Shown piece by piece: positions 1 to 64,000 of a stretch of DNA of 64,000 bases. The first letter of the stretch is position 1, and each line of letters opens with the position of its first letter. The stretch comes from an uncultured Actinomycetes bacterium. Lineage in GTDB: Bacteria > Actinomycetota > UBA4738 > HRBIN12. Under the pieces are notes generated by a model. It searched no databases. It worked only from the letters and a program-made list of their open reading frames with translations, and was not told the DNA's origin. A program made the translations under genes and the position numbers. The stretch is from the NCBI GenBank assembly GCA_963704725.1, contig OY969934.1, forward strand, positions 1,312,001 to 1,376,000, in the 5' to 3' direction.

Positions 1-1
1 G

Positions 2-106
2 GTGGCGATCGCCGTCTCGATCGGGGACGGGCCGGGCACGAGCCGCGCCCTGGGGGTCGACCTGTCGTACGACTACGTGAAGATCAACGCGGAGTACACG
101 ACGTGA
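2..106 (+). CDS. argJ: C-terminal fragment of ornithine acetyltransferase ArgJ (partial, runs off window)
   Basis: Frame 2 reads ...[17 protein letters not shown], the typical ArgJ C-terminus; its TGA overlaps the argB GTG. Confidence 0.9.
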
Positions 107-1011
107 CGCCGGCGCCGCTGCCGCCGCAGGTCCGGGCCGGCACCGTGGCCAAGGCCCGCACGCTGCTCGAGGCGCTGCCGTTCATGCAGGAGCACCGCGG
201 GACCGTCGTCGTCATCAAGATCGGCGGTGCGGTGATGGAGCGGTCGCCGCTGTCACGCTCGTTCGCCGAGGACGTCTCGCTGCTGCAGCACGCCGGCATC
301 CACCCGGTGATCGTCCACGGCGGCGGACCACAGCTCACCCAGGTCTCGGAGCGGCTGGGGCTCGAGACGAGCTTCGTCGACGGCGTCCGCGTGACCGATC
401 GCGAGACGCTCGACGTCGCGACGATGGTGCTGGCCGGGAAGCTGAACACGGAGGTGGTCGGCCTGCTCGTCGCCGGCGGCGTGGCGTCGGTCGGCCTGTC
501 GGGCGTGGACGGCGGGCTCGCGCTCGTGCGGCGCCAGGCCGAGCCGGATCTCGGCTTCGTCGGCGAGATCGTGCGGGTCGACGCGAACGTGGTGCGGACG
601 CTGCTCTCGGCAGGGTTCGTGCCGGTCGTGGCGTCGATCGCCGCGGACGCAGACGGGCATCCGTACAACGTGAACGCCGACGTGATGGCGTCCGAGCTCG
701 CGATCGGGCTGGGGGCGCGCAAGCTCGTCTACGTCAACGACGTGGCCGGGGTGATCGGCCCGGGGGGCGAGCTCCTGTCCGAGCTCTCCGTCGCCGAGGC
801 CCGAGACCTCCTCGGACGGGACGGCGTCGTCGGGGGCGGGATGATCCCCAAGCTCGAGAGCGCGGTCCGGGCGCTGGAGGCCGGCGTCTCGCGCGTCCAC
901 CTCCTCGACGGTCGGGTCGACCACGCCGTGGTCCTGGAGCTCTTCACGCCGGAGGGCATCGGGACCATGGTCACGCCGCCGGCGGAAGCGGCGCCCGGGG
1001 GATCGCCGTGA
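103..1011 (+). CDS. argB: Acetylglutamate kinase
   Basis: [22 protein letters not shown] and GGMIPK motifs; arg operon context. Confidence 0.95.
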
Positions 1012-1502
1012 ACCGCAACGGCGGCGCGACGAAGCCCCGGCGCCAGCAGGCGATCCTGTCGCTCGTCGCCCGGGAGCGGCTCGGCAGCCAGGAGGAGATC
1101 CGGGCCCGCCTGCGGGCGCTCGGCCTCGACGCCACCCAGTCCACGATCAGCCGGGACGTCGAGGAGCTCGGGCTGGCGCGCGTGCACGATGCGCGAGGCC
1201 TCCGCTACGTCGTCCCCGGCCACGCGGACGTCTCGGCCCCGGCGGCGCAGCTGCGACACGCGCTCGAGGAGTTCGCGCTCTCGATCGCCGAGGGGGCCGG
1301 AGGCCTCCTCGTGATCCGCACGCCCGCCGGCGCGGCGAACGCCCTCGGCGAGGTGCTCGATCGCGCGGCGCTGCCGCAGATCGCCGGCACGATCGCGGGC
1401 GACGACACGATCCTCGTGGTGCCCGGCAAGAGGTCCAGTGGCCGCGCCGTTCAGGCGGCCCTGGCGCGGATCCGCGACGGGCACGACGAGGAGCACGCAT
1501 GA
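1008..1502 (+). CDS. argR: Arginine repressor
   Basis: TQSTISRD HTH motif and GTIAGDDT arginine-binding motif. Confidence 0.95.
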   Translation: MNRNGGATKPRRQQAILSLVARERLGSQEEIRARLRALGLDATQSTISRDVEELGLARVHDARGLRYVVPGHADVSAPAAQLRHALEEFALSIAEGAGGLLVIRTPAGAANALGEVLDRAALPQIAGTIAGDDTILVVPGKRSSGRAVQAALARIRDGHDEEHA

Positions 1503-1545
1503 GGGGGCCGTCGTGGGATGAGCCCCGAGCGAGAGGAGACGGAGC

Positions 1546-2736
1546 ATGAAGCGCGCGGCCCTGGCCTACTCGGGCGGTCTCGACACCTCGGTCACGATCC
1601 GGTGGCTCGCCGAGCGCGGCTACGAGGTGCACGCCGTCGCCGTCGACGTCGGCCAGCAGGAGGACTTCGAACGGATCCGCCGCCGCGGCGAGGCGGCCGG
1701 AGCGGCGTCGGTTCGGGTCGTGGACGCGGTGGATCGGTTCGCGCGGGAGTTCCTGACGCGGGCGATCCGGGCGAACGGCCTCTACGAGCACAAGTACCCC
1801 ATGGTCTCGGGACTGGCCCGTCCGCTCATCGTCGACGAGGTCGTGCGGGTCGCCCGCGAGGTCGGTGCCGGAACCGTCGCGCACGGCTGCACCGGCAAGG
1901 GCAACGACCAGGTCCGGTTCGAGGTCTCGTTCGGCGTGCTGGCGCCGGAGCTCGAGATCCTCGCGCCGGTGCGCGATCCGGGGATCCCGCGGGACAAGGC
2001 CGTGGCGCTGGCGGACGAGTGGGGCATCCCCATCGCCGACGTGGCGGCGGCGTACTCCGTCGACGAGAACCTGTGGGGGCGCACGGTGGAGTGCGGGCCG
2101 CTCGAGGACCCGTGGGCGGCGCCGCCGGAGGACGCGTTCGAGCGCACCGCCGCGCCGCCCGCCCGCCCGGCCGAGCCCACCGAGACCGGCGTGACGTTCG
2201 AGCGCGGCCTGCCCGTGGCGCTCGACGGCGCGCCCACTGCCCTCCCCGAGCTGATCCGTGCGCTCGATGCGCTCGGCGGCCGGTACGGGTTCGGGAGGGT
2301 CGACATGATCGAGAACCGCCGGGTCGGCATCAAGTCGCGCGAGCTCTACGAGGTGCCGGGGGCGCTCGCCCTGATCGCCGCGCACCAGGCCCTGGAGGAC
2401 CTCACGCTCGAGCGCGAGGTGGCGCACTTCAAGCCGGGCGTCGAGCAGCGGTGGGCCGACCTCGTGTACGACGGGCTGTGGTTCAGCCCGCTGCGCGAGG
2501 CGCTCGACGCGTTCGTCGAGGCGACGCAGGCCCACGTGAGCGGCGAGGTCCGGCTGGCGTTCTCGCCGGGGGCGTGCACGGTCGTCGGGCGGCGGTCGGA
2601 GGCCTCGCTCTACGACCTGTCGCTCGCCACCTACGGACACGACGACGCGTTCGACCAGCGCCACGCCGAGGGCTTCGTGAAGCTGTGGGGCCTGCCGCTC
2701 AAGGTGTGGTCGGCCAAGCAGGGCGGGGTCCGGTGA
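1546..2736 (+). CDS. argG: Argininosuccinate synthase
   Basis: AYSGGLDTS, HGCTGKGNDQVRFE, SVDENLWGR, GIKSRELYE; GAGGAG RBS upstream. Confidence 0.97.
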   Translation: MKRAALAYSGGLDTSVTIRWLAERGYEVHAVAVDVGQQEDFERIRRRGEAAGAASVRVVDAVDRFAREFLTRAIRANGLYEHKYPMVSGLARPLIVDEVVRVAREVGAGTVAHGCTGKGNDQVRFEVSFGVLAPELEILAPVRDPGIPRDKAVALADEWGIPIADVAAAYSVDENLWGRTVECGPLEDPWAAPPEDAFERTAAPPARPAEPTETGVTFERGLPVALDGAPTALPELIRALDALGGRYGFGRVDMIENRRVGIKSRELYEVPGALALIAAHQALEDLTLEREVAHFKPGVEQRWADLVYDGLWFSPLREALDAFVEATQAHVSGEVRLAFSPGACTVVGRRSEASLYDLSLATYGHDDAFDQRHAEGFVKLWGLPLKVWSAKQGGVR

Positions 2737-4118
2737 CGGAGCGGGACGAGCCGGTCTGGTCGGGACGTTTCTCGAGACCGCCGGCGCCGGAGGCGATCGC
2801 GCTCGGGCGGAGCCTGTCGTTCGACGTCCGGCTCGCGCCGCACGACGTGGAGGCCTCGGTCGCGCACGTCCGCGCCCTGGAGCACGCGGGTGTGCTCGAG
2901 GGCGACGACGCCGCGCGGCTGGAGAAGGCGCTGCGGGAGGTGGGGGAGGAGATCGCGTCCGGGGGCTTCGCGTTCCACCCCGCCGACGAGGACGTCCATT
3001 CGGCGATCGAGCGCGGCGTCACGGCGCGGCTCGGCGACCTCGGCGCGAAGCTCCACGCCGGCAGGTCGCGCAACGACCTCGTCATGGCCGACCTCCGGCT
3101 GTGGCTGCTCGACGCGCATCGCCGGATCGAGGACGGTCTCGTTCGGCTCGTTCGGGCGCTCGTGTCCCACGCCGCCGACCACGCCGAGACCGTGATGCCC
3201 GGCACGACGCACGGTCGGCTCGCGCAGCCGGTGACGCTCGGCCACCATCTCCTGGCCCACGCGTGGGCGCTCCTCCGCGACCTGGACCGGTTCCACGGAT
3301 GGCGCGGCCGGGCGAGCGTCTCGCCGCTCGGGGCCGGTGCGCTCGCCACGTCGACCCTGAACCTCGACGCGACGCGGACGGCCGGGCTCCTCGGCTTCGA
3401 GGACCGCTTCGAGAACTCGATCGACGCCGTGAGCGACCGCGACGTCGTGCAGGAGTTCCTGGCGGACGCGTCGATCTGCGCCACGCACCTCTCGCGCCTC
3501 GGCGCCGACCTGGCGCGGTTCTCGGACGAGTCCCTGGGATGGGCGATCCTCGACGAGGCGTACTCGACCGGCTCGAGCATGATGCCCCAGAAGCGGAACC
3601 CCGACGTCGCCGAGCTGGCCAGGGCCAAGGCAGGCCGGGTGCTCGGCGACCTCGTGACGCTCTCGACGGTCCTGCACGGGCTGCCGCTCGGCTACCAGCG
3701 GGACCTGCAGGAGGACAAGGAGGCGGCGTTCGACGCCGCGGACACGCTCGAGACGACGCTCGCCGCGGTGGCCGGCTGCGTCGAGACGATCGCCTTCCGG
3801 CCCGACGCGATGCGGGAGGCCACCCGCGCGGGCGGGCTCTACGCCACCGACCTCGCGGAGGCGCTCGTGCGGACGGGCGTCCCGTTCCGCGAGGCGCATC
3901 GACGTGTGGGCGAGCTGCTCCGGCGGCTCGAGGCCGAGGGCCTCTCGCTCCTCGCCCTGTCTTCGGACGGCTGGGCCGCCCTCGGCCTCCCGGACGGCGC
4001 GGGTCTCCTGGACGCGGACCGCGCCGTCCGGGCCCGCGCGACCCCCGGCGGGCCCTCGCCCGACAGCGTGCGAGCCCAGATCCGGGCGCTCGAGCGCCGG
4101 CTCGCAGCCCGGCCGTGA
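2733..4118 (+). CDS. argH: Argininosuccinate lyase
   Basis: WSGRF, EDVH, GRSRND, STGSSMMPQKRNPD; GTGA overlap with argG used as start. Confidence 0.96.
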   Translation: MTERDEPVWSGRFSRPPAPEAIALGRSLSFDVRLAPHDVEASVAHVRALEHAGVLEGDDAARLEKALREVGEEIASGGFAFHPADEDVHSAIERGVTARLGDLGAKLHAGRSRNDLVMADLRLWLLDAHRRIEDGLVRLVRALVSHAADHAETVMPGTTHGRLAQPVTLGHHLLAHAWALLRDLDRFHGWRGRASVSPLGAGALATSTLNLDATRTAGLLGFEDRFENSIDAVSDRDVVQEFLADASICATHLSRLGADLARFSDESLGWAILDEAYSTGSSMMPQKRNPDVAELARAKAGRVLGDLVTLSTVLHGLPLGYQRDLQEDKEAAFDAADTLETTLAAVAGCVETIAFRPDAMREATRAGGLYATDLAEALVRTGVPFREAHRRVGELLRRLEAEGLSLLALSSDGWAALGLPDGAGLLDADRAVRARATPGGPSPDSVRAQIRALERRLAARP

Positions 4119-4558
4119 CCGTCGAGATCCGCCCGGCGGACCTCGTCGAGGTCCGAGAGCTCCGCCACCTGTTGCTTCGCCCGCATCAGCGGCCTGAGGA
4201 GCTCGTCTACGAGGGGGACGACGCGCCCGAAGCACTTCACCTCGGTGCGTTCGAGGGCGAGCTGCTGGTCGGGATCGCGTCGATCACGAGGGAGCCGCCG
4301 CCCGGCGCCGGGGATCCGGCCGCGTGGCGTGTCCGAGGCATGGCCACCGTCCCCGAGCGCCGGGGCTGGGGGATCGGCGGCGAGCTGCTCGAGGCCTGCA
4401 TCGACCACGCCCGCTCCCACGGCGCCTCCATCGTGTGGTGCAACGGGCGCCTGCCGGCGAGATCGTTCTACGAGCTCCACGGGTTCGCGGTGGAGCGAGG
4501 GCCGTTCGAGGTCGCCGGCATCGGGCCGCACGTCGAGCTCCGCCGCCTCATTCGATAG
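4115..4558 (+). CDS. GNAT N-acetyltransferase (ElaA/YitI-like)
   Basis: RGMAT..RRGWGIG acetyl-CoA motif, VWCNGR, FY..GF; GTGA overlap with argH. Confidence 0.85.
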   Translation: MTVEIRPADLVEVRELRHLLLRPHQRPEELVYEGDDAPEALHLGAFEGELLVGIASITREPPPGAGDPAAWRVRGMATVPERRGWGIGGELLEACIDHARSHGASIVWCNGRLPARSFYELHGFAVERGPFEVAGIGPHVELRRLIR

Positions 4559-4646
4559 CGTGCTCCGCGGAAGGGGCGCCCGATGCGTGGCCGAGCGTCG
4601 TGCGGCCCGAGCAGCGTGAGGTACTCGGCCCGCTCCGCGAATCCGC

Positions 4647-5048
4647 TCACGAGCGCGGATCAATCACCGGAGCCCGGAGCCGCCACAGGGCCGCCCGCGC
4701 GAGCACCATCACGCCAGCGACGATCGCCGCCCCGATCACGCCGGCCGCCGGCGCGATCCACCAGTGGTTCGCCGACAGGTCGAAGGTCCGGCCGGCCAGC
4801 ACCTCCGCCCGCCGGATGCCCCAGAGCACCGCTCGGACGGGGAGGAGGGCGAGCGTCCCGCCGAGGCTCTGGACGAACGGCCGGTCGACGCCGACGGGAA
4901 CGCCCTCCCACAGGATCGCGTAGCCGAGGAGGCCCCACGCGGCCCCCAGGCCGGTCGCCACGCCGGCCGTCGAGAGTCGCGGCGGGGTCTCGTCGCGCAG
5001 CCCGCGGGTCCCGGGTCCGGGCTCGTCCATGGCAGGAGTGTCCGACAT
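4647..5048 (-). CDS. Hypothetical membrane protein
   Basis: 133-aa ORF filling the gap with about three hydrophobic segments; start uncertain. Confidence 0.6.
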   Translation of the reverse strand: MSDTPAMDEPGPGTRGLRDETPPRLSTAGVATGLGAAWGLLGYAILWEGVPVGVDRPFVQSLGGTLALLPVRAVLWGIRRAEVLAGRTFDLSANHWWIAPAAGVIGAAIVAGVMVLARAALWRLRAPVIDPRS

Positions 5049-5080
5049 CGGTGTCCGGACCGTTCGGTACCCTTCCCGAG

Positions 5081-5776
5081 GTGGGGTTCGCCAGCGCGCT
5101 CGTGATCTTCGCCCATCCCGACGACGCCGAGTTCATGTGCGGCGGCACGGTGGCGGCCTGGGCGAAGGAGGGGACCGAGGTGCACTACTGCGTGGTCACC
5201 GACGGTTCGGCCGGCTCGAACGAGCCGGGGGTGACGCGCGAGCAGCTGATCCCCGTCCGCGAGCGGGAGCAACGCGCCGCCGCGGACGTCCTCGGCGTGG
5301 CGAGCGTGACCTTCCTCGGGTTCGTGGACGGGGAGCTCGAGGTGAACCTGGAGACCCGCCGGGCCGTCACCCGCGTCGTCCGCCGGGTCCGCCCCGAGGT
5401 CATCGTGGCGCCGGACCCGTCGCGGCTGTGGTCGGGCAGGGGCTACATCAACCACTGGGACCACAAGCAGGCCGGGACCCTGGCGCTCTGCGCCGTGATG
5501 CCGGATGCTCCGAGTCGCCCTCAGTTCCCCGAGTTGCTCGAGGAGGGCCTCGAACCCTTCGAGGTCCCGAACCTTTGGCTCTCGGTCGAAGAGCCCGATA
5601 CCTACGTGGACATCACCAAGACGATCGACCTCAAGCTCGAGGCCCTTCGGGCCCACGAGTCCCAGGGCGTGGACGACGCCGAGCCCTGGGTGCGGGAGCG
5701 GGCGAAGGAGCTCGGACAGCAGGCCGGCGCGGAGTACGCGGAGGGGTTCCACGCCTTCGCGTTCACGGAGGACTGA
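5081..5776 (+). CDS. PIG-L/MshB-family deacetylase
   Basis: AHPDD metal motif, VTDG, HWDH, HESQ; start placed at GTG 7 nt after TACCCT (5051 is an alternative). Confidence 0.88.
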   Translation: MGFASALVIFAHPDDAEFMCGGTVAAWAKEGTEVHYCVVTDGSAGSNEPGVTREQLIPVREREQRAAADVLGVASVTFLGFVDGELEVNLETRRAVTRVVRRVRPEVIVAPDPSRLWSGRGYINHWDHKQAGTLALCAVMPDAPSRPQFPELLEEGLEPFEVPNLWLSVEEPDTYVDITKTIDLKLEALRAHESQGVDDAEPWVRERAKELGQQAGAEYAEGFHAFAFTED

Positions 5777-6294
5777 TGGAGGACCCGACCGGCGGCGAGG
5801 AAGAGCAGGAGCCCCTCGGCCTCGAGCCCGAGGAGGAGGAGAACGTCCGCGCCGACCTCGACGACCTCGGCGGCATGCGCCAGGTCTTCGAGACGCAGGG
5901 GGTGAAGGGCGTCGTGATCGCCTGCCCCGACTGCGGCGAGAACCACTTCTACGAGTGGGAGCTGTTGAAGGAGAACCTCGAGCACATGCTCGACACCGGC
6001 GAGCCCCGCCTGCACGAGCCGGCCTACGAGGTCCGCGAGGACCAGTACATCCAGTGGGACTACGGCAAGGGCTACATCGACGCCCTCGCCGACACCGGGC
6101 TCGAGCCCGACAGCCAGATCCAGCTCACCCAGTGCGCGTGGTGCCACACGCCGCTCGAGCACCACTTCCAGTTCTGCCCCAAGTGCGGGCGCTCGCTCGG
6201 ACCGGTCCGCCTGTACCGCGAGCTCCTCCAGCGCGGCATCGACGAGCGCGAGGTGCGCGCCATGCTCGTCCGCGCCGGCTTCGAGCCCTTCTAG
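5776..6294 (+). CDS. DUF5319-like protein with C-terminal zinc ribbon
   Basis: DLDDL..GVKGVVIACPDCGENHFYEW..HEPA..WDY core, then CAWC...CPKC; TGATG coupling to upstream gene. Confidence 0.75.
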   Translation: MEDPTGGEEEQEPLGLEPEEEENVRADLDDLGGMRQVFETQGVKGVVIACPDCGENHFYEWELLKENLEHMLDTGEPRLHEPAYEVREDQYIQWDYGKGYIDALADTGLEPDSQIQLTQCAWCHTPLEHHFQFCPKCGRSLGPVRLYRELLQRGIDEREVRAMLVRAGFEPF

Positions 6295-6440
6295 CGGCTC
6301 GGCCCGACCATCCACGGGGCCGCATCGTCGAACGCCGGACCGGGCCGGACGGGCCGCCGTCGACGGGCCGCAGGGCCGTGGGCGCGCGCCGATCGACGCG
6401 GTGCACTGGGCTGGATCGACCCCGAGGGAAGGAGTGGCCG

Positions 6441-7745
6441 GTGAGCGTCCGCTTCCACGTCCTGCCGGTCGCGTCGCCGCTCCACGATCCGGCGGCCCTG
6501 GCGAGCATGACCGAACGGTTCTCCGAGGCATTGGGTGGCATCGGCGGGGTCCTCGGGGGCGAGGCCGATCTCGAGGGCCCGGAACCGGTCCTGTTCCTGG
6601 TGCTCACCGGGGGGACCGAGGGCAGGCTGATCGACCTGTGGCGCCGGCGCGCGGCCACGCCGCACGCGGAGCCCGTGCACCTGCTCGCTCACCCGGGCCA
6701 GAACTCCCTGCCGGCCGCGATGGAGGCGCTGGCCGGGCTCCGGCAGCTCGGCGCGAGGGGCAGGATCCTCCCGCTGCCGGCCGAACCGGACGCCGAATCG
6801 GTGGCCGCCGTCGATCGCGCCGTTCAGGACCTCGAGGTTCGCTCGTGGCTCCGTCGGGGTCGGCTCGGACTCGTCGGTGCGCCGTCCGACTGGCTGGTCG
6901 CGAGCTCGCCCTCAGCCGCGGTCGTTCGCGGAACCTGGGGGCTCGAGGTCGTCCCGGTGGACATCGCGTCCGTCGCCGGGCGGTACCGGGCGGGCGACCC
7001 GGTCGAGGCCGAGCCGCTCGCCGAGTCGGTCTCCAGCGGTGCCCTCGAGGCGCTCGAGCCCACGCCCGAGGAGGTCGCCGAGGCGTCGCGGCTCTACCCC
7101 GCGCTGGAGGGCGTCGTGCGCGAGGAGGGACTGGACGCCGTCACCGTGCGGTGCTTCGACCTGCTCGGGGAGCTGAAGACCTCGGGGTGTCTGGCCCTGT
7201 CCCAGCTGCTCGACGACGGCGTGGTTGCGGGGTGCGAGGGCGACCTCGCGTCGGCCGTGGCGATGATCTGGACCCAGCGACTCCTGCACGCCGTCCCCTG
7301 GATGGCGAACCCGGCCTGGATCGATGGGGACGGCGGCACGGTCGTGCTCGCCCACTGCACCGTGGCGCGATCGCTCGTCGGACGATATCGACTGCGGTCC
7401 CACTTCGAGTCCGGGATCGGCGTGGGCATCCAGGGCGAGCTGCCGGCGGGCGACGTCACCCTGGTCCGCGTCGGCGGGCTCGAGCTCGAGCGGCTGTGGG
7501 TGGCCGACGGGGAGGCGCTCCCCGCACCGGCCCGGGAGGGCCTGTGCCGGACCCAGCTCACCGTGCGCCTCGACGCGCCGAGACTCGCGGAGCTGCTCCG
7601 GGACCCGCTCGGGAACCACATCGTCGCGGTCGCGGGGCACCACGCGGATCGGCTGCGCGAGTGGTGGGAGCTCATGGTGCCGGTGAGCGCCGATCGTCAA
7701 GCTCCGCTCGAGCCGGCTCGTCTGCCCGTTCCGGCCGCGCGCTAA
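6441..7745 (+). CDS. L-fucose/L-arabinose isomerase-like protein
   Basis: TVRCFDL, GCEGDL, MANP, AHCT, CRTQ, LGNH motifs; GAAGGAG RBS before GTG 6441. Confidence 0.75.
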   Translation: MSVRFHVLPVASPLHDPAALASMTERFSEALGGIGGVLGGEADLEGPEPVLFLVLTGGTEGRLIDLWRRRAATPHAEPVHLLAHPGQNSLPAAMEALAGLRQLGARGRILPLPAEPDAESVAAVDRAVQDLEVRSWLRRGRLGLVGAPSDWLVASSPSAAVVRGTWGLEVVPVDIASVAGRYRAGDPVEAEPLAESVSSGALEALEPTPEEVAEASRLYPALEGVVREEGLDAVTVRCFDLLGELKTSGCLALSQLLDDGVVAGCEGDLASAVAMIWTQRLLHAVPWMANPAWIDGDGGTVVLAHCTVARSLVGRYRLRSHFESGIGVGIQGELPAGDVTLVRVGGLELERLWVADGEALPAPAREGLCRTQLTVRLDAPRLAELLRDPLGNHIVAVAGHHADRLREWWELMVPVSADRQAPLEPARLPVPAAR

Positions 7746-10246
7746 CGCCCTCGCGGCCGCTCGAGGACGCATTCGTCCGGGAGCTTGTCGTCGCGCAGGC
7801 CCTTGAAGCTCGGGGCGCGCATCTTGTGGGTGCTCTTCGTGAGCTCGAGGTACTCGACCTCCGCGACGAGCTGCGGCTCGACGAAGGTGGCGCCCTTGAC
7901 CTTGCCGAGCTCCGGGTCGTCGCCGGCCGGGGTCTTCCGGACGAGCGGCTGGAGCGCGGCCATCAGCCGGTCGAGCGTCTGGTGCGTGAAGCCGGTCCCG
8001 ACCTGACCGACCCACAGCAGCTTGCCGTCGTCGTACGCGCCGACGAGGAGCGCACCGAAGGACCCCGACCGGCCGCCCTGGCCCGGGGTCCATCCGAGCA
8101 CCACGCAGTCCAGCGTGTTCGTGAGCTTGATCTTGCGCCAGTCGGGGGAGCGTCGGCCTGGCTGGTACCGCGATCCCTTCCGCTTGGCCACCACGCCCTC
8201 CAGGCCGAGGTCGCGGGCCACGCCGGCGAAGCGCTTGCCGTCGTGCTCCACGTGCGTGACGAGCTGGAGGCGCTCGTCGGTCTCGACCACGGCCAGGAGG
8301 AGCTCGCGGCGGTCCTCGAGGGGGAGGTCGACGAGGGGGCGTCCGTCGAGCCACAGGAGGTCGAAGGCGACGAGCGCCACGGGGATCTTGGCCGAGGCCC
8401 GCTTGATCTCCCGCTCGTTCGCCAGGTTCATCCGCTGCTGGAGGGCCTCGAACGAATTCCTGCCGTCGTCGTCGAACGCCACGATCTCCGCGTCCACGAC
8501 GGCGTTCACCTGATCGACCAGCTCGTGGATCATGTGGAGCTCCGGGTACTGGTAGGTGACGTCGCGCCCCCGGCGGGTCATCAGACGCGTGAGGTCGGTC
8601 GACAGGTACGTGGTCGAGCGGATCCCGTCGAACTTCGGCTCGAACCACCACTTCGCGTCGTCGAACGCCTTCCACCCGCCCTCCGCGAGCATCGGCTGGA
8701 TCGTCGGCGGCACGTCGATCAGCGGTGCCTCCTGGTGCGAGGCCAGGAACGCGAGCCAGTCGGTCCGGGTCTTCACGAAGTGGAACTCGAGCCCCGGGTA
8801 GCGCCGGCCGTGGAGCCGGAAGCTCACCTTCTTCTCGGTCCACTCGATCGGCTCGTACCAGCCGTCGTCGAAGATGCGGACCTCGCCGGCGCCGTAGTGG
8901 CCCTTCGGGATCGTGCCGCTGAAGCTGCCGTACTCGAGGGGGTGGTCCTCGGTGCGGACGGCCAGCCGTTTGTCGCGGTGTTGGACGGGGAGCCCGCGAG
9001 GGACCGCCCAGGAGGGGAGCGCCGCGTCGCGCTCGAGGCGGACGTCGTAATGCAGGCGGGTGGCGCGGTGCTTGTGGATCACGAAGGAGTTGCCCTGTCC
9101 CTCGGCGCCGCCGGGCGGTGGCTCCGTGGTCCCCTCCGGACCGAACGTGCGCTTGCGCAGGTACTCGCCGAGCTTCGGGTCCTTGGAGGCGGCGATCACC
9201 TCTTTGGAGGTCCGGGTGCGCTCCGGCTTCGAGGGCGCCGCGAAGGCCCTCGCGCTCGGGAGGCCGACCGCCTCGAGCGCCTGGGTCAGGTCCTGGGGCT
9301 CGGTCCGAACGCCCTCGAACAGGTCGCCGAGGCGGTCGAACCGCCCCCACACGTTCTCGATGCGGAAGTCCTGCGGCGTGAGCCCCGCCTCGACCTCGTC
9401 CCACCGCAGCGGCGTCGAGAGCGTGGCCCGGGCCTCGGGGCGCAGGGAGTAGGCCGCCGAGATGTTCGCTCCCGGGCGGTTCATGTTGTGGTCGATGAAC
9501 ACCTTGCCGGTGCGCTTGCTGATCTGCCAGGCCATCGTCACGCGGTCGCGATCGGCTCGCTCGATCATCCGTCCCACCGCGCCGACGAAGTCCCGGACCT
9601 GGTCGTAGGAGTAGCCGGGCACCACCGGCACGTAGATCTGCACGCCGGTCGCGCCGCTCGTCTTCGGGTACGTCACCAGGCCGAGCGCGTCGAGCGCCGC
9701 CTTCACGTGGATCGAGACCGCGAGCACGTCCTCGAAGCTCGCTCCCATGGGGTCGAGGTCGAAGAACAGGTAGTCGGGCTCCTGGAGGGAGGCGCAGCGG
9801 GAGTGGAGCGGGTGCATCTCGATGCAGCCGAGGTTCGCCACGTACAGCAGGGTCGAGAGGTCCTGCACCATCAGGTAGCCGATCACGCCGGTCTTCGCGT
9901 CGTCGCTCTCGACGTGGCAGCGCTCCACCCAGTCCGGGGTGTGGGAAGGCGCCGTCTTCTCGTAGAAGAAGCCCTCGCCGATGCCGTCGGGCATCCGCTT
10001 CATCGTGAGCGGCCGGTCGCGCAGGTACGGCAGGATCAGGTCGGCGACGTTGAAGTAGTAGGCGATGAGGTCACCCTTCGTGTAGCCCTCGTCGGGCCAG
10101 AACACCTTGTCCAGGTTCGACAGGCGGAGCTCGCGCCCGTCCGCCTCCATCCACCAGGCGTCGCCTCGCCGCTCGGCCTCGAGCGGTCGCGGGAACTCGA
10201 CCGTGAACGCGGGTCCCCCCGAGCGCCTCTGTCTCCTCGCCGGCAT
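7742..10246 (-). CDS. ligD: NHEJ DNA ligase D (polymerase-phosphoesterase-ligase)
   Basis: LSNLDKVFWP, FDLDP, KTSG (POL); HKHRATRLHYDVRLE, WAVPRG, EDHPLEY (PE); EPKFDG, EGVVAKR (LIG); divergent from ku. Confidence 0.95.
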   Translation of the reverse strand: MPARRQRRSGGPAFTVEFPRPLEAERRGDAWWMEADGRELRLSNLDKVFWPDEGYTKGDLIAYYFNVADLILPYLRDRPLTMKRMPDGIGEGFFYEKTAPSHTPDWVERCHVESDDAKTGVIGYLMVQDLSTLLYVANLGCIEMHPLHSRCASLQEPDYLFFDLDPMGASFEDVLAVSIHVKAALDALGLVTYPKTSGATGVQIYVPVVPGYSYDQVRDFVGAVGRMIERADRDRVTMAWQISKRTGKVFIDHNMNRPGANISAAYSLRPEARATLSTPLRWDEVEAGLTPQDFRIENVWGRFDRLGDLFEGVRTEPQDLTQALEAVGLPSARAFAAPSKPERTRTSKEVIAASKDPKLGEYLRKRTFGPEGTTEPPPGGAEGQGNSFVIHKHRATRLHYDVRLERDAALPSWAVPRGLPVQHRDKRLAVRTEDHPLEYGSFSGTIPKGHYGAGEVRIFDDGWYEPIEWTEKKVSFRLHGRRYPGLEFHFVKTRTDWLAFLASHQEAPLIDVPPTIQPMLAEGGWKAFDDAKWWFEPKFDGIRSTTYLSTDLTRLMTRRGRDVTYQYPELHMIHELVDQVNAVVDAEIVAFDDDGRNSFEALQQRMNLANEREIKRASAKIPVALVAFDLLWLDGRPLVDLPLEDRRELLLAVVETDERLQLVTHVEHDGKRFAGVARDLGLEGVVAKRKGSRYQPGRRSPDWRKIKLTNTLDCVVLGWTPGQGGRSGSFGALLVGAYDDGKLLWVGQVGTGFTHQTLDRLMAALQPLVRKTPAGDDPELGKVKGATFVEPQLVAEVEYLELTKSTHKMRAPSFKGLRDDKLPDECVLERPRGR

Positions 10247-10306
10247 GCCGAGGAATGGTAGTGGCACGGCTGAGGAGCCCAGGGGCGGGACCGTGGGCCC
10301 CTGAGC

Positions 10307-10351
10307 GTTGCCCGGGGGGGCTCCGGGTATGTCTCCCGGGACGGCTACAAT
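10307..10351 (+). promoter_or_regulatory. Candidate ku promoters: stress-sigma type GTTG-N14-GGGTAT and housekeeping -10 TACAAT
   Basis: GTTG 10307-10310, GGGTAT 10325-10330, TACAAT 10346-10351 upstream of ku. Confidence 0.4.
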
Positions 10352-10410
10352 CCTGCCTCCCTGGTATCGGGCCTGGCCAGCGGGCGCGACCTCGACCGAA
10401 GGAGAACGCC

Positions 10411-11307
10411 ATGCCGCCGAGAGCGATGTGGAAGGGAGCCATCTCGTTCGGCCTCGTGACGATCCCCGTCGCCGTCTACCCGGCGACGGAGGAGAAGGGG
10501 CTGAAGTTCAACCAGCTCCACGACGAGGACATGGGCCGGATCCGCTACAAGCGGGTCTGCTCGGTCGACGGCGAGGAGGTCGACTACGAGCACATCGTGA
10601 AGGGATATGAGATCGAGAAGGACCGCTACGTCGTGCTCACGGACGAAGACCTCGACGCCGTGCCGGTCGAGTCCTCCCGGGCCATCGACATCCAGCAGTT
10701 CGTCGACCTGGACGAGATCGACCCGATGCTGTTCAAGAAGTCCTACTACCTGGTGCCCGAGGAGACGGGGGCACGCGCGTACGCGCTCCTGCGCAAGGCG
10801 CTGGCCGAGGAGAGCAAGGTCGGCATCGCCAAGGTGAGCTTCCGCGACAAGGAGCACCTGGCGGCGCTGCGGTTCAAGGACCAGGTCTTCGTGCTCGAGA
10901 CCATGTTCTGGCCGGACGAGGTGCGCGCGGCCGAGTTCGACACGGTCGACGCCGACGAGAAGATCCGCTCGAATGAGATCGACATGGCCAAGGCTCTGAT
11001 CGAGAACCTCTCGGAGCCCTGGAACCCGGAGGCGTTCCGGGACGAGTACCGCGAGGCGCTCCTCGAGATCGTCGAGAAGAAGGTGGCCGGTGAGCCGATC
11101 GAGGCGCCCACGGAGGCCGCACCGGCCCGCGTGGTCGATCTCATGGAGGCGCTGAAGGCCTCGGTCGAGGCGGCGAAGAAGAAGACGCCGTCGGCCGGGG
11201 GAGGGGCCGCCCGTCGGACGCCGAAGAAGACGACCGCCAAGCGCTCGACCGCCAAGACGGCGGCGAAGAAGGCGCCGGCGCCCCGCAAGCGGGCCGCCGC
11301 AGGGTGA
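10411..11307 (+). CDS. ku: Ku NHEJ DNA end-binding protein
   Basis: WKGAISFGLVTIPV, IVKGYE, FRDEYRE, VVDLMEALKAS and basic Lys/Ala tail; GAAGGAG RBS. Confidence 0.96.
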   Translation: MPPRAMWKGAISFGLVTIPVAVYPATEEKGLKFNQLHDEDMGRIRYKRVCSVDGEEVDYEHIVKGYEIEKDRYVVLTDEDLDAVPVESSRAIDIQQFVDLDEIDPMLFKKSYYLVPEETGARAYALLRKALAEESKVGIAKVSFRDKEHLAALRFKDQVFVLETMFWPDEVRAAEFDTVDADEKIRSNEIDMAKALIENLSEPWNPEAFRDEYREALLEIVEKKVAGEPIEAPTEAAPARVVDLMEALKASVEAAKKKTPSAGGGAARRTPKKTTAKRSTAKTAAKKAPAPRKRAAAG

Positions 11308-12227
11308 GGCTTCCCGCCGGCTACGCCTCGCGCCCGGCCGGCTGGGACGATCTCGACGCGATCGTCGCGCTGTCCAAGGCGTGCGATCTCGTCGACGCCG
11401 GCGTGGAGGATCCCGTCCGCGAGCACATCGAGGACGACTGGCGCGTGCCGGGGGTCGACCTCGAGCGTCAGACGTCGCTCGTCCTCGCGCGAGACGGCTC
11501 GGTCGCCGCGTATGCGAACGTCTTCGGGCTGAATCCGCATCTGTCGGTCGAGGCGTGGGTGCGGGTCCATCCGGCCCATCGCGGCCGGGGGATCGGCGGG
11601 TCGGCGATCGACTGGACCCAGGAGCGGGCGCGGGAGCTCGTGCCGGCCGGAGCGGCCTCGAAGCTCTACAACTCCGTGCCCTCGACGGACGAGGCCGCGC
11701 GGCGGCTCCTGGCGGATCGGGACTACCGGCAGGTGCGGATCTTCTGGCACATGGAGCGTGAGCTCTCGGGGACGATCGAGCCCGCCCGTCCGCCCGAGGG
11801 GATCGAGCTGCGCACGTACCGGCACGAGGAGGACGCCGACGCCTACTTCGACGCGATCGAGGAGGCGTTCGCGGACCACTGGGGGTTCGAGCCGTATCCC
11901 CGCGAGGTCCACATGGACGAGATCCTCCGGTACGACCGGGACCTCCTCTGGCTCGCGCTCGACGGGGTCGAGATCGCCGGTGGGCTGATGGCCAAGACCG
12001 TCGAAGGGCGGGGGTGGGTGGACATGGTGGCGGTGCGACGCCCGTGGCGGGGCCGGGGGATCGCGCGATCGATGCTGCTCACCTCGTTCGCGGCGCTCGC
12101 CGGCCGGGGACTGGGCTCCGTGGCCCTCAACGTGGACTCGGAGAGCCGGACGGGGGCGACCCGCCTGTACGAGTCGGTCGGCATGCACGTGCGGCGGGCC
12201 TGGGACCTGTTCGAGCGGCCCCTGTAG
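11304..12227 (+). CDS. Tandem-domain GNAT acetyltransferase
   Basis: Two acetyl-CoA motifs (VHPAHRGRGIG; VRRPWRGRGIA), AFADHWG, TGATRLYESVGM; GTGA overlap with ku. Confidence 0.85.
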   Translation: MRLPAGYASRPAGWDDLDAIVALSKACDLVDAGVEDPVREHIEDDWRVPGVDLERQTSLVLARDGSVAAYANVFGLNPHLSVEAWVRVHPAHRGRGIGGSAIDWTQERARELVPAGAASKLYNSVPSTDEAARRLLADRDYRQVRIFWHMERELSGTIEPARPPEGIELRTYRHEEDADAYFDAIEEAFADHWGFEPYPREVHMDEILRYDRDLLWLALDGVEIAGGLMAKTVEGRGWVDMVAVRRPWRGRGIARSMLLTSFAALAGRGLGSVALNVDSESRTGATRLYESVGMHVRRAWDLFERPL

Positions 12228-12242
12228 GCGGACGTAAGCTAG

Positions 12243-12608
<366 letters not shown>

Positions 12609-12613
12609 CCCCC

Positions 12614-15097
12614 ATGCGAGATCCGGCCGAACGCCCGGCCCCCGTCGTCCGGCTCACCGAGGAGCTCCGCGCGCTCGAACGGGCCTATTCGCCCGGGCAT
12701 CAGGGGAGGTGGTCGGCCCGGCGCCGGTCCGAGCTCGTCGACGCGTGCCTGGTGGAGCTGTACGAGAGCGCCGAACCCCCGGGCGGGGTGGCTCTGGTGG
12801 CGCTGGGCGGGTACGGGCGCGGGCGGCTCTCCCCGCTGTCCGACGTCGACCTGCTGATCGTCCACGAGCGTCCCGGGGACGAGCACGTGGCCGAAGTGGC
12901 GCAGCGCGTGCTGTATCCGCTGTGGGACGCCGGCCTTCGCGTCGGGCACGGCGTCCGCACGCCCGACGAGTGCGAGCGGCTCGCGGCCGAGCGCCTCGAC
13001 GCTCGCACGGCGATGCTCGACGGCCGTGCCATCGCCGGCGACGCCATCCCGTGGGTCGATGCGCTCAGCCGGGTCGCCGCGTCCGTGCGGGCGGACCCCC
13101 GCGCGTTCGCCGAGGCCTTGCGGGAGGACGCCGAGGCCCGCCGGCAGCGTCACGGCTCGGTCTCCTGCCTCCTCGAACCCGACCTGAAGGAGGGGGCCGG
13201 AGGGCTGAGGGACGTCCAGCTCGTCCGGTGGCTGGAGTCGGCCGTGGGGGAGCCGCTCGAGGAGCGGGGTCTCCTGCGAGCGGCGGAGCGAGAGGACGTC
13301 GACGAGGCCGACGAGTTCCTCGAGCGGGTGCGCGGCGCGCTCCACCTGGCGACCGGACGGCCGGCCGATCGCCTCGTCCTCGAGCAGCAACCCCAGATCG
13401 CTCGCGACCTCGGCTTCTCGGACGAGCCGGGCCTCATGGCCGTGGACGGGCTGATGCGATCCGTGTTCGAGCGGGCCAGGTCGGTGGAGCACGCCACCCG
13501 CTCGATGCTCGACCGATGCCTGCGGGGGACGACCGCGGCGATCGAGGTCGAGCCCACGCCCGAGGGTGTCCTGCGCGCGTTCCTCTCGGTGGCCCGCGAC
13601 GGCGGGGTGATGCCGGCGGCGATGCTCGACGCCGTGGCGGCGGCGCCGGTCGCGGATCCGGTGATGTGGACCGACGGGGTGCGCGAGGCGTTCCTCGAGC
13701 TCCTAGCGGCGGGGGCCGAGGGCGTCCGCTCGCTGGACGCCCTCGACCGCATCGGGTTGCTCGGGAGGTACCTCCCTGCCTGGTCGGCCGTGCGGTGCCG
13801 GCCCCAGCGCGATCCCTACCACCGGTTCCCGGTCGACGTGCATCTGCTGGCCGCCCTCGAGTCCGTCTCGGAGCTCCTGGACCGCCCCGCCGCGGATCCC
13901 CTCGTCGGGGCGGCGATCCACGCGGTCGGCGACGTGGACGCCCTGCGCCTCGGGGCGCTGCTGCACGACATCGGCAAGACCGGAACCCCCGGCCACGTGG
14001 CGCAGGGGGCCGGGATCGCCGGCGAGGTGCTGGGAGCGATGGGGCTCCCGGACGCGACGAGGGAGCTCGCCGCGTTCCTGGTGCGGGAGCATCTCCTGCT
14101 CGCCGACGTGGCGACCCGTCGAGATCTCGAGGCGGAGGAGCTCGTCCACGACGTCGCCGCCCGTATCGGCGACCCCGAGCGCCTCGCGGCCCTGTACCTG
14201 CTCACGATCGCCGACGCCGCCGCCACGGGCCCGCTCGCGTGGACGCCGTGGCGAGCCACGCTCGTCCGAGAGCTCGTGGCCAAGGTCCAGCACGTGCTGG
14301 AGCGCGGCGAGGTCGGGGCCGACACCGCCTCCCGGCTGACCGAGCGCGCCGACGCGATCCGGGCCGCGCTCCCCGTCGAGGACCCCGAGGCCGTCGAGCG
14401 GTTCTTCCTGCGCATGCCCCGCGGATACCTGCTCGGCCAGCCCGTCGAGCAGATCGCGTCGCAGTACCCCCTCGTCGCGCCGAGGCTTGCCGCGCAGGAG
14501 GTCCGGACCCACGTCGCCTCCGGCACCCGCCCGGCCACCTACGCCTTGACCGTGGTCGTCGCCGACCGGCACGGGCTGCTCTCGATGATCGCCGGCGCGC
14601 TCTCGCTGGCGGGGCTCTCGATCCTCACCGCGCAGGCGTTCACCACCGACGACGGCGTCGCGGTCGACGTCTTCGAGGTCGAGGGCGCGTTCGCGGAGGA
14701 GGTGGAGGAGGAGCGGTGGAGGGAGTTCCGCCGCACGCTCCGGCGGGCCATCGAGGGCCGGCTCTCGCTGCCGTACCGGGTCGAGGAGAAGCGGCGCCGC
14801 TACCCGGCGCCCCGCGGTGACGTCTCGGTTCGCGCGGTCGTCGACAACGACGTGTCGGACTTCTTCACGGTGATCGAGGTGGGCGCGCCCGACCGGATCG
14901 GGCTGCTGTTCGACATCACGCGGACCCTCGCCGAGCTCCAGCTCGACGTGCACCTGGCGAAGGTGGCCACGTACGGCGGCCGGGTCGTCGACGCGTTCTA
15001 CGTGCGGGACGAGCTCGGCCGCAAGGTCGACGATCCGGAGCGGATCGCCGAGCTCGAGCGCGCGCTCCGGGCCCGCGTGGAGGGGCCCGCGGCCTAG
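12614..15097 (+). CDS. glnD: [Protein-PII] uridylyl/adenylyltransferase
   Basis: ALGGYGR..SDVDL NT domain, EPDLKEGAGGLRD, LLHDIGK HD domain, two ACT domains. Confidence 0.94.
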   Translation: MRDPAERPAPVVRLTEELRALERAYSPGHQGRWSARRRSELVDACLVELYESAEPPGGVALVALGGYGRGRLSPLSDVDLLIVHERPGDEHVAEVAQRVLYPLWDAGLRVGHGVRTPDECERLAAERLDARTAMLDGRAIAGDAIPWVDALSRVAASVRADPRAFAEALREDAEARRQRHGSVSCLLEPDLKEGAGGLRDVQLVRWLESAVGEPLEERGLLRAAEREDVDEADEFLERVRGALHLATGRPADRLVLEQQPQIARDLGFSDEPGLMAVDGLMRSVFERARSVEHATRSMLDRCLRGTTAAIEVEPTPEGVLRAFLSVARDGGVMPAAMLDAVAAAPVADPVMWTDGVREAFLELLAAGAEGVRSLDALDRIGLLGRYLPAWSAVRCRPQRDPYHRFPVDVHLLAALESVSELLDRPAADPLVGAAIHAVGDVDALRLGALLHDIGKTGTPGHVAQGAGIAGEVLGAMGLPDATRELAAFLVREHLLLADVATRRDLEAEELVHDVAARIGDPERLAALYLLTIADAAATGPLAWTPWRATLVRELVAKVQHVLERGEVGADTASRLTERADAIRAALPVEDPEAVERFFLRMPRGYLLGQPVEQIASQYPLVAPRLAAQEVRTHVASGTRPATYALTVVVADRHGLLSMIAGALSLAGLSILTAQAFTTDDGVAVDVFEVEGAFAEEVEEERWREFRRTLRRAIEGRLSLPYRVEEKRRRYPAPRGDVSVRAVVDNDVSDFFTVIEVGAPDRIGLLFDITRTLAELQLDVHLAKVATYGGRVVDAFYVRDELGRKVDDPERIAELERALRARVEGPAA

Positions 15098-15156
15098 GAC
15101 CCCGCGGGGTCCCTCCTCACGCCGGCCGTCGCGACCCCGGCGGGGGTCGCGACGGC
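15097..15156. terminator. Palindrome plus 14-bp stem-loop between convergent genes (likely bidirectional terminator)
   Basis: GGACCCCGCGGGGTCC perfect palindrome 15097-15112; GCCGTCGCGACCCC-ggcg-GGGGTCGCGACGGC 15125-15156. Confidence 0.6.
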
Positions 15157-15177
15157 GGCGTGCGGCGAACGCGATCC

Positions 15178-16893
15178 CTACGGGATCTGCGTGGTGAAGA
15201 TGAACTGGAAGTACTGCGGCGGGTTCCCCGCCCTCGGCCACGGCCTTCGCATGTCCGTCCACGCCACGTGCGCGGCTCCGTCCGGTCCGTAGGCCAGCCG
15301 GTTGTAGTCACCCATGAACGTGGCGCACGCGAAGCAGCCGGCCACCTTGGACTTGAAGAAGACGGACCGGGTGGGATCGGACGGCGCGCTCGACACCTGG
15401 GCGATGGTGAAGGCTCCGGGGAGCCCGGTGGCGACGGCGGTGTTGTACAGCGCCGGGTCCGCGTCGTTCCGGGTCTGGTACACGATCCCGAGCCGGCCCG
15501 TCGTCGGGTCGAAGTCCACCCACGGGAACCACTGGTCGCCCGGGCCGGCGTCGACGGCCGAGGGTGTGCTCCAGGTGGCGCCGCCGTCGATGGAGCTCGT
15601 GATGAACACGTCCGTGTTCGTCACGGGCAGGTCCGGGTCGCTCGTCCCGTTCCGGTTGTCCGACCACACGAGGTACAGCGTGCCGGCGGGACCGGCGACG
15701 AGGTTGCCGGCGGAGTTCACGCGCACCTGGTACCCGGTGAGCGTCTGCCGCTCGTTCCCGTTGAGCGGGTAGTTCGTCGGGCCGTCCTCGAGCGTCGCGG
15801 CGATGACCGGGGCGGACCACGTCACGCCGCCGTCCGTGGAGCGGACGACGAGGTACTGGTTGTCGTGGATCTTCTGATCGTTGCCGAACTCCTCGCCCGG
15901 CTCCTGGAGGGTGGAGTTCTGCTCGTTCTCGAACGCGACGTACACCGTGCCGTCCGTCCCGACGGTCGGCACCGAGAACTGGTTCTCGTCGCACTCGCCG
16001 GCGGGACCGTCGTACTGGATGTCGCAGAACGATCCGGATCCGTCGATCTCCTGCGGAGCGCTCCACGTGACGCCCCCGTCGTCGCTGTGGGCCTCGAAGA
16101 TCGGCGACTCGGCGTACTCCGCGGTGTGGCTGAGGAAGCGCGACCACGTCACGTAGGTCCGTCCGTAGAACGGCGAGGCCGGGTTGGTGTCGACGACGAT
16201 CCACTCCTTGTCGTTGAAGTACTGCGTGGGGTCCTCGTCGTCCCCCTGCCCGTCCGAGATCACGACGGGGCGACCCCACGTCAGGCCGCCGTCGTGCGAG
16301 ATCGAGACGACGAGATCCCCGTCCCTGGCCAGGCCCTGCTTCGTGATGATGAAGTTGAGCGAGGCGTGGATCACGTTGCCGGTCCTCGGCTCGAACACCG
16401 TCACCGGGTCGCTGCCGGTCCGGTGCGTATCCTCCGCCGACATGTTGCCCACCGCCCACGTCTGGCCGCCGTCGAAGGTCGTGTAGAAGGCGTCGCAGCA
16501 CGAGTCGTAGTCGTTGGAGCTCGCGACGATGTGCTGCGGATCCAGCGGGTCCACCTCGACGTCCGGCTCGTTGTTCGGCAGGACGCTGTCGCAGTCGAGG
16601 CGGGAGTCCGGCCTGGTGGTCGAGGCGGTGGCGGTGCACTCGACGAGCGAGTGGAGGTACGCGGCACCGGCCGGTGCGACCGAACGCCCTCTCGCCCACG
16701 CCTTCAGCTCCCGGGGCGTGAGCCCGCCGAGGCGGGCGAGGCCCGCACCGCGCGAGGGAGCGGCGAAGTGGGCGGTCGAACGCCCGACCTCCACCGTCCG
16801 TCTGGAGGACGCCGTACCTCCCGCGCCGGCGGACACGGCCGGCACGAGCAGCACGACCGCGACGCCGATCGTGCCGATCCAGCGTGTTCTCAT
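15178..16893 (-). CDS. Secreted BNR/Asp-box beta-propeller (sialidase-like) protein
   Basis: Signal peptide; five Asp boxes (TFDGGQTW, SHDGGLTW, SDDGGVTW, STDGGVTW, SIDGGATW); DKEW and GDY motifs. Confidence 0.82.
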   Translation of the reverse strand: MRTRWIGTIGVAVVLLVPAVSAGAGGTASSRRTVEVGRSTAHFAAPSRGAGLARLGGLTPRELKAWARGRSVAPAGAAYLHSLVECTATASTTRPDSRLDCDSVLPNNEPDVEVDPLDPQHIVASSNDYDSCCDAFYTTFDGGQTWAVGNMSAEDTHRTGSDPVTVFEPRTGNVIHASLNFIITKQGLARDGDLVVSISHDGGLTWGRPVVISDGQGDDEDPTQYFNDKEWIVVDTNPASPFYGRTYVTWSRFLSHTAEYAESPIFEAHSDDGGVTWSAPQEIDGSGSFCDIQYDGPAGECDENQFSVPTVGTDGTVYVAFENEQNSTLQEPGEEFGNDQKIHDNQYLVVRSTDGGVTWSAPVIAATLEDGPTNYPLNGNERQTLTGYQVRVNSAGNLVAGPAGTLYLVWSDNRNGTSDPDLPVTNTDVFITSSIDGGATWSTPSAVDAGPGDQWFPWVDFDPTTGRLGIVYQTRNDADPALYNTAVATGLPGAFTIAQVSSAPSDPTRSVFFKSKVAGCFACATFMGDYNRLAYGPDGAAHVAWTDMRRPWPRAGNPPQYFQFIFTTQIP

Positions 16894-17043
16894 CGCTTCC
16901 CCCCCGTCCCTTGGGTATCCGGCGGGGCTGTTGCCCGGCCGGAACTGTGCGAACGATGCCCCGAGTCGCCCTTGCGCGCAACTCGGCCCCTCACCCGCCG
17001 CATCGTTGTACGGAAGGGCGTGCGCCGCGGGACGGGGAACGAT

Positions 17044-17760
17044 TCAGGAGCCGTCGACGGCGGCGCGGAGGCGATCGGCCATGCGCGTGCTCGCGCCCTC
17101 GTCCTCGTGCTTGAGGTAGCAGTAGATGTCGCCGCCCGCCTCGAGGCAGGGGCGGATCCGTTCGGCCCAGGCTCCGAGCTCCTCGTCGGAGTACTCGGTC
17201 TTGCGCAGCCGGAGGTACCCGAACGGCTCCCACGACAGGTCGTCGGGACCGGGGTCCTTCTCGTCGGTCTCGGCCACGCACCACGCGACGCCCTGCTCGA
17301 GCAGGAGGTCGCGAGCCTCCACCCACGACGGGTGGCGGAACTCCATCGCCGTGCGCGGCTGCGGCGGCAGGTACCCGACGAAGGCCTCGATCAGGGCGCG
17401 GTCGTACTGCAGGGTCGGCGGACATTGGTACAGCACCGTGCCGAGCCGGTCGCCGAGGATCTTCGCCAGGTCGAGGAAGGCGCGGACGTCCTCGTCCACG
17501 TCGGCCAGGCGCTTCCAGTGGGTGATCCGCTGGTTGGCCTTCAGGGTGAAGCGGAACGACTCCGGCGTCTGATCCCGCCAGGTGGTCAGGGACTTCTCCG
17601 TGGGGTAGCGGCGGAACGTGTAGTTGATCTCGACCGAGGGGAACCGGCTCGCGTAGTACGAGAGCATCTCCCGGCTCTTCAGGCCCTCGGGGTAGAAGAC
17701 GCCGTGCTTCCACTGATCGTACGCGAACCCCGAGGTCCCCACGTAGAGCGTTCCCGCCAT
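17044..17760 (-). CDS. DUF72 (YecE-like) protein
   Basis: YVGTSGF, SVEINYTF, ITHWKRL, LYQCPP, MEFRHPSW, YLRLR; TAGAAT 8 nt before ATG. Confidence 0.9.
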   Translation of the reverse strand: MAGTLYVGTSGFAYDQWKHGVFYPEGLKSREMLSYYASRFPSVEINYTFRRYPTEKSLTTWRDQTPESFRFTLKANQRITHWKRLADVDEDVRAFLDLAKILGDRLGTVLYQCPPTLQYDRALIEAFVGYLPPQPRTAMEFRHPSWVEARDLLLEQGVAWCVAETDEKDPGPDDLSWEPFGYLRLRKTEYSDEELGAWAERIRPCLEAGGDIYCYLKHEDEGASTRMADRLRAAVDGS

Positions 17761-17777
17761 CTGCGAGGATTCTAGGC

Positions 17778-18452
17778 ATGGCGGCACCGGAGCAGCGCGG
17801 CGAGCTCGGCGAGAGCCGGAGCGCGGTCTCCGCGGTGTGGATCGCGCCGCCCGATGCGATCGCCTGGCTGGTCGTGGGCCACGGCGCCGGCGCGGGGATG
17901 GATCATCCGTTCCTGGCGGGGTTCTGCCGCGCCATGGCCGAGGAGGGCGTCGCCACGGCGCGGTTCAACTTCCACTACGCGAACGCGGGCCGGCGCTCGC
18001 CCGACGCCGAGCCGGCGCTCCGGGCGGCGTGGACGGAGGCGTTCGAGGGTGCGAGCGAGCTGGCCTCGGGGCTGCCCGTGCTCGCGGGGGGAAAGTCGCT
18101 CGGCGGGCGGATCGCCTCGATGTGCGTCGCCGACGGGATGGCGGCGGCCGGCCTGGTGTTCCTCGGCTACCCGCTGCATCCGCCCGGCAGGCCGGAGCGG
18201 ATCCGCGACGAGCACCTGTATCGGATCCGGGTGCCGATGCTGTTCCTGCACGGGACGAGGGATGCGTTCGCGCAGCCCGACCTGCTCGCGAAGGTCGTCG
18301 CCAAGCTCGGCGCGATGGCCGCGCTCGAGGAGATCGAGGGTGGCGACCACTCGTTCAACGTCCGCGGCCGCAGGGCCGACCCCGCCTCGGTCGGCGCGAG
18401 CCTCGCGGAGCTCGCGGCTCCGTTCGTCCGCGACGTCGCGGAGGGAGCCTGA
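17778..18452 (+). CDS. Alpha/beta hydrolase (KANL3/Tex30-like)
   Basis: HGAGAGMDH, GGKSLGGR, GYPLHPPG, GTRDAF, GGDHSF. Confidence 0.88.
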   Translation: MAAPEQRGELGESRSAVSAVWIAPPDAIAWLVVGHGAGAGMDHPFLAGFCRAMAEEGVATARFNFHYANAGRRSPDAEPALRAAWTEAFEGASELASGLPVLAGGKSLGGRIASMCVADGMAAAGLVFLGYPLHPPGRPERIRDEHLYRIRVPMLFLHGTRDAFAQPDLLAKVVAKLGAMAALEEIEGGDHSFNVRGRRADPASVGASLAELAAPFVRDVAEGA

Positions 18453-18730
18453 TGCCGAGGAAGAACCGTCGCGCCGCCGAGGACCCCGCGCCGCAGCCGC
18501 GGATGCCGCAGTCGGCCGCGCCGATGTGGGCGATCGTGCCGGGGTACGACGTGCGCCGCGTCTTCGCGGAGAAGCCGTATCGATGCCCCGGCTGCGACCT
18601 CGAGGTCCGAACGGGCGTCTGGCATCTCGTCGTGGTGCCGCAGGACTCCCCCGACGAGCGCCGCCATTGGCACGAGGGCTGCTGGCGCATCGAGCTGAAC
18701 CGGACGCGCGGCCGTCGTCGGGGCCCCTGA
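18452..18730 (+). CDS. Small actinobacterial Cys/His (putative Zn-binding) protein
   Basis: MPRKNRR start, KPYRCPGCD, HLVV, RRHWHEGCW; TGATG coupling. Confidence 0.75.
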   Translation: MPRKNRRAAEDPAPQPRMPQSAAPMWAIVPGYDVRRVFAEKPYRCPGCDLEVRTGVWHLVVVPQDSPDERRHWHEGCWRIELNRTRGRRRGP

Positions 18731-18834
18731 CGGCACGCGCTTGCTAGGCTCCCACGGCCGCGCATGCGCTCCTCCTGCCGGTCGGTGGTGAGCGCGGCGA
18801 GTCCGAGCGCATCCGGTCGAAGGAGGGACTCACG

Positions 18835-19113
18835 GTGGGCGAGACGACGCTCGGCGTCCTGGCGGCTTCCTGGGGCGTGGTCATGGCGCTCTCGCCGGTC
18901 CTGCAGATCCGCAGGATCGTGCGGCGCCGCTCCTCCGAGGACGTCTCGCTCGGCTATCTCCTGGTGGTGACCGTCGGCTTCACCGTCTGGATCGCGTACG
19001 GCGCGGCCCTCGGGAACGCGGCGCTCATCGTCCCCAACTCGGTCGCGCTGGTCGTCGGGATGACGACGATCCTCGTCGTGCTCCGCTATCGATCGCTCGA
19101 CCGCAGGGGTTGA
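18835..19113 (+). CDS. SemiSWEET/PQ-loop family small transporter
   Basis: 92 aa with three TM segments, LQIRRI..RSSEDVS, WIAYG, N in TM3; AGGAGG RBS. Confidence 0.8.
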   Translation: MGETTLGVLAASWGVVMALSPVLQIRRIVRRRSSEDVSLGYLLVVTVGFTVWIAYGAALGNAALIVPNSVALVVGMTTILVVLRYRSLDRRG

Positions 19114-19123
19114 GGGCCGTGCG

Positions 19124-19768
19124 ATGACCGAGCGCGTGGTGTACCTCGTCCGGCACGGCGAGTCGGATTTCGACTCGCGCGAGTTCGCGGTCACCCCTCG
19201 GGGGCGACAGTGGGATCCGCCGCTCGGCGAGCGCGGCCGGGAGCAGGCGGAGCTGCTCTCGCGGCGGCTCCTGGCGATGGATCCGCCCGCCGCGGTCTAC
19301 GCCTCGCCGCTGCGCCGCACGAGGGAGACCGTCGCGCCGTACGCGAGGGCGGCGGGGATCGAGGTCCGGTACGAGGATGGGCTGGCCGAGGCCCACATCG
19401 GCCAGTGGGAGGGCAGGCCGTTCGAGGAGATCCTCTCCGGCGACGAGCGGCTCCTGCGCCGCGTGCGGAACCAACAGCCGATCTGGCGCCAGGCCCCCGG
19501 AGCCGAGCAGCTGGAACCGTTCCGGGCGCGCGTGCGCGACGCGATCGAGGGCATCCTGTCCCGGCATGCCGACGGCAACGTCGTGGTGATCTGCCACGGC
19601 GGGGTGATCAACGCCTACCTGGCACCGATCCTCGGCGTCGACCACGAGATGTTCTTCCTCCCCGAGAACACGTCGATCAACTCGGTCGTCGCCGACGGCG
19701 AGGTCCGGCGCATCCGGTTCCTCAACGACACGTTGCACCTCACGGACCCGCACTACTTCGAGATCTGA
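19124..19768 (+). CDS. Histidine phosphatase (phosphoglycerate mutase family)
   Basis: LVRHGES, SPLRRTRET, GQWEG, CHGGVI. Confidence 0.9.
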   Translation: MTERVVYLVRHGESDFDSREFAVTPRGRQWDPPLGERGREQAELLSRRLLAMDPPAAVYASPLRRTRETVAPYARAAGIEVRYEDGLAEAHIGQWEGRPFEEILSGDERLLRRVRNQQPIWRQAPGAEQLEPFRARVRDAIEGILSRHADGNVVVICHGGVINAYLAPILGVDHEMFFLPENTSINSVVADGEVRRIRFLNDTLHLTDPHYFEI

Positions 19769-19844
19769 CACCACCGCGCCTGAGCCCAGCGGCGGCCCCC
19801 GCCTATACTCGCGGGACGCCCGAACCCGACCTATGGAGGCTCAG

Positions 19845-20228
19845 ATGCCCGTCCCGTTCCTGTCCGACGAATGGACCGTGGAGCTGCGTGAACGGCTGAA
19901 CCGGAGCGACTCGTTCAAGAAGGCGGCGGGAGGAGCCACCGCGACGATCCAGAACGTCATCGCGACGCCGGACGGACCGAAGCGGTACTGGGTCAAGTTC
20001 GACGCCGGCGCCGTCGACATGGGCGCGGGCGAGGCCGACCAGCCCGACGCGACGATCGAGCAGGACTACGAGACCGCGGCGGCGCTCGCTCGCAGCGAGC
20101 TCAATCCCGTCAGCGCGTTCATGACGGGCAAGATCCGCATCAACGGGTCGATGATGCTGCTCATGCAGCTCCAGGGCGCGCTCACCGAGCTCGCCAAGGA
20201 GATGCAGGAGATGGACGTCGACTACTAG
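19845..20228 (+). CDS. SCP2 sterol/lipid-binding domain protein
   Basis: FLSDEW, LNPVSAFMTGKIRING motif; GGAGG RBS before ATG 19845. Confidence 0.85.
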   Translation: MPVPFLSDEWTVELRERLNRSDSFKKAAGGATATIQNVIATPDGPKRYWVKFDAGAVDMGAGEADQPDATIEQDYETAAALARSELNPVSAFMTGKIRINGSMMLLMQLQGALTELAKEMQEMDVDY

Positions 20229-20695
20229 GCTCGCCCGGCCGGGTCGTCCACGGGCCGGATCAGGAACGACGCAGTCGCTCGAGCGATGAGCGTTCCGTCC
20301 GAGCGGACGACGTCGGCCTCCGCGTAGCCGAACCTGCGCCCCCGCTTGACCACCCGTCCCCGCGCGACCACCCGGTCGCCGAGCCCGCCCGGCGCGAGAA
20401 ACGTGAGCTGCAGCGACGTCGTCGCGTGCGTCCACCCCTCGTCGAGGGCCGCATGCATCGCGACGCCGGTCGCCATATCGGCGAGGCTCGAGATCACGCC
20501 GCCGTGCAGCGCGCCCATGAGGTTCAGGTGGTCGTCGCGGACCTCGATCGCGAGGTCGGCCTCGCCCGCCTCGAGCCGTTCGAGCCGCATCCCCATCCAC
20601 GCCGGGAAGCGACCGTGCTCGACGCGCTCGCGGATCGCGGCGATCCGCTCCGGGCTCGTCCCCCCGGCCGCCCGGTCCTTCGCCGCGCCGCTCAC
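20225..20695 (-). CDS. PaaI-family hot-dog thioesterase
   Basis: HLNLMGALHGGVISSLAD motif; GTGA overlap with larE stop. Confidence 0.88.
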   Translation of the reverse strand: MSGAAKDRAAGGTSPERIAAIRERVEHGRFPAWMGMRLERLEAGEADLAIEVRDDHLNLMGALHGGVISSLADMATGVAMHAALDEGWTHATTSLQLTFLAPGGLGDRVVARGRVVKRGRRFGYAEADVVRSDGTLIARATASFLIRPVDDPAGRA

Positions 20696-21552
20696 CGCCG
20701 CGTGGGGGGCGCGATCGGCAGCTCGAGCCGGTCGACGCGCCAGTCCGCTCCGCCCTGGCGGTATCCGGTGGGGTCGATCTCGACGCTCCGCCAGCCGAGC
20801 CCGCGGATCTCCGCCATCGCCGACGTGAGCCGGGGATGGTCGCGGAGGCGCCGCACCTCCTCGGCTTCGACCTCGATCGTCGCCGCCTGCCCCCGGTGGC
20901 GGACCCTGACGATCTCGAACCCCAACGCCCGCACGATGCGTTCGGCGCGGTCGATCCGTCGCAGGAGCTCCGGCGTGACGCGGATGCCCTGCTGGATCCG
21001 CGACGACAGGCAGGCCAGAGCCGGCTTGTCCGCCGTCGGCAGGCCGAGCGCACCCGCGATCGCCCGGACGTCGGCCTTGCCGACCCCTTCCTCGAGGAGC
21101 GGGTTGCGGACGCCGGCCCGCTCTCCCGCCCACAGCCCCGGCCGGAAGTCCTCGAGGTCGTCGGCGTTCGCTCCCGCCAGGACCGTCGAGCCGGGCGACG
21201 CGATCGAAACGACGCGTGAGAGCGTCGCGTACAGCTCGGCCTTGCAGTGATAGCACCGCATCGCGTCGTTCCGCGCGTACGCCTCTCGCTCGACCTCGTG
21301 CGTCCGGACGACGCGGTGGACGACGCCGAGGCCGTCGGCGACGCGCGACGCGCTCGCGAGCTCGCCGCCAGCGAAGCTCGGCGACACGGCCGTGACCGCG
21401 ATCACCGAGGCGGGCTCGAGCGCCCGGGCCGCGAGCGCGACGACGACGGACGAGTCCACGCCGCCGGAGAGCGCCACGACGGCGCGGCCACCGTATCCGT
21501 GGATGCGCGCCTCGAGCGCGGCCATCAGGGCGGTGAGCTCTCCGGCGCTCAC
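20692..21552 (-). CDS. larE: ATP-dependent sulfur transferase LarE
   Basis: SGGVDS PP-loop, RCYHCK, GANADD..DFRPG, KPALACLSSRI, RVRH. Confidence 0.92.
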   Translation of the reverse strand: MSAGELTALMAALEARIHGYGGRAVVALSGGVDSSVVVALAARALEPASVIAVTAVSPSFAGGELASASRVADGLGVVHRVVRTHEVEREAYARNDAMRCYHCKAELYATLSRVVSIASPGSTVLAGANADDLEDFRPGLWAGERAGVRNPLLEEGVGKADVRAIAGALGLPTADKPALACLSSRIQQGIRVTPELLRRIDRAERIVRALGFEIVRVRHRGQAATIEVEAEEVRRLRDHPRLTSAMAEIRGLGWRSVEIDPTGYRQGGADWRVDRLELPIAPPTRR

Positions 21553-22745
21553 GCGTCCCCCTCCATCAGACGCCGGGCGAGCGCGGAGGCCTCGGCGTGG
21601 ACCGAGCGCACGGGTCGGCCCAGCTTGCGCGCCGCCTCCACCACGTCCTCGTGCTCCGGCTTGGCCGAGACCGGCCGCCCGTCGAGCAACCCGACCTTCA
21701 CCCGGATCCGGGGCCCCCCGTCGGGCATGCCGATCTCGACGACGTGTCGATCGAGCTCCGGCCGGACCACCGAGTGCATGCGAACGCCGAGCGTGGTCGT
21801 GTTCTCGAAGAACGCGCGCCGGACCTCACGCTCCGCCTCCGGCACGCAGAGCGCCGCGGCCACCAGACCCGGCCTGCCCCGCTTCATGATCACCGGCGTG
21901 ACCCAGGCGTCGAGAGCCCCGGCCTCCAGGAGCGCCTCGACGGCGTCCGGGACCAGCTCCGGCGACAGGTCGTCGACGTTCGCCTCGAGGATCAGGAGCT
22001 CACGATCCGGCACACCGTCCGAGGCGTCCGGGGCGCCGATGAGCACCCGGACGACGTTCGCCACGCCGGCCGGGTCCCGGCGCCCTGCGCCCGTCCCCAC
22101 GGCCTCGAGGATGAGGCGAGGGAGCCGCGGCGTGGGTTCGGCGAGGGCCGCGAGCACTGCGGCGCCGGTGGGGGTGACGGTCTCGTGCGAAGCGTCCGCG
22201 TCGGACGGCCGGAGCCGGAAGCCTCGCAGGAGCTCGAGGACGACCGGCGCGGGCACGCCGTGACCGCCCGGCCCCGGGTGCCCCTGCGGCATGGGCAACG
22301 GGATCGACGACACGCCGATCCGGTCCACGCCGAGCGCGTCGAGCGCCGACGCGATCCCCACGACGTCGAAGAGCGTGTCCTCCTCTCCGAGCTCCTCGAG
22401 CTCGAGGTCGTCGACGAGGATCCCGTGGACGCGGGCCTCGGCGGCGAAGAGCCGTTCGAGCACCTCGCGGGCCCGGGTGCGCACGTCCTCGGCGAGCGCG
22501 TCGTTCCCCACGGCCGAGAGCTGCTCCTGCGCGGTGCGGCGCCCGGTCCCGTCGAGCCCGTCGAGCGCCAGCGCGCGCAGCCCGGCCCGGCGGACCTCCC
22601 GGGTGCCGATCGTCACGTCCCGGCCGAGGACCGTCGAGACGGCCGCCTCGATCCGGTCGCGCGGCGCCCCGCCGTCGATGAGCGCCGATAGCAGCATGTC
22701 GCCGGAGACGCCGCCGACGGCGTCGACGATCAGCGTCCTCAGCAC
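21549..22745 (-). CDS. larC: Nickel insertase LarC (divergent)
   Basis: GVSGDMLLSALID, VTPTGAA, LEANVDD, GALDAW..MKRGRPG, TTTLGVR, KPEHED; lies between larB and larE. Confidence 0.88.
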   Translation of the reverse strand: MLRTLIVDAVGGVSGDMLLSALIDGGAPRDRIEAAVSTVLGRDVTIGTREVRRAGLRALALDGLDGTGRRTAQEQLSAVGNDALAEDVRTRAREVLERLFAAEARVHGILVDDLELEELGEEDTLFDVVGIASALDALGVDRIGVSSIPLPMPQGHPGPGGHGVPAPVVLELLRGFRLRPSDADASHETVTPTGAAVLAALAEPTPRLPRLILEAVGTGAGRRDPAGVANVVRVLIGAPDASDGVPDRELLILEANVDDLSPELVPDAVEALLEAGALDAWVTPVIMKRGRPGLVAAALCVPEAEREVRRAFFENTTTLGVRMHSVVRPELDRHVVEIGMPDGGPRIRVKVGLLDGRPVSAKPEHEDVVEAARKLGRPVRSVHAEASALARRLMEGDA

Positions 22746-23527
22746 GGCGCCGGGCGGGCGGCGCGAGCGATCAGCCCCGCGGTGTAGCCGGCGCCCACGC
22801 CGTCGTCGATGTTCACGCACGCGACGCCCGGGGCGCACGACGAGAGCATGGAGAGCAGCGCGGCGAGCCCGCCGAGCGACGCGCCGTATCCGACGCTCGT
22901 CGGGCACGCGATGACCGGCACCGCGGCGAGGCCGCCGACCACGCTCGCCAGCGCCCCCTCCATCCCGGCGACCACCACGATCGCGTCCGCCTCCGCGAGT
23001 CGGGGGCGGGCCGCGGCGAGCCGGTGCAGCCCGGCGACGCCGACGTCCGCGACGATCGACGCGTCCGCCCCGAGGAGCGAGGCCGCGAGCTGCGCCTCCT
23101 CGGCCACCGGGAGGTCCGCCGTCCCTGCCGTGAGCACCAGGACACGCCCGCCCGAACGCTGCACGTTCCGGAGCAGCGCGACACAGCGGGCCCGAGGGCG
23201 CTCCACGAGGTCCGCGGAGGCGCCGTTCGAGGCCGCGCGGACGGCGGCGACGTGCTCGGCCGACGCCCGAGTGACGAGGATCGGCCCGTCGTTGCCCGAG
23301 ATCAGCCGTCCGACGATCGCGCCGACCTCCTCCGGCTCCTTCCCGTCCGCGAAGACGATCTCGCACACGCCCTGCCGGAGCTCGCGATGGTGATCCACCT
23401 TGGCGAACCCGAGATCGCTGAACGGCAGGTCGCGGAGCCGCTCGACCGCGGTGTCCGGCGAGAGCGCTCCGTCCGCCACCCCTGCCAACAGCTCCTGGAG
23501 GCGAACCTCGAATGCGGAGGTAGCCAT
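22739..23527 (-). CDS. larB: NPN cofactor carboxylase/hydrolase LarB
   Basis: AKVDHHRELRQG, AGTADLPVAEEA, DVGVAGLHRL, AGMEGAL, PTSVGYG, SSCAPG..VNID; TATGGT 8 nt before ATG. Confidence 0.93.
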   Translation of the reverse strand: MATSAFEVRLQELLAGVADGALSPDTAVERLRDLPFSDLGFAKVDHHRELRQGVCEIVFADGKEPEEVGAIVGRLISGNDGPILVTRASAEHVAAVRAASNGASADLVERPRARCVALLRNVQRSGGRVLVLTAGTADLPVAEEAQLAASLLGADASIVADVGVAGLHRLAAARPRLAEADAIVVVAGMEGALASVVGGLAAVPVIACPTSVGYGASLGGLAALLSMLSSCAPGVACVNIDDGVGAGYTAGLIARAARPAPC

Positions 23528-23571
23528 GGAACGGCACCATACCCGGCCCGGCGCGCTCGCGTGCCCGGCGG

Positions 23572-24699
23572 TCAGCGGTAGTCCGCGGGATCCACCGAGA
23601 CCGAGCCGTCGATGATGGCCTGCGTCAGCTGCTCGATCCGGGTCTTCAGCTCCGCCGGTACCTGGTCGTCGTACTCGTGGAAGGGGGCGATGCCCACGCC
23701 GCCGTTGCCCAGCGTCCCCCGATACGGGCCGCCGACGAACCTCCCCTCGACCATCGCCTTCACCTGCTCGAAGACGGCGAGGTCGATGTTCTTCACGACC
23801 GACGTGAGGAACTGCGGGCAGAACTCGGACGCGGACACACATCCGTCGGTGTCGATCCAGATGACCTTGACGTCGCCGGCGTCCTGCGCCACGGCCGCGG
23901 CGCCGATGCCGACCGGACCGGCGACCGGCAGGATGACGTCCGCCCCCTCGCCGATGAGGCGCTCGGCCGCGGTTCGACCGGCGTCCAGGTTCACGAAGTC
24001 GCCGGTGAACAGCCCGGCCGCCGGGTTGCTCGGATCCCAGCCGATGAGGCGGACGTTCCCTCGGCCGTCGAGGACGTACTTCGCGATGCCGGCCCAGAAA
24101 CCGTCCATGAATCGCGTGACGGGAGGGATGTCCTGCCCGCCGAAGGTTCCGATCGTGCCGGTCGCCGACATGCCCGCGGCGAGGTAGCCGGCGAGGAACG
24201 CCGCCTCGTCGGTCGCGAAGCCGAGCTCGCGGACGTTGTCGAGCTCGACCCGCTCCTGCGTCTCCGGGTCGATGGGGCCGACGTCGACGATCGCGAACTT
24301 CTGGTCGGGGTGCTCCCGCGCCGCCTGGAAGGTGGCGCCGGCGATGGGGAACCCGATCGTCACGATCAGGTCGCACCCCTTGTCGATCAGCATGTCGATG
24401 TTGGGCGCGTAGTCGCTCTCGGACTGTGACTCGATGACCGAGGGTTCCACCCCCAGCTCGGTCTGGGCCCGGGTCAGGCCGGCATAGGCACTCGCGTTGA
24501 AGCTCTTGTCGTCGATGCCGCCCGCGCTCGTCAGCTCGCAGGCCGTGAATCCGGCGCCGGGCAGCTCGGTGGCGCTCGGGGTGGCGCCCCGGTCGCCGGG
24601 GGGCTCCTCCTGACAGGCCACCACGAGCAGTGCGACGACGGAGGCGATGAGCGACAGCCGGACCCTCAGGTGGTCTTCACGGGACGGGAACGGATGCAC
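23572..24699 (-). CDS. BMP-family (PnrA/TmpC-like) nucleoside-binding lipoprotein, second copy
   Basis: Lipobox LVVAC; GGIDDKSFN, FLAGYLAA, GADVILPVAG, IWIDTD, LTSVVK; start uncertain. Confidence 0.88.
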   Translation of the reverse strand: MHPFPSREDHLRVRLSLIASVVALLVVACQEEPPGDRGATPSATELPGAGFTACELTSAGGIDDKSFNASAYAGLTRAQTELGVEPSVIESQSESDYAPNIDMLIDKGCDLIVTIGFPIAGATFQAAREHPDQKFAIVDVGPIDPETQERVELDNVRELGFATDEAAFLAGYLAAGMSATGTIGTFGGQDIPPVTRFMDGFWAGIAKYVLDGRGNVRLIGWDPSNPAAGLFTGDFVNLDAGRTAAERLIGEGADVILPVAGPVGIGAAAVAQDAGDVKVIWIDTDGCVSASEFCPQFLTSVVKNIDLAVFEQVKAMVEGRFVGGPYRGTLGNGGVGIAPFHEYDDQVPAELKTRIEQLTQAIIDGSVSVDPADYR

Positions 24700-24716
24700 G
24701 CGCGGCCTCGGGCCGG

Positions 24717-26003
24717 TCAGCCCGTCTCCTCGCCTCGGCGGTACGTGATGCCGTCCGCCGCCGGCGGTCGCAACCGCTGCGAGGCGACGGCGAGCACGAG
24801 CAGCGTCGAGACGTAGGGCGTGATGTAGATGAACTCGCGGGCGACCGTGTCCGTGACGCCGTACCACACGAGCACGGCGGCGCCGATCGCCAGGACGGCC
24901 GCGCCGACGGTGGCGTGCCGCCGCCACAGATACCACATGCCAAGCCCGACCAGGGCGATCCCGATGAAGAGCAGGAGCGCGTGCACGGCGTCGTCCGACC
25001 GCAGGTTCAGCGCGTCCGTGTAGCCGAACAGCCCGGCGGCCGCGGCCGTGCCCGAGGGACGCCAGTTGCCAAAGATCATCGCGGCCAGGCCGATGAACCC
25101 GCGTCCGCCGGTCTGGCCCTCCCGGTAGATCCCCGCCGCCTCGAGCACGAGGAACGCTCCGCCCAGACCGGCGAGCGCGCCGGAGATCAGCACGCCGAGG
25201 TACTTCATCGTGTAGACGCGGACGCCGAGCGACTCGGCGGCGACGGGGTTCTCGCCCGCGGAGCGCATCCGCAGGCCGAGGCGGGTCCGCCACAGGAAGA
25301 AGAAGGTGAACGGCACCAGCAGCATGGTGATGACGGTCAGGACCGAGAGGTTGACCGTCAGCCCGTGCGCGAACGCTCCGAGGTCGCTCACGAGGAACCA
25401 CCGCTGCCGCTCCAGCCAGCCTGTCAGGTCCGGCGTCCTCCAGCCCATCAGGTCTCCACCCGAGACGAAGGGGAGGGTGAAGCTCGGCAGGCTCACGGTC
25501 ACCTGGGGAGACTGCGTCGCCCCGCCGCCCATGTCCGTGAAGATGATGACGGACAGGAAGCGCGCGACGCCGGCCGCGATGATGTTGATCGCGACGCCGG
25601 AGACGATCTGGTTCACGCCGAACGTCACGCTGGCGATGGCATGGACGAGCGCGCCGAGCATCCCGCCCGTGATCCCCAGGACCACGCCCCACCACGGACC
25701 GAACTCGACGCCGCCCCACGCCCCGAACCAGGTCCCGAGGATCATCATGCCCTCGAGGCCGATGTTCACCACGCCGGTTCGCTCCGCGTACAGGCCACCC
25801 AAGGCGGCGAGCAGGATGGGCACGGCCAGCCGAAGGGCGGCCCCGAACGTCCCGCTCGAGGTAAGGTCGTCGGCGCCGGTGAAGACCCGAACGCCGGAGA
25901 CGAGCAGCATCACTCCCCCCGCGAGGATGAGGATGCGCCGTGTGTCGATGCGGCGGGTCGCGGTCGCCTCGGCGAGGGCCCCCTCCGGTCCGACCCAGCT
26001 CAT
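24717..26003 (-). CDS. Nucleoside/sugar ABC permease
   Basis: ERTGVVNIGLEGMM, GLRMRSAGENP, GRGFIGLAAMIFGNW. Confidence 0.92.
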   Translation of the reverse strand: MSWVGPEGALAEATATRRIDTRRILILAGGVMLLVSGVRVFTGADDLTSSGTFGAALRLAVPILLAALGGLYAERTGVVNIGLEGMMILGTWFGAWGGVEFGPWWGVVLGITGGMLGALVHAIASVTFGVNQIVSGVAINIIAAGVARFLSVIIFTDMGGGATQSPQVTVSLPSFTLPFVSGGDLMGWRTPDLTGWLERQRWFLVSDLGAFAHGLTVNLSVLTVITMLLVPFTFFFLWRTRLGLRMRSAGENPVAAESLGVRVYTMKYLGVLISGALAGLGGAFLVLEAAGIYREGQTGGRGFIGLAAMIFGNWRPSGTAAAAGLFGYTDALNLRSDDAVHALLLFIGIALVGLGMWYLWRRHATVGAAVLAIGAAVLVWYGVTDTVAREFIYITPYVSTLLVLAVASQRLRPPAADGITYRRGEETG

Positions 26004-27103
26004 GCCGGCACCCGCTCCTTCTCGGCCTCCAGCCGGCGGGTCTCCTCGGCCGCCACCTTGACCTCCTGCGCCAGCACGATCCGGCGGACCACCGCGTAGG
26101 CGATGACGACCGACAGGATGATCGCGCCCTTCGTGATGACGATGACCTCCTTGGGGATCCCCTGCAGGTCGAGGATCTGCGCCGCGCGATCGACCCACCC
26201 GAAGAGCAGGGCGCCGACGGCGATGCCGACCGGGTGGTTGAGTCCGACCAGCGCCACGGCGATGCCGTCGAACCCCAGCCCGGCGGGGAAGTCGAGCGTG
26301 TACGCGTGGAAGAACCCGAACAGGTCGCTCATCCCGATCAGCCCGGCGACGCCGCCGGAGATGAGCATGGTCGTGATGATCATCCGCCCCGGGCCGACCC
26401 CGGAGGCCTGGGCGGCGCCGGGGTTGATGCCGGTGGCCCGGAGGTCGAACCCGAAGCGGGTCCGCCAGATCAGCACGTAGACCAGGATGCCGAGGATCAC
26501 CGCGAAGATCACGAACGAGCGGAGGTCCTCGCCGCCGATCGTCGTGATGGGGGGAAGCTGGCCCGACGGCGCGATCTGTCGCGTGGCGATGATGAGCTCG
26601 GATCCGGAGTGGGGCTTGCGCAGGTAGTTGGCGAGCAGGTACGCGCTGATGCCCGTCGCGATGAAGTTCAGCATGATCGTCGACACGACCTCGTGGACGC
26701 CGCGCTTGACCCGCAGCACGCCGGCCACGCCGGCCCAGCCGGCCCCCACCACCATGGCGACGATCATGATCAGCGCGATGTGGAGCGGCGCCGGCAGGGT
26801 CAGCGCCGCGCCGACCGTCGCGGCCATGAGCGCGGCCAGCCGGTACTGGCCCTCCACGCCGATGTTGAACAGGTTCATCTTGAACCCGATGGCCACGGCG
26901 AGGCCGGCGACGTACAGCGGGACGGCCCGGTTCACCATCGACGCGAGCGAGTTCCCCTGGCTCCCGTAGTCGAACATCGAGCGGAACGCATCGAGCGGGT
27001 TCTCCCCGATCGCGATGAGGGCGATCGAGGACACCACGAAGGCGAGCACGATCGTCGAGATCGGGACCAGCAGCCACAGCAGACGGATGCGGAGGCGACT
27101 CAC
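26000..27103 (-). CDS. Nucleoside/sugar ABC permease
   Basis: LFNIGVEGQ, HEVVSTIMLN, GFDGIAVAL. Confidence 0.92.
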   Translation of the reverse strand: MSRLRIRLLWLLVPISTIVLAFVVSSIALIAIGENPLDAFRSMFDYGSQGNSLASMVNRAVPLYVAGLAVAIGFKMNLFNIGVEGQYRLAALMAATVGAALTLPAPLHIALIMIVAMVVGAGWAGVAGVLRVKRGVHEVVSTIMLNFIATGISAYLLANYLRKPHSGSELIIATRQIAPSGQLPPITTIGGEDLRSFVIFAVILGILVYVLIWRTRFGFDLRATGINPGAAQASGVGPGRMIITTMLISGGVAGLIGMSDLFGFFHAYTLDFPAGLGFDGIAVALVGLNHPVGIAVGALLFGWVDRAAQILDLQGIPKEVIVITKGAIILSVVIAYAVVRRIVLAQEVKVAAEETRRLEAEKERVPA

Positions 27104-28626
27104 GCCGGCACCGCCGACCTCGCGCCGGTCATGTACGACCCCAGCTCCTCGGGCGTGACGGTCGCCGGGTCGAGCCTCGCCACGAGCTGTCCGCGCAGGA
27201 TCACGAACAGCGTGTCGGACAGGCCGATCAGCTCCTCCAGGTCCGCGGAGACCAGCAGCAACGCCAGCCCCGCGGCTCGCGCCTGACGGATCTGCTCCCA
27301 CACGGCCGCCTGCGCCCCGACGTCGATCCCACGCGTGGGGTGGGCCGCGATCAGCATCTTGGGCAGCGCCACCATCTCGCGACCGACGATGAGCTTCTGT
27401 TGGTTGCCGCCGGACAGGGCGAGCGCCGAGGTGTCCGCTCCCGGCGTCGAGACGTTGAACTCGTGGATCACCTCGTCGGTCCGATCGTGCGCTCCGTGTC
27501 GATCGATCCACGGCCCGCGCGCGAAGGGTGTCTGGGTCTGATGGCCGAGCATCGTGTTCTCCCACAGCGGCGAGGCGAGCAGGAGGCCCCGGGCGTGGCG
27601 GTCCTCCGGGATGTAGCCGATGCCGGCCTCCCGCCGCTTCCGCGTCGGCCAGGCGGCCATGTCCACGCCGTCGAGCAGGATCGCGCCGGCGTCGGGGACG
27701 ACGAGGCCGAGGAGCGCGTCGATGAGCTCGGCCTGGCCGTTGCCCTCGACCCCGGCGATGCCGACGATCTCCCCGCGGTGGATCTGGAAGCTCACGTCCT
27801 TGAGCGCGGACCGCTCGCCGGCGCGAAGGGAGAGCGCGCGCACCTCGAGCACGGTCTGGTCCGTGACCGTCGATTCGCGCGTCTCGGGGGTGGGGAGCTC
27901 GCTCCCGACCATCAGCTCGGCCAGGTGGTGCGCGTCGACGTCCTCCGGCCGCACGGTCGCGACCGTGCGGCCCGCGCGGATCACCGTGATGACGTCGGCG
28001 ATCGCGAGCACCTCGTCGAGCTTGTGCGAGATGAAGATGATCGTGACGTTGCGGCTGGCCAGCTCGCGGAGGTTTCGGAAGAGCTCGTCGACCTCCTGCG
28101 GCACCAGGACGGCCGTGGGCTCGTCCAGGATCAGCGTGCGGGCGCCGCGATAGAGGACCTTCACGATCTCGACCCGCTGGCGTTCGCCGACGGCCAGGTC
28201 CTCGACCCGCTCGTCGGGGTCGAGCGGCATCCCGTAGGTGTCGGCCAGCTCCCGGATCCGGGAGCGAGCGCGATCGAAGTCCAGCATGCCCGCCCGGACC
28301 GGCTCCGATCCCAGCACGATGTTCTCCAGGACCGTGAGGTTCGACGCCAGCATGAAGTGCTGGTGCACCATGCCGATCCCCGCCGCGATCGCGTCCTTCG
28401 GCGAGCGGAAGTGCGTCGGGCTCCCGTCGATCGAGATGGTCCCGCGGTCCGGACGCTGCATCCCGTAGAGGATCTTCATCAGCGTCGACTTCCCGGCGCC
28501 GTTCTCGCCGACGATCGCGTGGATCTGGGCGGGCCGCACGACGAGCTCGATGTCGTCGTTGGCGACGACGCCGGGGAAGGTCTTGGAGATGCCCTTCAGT
28601 TCGATGGCTGGCGGTCGCTCCTGCAC
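27100..28626 (-). CDS. Nucleoside/sugar ABC ATPase with tandem NBDs
   Basis: GENGAGKST, LILDEPT, LSGGNQQK, PTRGID. Confidence 0.95.
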   Translation of the reverse strand: MQERPPAIELKGISKTFPGVVANDDIELVVRPAQIHAIVGENGAGKSTLMKILYGMQRPDRGTISIDGSPTHFRSPKDAIAAGIGMVHQHFMLASNLTVLENIVLGSEPVRAGMLDFDRARSRIRELADTYGMPLDPDERVEDLAVGERQRVEIVKVLYRGARTLILDEPTAVLVPQEVDELFRNLRELASRNVTIIFISHKLDEVLAIADVITVIRAGRTVATVRPEDVDAHHLAELMVGSELPTPETRESTVTDQTVLEVRALSLRAGERSALKDVSFQIHRGEIVGIAGVEGNGQAELIDALLGLVVPDAGAILLDGVDMAAWPTRKRREAGIGYIPEDRHARGLLLASPLWENTMLGHQTQTPFARGPWIDRHGAHDRTDEVIHEFNVSTPGADTSALALSGGNQQKLIVGREMVALPKMLIAAHPTRGIDVGAQAAVWEQIRQARAAGLALLLVSADLEELIGLSDTLFVILRGQLVARLDPATVTPEELGSYMTGARSAVPA

Positions 28627-28648
28627 CGGCTCCCCGCTCCGGACGCAC

Positions 28649-28687
28649 GGCGAGGGCCCGAGAGCGTTCCCGCCTCGGGCCCTCGCC
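28649..28687 (-). other. 14-bp intra-operon stem-loop after the binding-protein gene
   Basis: GGCGAGGGCCCGAG (28649-28662) pairs with CTCGGGCCCTCGCC (28674-28687). Confidence 0.65.
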
Positions 28688-28703
28688 TACGCTGCGTCGT
28701 CCT

Positions 28704-29855
28704 CTAGCTCGTCGGCACCACGATGGTTCCGTCGATGATCTGCTGCTTCAGATCGTCGAGCTGGGACGCGATGTCATCGACGAAGCCGCCGGACGTCGCG
28801 TATCCCACACCGTCGACCGACAGGTCGAAGACGTGGTAGCCGCCCGTGAAGGTGCCCTCGACCTGGCTCTGGATCGTGTTGTACACGGCCACGTCCACCC
28901 GCTTGAGCATGGACGTCAGCACGTAGGGCTGCAGCTCGGGCGGGACCGTCTGGTACTGGTCCGAGTCCACGCCGATGCCCCACACGTGCGTGCCGCTCGA
29001 GTCCTCGTACTCCTTGGCCGCCTGGAACATGCCGAGGCCCGAACCGCCGGCCGCCGCGTACACGACGTCGGCCCCGGACTCGAACATGCTCGTCGCGATC
29101 TCCTTGCCCTTGGCCGGGTCGTTGAACCCGCTGAAGTCCGGGGGCTGGGAGATGTACTTGATGTCGATCTCGATGTCGGGGTTGATCTGCGTGGCCCCCG
29201 CCACGAAGCCGGCCTCGAACTTGTGGATGAGGTCGATGTCGACGCCGCCGATGAACCCGACGTGCCCGGTGGTGGACTTGAGGGCCGCCGCCGCGCCGAC
29301 CAGGAACGATCCCTGCTCCTCGGCGAAGAGCAGCGACGCCACGTTGTCGCTGTCGGTCAGGTTGTGAGCCTTGGGACAGTTCGCCGTGTTCTCGTCGATG
29401 AACCCGTCGATGTCACCGAAGTTGACGTCCGGGTACTGGTTGCCCGCCGCGCAGACCGTCTCCGCGAACAGGAATCCGACGCCGATGACCAGCGACGCGC
29501 CCTGCGTCGAGAGCAGGCTGAGCAGCTCGGCGCGGTTCGTTCCGCCCTGGTTGGGCTCGAGCTCCTGCGGCGTGATGCCGAGGTCGGTCACCGCCTTGTC
29601 CAGACCCGCCGCGGCGGAGTCGTTGAACGACAGGTCACCGCGACCACCGATGTCGTACACGAGGCCGATCGTGATGCCTTCACCCGGGAGTGCGGCGGTC
29701 GTGCCGGTCGGACCCGTGGTACCGGTGGTTCCGGTCGTTGCGGTGGTCCCGCCCGTCGTGCCGCTGCTGCCGGTGTCGCCCCCGTCATTCGAGCATGCCG
29801 TCGCGACGACGGCGAGGACAGCCAGCACGGCGAACAGCCGCGTCCATTTGTTCAT
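28704..29855 (-). CDS. BMP-family (PnrA/TmpC-like) nucleoside-binding lipoprotein
   Basis: Lipobox VATAC, Thr/Gly linker, GGRGDLSFND, EEQGSFLVG, GIGVDSDQ, SMLKRVD. Confidence 0.93.
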   Translation of the reverse strand: MNKWTRLFAVLAVLAVVATACSNDGGDTGSSGTTGGTTATTGTTGTTGPTGTTAALPGEGITIGLVYDIGGRGDLSFNDSAAAGLDKAVTDLGITPQELEPNQGGTNRAELLSLLSTQGASLVIGVGFLFAETVCAAGNQYPDVNFGDIDGFIDENTANCPKAHNLTDSDNVASLLFAEEQGSFLVGAAAALKSTTGHVGFIGGVDIDLIHKFEAGFVAGATQINPDIEIDIKYISQPPDFSGFNDPAKGKEIATSMFESGADVVYAAAGGSGLGMFQAAKEYEDSSGTHVWGIGVDSDQYQTVPPELQPYVLTSMLKRVDVAVYNTIQSQVEGTFTGGYHVFDLSVDGVGYATSGGFVDDIASQLDDLKQQIIDGTIVVPTS

Positions 29856-29997
29856 GCCCCCTCCTTCCCCATTCAGGGTGCCCCCTCCTGGTACGTCCCC
29901 CGGCAGCCGAGTGGATGCCTCCTGGGATGCACCGGGGAGAATCTACTCGTTCGCTCCGAAGCCCGCTCGGCGCCGTACGGCCCGCGACCTCCGGGTC

Positions 29998-30615
29998 TCA
30001 CTCGGTGCCGAAGAGCCGGTCCCCGAAGTCGCCGAGGCCGGGCAGGATGTACCCGTGATCGTTCAGCTGACGATCCACGGCGGCCGTGTAGATCGGCACG
30101 TCGGGGTGATCGGCCTGCATCTTCTCGATCCCCTCGGGGGCGGAGACCACGCAGACGAACCGGATCGAGGCCGGCTCGCCGAGCTTCACGGCGGCGGTCG
30201 CGGCCGAGCCGGACCCGCCGGTCGCCAGCATCGGGTCGAGCACGAGCACGTGACGGCCCTTCACCGGGGGCAGCTTCCGGTAGTAGGACTGTGGCTGGAG
30301 CGAGGCCTCGTCGCGCTCGAGCCCGATGTACCCGACGGCCACCTCGGGAAGGAGCTCGGTCACGGCCTCGAGCATCCCGAGCCCTGCCCGCAGGATCGGG
30401 ACGGCCACGAGGTCTCCCAGCACCCGGCCGGTCGCCGGCTCGAGCGGCGTCGCCACGCCGATCTCCGAGGTCGGCAGGTCCCGGATGGCCTCGGCCGCGA
30501 GCACGAGGGCGAGGCGCTTGGCGAGGGTTCGGAACACCGGCGGTGGGGTTCGGGCGTCCCGGAGCTGGGTCAGCAGATGCGCCGCCAGCGCGTGGTCGAC
30601 GAGCGTGACCGACAT
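29998..30615 (-). CDS. upp: Uracil phosphoribosyltransferase
   Basis: VPILRAGLGM, LDPMLATGGS, YILPGLGDFGDRLFGT; TAGGAT 7 nt before ATG 30615. Confidence 0.96.
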   Translation of the reverse strand: MSVTLVDHALAAHLLTQLRDARTPPPVFRTLAKRLALVLAAEAIRDLPTSEIGVATPLEPATGRVLGDLVAVPILRAGLGMLEAVTELLPEVAVGYIGLERDEASLQPQSYYRKLPPVKGRHVLVLDPMLATGGSGSAATAAVKLGEPASIRFVCVVSAPEGIEKMQADHPDVPIYTAAVDRQLNDHGYILPGLGDFGDRLFGTE

Positions 30616-30662
30616 CGGGCGCATCCTAATGCGGCGCCGGGCGCCCCGCGTCCGGCCGGGGG

Positions 30663-30691
30663 TTGCCATGCGGAGCGCGTGCTGGCACGAT
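30663..30691 (+). promoter_or_regulatory. Sigma70-type promoter of the leader-peptide/aroF transcript
   Basis: TTGCCA (30663-30668) - 17 nt - CACGAT (30686-30691) with extended TGn. Confidence 0.65.
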
Positions 30692-30700
30692 GGCGCTTCG

Positions 30701-30754
30701 ATGCACGCGTACTTCGGCTTCGGGTCCTTCTACTTCGGGCGCCGCCCGGGGTAG
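30701..30754 (+). CDS. Phe/Tyr-rich attenuator leader peptide MHAYFGFGSFYFGRRPG
   Basis: 17 codons with 4 Phe and 2 Tyr directly upstream of DAHP synthase; 3' end complementary to the terminator 5' arm. Confidence 0.8.
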   Translation: MHAYFGFGSFYFGRRPG

Positions 30755-30778
30755 TCGCCTGAGGCGACCGATCAGACG

Positions 30779-30804
30779 ACCCCGGGCGAGGAGCCCGGGG
30801 TTTT
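30779..30804 (+). terminator. Attenuator terminator hairpin
   Basis: CCCCGGGC-gagga-GCCCGGGG followed by TTTT, 38 nt before the aroF ATG. Confidence 0.82.
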
Positions 30805-30842
30805 CCGTCTCCGGGGCGCGGGCCGGGAACGGAGGGATCCCC

Positions 30843-31874
30843 ATGGTCGTGGTGATGAAGCGGGAGGCCACCGAGGCCGACGTCGAGGCGATCGCCGAGC
30901 GCGTTCGGGCCTCCGGGGGCGAGGCGTTCGTGTCGCGCGGGACGGTGCACACGGTCATCGGGCTGGTCGGCGACACCGAAGCGTTCGAGGCGGTCGACTG
31001 GCAGCTCATGCCGGGCGTCGAACGGGTGATCCCGATCGGCAAGCCCTACAAGATGGTCGCGGCCGACCTGCACCCCCAGCCGACCACCGTGAACGTCGGG
31101 ACCACGCCGGTCGGGCGGAGCACCTTCACCATCATCGCCGGGCCCTGCGCCGTCGAGAGCGAGGAGCAGGCCCTGATCGCGACGAAGGCCGCGAAGGCCG
31201 CCGGCGCGACGATCCTTCGAGGCGACGTCTACAAGCCGAGGACGTCGCCCTATTCGTTCCAGGGGATGGGGGAGCGAGGGATCGAGATCCTGCGGGAGTG
31301 CCGGCGGCAGACGGGCCTGCCGATCGTCGTCGAGGTCGTCGACGCCTCGCACGTGGAGCAGGTGGCCGAGGTCGCGGACTGCATCCGCGTCGGGACGCGC
31401 AACGCCCAGAACTTCGAGCTGCTGAAGGAGGTCGGCCTCGTCCGCAAGCCGGTGATGCTGAAGCGCGGGCTCGCCATGACGATCGACGAGTGGCTGCAGG
31501 CGGCCGAGTACGTGGCCCAGCGGGGGAACTCCGACATCATCCTGTGCGAGCGGGGCATCCGGACGTTCGAGCCGTCGACGCGCAACACGCTGGACCTCGC
31601 GGGGATGGCCGTGGCGCAGGCCGAGTCCCACCTACCGGTGATCGTCGATCCCTCTCACGCGGTCGGGAAGCGACACCTCGTCGCGCCGATGGCGCGAGCC
31701 GCCGTGGCCGCCGGGGCCGACGCCGTGATGATCGACGTGCATCCCGACCCCGAGACCGCCTACTGCGACGGCCCCCAGGCGCTCACGCCCGACCAGATGC
31801 TCGATCTCGGCCGGGACCTCGAACGGCTGGCGGCGGCGATCGGCCGCACGCTCAACCGGCCCGACTCGAAGTAG
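30843..31874 (+). CDS. aroF: DAHP synthase type I-beta with N-terminal ferredoxin-like regulatory domain
   Basis: IAGPCAVES, KPRTSPYSFQG, GTRNAQNF, LCERGIRTFE, VDPSH, CDGPQ; GGAGG RBS. Confidence 0.95.
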   Translation: MVVVMKREATEADVEAIAERVRASGGEAFVSRGTVHTVIGLVGDTEAFEAVDWQLMPGVERVIPIGKPYKMVAADLHPQPTTVNVGTTPVGRSTFTIIAGPCAVESEEQALIATKAAKAAGATILRGDVYKPRTSPYSFQGMGERGIEILRECRRQTGLPIVVEVVDASHVEQVAEVADCIRVGTRNAQNFELLKEVGLVRKPVMLKRGLAMTIDEWLQAAEYVAQRGNSDIILCERGIRTFEPSTRNTLDLAGMAVAQAESHLPVIVDPSHAVGKRHLVAPMARAAVAAGADAVMIDVHPDPETAYCDGPQALTPDQMLDLGRDLERLAAAIGRTLNRPDSK

Positions 31875-31877
31875 AGC

Positions 31878-32651
31878 TCAGCCGACGAGCGGCGTCAGCT
31901 CGGCGATGTCGCACGTCCCGCGCCAACGCTTGAGGGAGTCCTCCGGCGGCCCGACGCGGCTCCGGCGGCGATCGACGAGGGCCTTGGCCGCGTCCTCCCA
32001 CTCCGGACCTTGCAGCAGGCGCACCGCGGCATGGTGCTCGTCGAGCGAGGTGTCCCGTCCCTTGCGGCGGGTGATCACCACCAGGTCGTTGGCGTTCGGC
32101 AGGCCCGGGATCGATTGCTCCTCGGGCCCCGGCTCGCGCTGCGAGAGCACGAGGACCTTGCCGTTCTTGTAGGCGAACCAAGCCGGCACGGTCCGGCGGA
32201 CCCCGTTCACGTCCACGCCCACCCAGATGACGTCCGACTTCCGGAAGCCATCCTCGACCTCCTTGGGCAGCTTCGTCGGCGGGGTCTGCACGTACACCGG
32301 GACCTCGATCTCGCCGACGATCTCGCCGTCGATCACGAACGACGCCAGGTACGCGCCGGTCTCGTCGAACGTCGCCTCCTCGACGCGATCGAGCTCGGTC
32401 GTGAGGTCCATGCTCCCGAGCATCCGGCGCACCACCGGACCCCAGCGGTGCACGAGCCGGCCCGAGGGTCCGTAGAACAGGACCTCCTCGGTCACCATGC
32501 CGGTGCCGATCTTCCAGGCCCGGTAGATCGTGAACGGGAGCGCCCGGCCCGGCGCGCCGAGCAGGTAGATGCCGGCGGGCCCGCGTTGTCCCTGGTCCGC
32601 CAAGACGCGGTCATCCACCACGTTCGCGAAGACGAGCTCGCCGACCGTCAT
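31878..32651 (-). CDS. Hypothetical two-domain protein; C-terminal part resembles a split-barrel (PNPOx-like) domain
   Basis: ORF with good GC-codon pattern; KSDVIWV..PAWFAY..GPEEQSIPGL; TATCCT 9 nt before ATG. Confidence 0.6.
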   Translation of the reverse strand: MTVGELVFANVVDDRVLADQGQRGPAGIYLLGAPGRALPFTIYRAWKIGTGMVTEEVLFYGPSGRLVHRWGPVVRRMLGSMDLTTELDRVEEATFDETGAYLASFVIDGEIVGEIEVPVYVQTPPTKLPKEVEDGFRKSDVIWVGVDVNGVRRTVPAWFAYKNGKVLVLSQREPGPEEQSIPGLPNANDLVVITRRKGRDTSLDEHHAAVRLLQGPEWEDAAKALVDRRRSRVGPPEDSLKRWRGTCDIAELTPLVG

Positions 32652-32706
32652 CGGAGCGGAAGGATAGCGAACGCCCCGAGCCGGAGCAGCGGCCGGGGTG
32701 GGCGGA

Positions 32707-33903
32707 TCACACGGTGCGCGCGAGCCACAGGCGCGGCTCGTCGAGCTCGGGCAGGGAGGGGAGGGCCTCCGGGCCCGACCACATCCGCGCCAGTGTCGCC
32801 TCGTCCGCGAGCTCGACGACGCGCTCGCAGAACGCCTTGCCCAGCCGGTACTGCTCGCGCTTGACCTCGATGCCGAGGAGGCGCTCCAGGACGGGGTCGA
32901 CGTGCTCCGTCTCGCGGTAGCGGCGCATGGCCTCATCGATCTTCGTGTACGAGGCGAGCATCCTGGCTCCGAGGGCGTGCATCACGTGGTCGCCATAGCC
33001 CTCCGCGGCACTCATGAAGGCCTGGATCCGTCCGAGCTTCAGTCGCTGCTCGTCGTCCAGGACCGCGCCGAACAGCCCCTCGTCCGACCCCAGCATCTCC
33101 TGCATCGCCTCGGGGTTGGAGGGATCGAGCGTCTCGAGACGCCGACGGAGTGACTCGACGTCGAGCTGCAGCGTCGACGTGTAGTCCTCGAGCAGATCCC
33201 GGAACCGGGCGAGCGCCCACGGCCGGGCGAACTCGAGCCGGTGTGTGACCTCGTGGATCGCGATCCACGTCCGGAACTCCTTCGGATCGAGGCTCCAGTC
33301 CCGCTCGAAGGCCGCGATGTTCGGAACGACGAAGAGCAGGGCGCCCGCGCCGCCCGGCCGCGGCATCGGGATGTCGTACTGCCCCAGCACCTGCTGGGCG
33401 AGCGCGCCGAGCACCGTCCCGACCTGAGCCCCGAGCAACAGCGGCGAGAGCTGCGCGAGGAGCTGGGTCATGCCCGGCGCCTGGGCGGCCTCGGGCACCG
33501 CGTCGCCCTGGGCCCGGCCCACCGCCTCGGCGATCTTGGCCGCGGCCGGCTCCAGGACCGCCCGTAGCCCCTCGAGGTTCTGCTGCACCCACTGCGCCCT
33601 TCGCACGGCCTCGACCTTCGGCAGGTCTCCGGGAGGCTCGAGCCCGGTGAACCCGGCCACCTGGATCTCGGCCAGTCGGACGGACTCCTCGAACCCGCGC
33701 TGGTCCTCGGCGCTCGGCGCCGGGTCGCCCGCGCCCCACGACGACGAGGCGATGCCGACCTGCCTGGCCAGCTCCCAGTTCACGGGCCCGCTCGAGGACA
33801 GCAGCACCCGCTGGATCTCGCGGAACAGCGGCACGTCGTTCCAGATGTCGCCGAGCGGCACGCCGAACGGATTCTCCTCGGGTCGCTGGGGCGTCTCGCT
33901 CAT
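32707..33903 (-). CDS. Zincin-like metallopeptidase (DUF2342/Zincin_2)
   Basis: GPVNWELAR, LGQYD, HEVTH zinc motif, EGYGDHV, QYRLGKAF. Confidence 0.9.
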   Translation of the reverse strand: MSETPQRPEENPFGVPLGDIWNDVPLFREIQRVLLSSSGPVNWELARQVGIASSSWGAGDPAPSAEDQRGFEESVRLAEIQVAGFTGLEPPGDLPKVEAVRRAQWVQQNLEGLRAVLEPAAAKIAEAVGRAQGDAVPEAAQAPGMTQLLAQLSPLLLGAQVGTVLGALAQQVLGQYDIPMPRPGGAGALLFVVPNIAAFERDWSLDPKEFRTWIAIHEVTHRLEFARPWALARFRDLLEDYTSTLQLDVESLRRRLETLDPSNPEAMQEMLGSDEGLFGAVLDDEQRLKLGRIQAFMSAAEGYGDHVMHALGARMLASYTKIDEAMRRYRETEHVDPVLERLLGIEVKREQYRLGKAFCERVVELADEATLARMWSGPEALPSLPELDEPRLWLARTV

Positions 33904-33990
33904 GCGGTCATCCTACGGCCGCACCCGCGCTGGGCCGTCCCGACTCGGAGGTCGTGTCGCTCGCGGCGGGGTCCTCCTACGATGGGCCGC

Positions 33991-34416
33991 GTGCGAGATG
34001 AGCTGCTGGTCCGGGTGACGACCGAGGAGATCGGCGCCGGCGAGCCCGTCGCGTTCGTCGCGGATCCCTCGGCGGGAGGGACGTGCGTCTTCCTCGGCAC
34101 CGTCCGGGATCGCTCCGGCGCCGGCGAGGTCACCGGGATCACGTACGAGGCCTGGGAGGAGCTCGCCCTGCGGCGGCTCGACGACCTCGGCGAGGAGCTG
34201 TTCGCCACGTGGCCGCTCCGCCGCGTGGCCTTGATCCATCGCCATGGCGAGCTCGCGATCGGCGACGTGAGCGTGGCGATCGCCGTCAGCGCCGAGCACC
34301 GCGCGGAGGCGTTCGAGGCCTGCCGGCACGCGATCGAGCGGCTGAAGCAGGACGTGCCGATCTGGAAGCAGGAGCACCTGGTGTCCGGGGAATCGAGCTG
34401 GGTGATGGGCTCGTGA
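33991..34416 (+). CDS. moaE: Molybdopterin synthase catalytic subunit
   Basis: FLGTVRD, YEAW, HRHGEL, HRAEAF, LKQDVPIWKQE; GTG 7 nt after TACGAT (ATG 33982 is an alternative). Confidence 0.92.
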   Translation: MRDELLVRVTTEEIGAGEPVAFVADPSAGGTCVFLGTVRDRSGAGEVTGITYEAWEELALRRLDDLGEELFATWPLRRVALIHRHGELAIGDVSVAIAVSAEHRAEAFEACRHAIERLKQDVPIWKQEHLVSGESSWVMGS

Positions 34417-34440
34417 GCCGACCGCCGGCGGGGGGCTGAC

Positions 34441-35448
34441 ATGGGGCGCGACCTGGCGATCGACCTGGGCACCGCCAACACCCTCGTGTACCGGCAGGGC
34501 GAGGGCATCGTCTTCAACGAGCCGACCGTCGTCGCCATGAACGCCGCGACCGGCAAGGTGGAGGCGATGGGGGACGAGGCGTGGCAGATGATCGGCGGCC
34601 GGTCGGGCAACGTCGTCGCGGTCCGGCCGCTCCGTCACGGCGTGATGACCGAGTTCGACATCACCCAGCGGATGATCGGCGTGGTCCTTCGCCGGGTCGG
34701 TGTCCCCCGGTTCCCGAGGCCGCGCGCGCTGGCGTGCATCTCGAGCGAGAGCTCGGAGGTCGAACGGCGAGCCGTCGAGGAGGCCGTCCGCTTCGCAGGT
34801 GGCCGCGGGGTGGTGCTGGTGGAGGAGCCGCTCGCCGCGGCGATCGGCGCTGGGCTGCCGATCCACGAGCCGGTCGGCAACCTGATCGTCGACGTCGGCG
34901 GCGGCACGACCGAGATGGCCGTCGTCTCGATGGGGGGCGTCGTCTCCGGAACCTCGATCCGCGTCGGCGGCTTCGACCTCGACGCCGCGATCCAGGAGCA
35001 CGTTCGAGCGGTGTACGGCGTGGCGATCGGCGAGAAGGCCGCGGAGGAGATCAAGATCGCGATCGGCTCGGCGTTCCCGGTGCAGCGCGGCCGGGCCGCG
35101 GTGGTGACCGGGCGCGAGCTCGCCTCCGGCGCCCCGACCAAGGCCCGCGTGACCGAGGACGAGATCCGCACCGCGATCTCAGAGCCCGTGCAGCGGATCG
35201 TGGACGCCGCCCGTAAGACGCTCGCCGAGGCGCCGCCCGAGCTCACCCACGACGTGCTGGAGACCGGCATGTTCCTGACGGGCGGCGGCGGGCTGCTCCG
35301 AGGCCTCGACCTCCTGCTGTCGCAGGAGTGCGAGGTGCCGGTCCACGTCACCGACCGGCCGCTCGAGACGGTCGTGCTCGGCGCCGGGGCGATGCTCGAG
35401 CACCTCGACGACTACCGGAGCTCGTTCCAGCTCACACGCCGCCGATAG
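34441..35448 (+). CDS. mreB: MreB/Mbl actin-like protein (stand-alone)
   Basis: DLGTANT, EPLAAAIGAGLPI, VDVGGGTTE, AEEIKI, LTGGGGLL. Confidence 0.9.
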   Translation: MGRDLAIDLGTANTLVYRQGEGIVFNEPTVVAMNAATGKVEAMGDEAWQMIGGRSGNVVAVRPLRHGVMTEFDITQRMIGVVLRRVGVPRFPRPRALACISSESSEVERRAVEEAVRFAGGRGVVLVEEPLAAAIGAGLPIHEPVGNLIVDVGGGTTEMAVVSMGGVVSGTSIRVGGFDLDAAIQEHVRAVYGVAIGEKAAEEIKIAIGSAFPVQRGRAAVVTGRELASGAPTKARVTEDEIRTAISEPVQRIVDAARKTLAEAPPELTHDVLETGMFLTGGGGLLRGLDLLLSQECEVPVHVTDRPLETVVLGAGAMLEHLDDYRSSFQLTRRR

Positions 35449-35773
35449 GGCCGGTCGGGAAGAAGTGCTCGATCGTCGAGTTCACGATGTGGCCGAGCTG
35501 GTAGATGCCGAACGCGAGCGCCACGGTCGCCACCACGATCAGGACCAGCAGGCCGACGAACCCCTGGATCCGGTCGCGCCAGGTCGGTCCGCGCACGAGG
35601 ACCCGCAGGTAGGCGTAGCCCGCCCCCGGGCCCTCGGGATCCCCGCCGTCCTCCTGCCCTCCGAGGCCCTCGAACCCCACGGCGGCGGGCCGGTCCTCGC
35701 TGGCCCGGAGCGTGGCGATGTAGACCCCGCCTCCGACGAGCAGCGACAGCGCGACGACGATCAGGTAGGCCAT
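35432..35773 (-). CDS. Hypothetical membrane protein
   Basis: 113 aa with two hydrophobic helices, fills the gap. Confidence 0.6.
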   Translation of the reverse strand: MAYLIVVALSLLVGGGVYIATLRASEDRPAAVGFEGLGGQEDGGDPEGPGAGYAYLRVLVRGPTWRDRIQGFVGLLVLIVVATVALAFGIYQLGHIVNSTIEHFFPTGPIGGV

Positions 35774-35841
35774 CGTGAGAACGACGGGAGCCTACCTCCA
35801 CCGGTTCCGTCGAGAGCGAAGCTCGCCCGTACTATCGCTCC

Positions 35842-36819
35842 GTGCGCTGGCTCCGTCGTGGGTGGTTCGCCCTCCCCGCGCTCGCCGTCGTGCTGTTCGC
35901 CGGCACGGTCTTCCTCCCGTACTACAGCATCGGGCCCGGCCCCGCCCGCCCCGTCGCGCCGCTGATCCGCTTCGACGGACACGCTCGGTACGAGGCCGAC
36001 GGCAACTTCGTCCTCACGTCCATCCACTTCGAGCAGCTGACCGCGTTCGGGATCGTGCGGACCTGGCTGGACCCCGACCGATCGGTGGTCTCCAGGGACT
36101 TCCTCTTCGCGCCGGGGGAGACGGCGGACGAGGAGCATCTCCGGTCGATCTCCCAGATGGACCAGAGCAAGCTGGACGCCGCCTACGTGGTCCTCGACGA
36201 GCTGACCGGCTACCCGGAGGAACACGGGGACGGCGTCGTGATCGAGGGCGTGCAGGAAGGGTGCGCGGCCGACGGCGAGCTGTTCCCGGGCGACGTCGTT
36301 CACGCCATCGACGGCACGAGGGTGACCGACGTGGCGGACGCTCGCCGGGTGATCGAGGCCGCCCCGTCGGGGCAGGAGCTCGCGTTCGACGTCACCGTGG
36401 ACGGCGAACCCGAGACCGTGTCGCTCGTCCGCGCGCCGTGCGGTGACCGCAACGAGCCGCTCGTCGGCGTCTTCATGATCGATCGCTTCCCGATCGACGT
36501 GCGGATCTCGAGCGGCGACATCGGCGGGCCGTCGGCGGGGCTGGCGTGGGCGCTCGGGCTCTACGACCTGCTCACGCCCGGGGACCTCACCGGCGGCCGC
36601 ACGATCGCCGTCACCGGCCAGGTCGGCCTGGACGGCACGATCTTCCCGATCGGCGCGCCCGACGAGAAGGTCGTCGCCGCGGCCGACGCCGGAGCGACGG
36701 TGCTGATCCTGCCGCGGGACAATCTGGCCGAGGCACGCTCGATCGGCGACCGGGGGGTGGAGCTCGTGCCGGTCGGCTCGTTCGACGAGGCGCTCGCCTA
36801 CCTGCACGGCAACGGATGA
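35842..36819 (+). CDS. Membrane-anchored PDZ/Lon-protease-domain protein (YlbL family)
   Basis: N-terminal TM, LPYY..PG, PDZ (LFPGDVV), GGPSAGL catalytic Ser, TGQV..DG..PIG...K. Confidence 0.9.
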   Translation: MRWLRRGWFALPALAVVLFAGTVFLPYYSIGPGPARPVAPLIRFDGHARYEADGNFVLTSIHFEQLTAFGIVRTWLDPDRSVVSRDFLFAPGETADEEHLRSISQMDQSKLDAAYVVLDELTGYPEEHGDGVVIEGVQEGCAADGELFPGDVVHAIDGTRVTDVADARRVIEAAPSGQELAFDVTVDGEPETVSLVRAPCGDRNEPLVGVFMIDRFPIDVRISSGDIGGPSAGLAWALGLYDLLTPGDLTGGRTIAVTGQVGLDGTIFPIGAPDEKVVAAADAGATVLILPRDNLAEARSIGDRGVELVPVGSFDEALAYLHGNG

Positions 36820-36884
36820 CGCGAGGGGCCGGTTCGGAGCGGCCGATGATAGGCTCCTCGAGTCTGCCGGAGCGATAGAGAGGC

Positions 36885-39782
36885 ATGGTCACCCGCATCC
36901 CCGCAGCGAGTTCCGGCCGCCGCCGGATCCTCATCGTCCTCGTCGCGGTGCTCGCCGCGCTGTTCATCGCGTTCACCGCGCTCTCGGGCTTCTTCGTCGA
37001 CGTCCTGTGGTTCCGCGAGGTCCATTTCTCTCAGGTGTTCTGGACGATCCTGCGCACGAAGGTCGTGCTCGGCGTGGTGTTCGGCGTCGCGTTCTTCGCC
37101 CTGCTGTACGCGAACCTGTGGATCGTCCGCCGGTTCACCCCGACGTACCGGCCCCTGACGCCCGAGCAGGAGATCATCGAGCGCTACCGCATGCAGTTCG
37201 AGCCGTACGCGTGGTGGATCCTGCCGCTGTTCGCCGTGGTCATCGCGTTCTTCGTCGGGCTCGGCGTCACGACGCAGTGGAGGACGTTCCTGCTCTGGCG
37301 CAACTCGTCCGGCATCACCTTCGGCTCGCCCGAACCGATCTTCCACCGTGATCCCGCGTTCTACGTGTTCTCCCTGCCGTGGCTGCGGTTCGTCCAGGGG
37401 TGGCTGTTCTCGGCGCTCGTCGGCGTCCTGCTCATCACGGCGCTCGCCCACTACCTGTGGGGCGGCATCCGGCCGAACGCGCCCGGCTTGGGCGACAAGG
37501 TGACGCCGCAGGTCAAGGCGCACCTGTCGGTGCTCCTCGGCGTGATCATCCTGGTGAAGGCTTGGGGGTACTACCTCGGGCAGTTCGACCTGCTGACCTC
37601 CACGCGCGGCGTGGTCTTCGGTGCGTCCTACACGGACGTCAACGCGCAGCGACCGGCGCTGCGGATCCTCGTGTTCATCGCGATCGCGTGCGCCATCCTG
37701 TTCCTGGTCAACATCCGCTTGCGGGGGTGGGCCCTTCCGGTCATCGCCGTCGGCCTCCTCGCGCTGGTCTCGGTGATCGCGGGGGGCGCCGTGCCGGCGG
37801 CCGTGCAGCGGTTCTCCGTCGCGCCGCAGGAGTTCCAGAAGGAGCGCCCCTACATCGGGTACAACATCCGAGCGACGCGGGCGGCGTTCGGGTTGGAGGA
37901 TATCGCCCCCATCTCGCATCCGCTCACCCCCAGCATCACCGCGGACGACATCCAGAACAACGACGCCACGATCTCGAACGTCCGCCTGTGGCGCCCCGAC
38001 ATCCTCGAGGCCAACTACTCGTCGCTGCAGAAGCTGCGCGCCTACTACGCGTTCAACGACATCGACGTCGACCGGTACACGCTCGAGGGCGAGCCGCGCG
38101 TGGTGATGATCTCGGCTCGAGAGGTGAGCCAGGCCGACATCCCGGAGGGCGGCCGGACGTGGCAGAACGAGCACCTCGTCTACACGCACGGGTTCGGCGC
38201 CGTCGCCTCGCAGGTGAACACGGCCACGACGGAGGGGCAGCCGGTCTTCACGCTGAGGGACATCCCGCCGCAGGGAGACCCGCCGCTCGAGGGCAACGGC
38301 CAGCGCATCTACTACGGGGAGGGCGCGGCGGGCAACGTCCCGTTCGTGCTGGTCAACACCGGCACGAGGGAGCTCGACTATCAGGGGACGGCCGGCAACG
38401 ACCAACAGTTCGTCAACTCACCCCAGTACACGGGCGACGGGGGCATCCCGGTCGGCGGCCTGTTCCAGCGCGCGCTCTTCGCGTGGCGCTTCCGGGACGT
38501 GAACCTGCTGATCTCGGGGCTCGTGCAGGGCGACAGCCGGATCATGATCTACCGGGACATCGCCGAGCGGGTCCCCAAGGCCGCGCCCTTCCTCCAGTTC
38601 GACGGGGATCCGTACTCGGCGGTCGTGGACGGCCGCCTCGTGTGGATCTGGGACGCCTACACGGCGACCGACCAGTACCCGTACTCGGAGCCGGTCGATC
38701 TCGAGGACGTGACGACGCCCGGTCTGGCCGGCGCGCCCAGCCTCTCGGGGAGCGCCAACTACCTCCGCAACTCGGTGAAGGTCGTCGTGGACGCGTACTC
38801 GGGCGCGATGACGTACTACGTGCGGGACGACACCGACCCCATCATCCAGGTCTGGGAGCGCGTCTTCCCCGACCTGTTCACGAAGATCGAGGAGGCGCCC
38901 GCGGACCTGCAGGCGCACTTCCGCTACCCCGAGAACCTGTTCCAGGTGCAGGCGGAGCGATACACGAACTACCACGTCACCGACTCGAACGTCTTCTACC
39001 GCAAGGCGGACTTCTGGGCGCTGCCCGAGGATCCCACCGTCCCCGCCGCCTCCGAGGGCGCCCGCGAGATGCGGCCCTACTACGTGCTCATGAAGCTCCC
39101 CGGCGAGACCGACGAGACGTTCTCGCTCATCCTGCCGTTCACGCCGCAGGGCCGGCAGAACCTCGTCGCGTGGATGGCGGCCAAGTCCGACCCGGAGGAC
39201 TACGGCAAGATCGTCACGTTCCAGTTCCCGTCGGGACAGAACGTCGACGGCCCCACGCAGGTCTTCTCCCGGCTCAACCAGGACGCGCGCTTCTCCGAAC
39301 AGCGGACGCTCCTGGGCCAGACCGGGTCGACGATCCGGTTCGGCGACTTCCTCGTGATCCCCATCCAGGATTCGCTGCTCTACGTCCAGCCGGTCTACGT
39401 GCAATCGGACCAGACGAACGCGATCCCCGAGCTGCGGTTCGTCCTCGTGGCCAACGGCGCCCGGATCGGGATCGGCAGCACGCTCCTGGAAGCCCTGTCC
39501 GATTCCGTGGGCGGCGCCCCGCCCAGCGACGGCGGGGAGGAGCAGCCCCCGCCGACCGGGACCGTCGACGAGCAGGTGGCGTCGCTCCTGCAGCAGGCGG
39601 CCGAGCATTTCGCCGCGGCCGACGAGGCCCTGACGCAGGGCAACCTCGCGCGCTACCAGTCCGAGATCGAGGCCGCGAAGGCGGCGATCCAGCAGGCGGC
39701 GGACCTGCTCGGGGTGGCGAGCTCGCCGAGCCCGTCGCCGAGCGCCAGCCCGTCGCCGAGCGCCAGCCCCTCGGCCGGCTGA
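36885..39782 (+). CDS. UPF0182 membrane protein
   Basis: DVLWFRE, FYVFSLP, GASYTDVNA, DVDRY, HLVYTHGFG, NYLRNSVK, HFRYPE, LLYVQPVY. Confidence 0.95.
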   Translation: MVTRIPAASSGRRRILIVLVAVLAALFIAFTALSGFFVDVLWFREVHFSQVFWTILRTKVVLGVVFGVAFFALLYANLWIVRRFTPTYRPLTPEQEIIERYRMQFEPYAWWILPLFAVVIAFFVGLGVTTQWRTFLLWRNSSGITFGSPEPIFHRDPAFYVFSLPWLRFVQGWLFSALVGVLLITALAHYLWGGIRPNAPGLGDKVTPQVKAHLSVLLGVIILVKAWGYYLGQFDLLTSTRGVVFGASYTDVNAQRPALRILVFIAIACAILFLVNIRLRGWALPVIAVGLLALVSVIAGGAVPAAVQRFSVAPQEFQKERPYIGYNIRATRAAFGLEDIAPISHPLTPSITADDIQNNDATISNVRLWRPDILEANYSSLQKLRAYYAFNDIDVDRYTLEGEPRVVMISAREVSQADIPEGGRTWQNEHLVYTHGFGAVASQVNTATTEGQPVFTLRDIPPQGDPPLEGNGQRIYYGEGAAGNVPFVLVNTGTRELDYQGTAGNDQQFVNSPQYTGDGGIPVGGLFQRALFAWRFRDVNLLISGLVQGDSRIMIYRDIAERVPKAAPFLQFDGDPYSAVVDGRLVWIWDAYTATDQYPYSEPVDLEDVTTPGLAGAPSLSGSANYLRNSVKVVVDAYSGAMTYYVRDDTDPIIQVWERVFPDLFTKIEEAPADLQAHFRYPENLFQVQAERYTNYHVTDSNVFYRKADFWALPEDPTVPAASEGAREMRPYYVLMKLPGETDETFSLILPFTPQGRQNLVAWMAAKSDPEDYGKIVTFQFPSGQNVDGPTQVFSRLNQDARFSEQRTLLGQTGSTIRFGDFLVIPIQDSLLYVQPVYVQSDQTNAIPELRFVLVANGARIGIGSTLLEALSDSVGGAPPSDGGEEQPPPTGTVDEQVASLLQQAAEHFAAADEALTQGNLARYQSEIEAAKAAIQQAADLLGVASSPSPSPSASPSPSASPSAG
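39720..39776 (+). repeat. Coding tandem repeat for the Ser/Pro tail of UPF0182
   Basis: AGCCCGTCGCCGAGCGCC repeated, encoding SPSPSA. Confidence 0.7.
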
Positions 39783-39883
39783 GGCCTGCGGCCGATCGGC
39801 ACGGCCGGCCGGAGTCCTTCGGCCCCCGGGCGGTCGCGCGCCCCTTCCTACCCTGAGCCCATCCGCTCCGCAGGGAGGCGACG

Positions 39884-41536
39884 ATGGCCGGCGTCCCGCC
39901 GAACATGTCCGACTACGAGGAGACCCGCCGGACCTTCCGGCTGGAGGTTCCCGAACGGTTCAACTACGCCCGCGACGTGCTCGACGCGCGGGCGGAGGCC
40001 ACGCCGGACGCGCTCGCGCTGCTCGCCGCCGGACCGCAGGGCGAGGTCGCGTCGCGCCACACCTTCTCCGATCTCGCTCGAGCGTCGCGGCGTGCGGCGA
40101 ACGCGCTCGCGGCGCACGGCGTGAGCAAGGGCGATCCGGTGTTCGTGATGCTGCCGAGGATCCCCGAGTGGCACGTGGCGCTGCTCGCGTGCATCCGGCT
40201 CGGCGCGATCCCCATGCCGGGGACGGGGCTGCTGACGTCACGCGACATCGCCTACCGCATCGGCGCCGCCGAGGCCGTCGCCGCGATCACCGACGCGGAG
40301 GGTGCGGCCAAGGTCGAGGGGATCCGAGCGGACAGTCCGACCCTGAAGTCGGCGATCTGCGTGGGCGGCGGCCGACCGAACGGCGCATGGCTCGACTGGG
40401 CCGAGCTCGTCGAGCGCGCGTCGGACGCCGAGCCGGACGCGGAGCCGACGCGCTCGGACGACCCGATGATCGCCTACTTCACGTCCGGCACGACCGGCTA
40501 CCCGAAGATGGTGCTCCACACCCAGGCCTCGTACGGCATCGGCCACGAGATCACGGCGCGGTTCTGGCAGGACCTGCACCCCGGGGACCTGCACTGGACG
40601 TTCTCGGACACCGGATGGGCCAAGGCGGCGTGGGGTCTGCTGTTCGGGCAGTGGCGGCTCGGCGCCGCCGTGTTCCTGTGGGACCAGCGCGGCAAGCCCG
40701 ACTTCGACCGGATGCTCTCGCTGATCGGCGAGCACCGCATCACCACGTTCTGCGGGCCCCCCACGGTGTTCCGCTCGGTGGTGCTCGGCGACCTGAGCCG
40801 GTTCGACTGGTCGTCGCTGCGTCACGTGGTCTCGGCCGGCGAGCCGCTGAACCCCGAGGTGATGCGGCAGTGGCGCGAGCCGACGGGCATGCAGATCCAC
40901 GACGGCTACGGGCAGACGGAGACGGTGAACCTCGCGGCGAACTTCCGGTGCCTGCCGATCCGCGAGGGATCGATGGGCAAGGCGACGCCGGGATTCGACC
41001 TGCGGGTCGTCGACGATCTCGGCAACGAGCTGGCGCCCGGGGAGACCGGCCACATCGGTGTCCGCGTGGCGCCCGAGCGGCCCGTGGGGCTGTTCCGCGA
41101 GTACTGGCGCGATCCCGAGGCCACCGCCAACAGCCGGATCGGCGACTTCTACGACACCGGCGACCTGGCGTGGGCGGACGAGGACGGCTACCTGTGGTTC
41201 GTGGGGCGCGCCGACGACGTGATCACCTCGAGCGCGTACCGCATCGGGCCGTTCGAGGTGGAGTCCGCGCTCGTCGAGCACCGGGCCGTGGCCGAGGCCG
41301 CGGTGGTGGGCAAGCCGGACAAGCTCCGCGGCGAGATCGTGAAGGCGTTCGTCGCGCTGAAGCCCGGCTTCGAGCCGGGTGACGAGCTCGCGCGCGAGCT
41401 GCAGGGGCACGTGAAGCGACTCACGGCCCCGTACAAGTACCCGCGCGAGATCGAGTTCGTCGACGAGTTGCCGAAGACCGTGAGCGGCAAGATCCGGCGC
41501 GTCGAGCTCCGCGAGCGCGAACGCCGTCGCGCCTGA
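39884..41536 (+). CDS. Acyl-CoA synthetase (medium-chain ACSM-like)
   Basis: YFTSGTTGYPK, DTGWAK, SAGEPLN, YGQTET, GRADD, YRIGPFEVES, PKTVSGKI. Confidence 0.93.
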   Translation: MAGVPPNMSDYEETRRTFRLEVPERFNYARDVLDARAEATPDALALLAAGPQGEVASRHTFSDLARASRRAANALAAHGVSKGDPVFVMLPRIPEWHVALLACIRLGAIPMPGTGLLTSRDIAYRIGAAEAVAAITDAEGAAKVEGIRADSPTLKSAICVGGGRPNGAWLDWAELVERASDAEPDAEPTRSDDPMIAYFTSGTTGYPKMVLHTQASYGIGHEITARFWQDLHPGDLHWTFSDTGWAKAAWGLLFGQWRLGAAVFLWDQRGKPDFDRMLSLIGEHRITTFCGPPTVFRSVVLGDLSRFDWSSLRHVVSAGEPLNPEVMRQWREPTGMQIHDGYGQTETVNLAANFRCLPIREGSMGKATPGFDLRVVDDLGNELAPGETGHIGVRVAPERPVGLFREYWRDPEATANSRIGDFYDTGDLAWADEDGYLWFVGRADDVITSSAYRIGPFEVESALVEHRAVAEAAVVGKPDKLRGEIVKAFVALKPGFEPGDELARELQGHVKRLTAPYKYPREIEFVDELPKTVSGKIRRVELRERERRRA

Positions 41537-41621
41537 ATCCGGGAACCCCTCCGCGACCCGCAGCCGTCGAAGCCCGATCACGGCCCCCGACGGGACGGGG
41601 TCGAGAGCGGAGGAGGGACCG

Positions 41622-42688
41622 ATGCTCCGACGAACGCTCCTGGTCGCCGCCCTGACCGGCCTGTCGCTGCTCGTGGCCGGCCCCGCGCTCGCGTGCGGCG
41701 GGCTCGTGAACGCGAACGGCAGCGTCTCGCTCGTCCGCACGACGACGCTGGCCGCGTACCACCAGGGTGTCGAGCACTACGTGACCTCGTTCGAGTTCGC
41801 CGGCGGCACGGGCGAGTTCGGCTCGATCATCCCGCTGCCCGGCGTGCCGTCGAAGGTGATCCGCGGTGGCGATTGGACGCTGCAGCGCCTGGTGCAGGAG
41901 ACCCAGCCGGAGCTCCGTGCGGTCGCCGAGCTGGCGGCGCCGGCGGCGGGGGACGCGAGCGTGATCCTGCGGACGCAGATCGATGCGCTCGACGTCGTCG
42001 TGCTGGAGGGCGGCGGCACGGCCGTCGGCACCTGGGCCAGCGAGCACGGCTTCTTCCTCCCGCCCGACGCGCCGGAGGTGCTCGACTTCTACGCCGAGCG
42101 CAGCCCCATCTTCATGGCCGTGCGGTTCGACGCGAGCCGGGCGGCGGACCTCGGGCTCGAGACGGGTGACGGAACGCCCGTGCACGTCGTGATCCCGACC
42201 ACGAACCCGTGGGTGCCGCTGCGGATCCTCGGCCTCGGCGCGGGCGCCGAGGCGCCGGTCGAGGCCGACGTCTTCCTGCTGACCGATCGGACGCCCGCCC
42301 TGCTCCCCGCGCCGGCCGAGAGGCGCCCGCCGGCGCCGGGCCCGTCGCGCCCGGCCTGGTGCTCGAGCGCAGCGAGCCCGCGTCGAGCGGGCTCATGACG
42401 GACCTCCGATCCGACAGGGGCATGAGCTGGATGCCGAACGACGGGATGTGGCTGTCCTACCTGCGGGTGGACACGACCGCAGGCGATCTGACGTACGACC
42501 TCGCCGTCGATGCGACCGGCGCGGGCCACCCGTCGCCGGTGGCCGCGGGCCTTCCGGCCGACACGGTGAGCGGTATCGACGCCGGCCGCTGGACGACCGC
42601 CGCGCTATGGGCGGCTGTGGCCCTGGTGGCTGCGATCGGGGCGGCGGTCGCGTTCGGGCGCGGGCGCGCCGGTCGCCCGGCGCTGTGA
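41622..42688 (+). pseudogene. DUF2330-like exported, membrane-anchored protein split by a single frameshift near 42320 (pseudogene or sequencing error)
   Basis: Signal peptide ending ALACGG, WVPLRILGLG in one frame; LERSEPA..DLRSDRGMSW and a C-terminal TM continue in the -1 frame. Confidence 0.65.
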
Positions 42689-43089
42689 CGGCGCCCCGGC
42701 TCGCGGCGGCGACCGTGCTCGCCATGCTGGCCTGGGGCGGCCCTGCAACGAGCGCCCCCGACGCCACGCCCACCGTGCACGTCGGGATCCACTACTCGAG
42801 CTTCGAGCCGTCGGCGTTCGCGTTCGCGCCGGGGGACACCGTGACGTTCGTGGTCGAGAACGTCGATCCGATCGACCACGAGTTCATCATCGGTGACCGC
42901 GGGGTCCAGCTCGCGCACGAACGGGGGACGGAGTCCTACCATCCGCCGCGCCCCGGCGAGATGACGATCCCGGCCGGCGAGACGAGGACCACGACGTACA
43001 CGTTCGACGACCCCGGGCGGCTGATCTTCGGCTGCCATCTCCCCGGCCACTACGCGTACGGGATGCGAGGCACGATCGCCGTCGCCTGA
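42685..43089 (+). CDS. Exported cupredoxin (blue copper) protein
   Basis: Signal peptide, IDHEF and CHLPGHYAYGM type-1 copper ligands; GTGA overlap. Confidence 0.88.
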   Translation: MTAPRLAAATVLAMLAWGGPATSAPDATPTVHVGIHYSSFEPSAFAFAPGDTVTFVVENVDPIDHEFIIGDRGVQLAHERGTESYHPPRPGEMTIPAGETRTTTYTFDDPGRLIFGCHLPGHYAYGMRGTIAVA

Positions 43090-43096
43090 TCCGGGC

Positions 43097-43126
43097 TTGG
43101 CGCAGGCGGAGAGGGCTCTGTATCAT
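43097..43126 (+). promoter_or_regulatory. Promoter of tRNA-fMet
   Basis: TTGGCG - 18 nt - TATCAT ending 5 nt before the tRNA. Confidence 0.65.
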
Positions 43127-43131
43127 CGACC

Positions 43132-43205
43132 TGCGGGGTGGAGCAGTCCGGTAGCTCGCTGGGCTCATAACCCAGAGGTCACGGGTTCAAATCCCGTCCC
43201 CGCGA
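43132..43205 (+). tRNA. tRNA-fMet (initiator, anticodon CAT), CCA not encoded
   Basis: Cloverleaf: TGCGGGG/CCCCGCG acceptor, GAGC/GCTC D-stem (A11:U24), CTGGG-CTCATAA-CCCAG with three G:C pairs, ACGGG-TTCAAAT-CCCGT. Confidence 0.97.
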
Positions 43206-43210
43206 CGAAG

Positions 43211-43239
43211 GAAGCCGCAGGCCGACGGCCTGCGGCTTC
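43211..43239 (+). terminator. 13-bp stem-loop after the tRNA
   Basis: GAAGCCGCAGGCC-gac-GGCCTGCGGCTTC; no U-tract. Confidence 0.7.
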
Positions 43240-43291
43240 GTCGTCCCGCCAGCGGGTCCGACGCAGGAACGGGACGTTCTCGGGGGCGGGG

Positions 43292-44089
43292 ATGGAGCAG
43301 CTGAGGTTCGGGACGTATCTGGCGCCGAGCGTCCTTCCCGTGTACGAGGCGATCACCGAGGCGGTCGGGAGGCGGCTCGGCGTGCGCACCGAGCTCGTCG
43401 TCGAGACCTCGTACGAGAGCTGCGAGCGCGACGAGAACGAGGTCTGCTTCGTGTGCAGCCTCCCGTACGTGACCTTCGAGCGGCGCGGCCTCGATCTCGC
43501 CGTCCCCGTCGCCGCGCCGGTGCTCCAGGGCGAGCGGTACGGAGGGCGGCCGATCTACTTCTCCGACGTCATCGTTCCGCGCGACAGCCCCGTTCGCTCG
43601 TTCCTGGATCTGCGAGGGCGGTCGTGGGCGTACAACGAACCGCTCTCGCACTCGGGGTACGGCGTGACGCGCCATCACCTGGTGTCTCTCGGCGAGACCG
43701 ACGGGTTCTTCGGCCGGGTGGTCGAGGCGGGCTTCCACCAGGAGGCCGTCCGCATGGTGGCCCGGGGTGAGGCGGACGGGTCGGCGATCGACTCCCAGGT
43801 GCTGGCGATCGAATGCCGCGACCACCCCGAGCTCGCCGAGCAGGTGCGGGTGGTGGCGTCGCTCGGGCCCTCGACGATCCAGCCCGTGGCGGTGTCCCGG
43901 CGGGTCCCGGACGACCTCCGGGAGGCGATCCGCGACGTCCTCGTGACCATGGCCGACGACCCCGCCGATCGCGAGCGTCTCGCGCTCGGCCTGATCGATC
44001 GGTTCGTCCCCGTGGGTCCGGAGTCCTACGACGACATCAGGATGATGCTGGACGCCTGCGAGCGGGCCGGCTTCATGGAGCTCCGCTGA
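43292..44089 (+). CDS. PhnD/phosphonate-binding-family protein without signal peptide
   Basis: VCSLPY, YFSDVIV, DLRGR..YNEPLSHSGY, GFH..VARGEAD..AIDS. Confidence 0.8.
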   Translation: MEQLRFGTYLAPSVLPVYEAITEAVGRRLGVRTELVVETSYESCERDENEVCFVCSLPYVTFERRGLDLAVPVAAPVLQGERYGGRPIYFSDVIVPRDSPVRSFLDLRGRSWAYNEPLSHSGYGVTRHHLVSLGETDGFFGRVVEAGFHQEAVRMVARGEADGSAIDSQVLAIECRDHPELAEQVRVVASLGPSTIQPVAVSRRVPDDLREAIRDVLVTMADDPADRERLALGLIDRFVPVGPESYDDIRMMLDACERAGFMELR

Positions 44090-44168
44090 GAGACGGAGAC
44101 CACGTCGGAACACCTACCCGTAGCTCTCCGGGAGATGGGCGCAGCGAACGCCGGGCTCTCGAGGTCGG

Positions 44169-44966
44169 TCAGGCCCCCAGGCTGCCGCAGGTGACGTCCA
44201 TGGCGCTCGCGGTCATGGCGCTCGCCAGATCCGACGCGAGGAACGCGGCGGCGTTCGCCACGTCCGCCAGCGCCGTCATGCGACCCAGCATCGTCTTGGC
44301 CGTGAGCCAGGCGACGAGCTGCTCGCGCGACATGCTTCCCGTCCCGGTGCCGTAGTCGGGGAACTCGTCGCCGTGGAGGGCCTCCGGGAGGCCGGTCGTG
44401 CGCAGCCAGGTGACGCGGATGCCGTGGGGCCCGAGCTCGGACGCCAGCTGCCGGCACAGGCTCTCGATCGCGTCGAACGTCACGCCCGTCCCGCCGACGT
44501 TCGGGATGACGTGACGGGCGGTGGTCGCCGTGACGGCCATGATCACGCCGGATCGTCGGGGGATCATGTGCCGCGCGGCCGCCCGCCCCGTCAGGAACTG
44601 CGCCCGCATCGCGATCGTGATCGGCCGGGCGAAGTCCTCGTACGACATCTCGATGAGCGGTGGCCCGTGGACGTCTCCATGGCCGATCGCGTTGAACGAG
44701 ACGTCGATGCGCCCGGCCCGGTCGGCCACGTCGTCCGCGTGCTCCTCGACCGCCCGCTCGTCCAAGGCGTCGACCCGAGCCACCTCCGCCGCGCCCCCCG
44801 CGGCCGAGATCTCGGCGGCCACCTCCTCGAGCGACGCCGGCGTTCGGCCGGCGAGGAACACTCTGGCTCCCTCCCGGGCGAAGCCCCGGGCCACGGCGCC
44901 CCCCACGAACCCTCCGGCGCCGTAGACCACCGCGACCCTGTCCTCGAGCAGCATGACCGCCTCCAT
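44169..44966 (-). CDS. SDR-family oxidoreductase (atypical)
   Basis: VYGAGGFVG Rossmann start, IDVSFNA, ELGPHGIRV, AAFLASD; no classical YxxxK. Confidence 0.88.
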   Translation of the reverse strand: MEAVMLLEDRVAVVYGAGGFVGGAVARGFAREGARVFLAGRTPASLEEVAAEISAAGGAAEVARVDALDERAVEEHADDVADRAGRIDVSFNAIGHGDVHGPPLIEMSYEDFARPITIAMRAQFLTGRAAARHMIPRRSGVIMAVTATTARHVIPNVGGTGVTFDAIESLCRQLASELGPHGIRVTWLRTTGLPEALHGDEFPDYGTGTGSMSREQLVAWLTAKTMLGRMTALADVANAAAFLASDLASAMTASAMDVTCGSLGA

Positions 44967-45042
44967 CTCTCCACGTTGTCGATATGCGAGCGCAGCTTAG
45001 GGTCCGCCGGGGGCCCGGGACGCGCTACATTGCCGACGGCAC

Positions 45043-47673
45043 ATGGCTGAGCTGCCGACCGGGACCGTGACCTTCCTGTTCACGGACATCGAGGGTTCCA
45101 CCCGGCTCATGCACGAGCTGGGCGACCGGTACGCGGATGCCCTCCGGGCCCATCACGAGATCCTGCGTCGAGCCGTCGCGGACCACGAGGGCGTCGAGGT
45201 GAGCACGGCCGGCGACTCCTTCTTCGTGGCCTTCGCCTCCCCGTCGAGCGGCCTCGAAGCGGCGGTGGAGGCCCAGACGGCCCTCGCAGCCCACGCGTGG
45301 CCCTCGGACGACGCCCTGTCGGTCCGCATGGGCCTGCATACGGGGGAAGGCGCCGTGGGCGCCGACGGCTACGTCGGGCTGGACGTCAACCGGGCCGCGC
45401 GCATCGCCGCCGCCGCACACGGAGGGCAAGTCATCGTCTCGGAGGCCACGCGGTCGCTCGCCGAGCGCGCCGTTCCCGACGGCGTGACGCTCCGCGATCT
45501 GGGGGAGCACCGGCTCAGGGACATCGTCGACCCGGTGCGCCTGTTCGACCTCGTGATCGAGGGGCTCCCGTCCGAGTTCCCCCCTCCGCGGACCCTCGAC
45601 GCGCGCCCCAACAACCTCCCCGCGCAGCTCACCTCGTTCGTGGGGCGCGAGGACGAGATCGCGGAGGTCTCGAGGCTCTTGTCGCAGACACGGCTTCTCA
45701 CCCTCACCGGCCCGGGCGGGACCGGGAAGACGCGCCTGGCCGTGCAGGCCGCCCCGGAGCTGATGCTGGGCTTCGCCGACGGCGTCTACTTCGTCGACCT
45801 GTCCGCCGTGACCGATCCCGACCTCGTCCCGTCCGCCATCGCCAACGCCATCGGGATCCCGGAGGTGCCCGGGAGCCCGGTCCTCGAAGCCGTGAAGAAC
45901 CACCTCCGGACGAGGGAGCTGCTGCTGGTCATCGACAACTTCGAGCAGGTCGCGGACGCCGCGCCTCGGATCGGGGAGCTGCTCACCGCGGCGCCGAAGC
46001 TCAAGGTCCTGGTGACCTCGCGGTTCGTGCTGTCGGTGCCCGGTGAGCAGGAGTACGGCGTCCCGCCGCTCGAGCCGCCCGATCTGGATCGGCTCCCGGA
46101 CCTGCCCACCCTTCGGCGGGTGGAGGCGGTCCGGCTCTTCACGGACCGGGCCCTCGCGGTCCAACCGCAGTTCGAGATCACCGAGGACAACGCCCTCGCC
46201 GTCGCCGCCATCACGGCGCAGCTCGACGGCCTGCCCCTGGCCATCGAGCTCGCGGCCACCCGGACCAAGGTCCTGTCGCCCCAGCAGATGCTGCCGCGGC
46301 TGCAGCGGCGGCTGTCGATCCTGACGTCGGGAGCTCGCTCGCTCCCCGAGCGCCAGCGGACCCTCCGTCATGCGATCGCCTGGAGCCACGACCTCCTCGA
46401 CCCCGCCGAGCAGCGACTGTTCGCCCGGATGTCCGTGTTCCGGGGCGGGTGGGACGTCGAGGCGGCCGAGGTCATCTGCCATCCTCAGGACCTCGGGCTC
46501 GACGCCCTGGACGGGCTGACCTCGCTCGTCGACAAGTCTCTGATCCGAAAGAGCGAGGCCGGGTCGCGCTCGGTGCGGTTCTCCATGCTGGAGACGATCC
46601 GCGAGTTCGGCCTGGAGCAGCTCCACGCGATGAACGGCGTCGACATCACCCGCCGCCACGCCGAGTACTTCCTCGACCTGGCGATGGAGGCCGAGCCCCA
46701 TCTGACGGCCGACGATCAGGGCGAGTGGTTGGATCGCTGCGACGAGGAGCACCCCAACATCCGCGCCGCGCTCCGGTGGGCGGTCGAGGCCGGGGAGGCG
46801 GATCGCGCGCAGGACGCCGCCGGGGCCCTGTGGAGGTTCTGGCATCAGCGAGGGCACCTGGACGAGGGCCGGCGGTGGTTCGACGAGGTCCTGGCGATGC
46901 CGTCGGGGCAGGGATCGACGGCGGCCCGGGCCAGGGCGCTCCTCGGTGCCGGCGGGGTGGCCTGGTGGCAACGGGACCGCGACGCGACGGGCGCCTTCTA
47001 CAAGGAGGCCGTCGCGATCGAACGGGAGCTCGGGGACCCGGACCGGCTGGCCGAGGCGCTCTACAACCTCTCGTTCGTCGTGGCGGGGGACGACGTCGAC
47101 GCCGCCACGCCGCTTCTCCAGGAGAGCCTCTCCCTGTTCCGGCAGGTCGGCAACGAGGCCGGGATCGCCCAGGTCCTGTCGATGCTCGTGATCGAGGAGG
47201 CCAGGGCCGGCCGGTGGGACGCCGTGATCGCTCGGCTGGAGGAGACCACGACGATCTGGCGCCGGCTGGGCGATCGGCTCCACCTGGCGTTCGAGCTCGT
47301 CTGGCTGGCGTTCGCGTTCGGACGCACGGCCCGGCGGGAGGAGGCCCGCGCCGCGGCCCTGGATGCCCTTGAGCTGTTCCGGGAGGCGGACAATCCCACC
47401 GGCATCGGGATCATCCTGACCGACCTGGCCTTCCTCGCGACGTGGGAGGGCCGCCACGAGGACGCGCTCCGTCTGGCGGGGGCGGCGGAGTCGGTCCGTC
47501 AGCGGATCGGCGCGCCCCCCGGTGGCTTCGCCGGGATCCTCGAGGACGACCCGGCCGAAGAGGCTCGCGCTCACCTTCCGGACGACGCCTCGCGCTCGGC
47601 CTGGGAGGAGGGCCTCGCGATGAGCCTGGACGAGGCGGTGGCCTTCGGCCGGCGTTCGGCCGGGCAGGGCTAG
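45043..47673 (+). CDS. Class III nucleotide cyclase - STAND/NB-ARC ATPase - TPR protein
   Basis: FTDIEGST, AGDSFF, RMGLHTG, VNRAARI; GPGGTGKT, IDNFE, LDGLPLAIELAA; helical repeats. Confidence 0.92.
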   Translation: MAELPTGTVTFLFTDIEGSTRLMHELGDRYADALRAHHEILRRAVADHEGVEVSTAGDSFFVAFASPSSGLEAAVEAQTALAAHAWPSDDALSVRMGLHTGEGAVGADGYVGLDVNRAARIAAAAHGGQVIVSEATRSLAERAVPDGVTLRDLGEHRLRDIVDPVRLFDLVIEGLPSEFPPPRTLDARPNNLPAQLTSFVGREDEIAEVSRLLSQTRLLTLTGPGGTGKTRLAVQAAPELMLGFADGVYFVDLSAVTDPDLVPSAIANAIGIPEVPGSPVLEAVKNHLRTRELLLVIDNFEQVADAAPRIGELLTAAPKLKVLVTSRFVLSVPGEQEYGVPPLEPPDLDRLPDLPTLRRVEAVRLFTDRALAVQPQFEITEDNALAVAAITAQLDGLPLAIELAATRTKVLSPQQMLPRLQRRLSILTSGARSLPERQRTLRHAIAWSHDLLDPAEQRLFARMSVFRGGWDVEAAEVICHPQDLGLDALDGLTSLVDKSLIRKSEAGSRSVRFSMLETIREFGLEQLHAMNGVDITRRHAEYFLDLAMEAEPHLTADDQGEWLDRCDEEHPNIRAALRWAVEAGEADRAQDAAGALWRFWHQRGHLDEGRRWFDEVLAMPSGQGSTAARARALLGAGGVAWWQRDRDATGAFYKEAVAIERELGDPDRLAEALYNLSFVVAGDDVDAATPLLQESLSLFRQVGNEAGIAQVLSMLVIEEARAGRWDAVIARLEETTTIWRRLGDRLHLAFELVWLAFAFGRTARREEARAAALDALELFREADNPTGIGIILTDLAFLATWEGRHEDALRLAGAAESVRQRIGAPPGGFAGILEDDPAEEARAHLPDDASRSAWEEGLAMSLDEAVAFGRRSAGQG

Positions 47674-47713
47674 CTCCGGAACCGAAGCGGCTCCCGGCGC
47701 CGTAGAACGCTTG

Positions 47714-49018
47714 ATGATGCACACGACCGTCCGGGCCGGCGGGAAGGCCGGCCGCGCCCACCGCATCGTGCGCGCCACGGCGCTCCTGTTCGCGCTCGCG
47801 GTGATGGCGGCGGCATGCGAGGGGAACCCCGGCGGAGGATCGGCCCGCACCTCGACCGGAACCACCGCCTCGTCGACCACCGGGCCCGCGGGTCCCTCGC
47901 CGACCCGGGCCGAGAGCCCGGCCTCGTTCGACCCCACCGTGGTCCGGCTGCGCCTGCGGTCGGTCGCGAGCGGTCTGGAATCGCCGCTGCTCGTGACGTC
48001 GGCGGGCGACGGTACCGGCCGCCTGTTCGTGGTCGAGAAGACGGGGCGGATCCGGATCATCGAGAGCGGGGAGCTCCTCGACACGCCGTTCCTCGACGTC
48101 TCGGATCGGCTCGTCTCCGGCGGAGAGCAGGGGTTGCTGGGGCTGGCGTTCCATCCGGCGTTCGCGACCACCGGGCGGTTCTTCGTGGACTACACCGATC
48201 TGCACGGCGACACGGTCGTGAGCGAGTTCGCCATCTCGGCCGACGACCCCGACCGCGCCGATCCCGCGTCCGAGCGCATCCTCCTGCAGGTCGACCAGCC
48301 CTACGCGAACCACAACGGCGGGAACCTCGTCTTCGGCCCGGACGGGTTCCTGTACGTGGGGATGGGCGACGGTGGGAGCGGCGGCGACCCCATGGGCAAC
48401 GGCCAGCGCCTCGACACCCTGCTGGGGAAGATGCTCCGGATCGACGTGGACACCCGAACCGGCGACGCCGCCTATGGGATCCCCCCAGGCAACCCGTTCG
48501 ACGAACGCGACGACGCGCGGCCCGAGATCTGGGCGTTCGGGCTGCGGAACCCGTGGCGGTTCAGCTTCGACCGCGAGACCGGGGACCTGTGGATCGGGGA
48601 CGTGGGCCAGTCGGCGTGGGAGGAGATCGACCGGATCGGGCCCGAGGACGCCGGCGCCGATCTGGGGTGGAACGTGATGGAGGGCCGGGTCTGCTTCCAG
48701 CCGGCGTCGGGGTGTGACGAGTCCGACCTGACGCTGCCGGTGGCCGTCTACGGCCACGAGGACGGATGCGCCGTCACCGGGGGGTTCGTCTATCGCGGTT
48801 CGCGATGGCCCGCGCTGGCCGGCGCGTACCTGTTCGCGGACTCCTGCTCGGGGATGATCTGGGGGCTGGACGCCGCCGATCCCCGGGCCGCGTCCCCCAC
48901 GGTCCTGCTCGAGACGGGGTTCGGCATCAGCTCCTTCGGGCAGGACGAGTCCGGCGAGCTCTACGTCGCCGACCTCATCGGCGGCACCGTCCTGCAGATC
49001 CAGGGCCCGCCCGCCTAG
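47714..49018 (+). CDS. Glucose/sorbosone (PQQ-type) dehydrogenase-family lipoprotein
   Basis: Lipobox MAAAC, EQGLLGLAFHP, NHNGG, GDGG, GLRNPWRFSFD, DVGQ..WEE; start uncertain. Confidence 0.9.
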   Translation: MMHTTVRAGGKAGRAHRIVRATALLFALAVMAAACEGNPGGGSARTSTGTTASSTTGPAGPSPTRAESPASFDPTVVRLRLRSVASGLESPLLVTSAGDGTGRLFVVEKTGRIRIIESGELLDTPFLDVSDRLVSGGEQGLLGLAFHPAFATTGRFFVDYTDLHGDTVVSEFAISADDPDRADPASERILLQVDQPYANHNGGNLVFGPDGFLYVGMGDGGSGGDPMGNGQRLDTLLGKMLRIDVDTRTGDAAYGIPPGNPFDERDDARPEIWAFGLRNPWRFSFDRETGDLWIGDVGQSAWEEIDRIGPEDAGADLGWNVMEGRVCFQPASGCDESDLTLPVAVYGHEDGCAVTGGFVYRGSRWPALAGAYLFADSCSGMIWGLDAADPRAASPTVLLETGFGISSFGQDESGELYVADLIGGTVLQIQGPPA

Positions 49019-49212
49019 GGCGCCGCCCCGTCCTCCTCGGGGGCGGCCGGACCGCGCTCGTCGGCGCGGACGACGATCCAGGCGATGGCCGCATAGGGCA
49101 GGGGCGTCAGCAGGAGGGGCCACGCTGCGCTCGCGGCGCTGGCAAGCCCGACCAGCCCGAAGCCGATCAGGAACAGGAGCACGATGGCGGTGATGCGACG
49201 GCGCTCGGTCAT
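49015..49212 (-). CDS. Small two-TM hypothetical protein
   Basis: 65 aa MTERRRITAIVLLF...; TAGGAT 8 nt before ATG. Confidence 0.6.
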   Translation of the reverse strand: MTERRRITAIVLLFLIGFGLVGLASAASAAWPLLLTPLPYAAIAWIVVRADERGPAAPEEDGAAP

Positions 49213-49308
49213 CGGCGGCCATCCTACCCGCGCCCCGGAGCCGCCCGCGGGATAGGATACGGTGCCCGTCGGGCCGGACCGCCCGCGTGCGGAAGGAGGA
49301 ACGCGCCG

Positions 49309-49728
49309 GTGTCTCATCACGACGTCCCGTCCAGGCTCGCGAACGTGCCGATCTTCTCCGGGTGCTCCAAGCGCGAGCTCGCGATCATCGCCCGAGCCGC
49401 CAAGGAGGTCTCGCACCGGGGCGGAGCGGTGATCGCGCGCGAGGGCGAGCGGGGCGTCGGCCTGTTCCTGATCATGGAGGGGCAGTGCTCCGTCACGATC
49501 GGCGGGAAGGCCAAGGCCATGCTCGGCCCCGGCGACTTCTTCGGCGAGGTGGCGCTGCTCGACGGGGGACCGCGCACGGCCACGGTCACCGCGATGGCGC
49601 CGGTCAAGCTCGTCGGCATCACCGGGTGGGTCTTCCGCGGACTCCTCATGGAGCATCCGTCGATCGCGCTGAAGACGCTCGAGGCCGTCGCCGGCCGCCT
49701 CCGGACGGTCTCGAAGGAGAGGGTCTAG
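49309..49728 (+). CDS. Stand-alone cyclic-nucleotide-binding domain protein
   Basis: VPIFSG, GDFFGEVALLDGGPRTATV phosphate-binding cassette, no HTH; AAGGAGG RBS. Confidence 0.88.
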   Translation: MSHHDVPSRLANVPIFSGCSKRELAIIARAAKEVSHRGGAVIAREGERGVGLFLIMEGQCSVTIGGKAKAMLGPGDFFGEVALLDGGPRTATVTAMAPVKLVGITGWVFRGLLMEHPSIALKTLEAVAGRLRTVSKERV

Positions 49729-49739
49729 CCCGTCCCGTC

Positions 49740-50504
49740 GTGCCCTTCGTCGAACGACCGGACGGGACGCGGTTGTATCTCGAGGTCGCCGGCGATCCGC
49801 GACGGATCCCGCTCGTGCTCCTCGAGGGTCTGGGCGGAGACGTCTCGGGGTGGCGACGGAACCTCCCGCACCTGGCGGCCGAGCTGTTCGTGATCGCCTA
49901 CGACCACCGAGGGAACGGTCGAAGCGAGGGGGCGGACGCGCCGACGACGATGAGGACCTACGTCGACGATTGCCTCGCCGTGCTGGACGAGCTCCGGCTC
50001 GAACGGGTCCACGTGTACGGGCAGTCGTTCGGCGGGGCGGTGGCGCTGGAGCTCGCGCTCACCCATCCCGAGCGGGTCCGCTCCGCGATCCTGGCGGCGA
50101 CGCATCCGGGAGCCCGCCACGCGGTGCCGTCCTCCGCGCGGTCGCCGAAGGACAAGCCCTGGCTGCAGCGCTACTCGACGGCGTTCGCCGAGGCGCATCC
50201 GGACCTCGTCCGTGAGGACCTCGGCCTCCAGGAGCGGCGGAGCCGGGCGGGGGAGCGCCGGCAGTGGGAGGCGATGCGGGCGTGGGACGCCTACGACCGG
50301 CTGGGCGACGTGGCCGTTCCGGTGCTCATCCTGCACGGGTCGCAGGACCGGCTGATGCATCCCGACAACGCCCGACTGCTGGCGGAGCGGATCCCGGGAG
50401 CCGAGCTCGAGCTCATCGAGGGCGCCGGGCACGCGTACCAGCTGGAGCGGGCAGAGGAGGCGGACGAGATCGTGCTCGGGTTCGTGCGGAGGCACCGCTC
50501 GTGA
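49740..50504 (+). CDS. Alpha/beta hydrolase
   Basis: YDHRGNGRS, GQSFGG nucleophile elbow, HGSQD, GAGH. Confidence 0.88.
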   Translation: MPFVERPDGTRLYLEVAGDPRRIPLVLLEGLGGDVSGWRRNLPHLAAELFVIAYDHRGNGRSEGADAPTTMRTYVDDCLAVLDELRLERVHVYGQSFGGAVALELALTHPERVRSAILAATHPGARHAVPSSARSPKDKPWLQRYSTAFAEAHPDLVREDLGLQERRSRAGERRQWEAMRAWDAYDRLGDVAVPVLILHGSQDRLMHPDNARLLAERIPGAELELIEGAGHAYQLERAEEADEIVLGFVRRHRS

Positions 50505-51412
50505 CCGAGGCTCCGAAAGACGTCCGCTCGCTCGCCGAGGAGCGCGGGGCGGCTCGCGCGGCGAGGGACTTCGCTCGCGCCGACGCGCTCCGTGACCGGA
50601 TCGCGGAGCTCGGCTACCGGGTGGTCGACGAGCCCGGCGGATGGTCGCTGGTGCCGCTCCAGGTCGAGGCGCCGTCGACCGCGCGACGGGCCGCGCGCGA
50701 CGTCGAGAGCGTCCTCGACGAGCCGCCGAGCGCCGACGTCACCGTGCACTGGGTCGTGCAGGGGTGGCCCGAGGACGTCGTCCGAGCGCTCGCCGGCTTC
50801 CGCGCGCACGCCGGCGAGCGCTCGGTCCAGTACGTCGTCGCGGACCTGACCGAGACCGATCCGGCCGTCTATGGCGACGGCGTCGAGGTGCTCCCCCTCG
50901 AACCCGGAACCGGCTGGGGCGCTGCCCGCAACGCCGGCCTGAAGCGGTCACGAGGGCGGATCGTGATCGTGATGGACGGCTCGGTCGAGCCGAGCGGCGA
51001 CGTGATCGGTCCTCTCGTACATGCGCTTTCCGACGACGCCGTCGGCGTATGCGGTCCGTTCGGCATCTCCACGGAAGACCTCCGCGAGTTCCACGAGAGC
51101 GACGGCCCCGAGGTCGACGCCGTCGAGGGATACCTCATGGCGATGCGGCGCGACGTGATGCGCGACGTCGGCCTGTTCGACGAGCGGTTCCGCTGGTACC
51201 GGACCGCCGACATCGAGCTCTGCTTCCGCCTGAAGGACGCCGGGCTCCGAGCCTTGGTGGTCGACGTGCCGGTCGCCCGGCACGAGCATCGCATGTGGCG
51301 GGCCACGCCGCCCGACGAGCGCGACCGCCTGTCCAAGCGCAACTACTACCGGTTCCTCGAGCGGTTCCGGGACCGGGTGGACCTGCTGGTCAACCCACCC
51401 GCCGCGGACTGA
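50501..51412 (+). CDS. GT2-fold glycosyltransferase-like protein with N-terminal CysRS C-terminal-like domain
   Basis: N-term ERGAARAARDFARADALRDRIAELGYRVVD; C-term GWGAARNAGL, VGLFDERF..DIELCFRL. Confidence 0.78.
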   Translation: MTEAPKDVRSLAEERGAARAARDFARADALRDRIAELGYRVVDEPGGWSLVPLQVEAPSTARRAARDVESVLDEPPSADVTVHWVVQGWPEDVVRALAGFRAHAGERSVQYVVADLTETDPAVYGDGVEVLPLEPGTGWGAARNAGLKRSRGRIVIVMDGSVEPSGDVIGPLVHALSDDAVGVCGPFGISTEDLREFHESDGPEVDAVEGYLMAMRRDVMRDVGLFDERFRWYRTADIELCFRLKDAGLRALVVDVPVARHEHRMWRATPPDERDRLSKRNYYRFLERFRDRVDLLVNPPAAD

Positions 51413-51421
51413 CCCGGAGCC

Positions 51422-53422
51422 TCAGGGCCGGGGAGGCGGCGGTTGGACGACGACGTCGGGCCCGCTCGCCGCCGGGACCCGACCGTTGCCGCGCAGGTCC
51501 CGGCGGAGATCCTCGAGCGAGGGGATCGGCTTGGAGCCGTCGAAGTAGGCGTGCAGGTCCGGGCCGTCGATGACCTCGGTCAGGATCAGGATCTCGGCCA
51601 TCTGTTGGAGGAAGCCGCGGTGCTCCAACAGCACGGTCGTGGCTCGATCGTGCGCCTCGTTCACCAATCGGGCCGTCTCCTCGTCCACCAGCGCGGCGAG
51701 GTCGTTGGAGAGCTCGGGGCTCGCGCCCGGGTAGAACATGCGCGCCTCTGCGCGGAGCCCGTCGTGGCCGAACGAGAGCGGCCCGACCTTCGGGCTCATG
51801 CCGTACTCGGTCACCATGGCCCGCGAGATCTCCGTGGCGCGCTCGAGGTCGTTCTGCGCCCCGGTGGAGATGATCTTGTCGAAGACGATCTCCTCGGCGG
51901 TTCGACCGCCGAGGAGCACCGTGAGGCGGTCGTTGAGCTCGGGCTCGGTGAGCAGGTAGCGGTCCTCGAGCGGCCGCTGCATCGTCATGCCGAGCGCCGC
52001 GGCGCCGCGGGGGATGATCGAGACGCGGTGGACGGGGTCGGCCGTCGGCGCGGTGAGCGCCACGAGCGCGTGGCCCATCTCGTGGACGGCGACGCGCTCC
52101 TTGTCCTTCTCGGACATCACGCGGCTCTTGCGCTCGAGACCGGCGACCGTGCGGTCGATCGCCTCCTCCAGCTCGATCATCGTGACGGCGTTCTTCTCCT
52201 TGCGCGCCGCGAGGAGCGCGGCCTCGTTGACCACGTTCGCCAGATCGGCGCCGGTGAACCCCGGCGTCCGCGAGGCCAGGATCCGCAGGTCGACGGCGGG
52301 GTCGAGCGCGACGCCTCGGATGTGAACGCGCAGGATCTCCTCGCGGCCCTTGAGGTCGGGCTGGTCGACCACCACCTGGCGGTCGAACCGTCCCGGGCGC
52401 ACCAGCGCCGGGTCGAGGACGTCGGGGCGGTTCGTCGCGGCCATGATGATGACGCCCTTGCTCGCGTCGAACCCGTCCATCTCGACGAGGAGCTGGTTCA
52501 GGGTTTGCTCTCGCTCGTCGTGCCCGCCGAAGCTCCCGCCCAGGGCCCCGGCGCGGCCCTTGCCGATCGTGTCGATCTCGTCGAGGAACACGAGCGCCGG
52601 CGCCTTCTCCTTGGCCTGCTGGAAGAGGTCCCGCATCCGCGCCGCGCCGAGCCCGACGAACATCTCGACGAACTCCGACCCGCTCATGAAGAAGAAGGGG
52701 ACGTTCGCCTCGCCGGCGACGGCCCGGGCGAGCAGCGTCTTTCCGCAACCCGGGGGGCCGAGCAGGAGCACGCCCTTGGGGATCCGACCGCCGAGCCGCT
52801 GGTACTTCTTCGGGTTCCGCAGGAACTCGACGATCTCCTTGAGCTCGTCCTTGGCCTCGTCGACGCCGGCGACGTCATTGAACGTCGTCTTCATCTCCTT
52901 GCGGTCGTAGATCTTGACCTTGTTGCGGCCGAGGTTGAGCGCCGCGCCCGCCTGGGCGCCGCTCATGCGGCGGATCAGGAAGAACCACAGCAGGCCGAAC
53001 AGCAGGAGCGGCGCGACCCATCCGATCAGGAAGCTCGAGAACACGTTCGGCGAGACTCCCGTGTAGTCGACGTTGGCGTCCTGCAGTCGGTTGGTGGGAT
53101 CCGCGGTGCCCACCAGGGTCGGCGGGATCGTCGCCGTGACGTTCTCGGTCCCCCCGCCGGCCTTCTGCGACTCCCCGCTCAACGAGGTCTGCGAGATGTC
53201 CACCGTCCCCACGATCTGGCCGCTCTCGGCCCGGCGCAGGAACTCGGAGTAGTCGATCGTTTTGGGACGGGGGGCGGCGATGTAGTTGAAGATGACCAGC
53301 ACGACCAGGAAGCCCAGCACCCACACCCAGGGCGACGAGCGCACGCGCCGGGGCTCGCCCGAGGACCCGCCCCCGAAGTCGAACCCCTGCCACTTGCCGC
53401 GCCGGTCGTTGCCGTTTGCCAT
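51422..53422 (-). CDS. ftsH: ATP-dependent zinc metalloprotease FtsH
   Basis: Two TMs, [36 protein letters not shown]. Confidence 0.95.
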
Positions 53423-53606
53423 CGGACCTCACATCTTCCCATCAGCGTTCGCCAAGCGACAGCGCGGGGTCCACGGCGTGCGGACTCGAAGGGTCGGCGG
53501 CGGATGCTGGGATACTGTCGGCCCACGCCCCCGGAAGCGCCCGAGCGGGCACGAGGGACGAAGGAGGATCGCACGCTGGCGGTGACCGAGCGGATCGGAG
53601 CGAAGG

Positions 53607-54194
53607 GTGGCACGTAGCCAGGCGGCGCCCCCCGCGGACGCCGCGCTCCGCGCGCGGTTCGAGCGCGACGTCCTGCCCCTGCTCCCGAACCTGTACGGCG
53701 CCGCGCTCCGGCTCACCCGGAACCCTCAGGACGCGGAGGATCTCATCCAGGAGACGTACCTGCGTGCCTTCCGAGGGTTCGGGGGGTTCGAGGAAGGCAC
53801 GAACCTGCGCGCGTGGATGTACCGGATCCTGACGAACACGTTCATCAACACGTATCGCAAGCGCCAGCGGGAACCGGTCACGGTCCAAGACGACGAGATC
53901 GAGGACTGGTTCCTGTACGAGCGGCTCGGAGAGTCCGGCGTCGAGGCGTCGGCGGAGACCGAGGTCCTGGAGAAGATTCCGGACGAAGACGTCCAGCGAG
54001 CGCTGGAGGACCTGCCGGAGAACTTCCGGATGGCCGTGCTGCTCGCGGACGTCGAGGGGTTCAGCTACAAGGAGATCGCGGAGATCCTGGACATCCCGAT
54101 CGGCACCGTGATGTCGCGCCTGCACCGGGGAAGGAAAGCGCTGCAGAAGGCGTTGTGGGAGACGGTTAGGGAGCGTGGACTTGTCACCGACTGA
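53607..54194 (+). CDS. sigH: ECF sigma factor, SigH/SigR type
   Basis: [45 protein letters not shown]; followed by ZAS anti-sigma. Confidence 0.9.
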
Positions 54195-54435
54195 CTGCGA
54201 GCACGTGCTCCGCCAGATCGAGCTCTACCTCGACGGTGAGCTCGTGGGGCTGGAGCGCGTCGACATCGAACGGCACCTGGGGGAGTGCTCCCCCTGCAGC
54301 GGCCACTCCGAGTTCCAGCGCCGTCTCAAGGAGATGCTCCGGGCCAAGTGCGGCTGCAACGACGTCCCGGTGGAGCTCCTGGAGCGCGTCCGGTCCATGA
54401 CCTCGGCGCCGCACCCCCATCCGCCCGTGGCCTAG
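54175..54435 (+). CDS. rshA: Zinc-binding anti-sigma factor (RshA/RsrA type)
   Basis: [15 protein letters not shown] (HxxxCxxC) plus extra Cys; overlaps sigH. Confidence 0.88.
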
Positions 54436-54511
54436 GCACGACCGCTCCCGATCGGCGGGAAGCGCGAACCGCCGGCGGACCTCCGGCGAATACGCCAGGA
54501 GGAGGTCGCCT

Positions 54512-54700
54512 GTGACCAAGGGAACTCGCCCCGGTCACCTCCCCGCGCCGTCGCGCGCGGAGCCGGAGGGTCGCGTGTGCTCGTTCCCCGGTTGCACGAC
54601 CAAGCTCTCGGTCTACAACACCAGCCAGCGGTGCTGGCAGCACGCGGAGGTGGTCTTCCCCAACCACCGGGGCAAGCGCCTGCGCGACGAACGAACCTGA
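54512..54700 (+). CDS. Small putative Zn-finger protein
   Basis: 62 aa, CSFPGC..LSVYN..CWQH, basic tail; AGGAGGAGG RBS. Confidence 0.72.
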   Translation: MTKGTRPGHLPAPSRAEPEGRVCSFPGCTTKLSVYNTSQRCWQHAEVVFPNHRGKRLRDERT

Positions 54701-54737
54701 GGACGCCCGCGCTCCCCCTCCCTCGCGCGGGACGACA

Positions 54738-54767
54738 GGAACGGCCCCCTCCCCAGGGGGCCGTTCC
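54738..54767 (+). terminator. 13-bp stem-loop closing the sigH-rshA-small ORF unit
   Basis: GGAACGGCCCCCT-cccc-AGGGGGCCGTTCC. Confidence 0.7.
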
Positions 54768-54876
54768 GCGTCTCCGTCGCCGTTCCGGTCGACGTTCGGC
54801 GTCCAACCCGGCATGATTCCCTCTCACATCGGGTCACACGCTCATCGGTCAAGGTTCGTGCGTGGTGGGGGCGGCG

Positions 54877-55587
54877 ATGGACGAGCTCGGGACGATCCTG
54901 GGGGTGTGGGCACACCCCGACGACGAGACCTACCTGTCCGCGGCGCTGATGGCCCGTGCCGTCCGAGCCGGCTCGCGCGTCGTGTGCGTGACCGCGACGC
55001 GGGGCGAGGGCGGCTCGATGGACGAGGAGCGATGGCCGCCCGAGAAGATGGGTGAGGTCCGCACCGCCGAGCTCCAGCGCTCGATGGAGATCCTCGGCGT
55101 CACCGAGCACCACTGGCTCGACCTCCCCGACATCGACATGGACACCGGGCTGCCCGAGGAGGGCTACGCGCGGGTCCGCGGCCTCGTCGCCGAGGTCCGG
55201 CCGGACACGATCCTCACGTTCGGACCGGAGGGGATGACCGGCCACGAGGCTCACAAGACCGTCTCGCGCTGGGCGACGCGGGCCCTGCGCGAGGCCGGCG
55301 AGCCCGGCTCCCGCGTGCTCTACGCCTGCGTGACGCCGGAGTGGGCGGCCGAGTTCCTGCCGATCTGGGAGCCGTTCAACGTGTTCCTCCCCGGTACCCC
55401 GAGGGTCGTGCCGCCCGAGGAGCTCTCGATCGACTACCGGCCGCCGGACGACATCCTCGAGATCAAGGTCAACGCGATCAACGCCCACGTGAGCCAGATC
55501 GAGTCGATCCTGCAGGCCGTGGGCGACGAGACGTGGTGGCGGCAGATGTCGTTCGAGGGCTTCCGGCTCGGCGAGGAGAAGCGGTGA
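54877..55587 (+). CDS. PIG-L-family deacetylase
   Basis: WAHPDDE, ATRGEGG, GMTGHEAH, HVSQ. Confidence 0.88.
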   Translation: MDELGTILGVWAHPDDETYLSAALMARAVRAGSRVVCVTATRGEGGSMDEERWPPEKMGEVRTAELQRSMEILGVTEHHWLDLPDIDMDTGLPEEGYARVRGLVAEVRPDTILTFGPEGMTGHEAHKTVSRWATRALREAGEPGSRVLYACVTPEWAAEFLPIWEPFNVFLPGTPRVVPPEELSIDYRPPDDILEIKVNAINAHVSQIESILQAVGDETWWRQMSFEGFRLGEEKR

Positions 55588-57095
55588 CCGACTCGCCGAA
55601 CCCGTTCGGCGATCTCGACTGGGATCCGGCGCGCGCGCGCGCCTTCACGGCCCGGGTGGCGGGGCTGTACGAGGAGTTCCTCACCCGCCTCCCGGAGCTC
55701 CCCATCACGCACGGCCGGAGCTGGGCGGAGGTCCGGGAGGCCGTGGCGATCGAGGTGCCCGAGGAGCCCATGGCCGACGACGACCTCATCGCGTACCTGC
55801 GCGAGGTCGTGTTCGAGCAGTCGACGTTTCCCGGGCATCCGCGCTTCATGGCCTACGTGTCGGGGGCGGGAACCGTGCCTGGCGCCGCGGCCGACCTGCT
55901 CGCGGCGGGAATCAACATGAACGCCGGGGGGTGGATGCTGTCCCCGGCCGCCACCGAGATCGAGCTCCAGCTCACGCGAACCCTCGCCTCGTGGTTCGGG
56001 TTGCCGCCGGGGTCCGGCGGGATCGTGGTCTCGGGCGGCGCGATGGCCAACTTCGTCGCGCTGAAGGCGGCCCGCGACCACGGCGCGGGGTGGGACGTCC
56101 GCCGCGCCGGCGTCTCGGCCGGGCCGCCGCTGGCCCTCTACCTGTCCGAGGAGACGCACGTCGTGTCGTCCCGGGCCGCCGACATGCTGGGGCTGGGGAC
56201 CGACGCGGTGCGGACGATCCCCGTCGGCGGCGACTACCGCGTCCGCCTCGACGCGCTGCGCGAGGCGATCGCCGCCGATCGGGCGGCGGACGTGCGGCCG
56301 TTCGCCGTCGTGGCCTCGGCCGGCACGGTCGCCACGGGGGCGATCGACCCGCTGGGGGCGATCGCGGATCTGTGCGAGGACGAGGGCCTGTGGTTCCACG
56401 TCGACGCCGCGTACGGGGGGCCCGCGGCGTTCACGGACGATCTCCGCCCGCTGTTCGACGGGATCGAGCGAGCGGACTCGATCGCGTTCGACCCGCACAA
56501 GTGGCTCTACACGCCGCTCACGGGAGGATGCGTGCTGGTCCGGGACATGCAGACGCTACCGGACTCGTTCTCGGTGACGGCCTCGTACACGTACCAGGAC
56601 AAGGAGCGCACCGGGCGCGGCGTGGACGGCACGCAGCTCGGGCCGCAGTTCTCGCGCGGCTTCTGGGCCCTGAAGGTGTGGCTCTCGCTCCTCGCGCACG
56701 GCCGGGTCGCATACGCGCGCCGGATCTCGCACGACGCCGAGCTGGCCCGCTACCTCGGCTCGCGCACCGAGGAACGGCCCGACTTCGAGCTCAGCTGTCC
56801 CGTCGGCCTGTCGATCTGCTGCTTCCGGTACGTCCCGCCCGACCTGCCGCACGCCGAGGGTCGCGAGGAGTACCTGGATCTGCTCAACGAGCGGCTCATG
56901 ACCGAGGTGCAGCAGGAGGGGCGGGTGTTCTTCTCCAACGCCGTGCTGCGGGGACGGTTCGTGCTCCGCGTGTGCATCGTGAACTTCCGCACGGAGGCCA
57001 CGGACCTCGACGCCGTGCTGGACGTGGCGGCCGAGACCGGCGAGCGCCTGGACGCCGAGCTCCGGCCGGCCGGGCTCCGACAGGGGGCGGCGTGA
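55584..57095 (+). CDS. Group II PLP-dependent amino-acid decarboxylase
   Basis: HPRFMAYV, SGGAMAN, GTVATGAIDPL, HVDAAYGG, DPHKW PLP lysine; GTGA overlap. Confidence 0.92.
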   Translation: MTDSPNPFGDLDWDPARARAFTARVAGLYEEFLTRLPELPITHGRSWAEVREAVAIEVPEEPMADDDLIAYLREVVFEQSTFPGHPRFMAYVSGAGTVPGAAADLLAAGINMNAGGWMLSPAATEIELQLTRTLASWFGLPPGSGGIVVSGGAMANFVALKAARDHGAGWDVRRAGVSAGPPLALYLSEETHVVSSRAADMLGLGTDAVRTIPVGGDYRVRLDALREAIAADRAADVRPFAVVASAGTVATGAIDPLGAIADLCEDEGLWFHVDAAYGGPAAFTDDLRPLFDGIERADSIAFDPHKWLYTPLTGGCVLVRDMQTLPDSFSVTASYTYQDKERTGRGVDGTQLGPQFSRGFWALKVWLSLLAHGRVAYARRISHDAELARYLGSRTEERPDFELSCPVGLSICCFRYVPPDLPHAEGREEYLDLLNERLMTEVQQEGRVFFSNAVLRGRFVLRVCIVNFRTEATDLDAVLDVAAETGERLDAELRPAGLRQGAA

Positions 57096-57826
57096 GCGGG
57101 CGAGCCATGGCCCTGCTCGGCTCCGGCGAGTTCGACCCGTGGTCCGAGCCCGTCGACCGGTGGCTCCTCGAGCGGTCGCGGAACCCCGACGGCGTCGTGC
57201 TCGTCGCGCCCACGGCCGCCGCGCACGAGGGCGAGGCGTCGTTCTCGTCCTGGGGCTCCAAGGGGCTGGAGCACTACCGATCCCTCGGCCCGCCCGCGGA
57301 GGTGCTGGAGCTCCGCACGCGGGAGGACGCGTTCCGCGACGAGATCGTCGGCCGGCTCGACGACGCCTCCCTCGTCTTCTTCTCGGGGGGGAACCCGGCA
57401 CGCCTGGCCGAGGCTCTCCGCGACACCCCGTTCTGGTCGGCGCTGTGCTCGGCCCTCGGCGACGGGCTCCCCTACGCGGGGTGCAGCGCCGGCGTGGCGT
57501 GCCTCACCGAGCGCACGTACGACAGCGAGACGCAGGACTTCGAGGGGATGTGGAAGCCGGGGATCGGGTTCGTCCACGGGACGCTCTTCGGACCGCACTG
57601 GGACATCGTCGACTCGTGGGTGCCCGGCGCGAGCGAGTTCATCGTGGGCTCGGTGACGGACGGGCAGGTGTTCGTGGGCCTGGACGAGGACACCGCGATG
57701 GTCGGCGACGGACACGAGTGGTCGGTGCTCGGGCGGCAGGGGATCCACGTCCGGCGCAACGGCGACTGGGCCACGTACCGGGAGGGCGACGCCTTCGAGC
57801 TCGACCTTCCGCTGGACGGCGACTGA
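57092..57826 (+). CDS. Peptidase S51 / cyanophycinase-like protein
   Basis: LLGSGEF, PTAA, FSGGNP, GCSAG (Ser), GPHWD (His), GLDEDT (Glu); GTGA overlap. Confidence 0.82.
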   Translation: MSGRAMALLGSGEFDPWSEPVDRWLLERSRNPDGVVLVAPTAAAHEGEASFSSWGSKGLEHYRSLGPPAEVLELRTREDAFRDEIVGRLDDASLVFFSGGNPARLAEALRDTPFWSALCSALGDGLPYAGCSAGVACLTERTYDSETQDFEGMWKPGIGFVHGTLFGPHWDIVDSWVPGASEFIVGSVTDGQVFVGLDEDTAMVGDGHEWSVLGRQGIHVRRNGDWATYREGDAFELDLPLDGD

Positions 57827-57830
57827 GCCC

Positions 57831-58490
57831 GTGGCGAAGTCCAAGCTCACGCGGGGCGACCCGATCGAGCGGCGCGCGCCGGCGATCGTCGAGCGGCTCT
57901 CGGCCGCGTATCCCGACGCGCACGTCGCGCTCCGGTTCTCGAACGCGCTCGAGATGCTGGTGGCGACGATCCTGTCCGCGCAGTGCACGGACGAGAAGGT
58001 GAACGAGGTCACTGCCACGCTGTTCCAGAAGTACCGATCGGCGCAGGACTACCTGAAGGTCCCCGAGGACGAGCTCAAGGCCGACATCAAGCCGACCGGA
58101 TTCTTCAACCAGAAGGCGACCTCGATCCGCGCCGCCTGTCAGCGGATCGTCGAGGTGTACGACGGAACCGTCCCGGACACGATGGAGGACCTCGTCACGC
58201 TGCGCGGCGTGGCGCGCAAGACGGCGAACATCGTGCTGGGCAACGCCTACGGCAAGGTCGAGGGCGTCGCGGTCGACACGCACGTCAAGCGCCTGGCCAA
58301 CCGCCTTGGGTTCACCGCGCAGTCGGACCCCGACAAGATCGAGCGGGACCTGATGCGGTTGGTGCCGCGGGAGCGGTGGTTCGACTTCACCTATGTGCTG
58401 ATCGACCACGGCCGGGCGGTCTGCCACGCTCGCCGTCCGCGATGCGAGGACTGCGTCGTCAACGAGCTGTGTCCGGCCAGCCTGGTCTGA
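57831..58490 (+). CDS. nth: Endonuclease III
   Basis: ILSAQCTD, GVARKTAN HhH, VDTHVKR, CHARRPRCEDC....C Fe-S motif. Confidence 0.96.
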   Translation: MAKSKLTRGDPIERRAPAIVERLSAAYPDAHVALRFSNALEMLVATILSAQCTDEKVNEVTATLFQKYRSAQDYLKVPEDELKADIKPTGFFNQKATSIRAACQRIVEVYDGTVPDTMEDLVTLRGVARKTANIVLGNAYGKVEGVAVDTHVKRLANRLGFTAQSDPDKIERDLMRLVPRERWFDFTYVLIDHGRAVCHARRPRCEDCVVNELCPASLV

Positions 58491-58519
58491 GCCGCCGGCG
58501 CCATCGGTAGGCTTGCGGA

Positions 58520-59299
58520 ATGCCCGACCATCGGTTCCCGGACGACGCGTTCCCGGTGATCGTGGCGCACCGCGGGGCGCCCTCGAGCCGCCCTGAGAAC
58601 ACGCTGGCGTCGTTCGAGGAGGCCCTGCGCCTGGGCGCGCGGATCGTCGAGCTCGACGTGCGCGTCTCGCGAGACGGCGTCGCCGTGGTCATGCACGACG
58701 CGACGGTGGACCGGACGACCGACGGGGCCGGCGCGGTCCACGAGCTGACGGCGTCGGAGCTGACGGCGCTGAACGCCGGGACGCCGGAGCGACCGGAGCG
58801 CGTCCCGACGCTGGCCGACGTCCTCGACCTCGTCGGCGGCCGCGGCGCCGTCGCGCTCGAGATCAAGAACCTCCCCGGCGAGCCCGGGTACGACCCGGTC
58901 CGGGAGACGGCCGTCGAGCTCGTCCACGCCGAGCTGGAGCGGACCGGATTCGAGGGACCGGTGCTCGTGCTCTCGTTCAACCCGGCGTCGCTCGGGGCCT
59001 CGAAGGAGCTCGCGCCCGACGTGCCCACGGGGTTCCTCACCACCGAGCACCTGCCGCCCCGCGAGGCGCTGGCGCACGCGGCCGGCGCCGGTCACGAGAT
59101 GCTCCTGCCGGGGACGCGATCGCTGATCCCGGCGGGACCGGGTTTCGTGGAGGAGGTGCACGCGGCCGGCCTGCGCGTGGGGACGTGGACCGCCGACGAG
59201 CCAAGGGAGGTCCGGATGCTCCTCGATCGCGGCGTCGACGCCGTCGCCTCGAACGACCCGGCGATGGCGCTGGCCGTCCTCGCCGAGCGATCGCCCTGA
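58520..59299 (+). CDS. Glycerophosphodiester phosphodiesterase
   Basis: AHRGA..PENT, ELDV..SRDG..MHD..DRTT, LEIK. Confidence 0.92.
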   Translation: MPDHRFPDDAFPVIVAHRGAPSSRPENTLASFEEALRLGARIVELDVRVSRDGVAVVMHDATVDRTTDGAGAVHELTASELTALNAGTPERPERVPTLADVLDLVGGRGAVALEIKNLPGEPGYDPVRETAVELVHAELERTGFEGPVLVLSFNPASLGASKELAPDVPTGFLTTEHLPPREALAHAAGAGHEMLLPGTRSLIPAGPGFVEEVHAAGLRVGTWTADEPREVRMLLDRGVDAVASNDPAMALAVLAERSP

Positions 59300-59730
59300 T
59301 GGTGCTCCGCCGTCGCCGGCTGCCCGAGCGCCTCGAGGCGAGCCGCCGCGCGTTCGAGGGCCTCGTCCCGGCACTGGAGCGGGCGAAGGGCGCCCTCACC
59401 GAGTCCGTCCCGGGGACCCGGATGCCGGGGCGGCCGCTGGCCGAGGCCCTGTTCGAGTTCGAGCAGGCGTTGCACGAGGTCGAGGCCGGGATGGACGCGT
59501 GGCGCGCCCCCGAGCTCGAGGACGCGTGGCTGCGCGCGAGCGCCGGGCTCGGCGAGGCGCTGACGCTGGCGGAGCGGGTGCGGACCGAGGCGCCCGAGCC
59601 GGCGGCGTTCGAAGGCCTGATCGGTCTGATCGGGAACCTCCTCGCGCCGCTCGACGCGTTCGGGGTGGCCGCCGATCGCTTTCGCGACCTGCGGCGATCG
59701 TCCGGCCGGGCGCACACGGAGCGCCGGTAG
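59299..59730 (+). CDS. Hypothetical helical protein
   Basis: TGATG-coupled ORF filling the gap, typical codon pattern. Confidence 0.6.
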   Translation: MVLRRRRLPERLEASRRAFEGLVPALERAKGALTESVPGTRMPGRPLAEALFEFEQALHEVEAGMDAWRAPELEDAWLRASAGLGEALTLAERVRTEAPEPAAFEGLIGLIGNLLAPLDAFGVAADRFRDLRRSSGRAHTERR

Positions 59731-59739
59731 GATCGGGCC

Positions 59740-60417
59740 GTGGAGTGGGGGGCGCCGAGCGTCGTGGACGCGCTCGCCGGGGAGAGCCGGCGGGCGGCGG
59801 AGGTGGCGCTGGCGCTGTCCGAGGACGCCTTCACCCGACCCACCAGGTGCCCGCCCTGGGACGTGAAGGCCCTGGTCGGACATCTCTACCGCGACGTCGA
59901 CCGGATCCTCGAGTACCGGGACCGGCTCGCGGGAGCTCCGGACACGGACTCGGTGAGCTACTGGACGAGCTACGACCCGCGGGGCGACGCGGCGGACGTC
60001 TCGGCTCGGGCGCAGCAGATCGCGGACGGGTACGCGACCGGGTCCGATCTCGCGCGCGCGTTCGACGAGCGCTGGCGGGTGGCGGTCGCCGCGGCGCAGG
60101 AGATGAGCCCGGATCGGTCGATCTCGACGTTCGGCCCGACGCTGCGATTCGACGAGTACGTGAAGACACGGGTCCTGGAGATGGCGGTGCACGGTCTCGA
60201 CCTGGCGCACGCGCTCGATCGCGAGCCGTGGACGATGCCGGAGGCTGCCGCCGTCGTCCACGCGATCCTCGTCGGTCTCCTGGGCATCGAGCCGCCCGCG
60301 GCTCTGGGTTGGGACGACGTGACGTTCTTCGACACCGGGACGGGGAGGCGCGCCCTCACGGATGCCGAGCGCTCGGCGCTCGGGGAGCGAGCGGGCCGCT
60401 TCCCGCTGCTCTCGTGA
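59740..60417 (+). CDS. Mycothiol-dependent maleylpyruvate isomerase (MDMPI/DinB)-family protein
   Basis: PTRCPPWDVKALVGH and RVLEMAVHGLDL metal motifs. Confidence 0.85.
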   Translation: MEWGAPSVVDALAGESRRAAEVALALSEDAFTRPTRCPPWDVKALVGHLYRDVDRILEYRDRLAGAPDTDSVSYWTSYDPRGDAADVSARAQQIADGYATGSDLARAFDERWRVAVAAAQEMSPDRSISTFGPTLRFDEYVKTRVLEMAVHGLDLAHALDREPWTMPEAAAVVHAILVGLLGIEPPAALGWDDVTFFDTGTGRRALTDAERSALGERAGRFPLLS

Positions 60418-61145
60418 CCCGGCGCGAGCTCGAGCTCGTGACCGCCGAGGTCGTGGCATGCCGGCGGTGCCCCCGCCTCGTCGAGTGGCGGGAGCGCGTG
60501 GCCCGTGACAAGGTGGCGCGCTTCGCCGACGAGGACTACTGGGGGCGTCCCGTCCCCGGGCTCGGCGGCTCCGGCGCGCGGATCCTGGTCCTGGGGCTCG
60601 CCCCGGCCGCGCACGGCGGCAACCGGACCGGCCGCATCTTCACCGGCGATCGGTCGGGCGACTTCCTGTTCCGCTCGTTGTTCACGGCGGGTCTGTCGAA
60701 CAGGCCGGTGTCGCTCCGCAGGGGCGACGGCCTGCGACTGCGATCGACCTACGTGGCCGCCGTGAACCGGTGCGCGCCGCCGGGGAACCGCCCCACGCCC
60801 GATGAGCGGGATCGCTGCCTCCCGTACCTCGAGCGCGAGGTCGCCGCGCTCGCCCGGCTCCGCGTGATCGTGGCGCTCGGCGAGGTGGCCTGGGACGGGG
60901 CGCTGCTGGCGCTCGCGGCCCTCGGTCACCGGGTGCGGCCCAAGCCCCGGTTCGGGCACGGCGCCGAGGCGGAGGTCGGTCCCTTCGTTCTGCTCGGCTC
61001 CTACCACCCCAGCCAGCAGAACACGTTCACGGGGAAGCTCACGCAGGACATGCTCGACGCGGTCCTGGCTCGCGCCACCGAGCTCGCCGGCGTTATGCGT
61101 TCTGGGAGGAGCCGTCCTCGGTCTGCTCGTGGATCCTCCGCATGA
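60414..61145 (+). CDS. udgB: Family 5 uracil-DNA glycosylase
   Basis: CRRCPRL, YWGRPVPG, GLAPAAHGGNRTGR.FTGD, RCAPP, HPSQQN. Confidence 0.92.
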   Translation: MTRRELELVTAEVVACRRCPRLVEWRERVARDKVARFADEDYWGRPVPGLGGSGARILVLGLAPAAHGGNRTGRIFTGDRSGDFLFRSLFTAGLSNRPVSLRRGDGLRLRSTYVAAVNRCAPPGNRPTPDERDRCLPYLEREVAALARLRVIVALGEVAWDGALLALAALGHRVRPKPRFGHGAEAEVGPFVLLGSYHPSQQNTFTGKLTQDMLDAVLARATELAGVMRSGRSRPRSARGSSA

Positions 61146-61545
61146 GCGGGATCCGGTCGAGCTCGAGGATGCCGATGACGAGGATCGTTCCGAGCGCCGC
61201 CGTGAGGTAGGCGCCGAGCCCGGCCACGACGCCGAGCGCGGTCGCCGCCCACGCGCCGGCCGCGGTCGTCAGGCCGTGGATGTAGGTCGACTTCCGCTGG
61301 AAGATCAGGCCGCCGCCCAGGAAGCCGACGCCGGTGGCCACCCCCTGGATGACCCGACTCGCCCCCTGGATGCCCAGGAGCAGCGCCCCTGCGGCGGCGA
61401 ACGCGGCGGCGGCGAACGCGAGGAGCGCGAACGTGCGCTCACCCGCCGCCTTCCCCCGGTACTCGCGCTCGATCCCGATGGCGAGGCCGAGCAGCGCTCC
61501 GAGGGCGGCCCGACCGAAGAGCGTGAGCTCGAGGGTCGTGTCCAC
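61093..61545 (-). CDS. MgtC/SapB family membrane protein (no ACT domain)
   Basis: IGIERE..AGERTF, QGVATGVGFLGGG, GLTTAA..W. Confidence 0.9.
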   Translation of the reverse strand: MDTTLELTLFGRAALGALLGLAIGIEREYRGKAAGERTFALLAFAAAAFAAAGALLLGIQGASRVIQGVATGVGFLGGGLIFQRKSTYIHGLTTAAGAWAATALGVVAGLGAYLTAALGTILVIGILELDRIPLMRRIHEQTEDGSSQNA

Positions 61546-61601
61546 GGCGACAGCCTAGCCCGGCCGGCCGTCGTATCGGAGGGGGGCCGTATCCTGACCT
61601 G

Positions 61602-63563
61602 ATGCGAGGCCACGGCATGTTCCGCGTTCCCTCCGAGGAGGACCAGCGCCCCATCGGCAAGCACACGGTGCGCCGTGTCGTCGCGACGTTCCGCCCCTAC
61701 CGCGGCAAGGTCACCCTCGTCGGGCTCCTCATCGTCGTGACGTCGGGGCTCGGCGTCGTGAACCCGCTCCTGATCAAGTACATCTTCGACCACGCTCTCT
61801 TCGGGAAGACCTGCGACGGCGGCCCGTGCCCCAACCTGCACACGCTCTACGTCGGGGTTGGGTTCATGGTGGGGATCCCGATCGTCACGGGGCTGATCGG
61901 GATCGGACAGACCTATCTGGCCAACGTCGTCGGGCTGAACGTGATGCAGGACCTGCGCAACCAGCTTTACGCCCACCTGCAGTTCATGCCGCTCCGTTTC
62001 TTCACGACGACCCGGACCGGCGAGATCCAGTCTCGCCTCGCCAACGACGTCGGCGGCGTGCAGTCCGTGGTCACGGATACCGCGTCGAACGTCCTGGCGA
62101 ACGTCGTCGTGATCGCGAGCACCCTCGTCGCGATGCTCGTGCTCTCCTGGCAGCTGACCGTTCTGAGCCTGTTCATGATGCCGCTCTTCCTGTGGCTCAC
62201 GGTCAAGGTGGGGCGCGCCCGGCGCGAGGTTGCCACCAACACGCAGAAGACCCTCGCCGACCTGACCGCCATCACCGAGGAGACGCTGTCCGTGTCGGGC
62301 ATCCTGCTCTCCAAGTCGTTCGGGAGGCAGCGCCACGAGATCGGCCGCTTCCGAGGCGAGAACGAGCGGCTGACCGGCCTGCAGATCCGTCAGACGATGA
62401 TCGGCCGGTCGTTCTTCGCCGTCGTGGGCACGTTCTTCTCGATCACGCCGGCACTGACGTACCTCGTCGCCGGCTGGGTCCTCTCCAACAACCCCCTGCA
62501 GACGGCGATCACGGCTGGGACGATCGTGTCGTTCACCACGCTGCAGAGCCGGCTCTTCTTCCCCGTGGGCTCGATGCTCCAGGTCTCGACCGAGGTCCAG
62601 TCCTCGATGGCGCTCTTCGACCGGATCTTCGAGTACCTCGACATGGACCACGAGATCGCCGACGCGCCGGACGCCGTGCACCTCGCGCCGGACCAGGTCC
62701 TGGGAAAGGTCGCCCTCCGCGACGTGTGGTTCCGGTACGACGCGCCGCCGGACGGGGAGCGAACCCCCGTGTCCCCACCCGACCTCGCGCTGGCCAACGA
62801 GGCTCCGCGCGAGTGGACGCTCGAAGGCGTCTCGCTCGAGATCGAGCCGGGGCAGTTGGCGGCGCTCGTGGGCCCGTCGGGCGCGGGCAAGACGACGATC
62901 ACGTACCTGGTGCCCCGGCTCTACGACGTGCAGCGGGGACAGGTCGAGATCGACGCGACGGACGTGCGGAAGATCGCGCTCGAGTCGATCGGCGACGCGA
63001 TCGGGGTCGTGACGCAGGAGACGTACCTGTTCCACACCACGATCCGGCGCAACCTCCTGTACGGCAAGCCCGACGCCACGCAGGAGGAGCTCGAGGCCGC
63101 GGCCGCCGCCGCCAACATCCACGACCGTATCGCCGAGCTGGCCGAGGGCTACGACACGATCGTCGGGGAGCGCGGCTACAAGCTCTCGGGCGGGGAGAAG
63201 CAGCGTCTGGCGATCGCCCGCGTGATCCTCAAGGACCCGCGGATCCTCATCCTGGACGAGGCCACCTCGTCGCTCGACACGACGTCGGAGCGGCTGGTGC
63301 AGGCCGCGCTCGAGCCCTTGATGAAGGGGCGGACGACGATCGCGATCGCGCACCGGCTGTCGACGATCCTGTCGGCCGACGTGATCTTCGTGGTGGACCG
63401 GGGCCGGATCGTCGAGCGGGGGACCCACCAGGAGCTCATCGACCGGGGTGGCCTGTACGCGCGGCTGTACGAGCAGCAGTTCCGCGGCGGTCTCGTCCAG
63501 GCCGAGTGCGAGGACGGCGTGATCCTGTCGACCGGCGAGGTCGTGCGGACCGGGAGCGGTTAG
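61602..63563 (+). CDS. ABC exporter, fused permease/ATPase
   Basis: TM domain, TGEIQSRLANDV, GPSGAGKT, LSGGEKQR, LDEATS, IAHRLST. Confidence 0.94.
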   Translation: MRGHGMFRVPSEEDQRPIGKHTVRRVVATFRPYRGKVTLVGLLIVVTSGLGVVNPLLIKYIFDHALFGKTCDGGPCPNLHTLYVGVGFMVGIPIVTGLIGIGQTYLANVVGLNVMQDLRNQLYAHLQFMPLRFFTTTRTGEIQSRLANDVGGVQSVVTDTASNVLANVVVIASTLVAMLVLSWQLTVLSLFMMPLFLWLTVKVGRARREVATNTQKTLADLTAITEETLSVSGILLSKSFGRQRHEIGRFRGENERLTGLQIRQTMIGRSFFAVVGTFFSITPALTYLVAGWVLSNNPLQTAITAGTIVSFTTLQSRLFFPVGSMLQVSTEVQSSMALFDRIFEYLDMDHEIADAPDAVHLAPDQVLGKVALRDVWFRYDAPPDGERTPVSPPDLALANEAPREWTLEGVSLEIEPGQLAALVGPSGAGKTTITYLVPRLYDVQRGQVEIDATDVRKIALESIGDAIGVVTQETYLFHTTIRRNLLYGKPDATQEELEAAAAAANIHDRIAELAEGYDTIVGERGYKLSGGEKQRLAIARVILKDPRILILDEATSSLDTTSERLVQAALEPLMKGRTTIAIAHRLSTILSADVIFVVDRGRIVERGTHQELIDRGGLYARLYEQQFRGGLVQAECEDGVILSTGEVVRTGSG

Positions 63564-64000
63564 ATCCCGCGCTGGTAGGTCAACAGCACGAACCCGTCGG
63601 GGAAGACCCGGTCGGCGAGCCGCTCGAACCCGAGGTGCTCGTACATCGCCTGGGCCACGGTCATCCGGTGCGTGGTGTGCAGGGTCATCCGGGTGCGCCC
63701 GGCGAGGCGGGCCCGCTCGAAGCACGCGTCCATGAGCGCCCGGGCCACGCCGCGTCCGCGCGCCGACGGATCGACGCCGAGCATCCGGATGTGCGCCTCG
63801 TCCGCCGACAGCGGTGGGTCGTCCCCGTCGATCCGCCGCCCGATCTCGAGCGACGCGCTCCCGAGCACACGCCCGTCCTCGACCGCGACCAGGATCGTGG
63901 CCGCATCGGCTCGCCCCGCCACGTCGGCGATCTCCGCCAGGTAGTCCTCCCAAGCCGCCTCGCCCGGCCCGACGTACTCACGGTAGGCGAGCGCGGTCAC
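63560..64000 (-). CDS. GNAT acetyltransferase (probably 5'-truncated by the window edge)
   Basis: RMLGVDPSARGRGVA, LHTT..M..A..MYEHLGF. Confidence 0.85.
   Translation of the reverse strand: MTALAYREYVGPGEAAWEDYLAEIADVAGRADAATILVAVEDGRVLGSASLEIGRRIDGDDPPLSADEAHIRMLGVDPSARGRGVARALMDACFERARLAGRTRMTLHTTHRMTVAQAMYEHLGFERLADRVFPDGFVLLTYQRGI

Follow-up and report, generated by a model that had tools for sequence, protein, structure and literature searches.

The 64,000-nt stretch of DNA analysed here (the window) carries, directly ahead of a DAHP synthase gene, a leader that is very probably a classical four-segment ribosome-mediated transcription attenuator of this monocistronic gene. Its anatomy, its conservation among relatives, the covariation of its helices and the thermodynamics of its competing folds were observed directly. 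The leader is well supported and most likely one more example of a textbook bacterial switch, with no new mechanism. The initial annotation had proposed a terminator/antiterminator switch, operated through Phe/Tyr codons, on a T. maritima-type DAHP synthase; this proposal finds support in conservation, covariation and folding alike.

Anatomy of the leader and its gene

The features of the locus are as follows.

29998..30624, − strand: upp (uracil phosphoribosyltransferase), divergent; PF14681 match, E 5.1e-68
30663..30668, + strand: −35-like hexamer TTGCCA, read in the sequence; TTGCCA or TTGxCx across the 30-locus alignment
30686..30691, + strand: −10-like hexamer CACGAT (cAnnAT), 17 nt past the −35 hexamer and 9 nt ahead of the leader ATG
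30701..30754, + strand: leader ORF MHAYFGFGSFYFGRRPG followed by a stop, 17 codons (ATG 30701, TAG 30754), without an SD
30733..30740, + strand: segment 1 (CUUCGGGC), pairing with 30744–30751 as the 1:2 anti-antiterminator hairpin
30743..30752, + strand: segment 2 (CGCCCGGGGU, the final ORF codons and the first base, U, of the stop), able to pair with either segment 1 or segment 3
30755..30769, + strand: small spacer hairpin GUCGCC-UGA-GGCGAC (arms 30755–60 and 30764–69), inside the antiterminator loop in the folds
30779..30788, + strand: segment 3 (ACCCCGGGCG), the terminator 5′ arm and first loop base
30793..30804, + strand: segment 4 (GCCCGGGG, terminator 3′ arm, 30793–800) and U-tract UUUU (TTTT, 30801–04)
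30831..30836, + strand: SD of the DAHP synthase gene, GGAGGG, 6 nt ahead of its ATG; a GGAGG-like block is conserved in the alignment
30843..31874, + strand: DAHP synthase, type I-beta, with an N-terminal ferredoxin-like regulatory domain (ATG 30843–30845), by profile matches

On re-reading the sequence, the promoter, the ORF, the terminator, the 10-nt complement and the small hairpin that the initial annotation had described were all recovered at these positions. Phe or Tyr occupies codons 4, 5, 7, 10, 11 and 12 of the leader ORF, codons 4–12 reading YFGFGSFYF (six of nine Phe/Tyr). Stop-free stretches of nine codons with at least six Phe/Tyr occur at four places among 6.9 million such stretches in six frames; the binomial expectation is 0.011 per genome (GC 71.3%). 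As had been pointed out, the ORF is the tail of a 142-aa shadow ORF (30326–30754). Genome annotation currently misses the 17-codon ORF.

A −35/−10 pair of the same geometry precedes 113 of 115 distinct leaders, with a spacer of 17 nt (74 leaders), 18 nt (38) or 19 nt (one). The distance from the −10 hexamer to the leader ATG is 7–11 nt, and exactly 9 nt in 65 of the 113. An SD-like motif is found in only 18/115 distinct leaders. Transcription usually starts 6–7 nt past the −10 hexamer, which would give the window leader a 5′ UTR of ∼ 2–3 nt. The lack of an SD at the leader ORF and the conserved position of the −10 hexamer 7–11 nt before the ATG (113/115) make a near-leaderless start plausible, at a start site that is putative and placed from the conserved promoter spacing. 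The −10 hexamer of the window is unlike TATAAT. A consensus promoter and terminator scan of 30300–31200 returned no promoter-like and no terminator-like site by its own criteria.

In the four-segment model a 1:2 hairpin, a 2:3 antiterminator and a 3:4 terminator compete. The segment at 30743–30752 is the exact reverse complement of 30779–30788, giving a 10-bp 2:3 helix of −21.4 kcal/mol. The 3:4 terminator hairpin (−20.0 kcal/mol) consists of CCCCGGGC (30780–87), the loop gagga and GCCCGGGG (30793–800), an 8-bp all-GC stem followed by UUUU. These two helices had been recognized in the initial annotation and stand; the 1:2 helix (30733–40 with 30744–51, −12.2 kcal/mol) had been overlooked. With this helix the set of four attenuator segments is complete, and it becomes clear why particular codons matter. 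The spacer hairpin is perfect in the window species only, most relatives having GCCGAC there. The U-tract is short, with four U in the window and UUCUUCGU in many relatives. An Rfam cmscan of 30300–31100, with E up to 10, gave seven weak matches, all far below gathering scores and none to a leader or T-box family.

The downstream protein matches the DAHP synthase profiles PF00793 (E 4.7e-75) and PF18152 (E 4.3e-20), and scores 456 bits against NF006421 (cut-off 335). Allosteric control of the enzyme through the ferredoxin-like domain is probable and would lie beneath attenuation; the suggested parallel with the Phe/Tyr allostery of T. maritima-type enzymes is drawn from a single feature, the presence of the PF18152 domain. 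On the other side of the leader, upp probably starts at ATG 30615 or 30624 rather than at 30669, because the profile match begins at residue 19–24 of the longest ORF and in-frame ATGs are present.

Conservation among relatives

The upstream regions of relatives were aligned, as the initial annotation had suggested. An aromatic ATG ORF of 17–20 codons, the stop/terminator motif and the promoter hexamers are present at every one of 30 orthologous loci (from as many genomes of the order), and compensatory changes are seen in the 2:3 helix. The exact pattern was found in 151 of the 294 genomes of the order, and a reversed control pattern gave one match; a scan at the level of the class covered these same 294 genomes. 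Genus g38 has the exact pattern in 0/27 genomes, yet a variant leader is present in 5/5 genomes sampled, and variant forms occur in five further actinobacterial families. In named public genomes, 104 of 117 exact-pattern matches contain the ORF, and in 102 of the 117 (102 of the 104 ORF-bearing loci) a DAHP synthase gene starts 30–70 nt past the terminator. Aromatic short ORFs ahead of more distant DAHP synthases (≤ 55% identity, 14 loci) were unconvincing. The short ORF at locus L172, considered as a leader, looks like chance, and by its frame it appears to lie inside the 3′ end of an upstream gene.

More than 130 loci keep the leader ORF, its aromatic residues being retained while other positions vary. 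Phe occurs in all 115 distinct leaders, Tyr in 112 and Trp in 87, and 85 have all three. Judged by these codons, the family is mostly Trp/Phe/Tyr and the window copy has lost Trp; the dual Phe/Tyr character initially assigned to the leader applies to the window copy and does not extend to the family. The most conserved aromatic positions are codons 7–11, exactly where a stalled ribosome would uncover segment 2. At the peptide level, Gly13, Pro16 and Ala/Gly17 are conserved and 94 of the 115 leaders are 17-mers.

Covariation and folding of the leader RNA

The three helices were assessed separately. In the terminator, 97.3% of 224 cells pair (28 distinct sequences); its stem is nearly invariant, so terminator covariation is unusable in the 30-locus set, and RNAalifold on the 30 leaders recovered the terminator alone, with 0 covarying pairs. 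For the antiterminator the share of paired cells is 86.3% (306 cells). Three of its pairs are changed on both sides, and the double-changed pairs extend into the terminator loop; the pair at columns 59–101 is formed in only 9/28 sequences. The antiterminator covariation score was 0.106, against 0.045 in shuffles (0/500 as high) and ≤ 0.018 in slid controls. The 1:2 helix pairs in 87.5% of cells, compared with ≤ 51% in slid controls. Within it, the pair between the first base of codon 12 and the second base of codon 17 forms in 93/105 leaders (69.6 ± 3.2 in shuffles, 0/2000), and that between the first base of codon 14 and the second base of codon 15 in 76/105 (63.4 ± 2.5, 0/2000), the latter including a C-G to U-A switch; the relatives are not independent, so that all these shuffle controls overstate significance.

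Segment 3 has to pair with two partners, and its variable base is informative for both. Where this base is U (18 of 109 distinct leaders), the segment-2 partner pairs in 18/18 and the segment-4 partner in 17/18; over all 109, the segment 2/3/4 triple is A/U/A 11 times and G/C/G 47 times. As read from the alignments, the compensatory changes support the 1:2 and 2:3 helices, and the three-way change links segments 2, 3 and 4.

Folding gave both of the conformers anticipated by the initial annotation. With the ribosomal A-site at codon 7, 10 or 11, the nascent window RNA lacking segment 4 forms the full 10-bp antiterminator. With the A-site at the stop, −4.2 kcal/mol of structure remains and the terminator arm is nearly free. 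At full length, the MFE structure of the window leader combines the 1:2 hairpin with the terminator. The 30 leaders together give a more varied picture. In the stalled state, at least five of eight segment-3 bases pair with segment 2 at all stall sites except the last in 23/30. In the stop state segment 3 has two or fewer paired bases in only 3/30, the pairs that it forms being weak. Without a ribosome, 14/30 give the antiterminator instead of the 1:2 hairpin and 16/30 avoid it. For the leader as a whole the z-score of the fold is −1.93, and 7/200 shuffles fold equally well. The MFE structure of the single sequence also pairs 30722–31 at long range with the SD of the DAHP synthase gene; this pairing is unconserved in the alignment and was dropped.

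Proposed mechanism and alternatives

In the following model, what we infer is where transcription starts, that the ORF is translated, that transcription terminates at the hairpin and how the switch responds to amino acids. Transcription would begin at the leader AUG or a few bases before it, and a ribosome would translate the leader of 17 codons. Given ample charged tRNA-Phe and tRNA-Tyr, the ribosome would reach the UAG and cover segment 2 (30743–52); segments 3 and 4 would then pair and RNA polymerase would terminate at the U-tract (30801–04). Under a shortage of Phe or Tyr, the ribosome would stall at codons 7, 10 or 11 and cover segment 1 (30733–40), leaving segment 2 to pair with segment 3 once this is made; the terminator would not form and the DAHP synthase gene would be transcribed. 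If no ribosome is present, the 1:2 hairpin and the terminator are predicted to form, which would make ‘off’ the default.

Public reads yielded 20 records with part of the stretch, none with half of its words and only one of RNA. The latter is a metatranscriptome contig of 265 nt from a relative (< 90% alike) that corresponds to 30733–30960, from the end of the leader across the terminator into the start of the gene. Transcript ends are not visible in this contig, which may derive from DNA and is no evidence of expression.

Could the hairpin act other than by termination? The leader would then still sense the charging of aromatic tRNAs, and the hairpin would work through Rho, through RNA stability or processing, or through translation of the DAHP synthase start. 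The short, imperfect U-tract, unflagged by the consensus scan, is compatible with such a role, yet UU(U/C) stands directly 3′ of the hairpin in every pattern match, and the SD of the DAHP synthase gene lies ∼ 30 nt past the hairpin in no conserved helix. The three-way covariation of segments 2, 3 and 4 is moreover what a terminator/antiterminator switch predicts, and we regard a non-terminating hairpin as unlikely.

It is less likely still that the product of the ORF is a small aromatic peptide with a function, that the terminator belongs to this ORF, and that DAHP synthase is expressed from a separate promoter. This would account for the conserved length and for Gly13, Pro16 and Ala/Gly17. 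However, RNA pairing explains the C-terminal residues: the GGG and CCG codons make up the 1:2 stem, and codon 12 covaries with codon 17 at the level of nucleotides. The gap of just 30–70 nt between terminator and DAHP synthase gene holds no conserved promoter hexamers, and the arrangement is bound to that gene in all but two of the ORF-bearing loci. For a chance ORF beside an ordinary hairpin in a divergent intergenic region it can be said that spurious ORFs and GC hairpins are abundant in GC-rich genomes and that this ORF lies within a longer shadow ORF; the expectation per genome given above speaks against this reading, conservation in more than 130 loci refutes it, and we give it almost no weight. 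Attenuation by a translating ribosome is the reading that we retain. The leader also illustrates that RNA pairing can mimic ‘protein’ conservation in a leader peptide, as in Gly13, Pro16 and the coupling between residue 12 and residue 17.

The model gives a testable account of how the shikimate pathway would be controlled at its entry, both in a large class of uncultured Actinomycetota from soil and in several further classes. The first enzyme would be expressed according to the speed of the ribosome at Phe, Tyr and, in most members, also Trp codons.

Relation to known attenuators

The initial annotation knew of no such attenuator in actinobacteria. This was wrong: in the portions of PMC4046766 (Mentz et al., 2013) and PMC11802643 consulted, the aroR leader peptide of C. 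glutamicum, which contains Phe-Tyr-Phe, lies upstream of the DAHP synthase gene aroF, with induction under Phe limitation. The review text consulted attributes the rise in aroF transcription under Phe limitation to ribosome stalling (Neshat et al., 2014, J Biotechnol 190:55, via PMC11802643). Both systems are actinobacterial and have a short Phe-Tyr-Phe leader ahead of DAHP synthase (codons 10–12 in the window), and Tyr and Phe inhibit the regulated enzyme of C. glutamicum. In contrast to aroR-aroF, the window lineage belongs to an uncultured class, not to Corynebacterium, and most members of its leader family have Trp codons too. The window enzyme is of type I-beta with a ferredoxin-like domain. 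What is established is a functional analogy, drawn from the papers rather than from a comparison of sequences. Neshat and colleagues are said to have found aroR leaderless.

Leader-peptide attenuators of E. coli include trpL, pheL-pheA and pheST (PMC11802643, in the part consulted). The window leader shares with them the same three helices, regulatory codons just 5′ of segments 1–2 and a stop adjoining segment 2. Unlike them, it has no SD and lies 9 nt from the −10 hexamer, and the regulated gene encodes the common entry enzyme instead of a terminal-branch function. Leaderless leader peptides, among them ilvL, leuL and metL, are described for Streptomyces lividans in the sections consulted of PMC8079986, which do not mention aroF, aroG, aroH or phenylalanine. 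Attenuators of trp, ilvB and leuS have been predicted in Actinobacteria (Seliverstov et al., 2005; PMC1262725); according to the excerpts consulted, conserved RNA structure upstream of Phe or Tyr genes was not seen in that survey. As far as these partial texts go, the S. lividans and 2005 leaders are actinobacterial leader peptides without 5′ UTR, then a hairpin and a U stretch; the window leader shares the hairpin and the U stretch, and would resemble them further in its putative near-leaderless start.

The wider standing of the family is evenly balanced in our judgement. The window leader may belong to an old, phylum-wide family of SD-less multivalent Trp/Phe/Tyr attenuators that serves as the principal control on transcription of the ferredoxin-domain type I-beta DAHP synthase gene in several Actinomycetota classes and is absent from Rfam 15 and the searchable literature; the case for and against this broad claim seems to us about equal. 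In any event the leader family, with covariation in its support, is a candidate for inclusion in Rfam and in genome annotations.

A strict genome-wide scan for attenuators of the same design returned the window leader and one other, a Trp-Ser-Trp leader ahead of trpE in the same genome, outside the window (G000:C1:2292410-2292454). The two are laid out alike: the trpE leader has TTGACG-N17-GACCAT, 9 nt, an ATG, a CCCCGGG...CCCGGGGTT terminator, an SD and the gene. It differs in having 14 codons with Trp-Ser-Trp, and in controlling anthranilate synthase.

A predicted attenuator upstream of DAHP synthase

The region upstream of the DAHP synthase gene is strongly conserved and very probably a genuine attenuator of the classical leader-peptide kind. 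Every sequence element of the initial annotation, which had proposed a Phe/Tyr device of this kind, is present in 30400–31100; its last coordinate, 30845, falls on the G of the DAHP synthase ATG.

30663–30668, + strand: −35-like hexamer TTGCCA, read in the sequence; 17 nt to the next hexamer
30686–30691, + strand: −10-like hexamer CACGAT, read in the sequence; 9 nt to the ATG
30701–30754, + strand: leader ORF MHAYFGFGSFYFGRRPG, from ATG (30701) to TAG (30754); Phe/Tyr at codons 4, 5, 7, 10, 11 and 12
30733–30740 and 30743–30752, + strand: segments 1 and 2 of the leader RNA
30755–30769, + strand: small hairpin, read in the sequence
30779–30788, + strand: segment 3, with the terminator 5′ arm CCCCGGGC (30780–30787), then loop GAGGA
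30793–30804, + strand: segment 4, with the terminator 3′ arm GCCCGGGG (30793–30800), then UUUU (30801–30804)
30831–30836, + strand: Shine-Dalgarno motif GGAGGG of the DAHP synthase gene
30843–31874, + strand: type I-beta DAHP synthase with N-terminal ferredoxin-like domain (PF00793, E 4.7e-75; PF18152, E 4.3e-20)
31878–32936, − strand: 352-aa ORF, downstream of the DAHP synthase gene and convergent with it

No Shine-Dalgarno motif is found in the 9 nt between CACGAT and the leader ATG; given this distance, the predicted transcript is equally likely to have a 5′ UTR of 2–3 nt or none. Genome GC is 71.3%, and stop-free runs with at least six Phe/Tyr codons per nine are confined to four sites across the 6.9 million six-frame windows examined (binomial expectation 0.011). 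A consensus scan called neither promoter nor terminator at the leader, and the U-tract of the terminator is short. Public sequencing runs hold only fragments of the locus; the sole RNA record, a relative's contig across the terminator, is proof of nothing.

The DAHP synthase (456 bits against NF006421) is encoded by a gene that stands alone, since upp (PF14681) lies upstream on the opposite strand and the 352-aa ORF, which has no Pfam or NCBIfam match, converges on it. Outside the window, G000:C1:2833174–2835044 of the same genome carries two adjacent further genes for DAHP-synthase-like enzymes, with 47% and 32% identity to the one under attenuation; this pair is also found in some relatives, namely G002, G009, G010, G011 and G016.

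Conservation within the order

Of its class, the genome collection searched contains the window's order alone, and 40 of the 41 genomes sampled from this order, the window's own included, have a DAHP synthase orthologue. As the initial annotation had suggested, upstream regions of relatives were aligned, using the 30 best loci among these orthologues. An aromatic ATG ORF is present at all 30, ∼135–195 nt upstream of the DAHP synthase start, and antiterminator pairs have changed on both sides (see below). The ORF has 17 codons at 28 loci, 18 at one and 20 at one; it is always rich in Phe and Tyr, often in Trp, and ends G-x-x-P-(A/G)-stop. CCCCGGG...CCCGGGGUU follows it in 30/30. Both hexamers, TTGCCA and cAnnAT, are kept, as is the Shine-Dalgarno motif of the enzyme gene, and the stretch between terminator and Shine-Dalgarno motif varies in length and sequence.

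A pattern of the invariant bases, scanned on one genome per species of a named collection, matched at least 117 loci (∼180 estimated). Among the matches listed, 104/117 have an aromatic ORF, and in 102 of these 104 DAHP synthase starts 30–70 nt past the terminator, the other two loci being incomplete; 13/117 are unrelated chance matches in other phyla or genera. By record title, nearly all carriers among the matches listed are uncultured Actinomycetota or Actinomycetes MAGs. Three contigs (L051, L056, L052) titled Alphaproteobacteria, Planctomycetaceae or 'uncultured bacterium' MAGs bear this actinobacterial leader and enzyme, which suggests mis-binning or loose labels. Within the order the exact pattern occurs in 151 of 294 genomes (reversed control pattern: 1 match), an undercount, because genus g38 scores 0/27 although the leader, its terminator tail slightly altered, is present in all five of its sampled genomes. 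Of the 30 aligned leaders, two (G011, G029) come from genomes flagged unpublished, and seven genomes so flagged (G011, G029, G069, G111, G113, G197, G250) enter the order tallies; no conclusion depends on them.

Competing helices and covariation

Three competing helices were scored over the alignment. The terminator (3:4) pairs in 97.3% of cells in the 30-locus set and shows no covariation there (RNAalifold reports none) because the stem hardly varies. The antiterminator (2:3) pairs in 86.3%, and three of its pairs, those by which the helix continues past the terminator arm into the loop, have changed on both sides. It scores 0.106 for covariation, and shuffles give 0.045 (0/500 as high), although shuffle figures, here and below, overstate significance because the relatives are not independent; with the partner slid the score is at most 0.018. 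One inner pair (columns 59–101) forms in only 9/28 sequences. A third helix, the anti-antiterminator (1:2, 30733–30740 with 30744–30751), had been missed by the initial annotation; it pairs in 87.5% of cells versus at most 51% in slid controls.

Among 109 distinct leaders, the segment-3 base after CCCCGGG covaries with both proposed partners: the segment 2/3/4 triple is G/C/G 47 times and A/U/A 11 times, and where the segment-3 base is U (18 leaders) its partner pairs in 18/18 for segment 2 and 17/18 for segment 4. Of the successive pairing layers into the loop, the first two exceed all 2000 shuffles and the third does not. More robust evidence than the shuffles comes from the triple change and from the controls with a slid partner.

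The 1:2 helix lies within the coding sequence. Codon 12 contributes its first base, and codon 17 its second, to a pair that forms in 93 of the 105 distinct ORFs compared (shuffles 69.6 ± 3.2, 0/2000; G-C 77, U-G 15, U-C mismatch 12, C-G 1). The closing pair, codon 14 first base with codon 15 second base, forms in 76/105 versus 63.4 ± 2.5 shuffled and switches between C-G and U-A. Because of this pairing, peptides with Phe12 tend to end in Gly and those with Gly12 or Asp12 in Ala; the constraint acts on the RNA rather than on the peptide.

Leader peptide and promoter

17-mers make up 94 of 115 distinct leaders, with the consensus M-(Q/R)-x-(F/Y)-F-G-(F/Y)-W-F-F-Y-x-G-x-x-P-A. Among them the residue is aromatic at position 7 in 56, at 8 in 66, at 9 in 89, at 10 in 52 and at 11 in 86. 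Phe occurs in 115/115 distinct leaders, Tyr in 112, Trp in 87 and all three in 85. The Trp codon is lost in the window's leader and in several species of its genus, g1 (L001–L012, L018), and kept in others, e.g. MQASFGFGWFYGGPGPA; even among close relatives, the set of amino acids to which the leader responds seems to shift. A Shine-Dalgarno-like motif precedes the leader ATG in only 18/115. A −35/−10 pair with a 17–19 nt spacer is found in 113/115, its −10 hexamer ending 7–11 nt before the ATG (9 nt in 65/113).

Ribosome position and the proposed switch

In the window the helix energies are −12.2 (1:2), −21.4 (2:3) and −20.0 (3:4) kcal/mol, and −32.2 kcal/mol for 1:2 plus 3:4. We folded the nascent RNA up to 30792, i.e. 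without segment 4, for different A-site positions. At codons 4 or 5 the predicted fold is mostly the 1:2 hairpin; at 7, 10 or 11 the full 10-bp antiterminator is predicted; at 12 the antiterminator is partial or absent. Once the A-site reaches the stop codon, the remaining structure amounts to only −4.2 kcal/mol, so that segment 3 would be free for segment 4. Without a ribosome the 1:2 hairpin is predicted, and the full-length MFE structure is 1:2 plus terminator. From these folds the decisive, regulatory codons would be 7–11, coinciding with the family's most conserved aromatic positions.

Across the 30 leaders the predictions agree well with this scheme, although not uniformly. In 23/30 every stall site but the last pairs at least 5/8 segment-3 bases with segment 2; without a ribosome 14/30 fold to the antiterminator; and in the stop state segment 3 retains a few weak pairs in 27/30. 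Judged by conservation, covariation and folding, the proposed attenuation mechanism appears right in outline.

Distribution outside the class

Among 71 genomes of the phylum sampled outside the class, 12 of 13 loci with an enzyme at least 57% identical have a Trp/Phe/Tyr-rich ORF of 19–32 codons; these come from five further families. They share a TTGAC(A/G)-N17-18-TAnnnT promoter 7–10 nt before the ORF and a CCCCGGG...CCCGGGG-U-tract hairpin after it. Fourteen loci with more distant enzymes in this sample showed no convincing leader. In two low-GC genomes of family f33 (L164, L167), short ORFs preceded by a Shine-Dalgarno motif lie ∼170–280 nt upstream of DAHP synthase, end in Tyr/Trp clusters (...RCWLYYRGF and ...RCYLYYYYCA) and share a motif. 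No clear terminator was seen at either; these ORFs possibly represent a further kind of aromatic leader, from a different class.

Relation to known systems

Multivalent leaders are textbook knowledge (the ilv operons). Rfam 15 holds no family matching the leader. The initial annotation had regarded such an attenuator as undescribed in actinobacteria, a claim refuted by Corynebacterium glutamicum aroR, likewise an actinobacterial leader-peptide device on DAHP synthase. The available text of PMC4046766 places aroR, a Phe-Tyr-Phe leader first noted by RNA-seq, upstream of aroF; according to Neshat et al. (2014), as relayed in the available text of PMC11802643, it raises aroF transcription at Phe limitation, and Tyr availability is without effect. 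Our literature searches for DAHP-synthase leader peptides yielded no other described case. According to a 2005 survey of Actinobacteria (PMC1262725), no RNA element is conserved in front of Phe or Tyr genes, and aro genes go unmentioned in other surveys of attenuation. In Streptomyces lividans, RNA-seq documents leaderless leader peptides followed by terminators (PMC8079986); a term search of that paper gave no match to aroF, aroG, aroH or phenylalanine. Given aroR-aroF and the leader-peptide literature, this kind of device is already known, even on an actinobacterial DAHP synthase. Four points are new: the family of leader sequences as such, its link with the I-beta enzyme that has a ferredoxin-like domain, its range, which takes in an uncultured class and several classes besides, and the combination, usual in the family, of Phe, Tyr and Trp in a single leader.

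A second leader in the same genome

A strict whole-genome scan for short ORFs followed by a perfect GC hairpin and U tail, and able to base-pair through their 3′ end with the 5′ arm of that hairpin, returned only two loci, the DAHP synthase leader and a 14-codon Trp-Ser-Trp ORF. The latter lies outside the window at G000:C1:2292410–2292580 (L148:161–330), where TTGACG-N17-GACCAT is followed after 9 nt by the ATG of MTERAHRWSWRRGV and then by the CCCCGGGCGAGTCCCGGGGTT terminator and a Shine-Dalgarno motif. The next gene is trpE, anthranilate synthase component I (PF00425 and PF04715). Promoter spacing and terminator style are the same as in the DAHP synthase leader, so at least two genes of aromatic pathways carry this design in the organism.

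Also outside the window, at G000:C1:3079575–3080470, six runs that read poly-Phe in some frame are long T or A tracts alternating on both strands over ∼900 bases of this 71% GC genome; a repeat element or an artefact of assembly may account for them.

Follow-up and report, generated by a model that had tools for sequence, protein, structure and literature searches.

Why would a predicted glycosyltransferase (GT) begin with the anticodon-binding domain of a cysteinyl-tRNA synthetase (CysRS)? The question is raised by a gene at 50501..51412 (+ strand) in the window, the 64,000-nucleotide stretch of DNA from an uncultured Actinomycetes bacterium that was analysed here. The open reading frame list and its translation give a product of 303 aa followed by a stop, an identical 303-aa call is held as protein database entry P0002, and the reading frame is a real gene. 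Its GTG start overlaps the stop of an upstream alpha/beta hydrolase gene (GTGA; 49731..50504, + strand, PF00561 E 1.2e-34), and the two genes are likely co-translated. We favor, at a probability of about 0.45, the reading that the product is a transferase tethered to tRNA-Cys, with Cys-tRNA-Cys as its substrate or helper and a possible place in the metabolism of cysteine-sugar thiols; its tRNA binding, substrate, and pathway are what we infer from the domains, folds, conservation, fusions, synteny, and co-occurrence that are observed.

The protein consists of a CysRS-type anticodon-binding mini-domain (50510..50656, + strand; residues 4–52), a poorly conserved linker (50657..50731, +; residues 53–77), and a GT-A fold transferase domain (50732..51409, +; residues 78–303). 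The full-length AF2 model has a mean pLDDT of 95.0 and a pTM of 0.80, with a linker pLDDT of 62 in the residue block 51–60, and mean pairwise identity is 42.3% in the N-domain, 34.8% in the GT domain, and 23.3% in the linker (here residues 49–77). Many homologues bear a JGI name that would make the protein a cysteine-tRNA ligase, which is ruled out by the absence of any Pfam match to the CysRS class I catalytic domain (PF01406), the part with the HIGH/KMSKS motifs and zinc ligands, in the window protein. The name is carried over from fused relatives, and it can now be corrected for the many homologues called ‘cysteinyl-tRNA synthetase’ that lack a synthetase body. The genome’s single CysRS-family gene lies elsewhere (G000:C1:1981115-1982497, minus strand) and encodes a complete CysRS.

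A CysRS C-terminal-domain motif near the N-terminus had been claimed in a first-pass annotation made from the sequence alone, and it is indeed present. Pfam CysS_C (PF23493) matches residues 4–46 at E 8e-5, with a score that barely reaches the cut-off (23.1 bits versus 23), and in a six-frame scan of the genome the GT gene is the second-best PF23493 site (25.4 bits) after CysRS itself. Residues 7–47 align without gaps to E. coli CysRS 415–455 (phmmer), and residues 3–47 are 47% identical to residues 410–454 of the genome’s own CysRS (BLASTP, E 4e-9). The secondary structure comprises helices at 6–20 and 24–36 and a beta-hairpin at 39–44 / 47–52. Whole-protein fold searches returned GT-A enzymes only, and the N-domain was therefore modelled separately (pLDDT 87.9). 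The best Foldseek match of this model is CysRS 1u0b_B (rmsd 1.2 Å over 46 columns, 39% identity, TM 0.71 normalised by query), and the best VIA-align match is CysRS 3sp1_B (Z 7.6, rmsd 1.8, 50 aligned), against Z 5.5 for the second-ranked row. The N-terminus thus does model as the CysRS C-terminal fold, the test that the annotation had named, with CysRS the best match in two independent searches, and the N-terminal ~50 residues are a genuine CysRS-derived anticodon-binding domain. It has the same helix-helix-beta-hairpin fold as the C-terminal domain of the E. coli enzyme (~406–461, PDB 1U0B) and the same G34-aligned residues, but is placed at the N-terminus of a transferase without a synthetase body, in a genome whose complete CysRS is separate.

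In the gapless alignment R15, R19, F24, D28, and R31 of the window protein correspond to R423, R427, W432, D436, and R439 of E. coli CysRS. In the part of PMC12684709 available to us, G34 is described as hydrogen-bonded to R427 and D436 and in pi-contact with W432, credited to Hauenstein 2004, with additional water-mediated contacts involving D436 and R423; the available part of PMC13449415 describes R427, W432, D436, and R439 as having been mutated to alter anticodon use. By alignment, the positions of these G34 contacts are kept in the family, as is that of R439, which lies close by. Among 150 cluster representatives R15 is found in 103/110, R19 in 101/114, an aromatic residue at 24 in 100/106, D28 in 101/104, R31 in 96/107, and D43 in 104/107, and these six together with G38 are kept in 89–97% of representatives. 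Three of the four columns that are invariant in 37 diverse stand-alone members fall in the N-domain, and no other part of the protein is as well conserved as the mini-domain. In the reading we favor, it would dock on the GCA anticodon of tRNA-Cys, which is the anticodon in the window’s genome, through the Arg, Asp, and aromatic residues that read G34 in CysRS, and a flexible linker of ~25 residues could let the transferase domain reach the bound cargo (Cys-tRNA-Cys) or a substrate made from it.

The remainder of the protein is GT2-like, as the first-pass annotation had proposed. Both PF00535 (GT2; E 1.9e-10, 41.4 bits, cut-off 23.3) and PF13641 (E 1.8e-8, 35.2 bits, cut-off 27) match, and a GT-A fold spans residues 75–303 with Z scores of 16–18.5 to known structures, including mGalNAc-T1 8v9q_A (Z 18.5, rmsd 3.1, 225 aligned), PcManGT 6yv7_A (Z 18.5), and SpsA 1h7l (Z 16.4) in VIA-align. 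Foldseek matches the domain to GalNAc-T2 (E 5e-12), and at the sequence level there are ppGalNAc-T matches around the D-x-H and Gal/GalNAc-T motifs. The strings taken earlier as signs of decay, VVADLT (112–117), MDGS (158–161), and AD (236–237), are indeed present, but calling the GT2 domain degenerate reflects a mis-registration: D115, D159, and D237 are conserved, and D-x-S-x-E replaces DxD throughout the family. In the 150 representatives position 115 is Asp in 103 of 130 non-gap rows, aligning with the Asp of VVDNGS in fused forms, D159 is kept in 112/130, E163 in 111/131, and D237 in 113/123, and position 161 is Ser in 98/128 and His in 9. The window protein has D159-G-S161 at the DxD position, with the first Asp kept and the third position non-acidic. 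The motifs of the family are thus D115, D159-x-S161-x-E163, D167, R216-R217, Y233-R234, D237, and H261-x-H263, with family-specific C-terminal elements RHEHRxW and LSKRNFYRFL, the latter appearing as LSKRNYYRFL in the C-terminal helix of the window protein. D115 would be the nucleotide-pocket Asp, D159 the acidic residue at the DxD position, and D237 a candidate catalytic base, and the conservation of the GT residues makes it probable that this GT-A (GT2/GT27-like) transferase is active.

The closest structures (ppGalNAc-T, PcManGT, WrtF, and SpsA) belong to protein- and glycan-directed GT-A enzymes, which favors an ordinary GT2 enzyme whose acceptor is not RNA but a small molecule, lipid, protein, or wall polymer, with no tRNA involved. 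The CysS_C domain would then be a relic of an old fusion, now used for folding, oligomerisation, or docking to a protein, CysRS or S51 for instance. We consider this somewhat unlikely, as a relic or docking module should not surpass the rest of its protein in conservation, nor keep the surface positions aligned with the G34 contacts at 89–97% among sequences that are 31–62% identical overall. The GT-A fold, D115, D159, and D237 are common to the family of the window protein and to the GT2/GT27 enzymes (ppGalNAc-T1/T2, PcManGT, SpsA, WrtF); the former differs in having D-x-S-x-E instead of DxD/DxH, C-terminal elements of its own, and a tRNA-synthetase domain.

Relatives of the protein, from Actinomycetota, Chloroflexota, and Dormibacteria, are linked by shared domains into a network of CysRS-CysS_C-GT2, S51 hydrolase-CysS_C-GT2, S51-CysS_C, and GT2-alone architectures, and the family was found in 73 of the 401 Actinomycetota genomes sampled and in 65 of the 251 from Chloroflexota. 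In proteins of 720–820 aa from Ktedonobacteria, Roseiflexaceae, the SAR202 cluster, and Dormibacteria the whole CysS_C-GT2 module lies behind a full CysRS catalytic domain; loci of these fusion genes were searched from a four-member fusion alignment. The synthetase motifs are intact in six of seven fusion clusters, the P0228 cluster having a dead synthetase body. In each of the five genomes of cultured species with a fusion that were checked, two CysRS-family genes are present besides the fusion, which is thus a dedicated paralogue. Together with the conserved G34-contact positions and the standing of the mini-domain as the most conserved region, these fusions strengthen the link to tRNA-Cys. 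The earlier interpretation, a candidate RNA-directed glycosyltransferase or tRNA-dependent transferase, is supported in part: its two domains stand and a link to tRNA-Cys is firmer, but the GT2 degeneracy is not borne out.

The same mini-domain is also carried by a second, non-synthetase enzyme. A triple fusion, S51-CysS_C-GT2 (P0171 and relatives), joins the S51 and GT families, and through P0171 we found proteins with S51 and CysS_C only (P0356 and P0361–P0365); the S51-CysS_C and GT families both occur in Actinomycetota and Chloroflexota, but in the window’s genome it is the GT protein that carries the reader, and both S51 paralogues stand alone. That GT and S51 enzymes both carry the mini-domain suggests a common ligand more than an accident of structure, and weighs against the relic proposed for an ordinary GT2. 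In favor of that alternative are orthologues of ~230–270 aa that consist of the GT domain only. In one family (f13) the match begins only at residue 64–75 in 8 of 10 genomes, the N-domain being absent, and CysS_C is absent from the GT reading frames read at two loci. These genomes were expected to have an S51-CysS_C adaptor, and in the five that were checked there are two complete CysRS genes instead (both matches were inspected in one of the five). As orthologues without the N-domain exist, the GT chemistry is not strictly dependent on the tRNA reader.

A related alternative is that the protein is a tRNA-modifying glycosyltransferase that places a sugar on an anticodon-arm nucleoside of tRNA-Cys, as a bacterial counterpart of QTGAL, the enzyme to which the first-pass annotation had appealed. 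The positions of the anticodon-reading residues are conserved, and a GT directly behind an anticodon-binding domain would sit near the anticodon arm in fused and stand-alone forms alike. However, we know of no glycosylated nucleoside in bacterial tRNA-Cys and of no aaRS-derived anticodon domain in QTGAL or QTMAN, and this alternative leaves the S51 fusions and linkage and the dedicated, catalytically intact extra CysRS unexplained. QTGAL and QTMAN are animal glycosyltransferases of queuosine-34 in tRNA-Tyr and tRNA-Asp. They are a precedent for sugar transfer to tRNA (bioRxiv 10.64898/2026.06.28.735034). Compared by description, the likeness is that of a predicted sugar transferase aimed at a specific tRNA, but the target queuosine is not expected in tRNA-Cys, as its GCA anticodon lies outside the GUN-anticodon tRNAs in which the accessible text of PMC12313893 places queuosine. 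The analogy is a poor fit, and we regard a tRNA-modifying role as quite improbable.

In the favored reading, a transferase tethered to tRNA-Cys, the GT protein would have CysRS and a serine hydrolase of the S51 type as partners. The window encodes such a hydrolase (cyanophycinase/PepE-like) at 57107..57826 (+ strand; PF03575 E 1.6e-14), 5.7 kb downstream of the GT gene, and in an alignment of 13 homologues its S127, H164, D193, and E194 do not vary. A homologue (23% identity over ~250 aa, E 3e-7) is fused N-terminally to CysS_C-GT2 in P0171, and S51 homologues adjoin the CysRS-GT2 fusion genes in 13 of 46 loci. A cross-tabulation by hand of the 401 Actinomycetota genomes gives 46 with both GT and S51, 5 with S51 only, 27 with GT only, and 323 with neither, a co-occurrence that rests on few clades (the window’s own order, f15, and f49) rather than on independent events. 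The S51 hydrolase is likely a working partner of the GT protein. A search for longer relatives of the window’s S51 protein gave six matches, none with CysS_C; in two of them (P0305 and P0306) the S51 protein is linked to the end part of a group II PLP-dependent decarboxylase. A complex prediction for the GT protein with the window’s S51 protein gave a score of 0.00 and a mark of 0.32, and counts neither way. In a further family (f11), the CysS_C-GT2 gene is present in 16 of 21 genomes and no S51 was found in any of the 21 at E 1e-25.

The likely pathway would be cysteine-sugar (low-molecular-weight thiol) metabolism in lineages in which no MshC cysteine ligase is detected. A thiol context is favored by the sigH, rsrA-type, and PIG-L genes near the GT gene. 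MshC is a CysRS-derived enzyme without the anticodon domain. The genome contains an MshA equivalog (G000:C1:696396-697604, 465 bits versus a cut-off of 462.5), and of 36 genomes from the order, 28 have an MshA that passes the cut-off; profile searches of the genome found neither MshC nor BshC. The window protein is not itself of the MshA/BshA type (GT4, GT-B), as its fold is GT-A and the genome’s MshA is a different gene. Since the MshA equivalog already covers the mycothiol-type sugar-transfer step, the need for a second transferase is puzzling, and nothing obviously related was seen in the unannotated open reading frames around MshA. The protein types at and near the locus (glycosyltransferase, PIG-L, CysRS-derived module, and RsrA-type regulator) are those of mycothiol and bacillithiol systems, from which the window protein and its genome differ in the GT-A rather than GT-B/GT4 fold, the retained anticodon domain, and the lack of a detected MshC or BshC.

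A more specific and rather doubtful version is that CysS_C-GT2 and S51 jointly replace the undetected MshC, passing Cys from tRNA to a glucosamine-type acceptor. CysRS would charge tRNA-Cys, the mini-domain would hold the anticodon, and the GT-A pocket, with D-x-S-x-E in place of DxD, might bind either the charged 3′ adenosine of the tRNA or the amino sugar that serves as acceptor. Of the 401 Actinomycetota genomes, only 27 have a true MshC that passes the cut-off, and many f11 genomes carry MshC-like genes just under it. A clean phylum-wide anti-correlation of the GT gene with MshC is not seen, f11 having both GT and MshC-like genes, and the idea of a replaced MshC can hold only for some lineages, the window’s own family among them. 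As f11 showed no S51 at E 1e-25 and has MshC-like genes, neither the S51 link nor the missing-MshC pattern is universal. If the replacement is true, a mycothiol-like thiol would be made by a tRNA-dependent route, and a GT-A fold would for the first time be used in aminoacyl-tRNA-dependent chemistry; to our knowledge GT-A folds are not known to carry out aminoacyl transfer.

The logic of CysRS-CysS_C-GT2 resembles that of LysX of Mycobacterium, a LysRS fused to lysylphosphatidylglycerol synthase, in that a transferase with a non-ribosomal role is fused to a dedicated extra copy of the synthetase, but with a GT-A fold instead of an MprF-type domain, and of the synthetase the window protein has the anticodon reader alone. 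If the mini-domain does tether a GT-A enzyme to tRNA-Cys, the family would represent a new bacterial class of tRNA-directed or aminoacyl-tRNA-dependent enzyme, and we know of no bacterial enzyme of such a class. It could explain the cysteine-adding step in lineages with MshA, PIG-L deacetylase, and RsrA and without a detected MshC, and would offer a handle on the low-molecular-weight thiols of deep Actinomycetota and Chloroflexota. Cultured carriers of the fused form (Thermogemmatispora and Dictyobacter) make the question testable. The GT family is conserved but unstudied, and no paper on a CysRS anticodon domain–glycosyltransferase family was found in the literature outside subscription journals.

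Downstream of the GT gene, and beyond a convergent ftsH (51422-53422, − strand), is a sigH gene with an rsrA-type anti-sigma partner (53607..54435, + strand), a regulator pair of the thiol-oxidative stress type (TIGR02947 269.6 bits, cut-off 251.55; TIGR03988 62.9 bits, cut-off 62.5). The pair is nearby in all 14 loci examined from the same order, and the four loci from two distant families all have an ECF sigma gene immediately after the GT gene, in the same orientation. These genes also favor a sensor or regulator tied to SigH/RsrA, which would bind tRNA-Cys to report cysteine supply and use the GT-A domain as a ligand-binding or weakly active module; the loss of the D of the D-x-S motif in some members (P0130, P0134, P0171, and P0178) and the dead synthetase body of the P0228 fusion cluster point the same way. 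However, most members keep all GT catalytic-type residues, anticodon binding by itself is blind to whether a tRNA is charged or uncharged, and the S51 and CysRS fusions resemble an enzymatic assembly line, and we consider such a role very improbable.

The GT gene lies inside a conserved tRNA-Met/tRNA-Trp housekeeping region, and same-order synteny may be plain inheritance; among 60 loci scanned, tRNA-Met, tRNA-Thr, and tRNA-Trp were the only tRNA genes seen and none had a tRNA-Cys gene. Upstream, a cNMP-binding protein gene (49249..49728, + strand; PF00027 E 2.2e-16) is the first of an apparent three-gene unit and precedes the GT gene in 12 of the 14 same-order loci, with an alpha/beta hydrolase homologue immediately upstream in 5 of 14. 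To the right of sigH-rsrA are a PIG-L family deacetylase/amidase gene (54862..55587, + strand; PF02585 E 1.1e-28), MshB-, BshB2-, or Mca-like and below the curated cut-offs (TIGR03445 66.8 bits, TIGR04000 65.1 bits), and a group II PLP-dependent decarboxylase gene (55590..57095, + strand; PF00282 E 1.3e-64), which are ≤8 kb from the GT gene in 9/14 and 6/14 same-order loci, respectively. At the Chloroflexota fusion loci a weakly ThuA-like gene (under cut-off) together with a Gfo/Idh/MocA sugar oxidoreductase is present in 35 of 46, an arrangement that favors an ordinary GT2 acting on a non-RNA acceptor.

The glycosyltransferase (GT) gene (50501-51412, +) encodes a 303-residue protein with an N-terminal CysS_C mini-domain, a linker and a GT-A domain. 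Translation starts at a GTG that shares bases with the stop codon of the alpha/beta hydrolase gene upstream (GTGA); a gap of 2 bases in turn separates the hydrolase gene from a cNMP-binding protein gene in front of it, and the three look like a single transcription unit. The start chosen in the first-pass annotation matches an independent gene call, as database protein P0002, encoded on a 3.45-Mb contig, is also 303 residues long and identical to the window protein. The ftsH gene (51422-53422, -) converges with the three-gene unit, its stop lying 9 bases past that of the GT gene. The cNMP-binding gene heading the unit is 1.6 kb downstream of a gene (45043-47673, +) for an 876-residue protein that combines an adenylate/guanylate cyclase domain with a STAND-type NTPase and TPR repeats.

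The N-terminus had been read as resembling the C-terminal domain of cysteinyl-tRNA synthetase (CysRS), and this identification holds. Pfam matches residues 4-46 to CysS_C ('cysteinyl-tRNA ligase anticodon binding domain') at 23.1 bits with a cut-off of 23, and because this margin is thin the assignment was checked by four further approaches, all of which agree. A phmmer search of PDB sequences aligns E. coli CysRS 415-455 with residues 7-47 without gaps (E 0.018), and Coxiella and Borrelia CysRS also align. A six-frame scan of the whole source genome with PF23493 gives just two sites over the cut-off: the genome has only one CysRS, whose C-terminus scores 30.7 bits, and the second site, in the GT gene, scores 25.4 bits. 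Residues 410-454 of that CysRS and 3-47 of the window protein share 21 of 45 positions (47%) in a gapless BLASTP alignment (E 4e-9). Finally, the first 60 residues modelled in isolation (pLDDT 87.9) form helices at 6-20 and 24-36 and strands at 39-44 and 47-52; the top Foldseek match is 1u0b_B, from the E. coli CysRS:tRNA-Cys complex (rmsd 1.2 A over 46 columns, 39% identity), and Borrelia CysRS (3sp1_B) comes second. An independent VIA-align search places 3sp1_B first (Z 7.6, rmsd 1.8, 50 residues, chain 428-480); the runner-up there has Z 5.5. CysRS is thus the best structural match in both searches, and the N-terminus does model as its C-terminal fold. The window protein is not itself a CysRS, as Pfam finds no synthetase domain in it, although many homologues carry that name at JGI.

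The mini-domain is the best conserved stretch of the protein. Mean pairwise identity falls from 42.3% in residues 8-48 to 34.8% in the GT domain and 23.3% in the linker. In a set of 37 diverse stand-alone members, all full-length and 31-62% identical to the query, the mini-domain holds three of the four invariant columns (R15, D28 and D43) and three of the ten nearly invariant ones (R19, A27 and G38). By the gapless phmmer alignment R15, R19, F24, D28, R31 and D43 correspond to R423, R427, W432, D436, R439 and D451 of E. coli CysRS. PMC12684709 cites earlier work (Hauenstein 2004) in which G34 is hydrogen-bonded by R427 and D436 and stacks in a pi-contact on W432, and its own analysis adds D436 and R423 as participants in water-mediated contacts; in PMC13449415, R427, W432, D436 and R439 were changed in order to alter anticodon use. 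Across 150 cluster representatives, counted over non-gap rows, these positions are largely kept: R15 in 103/110, R19 in 101/114, an aromatic residue at 24 in 100/106, D28 in 101/104, R31 in 96/107, G38 in 100/106 and D43 in 104/107. A module that continues to read a G34-type anticodon would be expected to show such retention. An ordinary GT2 enzyme carrying a relic adaptor appears unlikely, as a mere structural relic would have little reason to keep surface residues that align with the G34 contacts.

The remainder of the protein is a GT-A domain, to which Pfam assigns residues 124-283 (Glycos_transf_2, E 1.9e-10; Glyco_tranf_2_3, E 1.8e-8). The full-length model (pLDDT 95.0, pTM 0.80) has a GT-A fold spanning residues 75-303, and its VIA-align matches include mouse GalNAc-T1 (8v9q; Z 18.5, rmsd 3.1, 225 aligned), the archaeal mannosyltransferase PcManGT (6yv7; Z 18.5) and SpsA (Z 16.4); Foldseek matches GalNAc-T2 at E 5e-12. 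We do not retain the earlier description of this domain as degenerate, with VVADLT for VVDNGS, MDGS for DxD and AD for ED, as the residues concerned are conserved over 150 aligned cluster representatives drawn from an exhaustive HMMER search (3290 matches at E 1e-3, 126 at E 1e-30). D115 is Asp in 103/130 and occupies the column of the Asp of VVDNGS in fused relatives, such that the reading of VVADLT as a decayed VVDNGS was one register off. D159 is kept in 112/130, S161 in 98/128 (with His in 9), E163 in 111/131, D167 in 107/128, R217 in 122/129 and D237 in 113/123, and every conserved GT residue is present in the window protein. The conservation of D159, S161 and E163 makes D-x-S-x-E the putative metal motif in this family's own version; HMMER aligns it with the D-x-H of ppGalNAc-transferases, which is similar. 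A few members (P0130, P0134, P0171 and P0178) lack its first Asp.

Relatives of the protein form a network of fusions. In proteins of 720-820 residues, recovered by the exhaustive HMMER search, the C-terminal part matches the whole query (residues 4-298), and Pfam places CysS_C and then GT2 behind a complete CysRS catalytic domain (PF01406, E down to 1e-96); those from Roseiflexaceae, the SAR202 cluster and Candidatus Dormibacteria are named 'cysteine-tRNA ligase' at source. Scanning species genomes with a fusion alignment left 80 loci; the titles are Chloroflexota for nearly all of them and Proteobacteria for one MAG, and the cultured carriers include Thermogemmatispora carboxidivorans, T. 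aurantia, T. tikiterensis, Dictyobacter kobayashii and D. aurantiacus. Of the genomes of these five species (G001-G005), those of Thermogemmatispora each have three CysRS-family genes over the Pfam cut-off and those of Dictyobacter have three plus a borderline fourth match, with open frames of about 397-449, about 451-514 and, for the fusion, ~800-900 residues. The fusion is therefore a dedicated extra paralogue and not a tailed housekeeping enzyme. Its synthetase motifs (zinc-ligand Cys, H-I/V/L-G-N, WHIEC, HTGG...HHE and KMAKS) are intact in 6/7 clusters and decayed in one (P0228). Homologues occur in 65/251 sampled Chloroflexota genomes; among the 70 matches listed, 29 are open frames of at least 640 residues, and some genomes have both forms. 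Roseiflexaceae and Ktedonobacteria fusions end in a conserved His-rich tail with RW-x-GHDHP and many HxH repeats (e.g. L008, L054, L065 and other fusion loci, match ~6001-8400; P0176, P0179, P0182, P0186), which suggests metal binding and is missing from the window protein.

A second type of fusion involves an S51 (PepE/cyanophycinase-like) serine hydrolase. P0171 (593 residues) has an S51-like segment in its first 250 residues (23% identical to the window S51 protein, 57107-57826, +; E 3e-7), then CysS_C, then GT2. Among the listed matches of a search with its first 335 residues (358 matches) are about 50 clusters of S51-CysS_C-GT2 proteins of 549-617 residues, some named 'GT2 family glycosyltransferase/cyanophycinase-like exopeptidase', and many S51-CysS_C proteins of 342-433 residues lacking GT2. 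GT-only relatives of about 230-270 residues are also present, so the mini-domain is found between CysRS or S51 on its N-side and GT2 on its C-side in every combination. S127, H164, D193 and E194 of the window S51 protein are invariant in 13 homologues, consistent with an active serine hydrolase. An S51 gene flanks the Chloroflexota CysRS-GT2 fusions at 13/46 loci, and among 401 Actinomycetota genomes 46 have both GT and S51, 5 S51 only, 27 GT only and 323 neither; this association is strong, but is a hand tally rather than a statistical test and rests on few clades (the own order, f15 and f49). In P0305 and P0306 an S51 protein is attached to the C-terminal portion of a group II PLP decarboxylase, the two components corresponding to the adjoining genes at 55590-57826; these could be true fusions or the product of gene calls that ran on. 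Outside the window the source genome encodes another S51 paralogue (G000:C1:1678650-1679361, +), which is free-standing, about 230 residues long, 47% identical to the first and without a CysS_C module.

We favour, at roughly 45%, the reading that the GT protein is tethered to tRNA-Cys and acts on, or together with, Cys-tRNA-Cys. The CysRS-derived reader would dock the transferase on tRNA-Cys, where it would work with CysRS, to which it is fused in Chloroflexota, and the S51 hydrolase, whether fused, adjacent or co-occurring, would be a further partner. The GT-A domain may glycosylate the cysteine carried on the tRNA, bind an amino sugar that accepts the cysteinyl group, or modify the tRNA itself, although glycosylation of a tRNA nucleoside strikes us as improbable. 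GT-A transferases and aminoacyl-tRNA synthetase-derived tRNA-binding modules on other enzymes are both known kinds, and there is a fair chance that this family marks a new tRNA-dependent pathway. The CysS_C-GT2 architecture is visible to pipelines, as clusters of the automated ESM Atlas are named 'Cysteinyl-tRNA ligase anticodon binding/Glycosyl transferase family 2'; no paper on it was found in the literature searched, whose coverage excludes subscription journals.

In the Actinomycetota sample (which includes G093, G087 and G153, flagged unpublished) 73/401 genomes have a homologue at E 1e-20: all 22 of the own family, 2/2 in each of three other families of the order and 0/3 in a fourth, 16/21 in family f11, 18/21 in f15, 8/10 in f13 (where the match starts only at residue 64-75), and single genomes in f49 and f50; none was found at this threshold in the large families listed by name. 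Homologues of the window genes were compared at 14 same-order loci of about 17 kb each. Convergent ftsH and, past it, the sigH-rsrA pair (53607-54435, +) are present at all 14, the upstream cNMP-binding gene at 12, the alpha/beta hydrolase at 5, PIG-L (54862-55587, +) at 9, the PLP decarboxylase (55590-57095, +) at 6 and S51 at 9. In f15 and f11, both of them distant families, the gene directly 3' of the GT gene on the same strand encodes an ECF sigma factor (4/4 loci), in the order (tRNA-Thr,) tRNA-Met, GT, sigma, tRNA-Trp, with tRNA-Thr at 3/4. That the protein is itself a sensor or regulator seems to us very improbable. A tRNA-Met gene lies ~1-8 kb from the GT gene at 17 of the 18 Actinomycetota loci scanned, and this recurrence of tRNA genes places it in an old housekeeping neighbourhood; the window has tRNA-Met(CAT) at 43132-43206 (+). 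The f13 GT genes without the N-domain (L136 7164-8149; L137 7157-8067, -) have a neighbourhood unlike that of the own order, with ArsR-type HTH-like and SRPBCC/Aha1-like genes 3', as judged by eye. At 35/46 Chloroflexota fusion loci there is an adjoining gene of ~540 codons, weakly ThuA-like (27.9 bits, below the cut-off) plus Gfo/Idh/MocA; YqeY (22 loci), Lon-N (17) and BipA (12) nearby may be plain synteny.

Some of the surrounding genes are of thiol-associated types. The sigma factor clears the SigH_actino cut-off of 251.55 with 269.6 bits, its anti-sigma factor clears that of RsrA (62.5) with 62.9 bits, and the PIG-L protein is MshB-, BshB2- and Mca-like, below their cut-offs. The source genome has an MshA equivalog (465 bits, just over the 462.5 cut-off), as do 28/36 genomes of the order (four of these flagged unpublished). 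It has one CysRS-family gene, and this is the only match of the MshC model (E 1e-66); neither MshC nor BshC was found there. The types of a mycothiol-like system (MshA, deacetylase and regulator) are thus present without the known cysteine ligase. This gene set fits a tRNA-dependent cysteine-adding step, although not every lineage shows this pattern: in f11, MshC-like genes (about 380-415 bits, below the cut-off) accompany the GT gene in many genomes, no S51 orthologue was found in the f11 genomes of the 401-genome sample, and in f13 the genomes checked combine a GT lacking the reader with two full CysRS genes (genes read in one genome). The best MshD-like match of the source genome shares the window with the thiol-type genes (11349-12191, +; G000:C1:1323349-1324191); it is weak (TIGR03448, 61.9 bits with a cut-off of 163, profile positions 10-287), and the product may be a two-GNAT acetyltransferase. 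One tRNA-Cys(GCA) is found among 54 tRNA calls in the genome. ARAGORN also calls a tRNA-Sec(TCA) (G000:C1:588367-588459), an odd 'tRNA-???' of 90 nt whose anticodon has four bases (cggg; 2024947-2025036), both outside the window, and several over-long tRNA-Pro genes; in DNA of 72% G+C the odd ones may be false calls.
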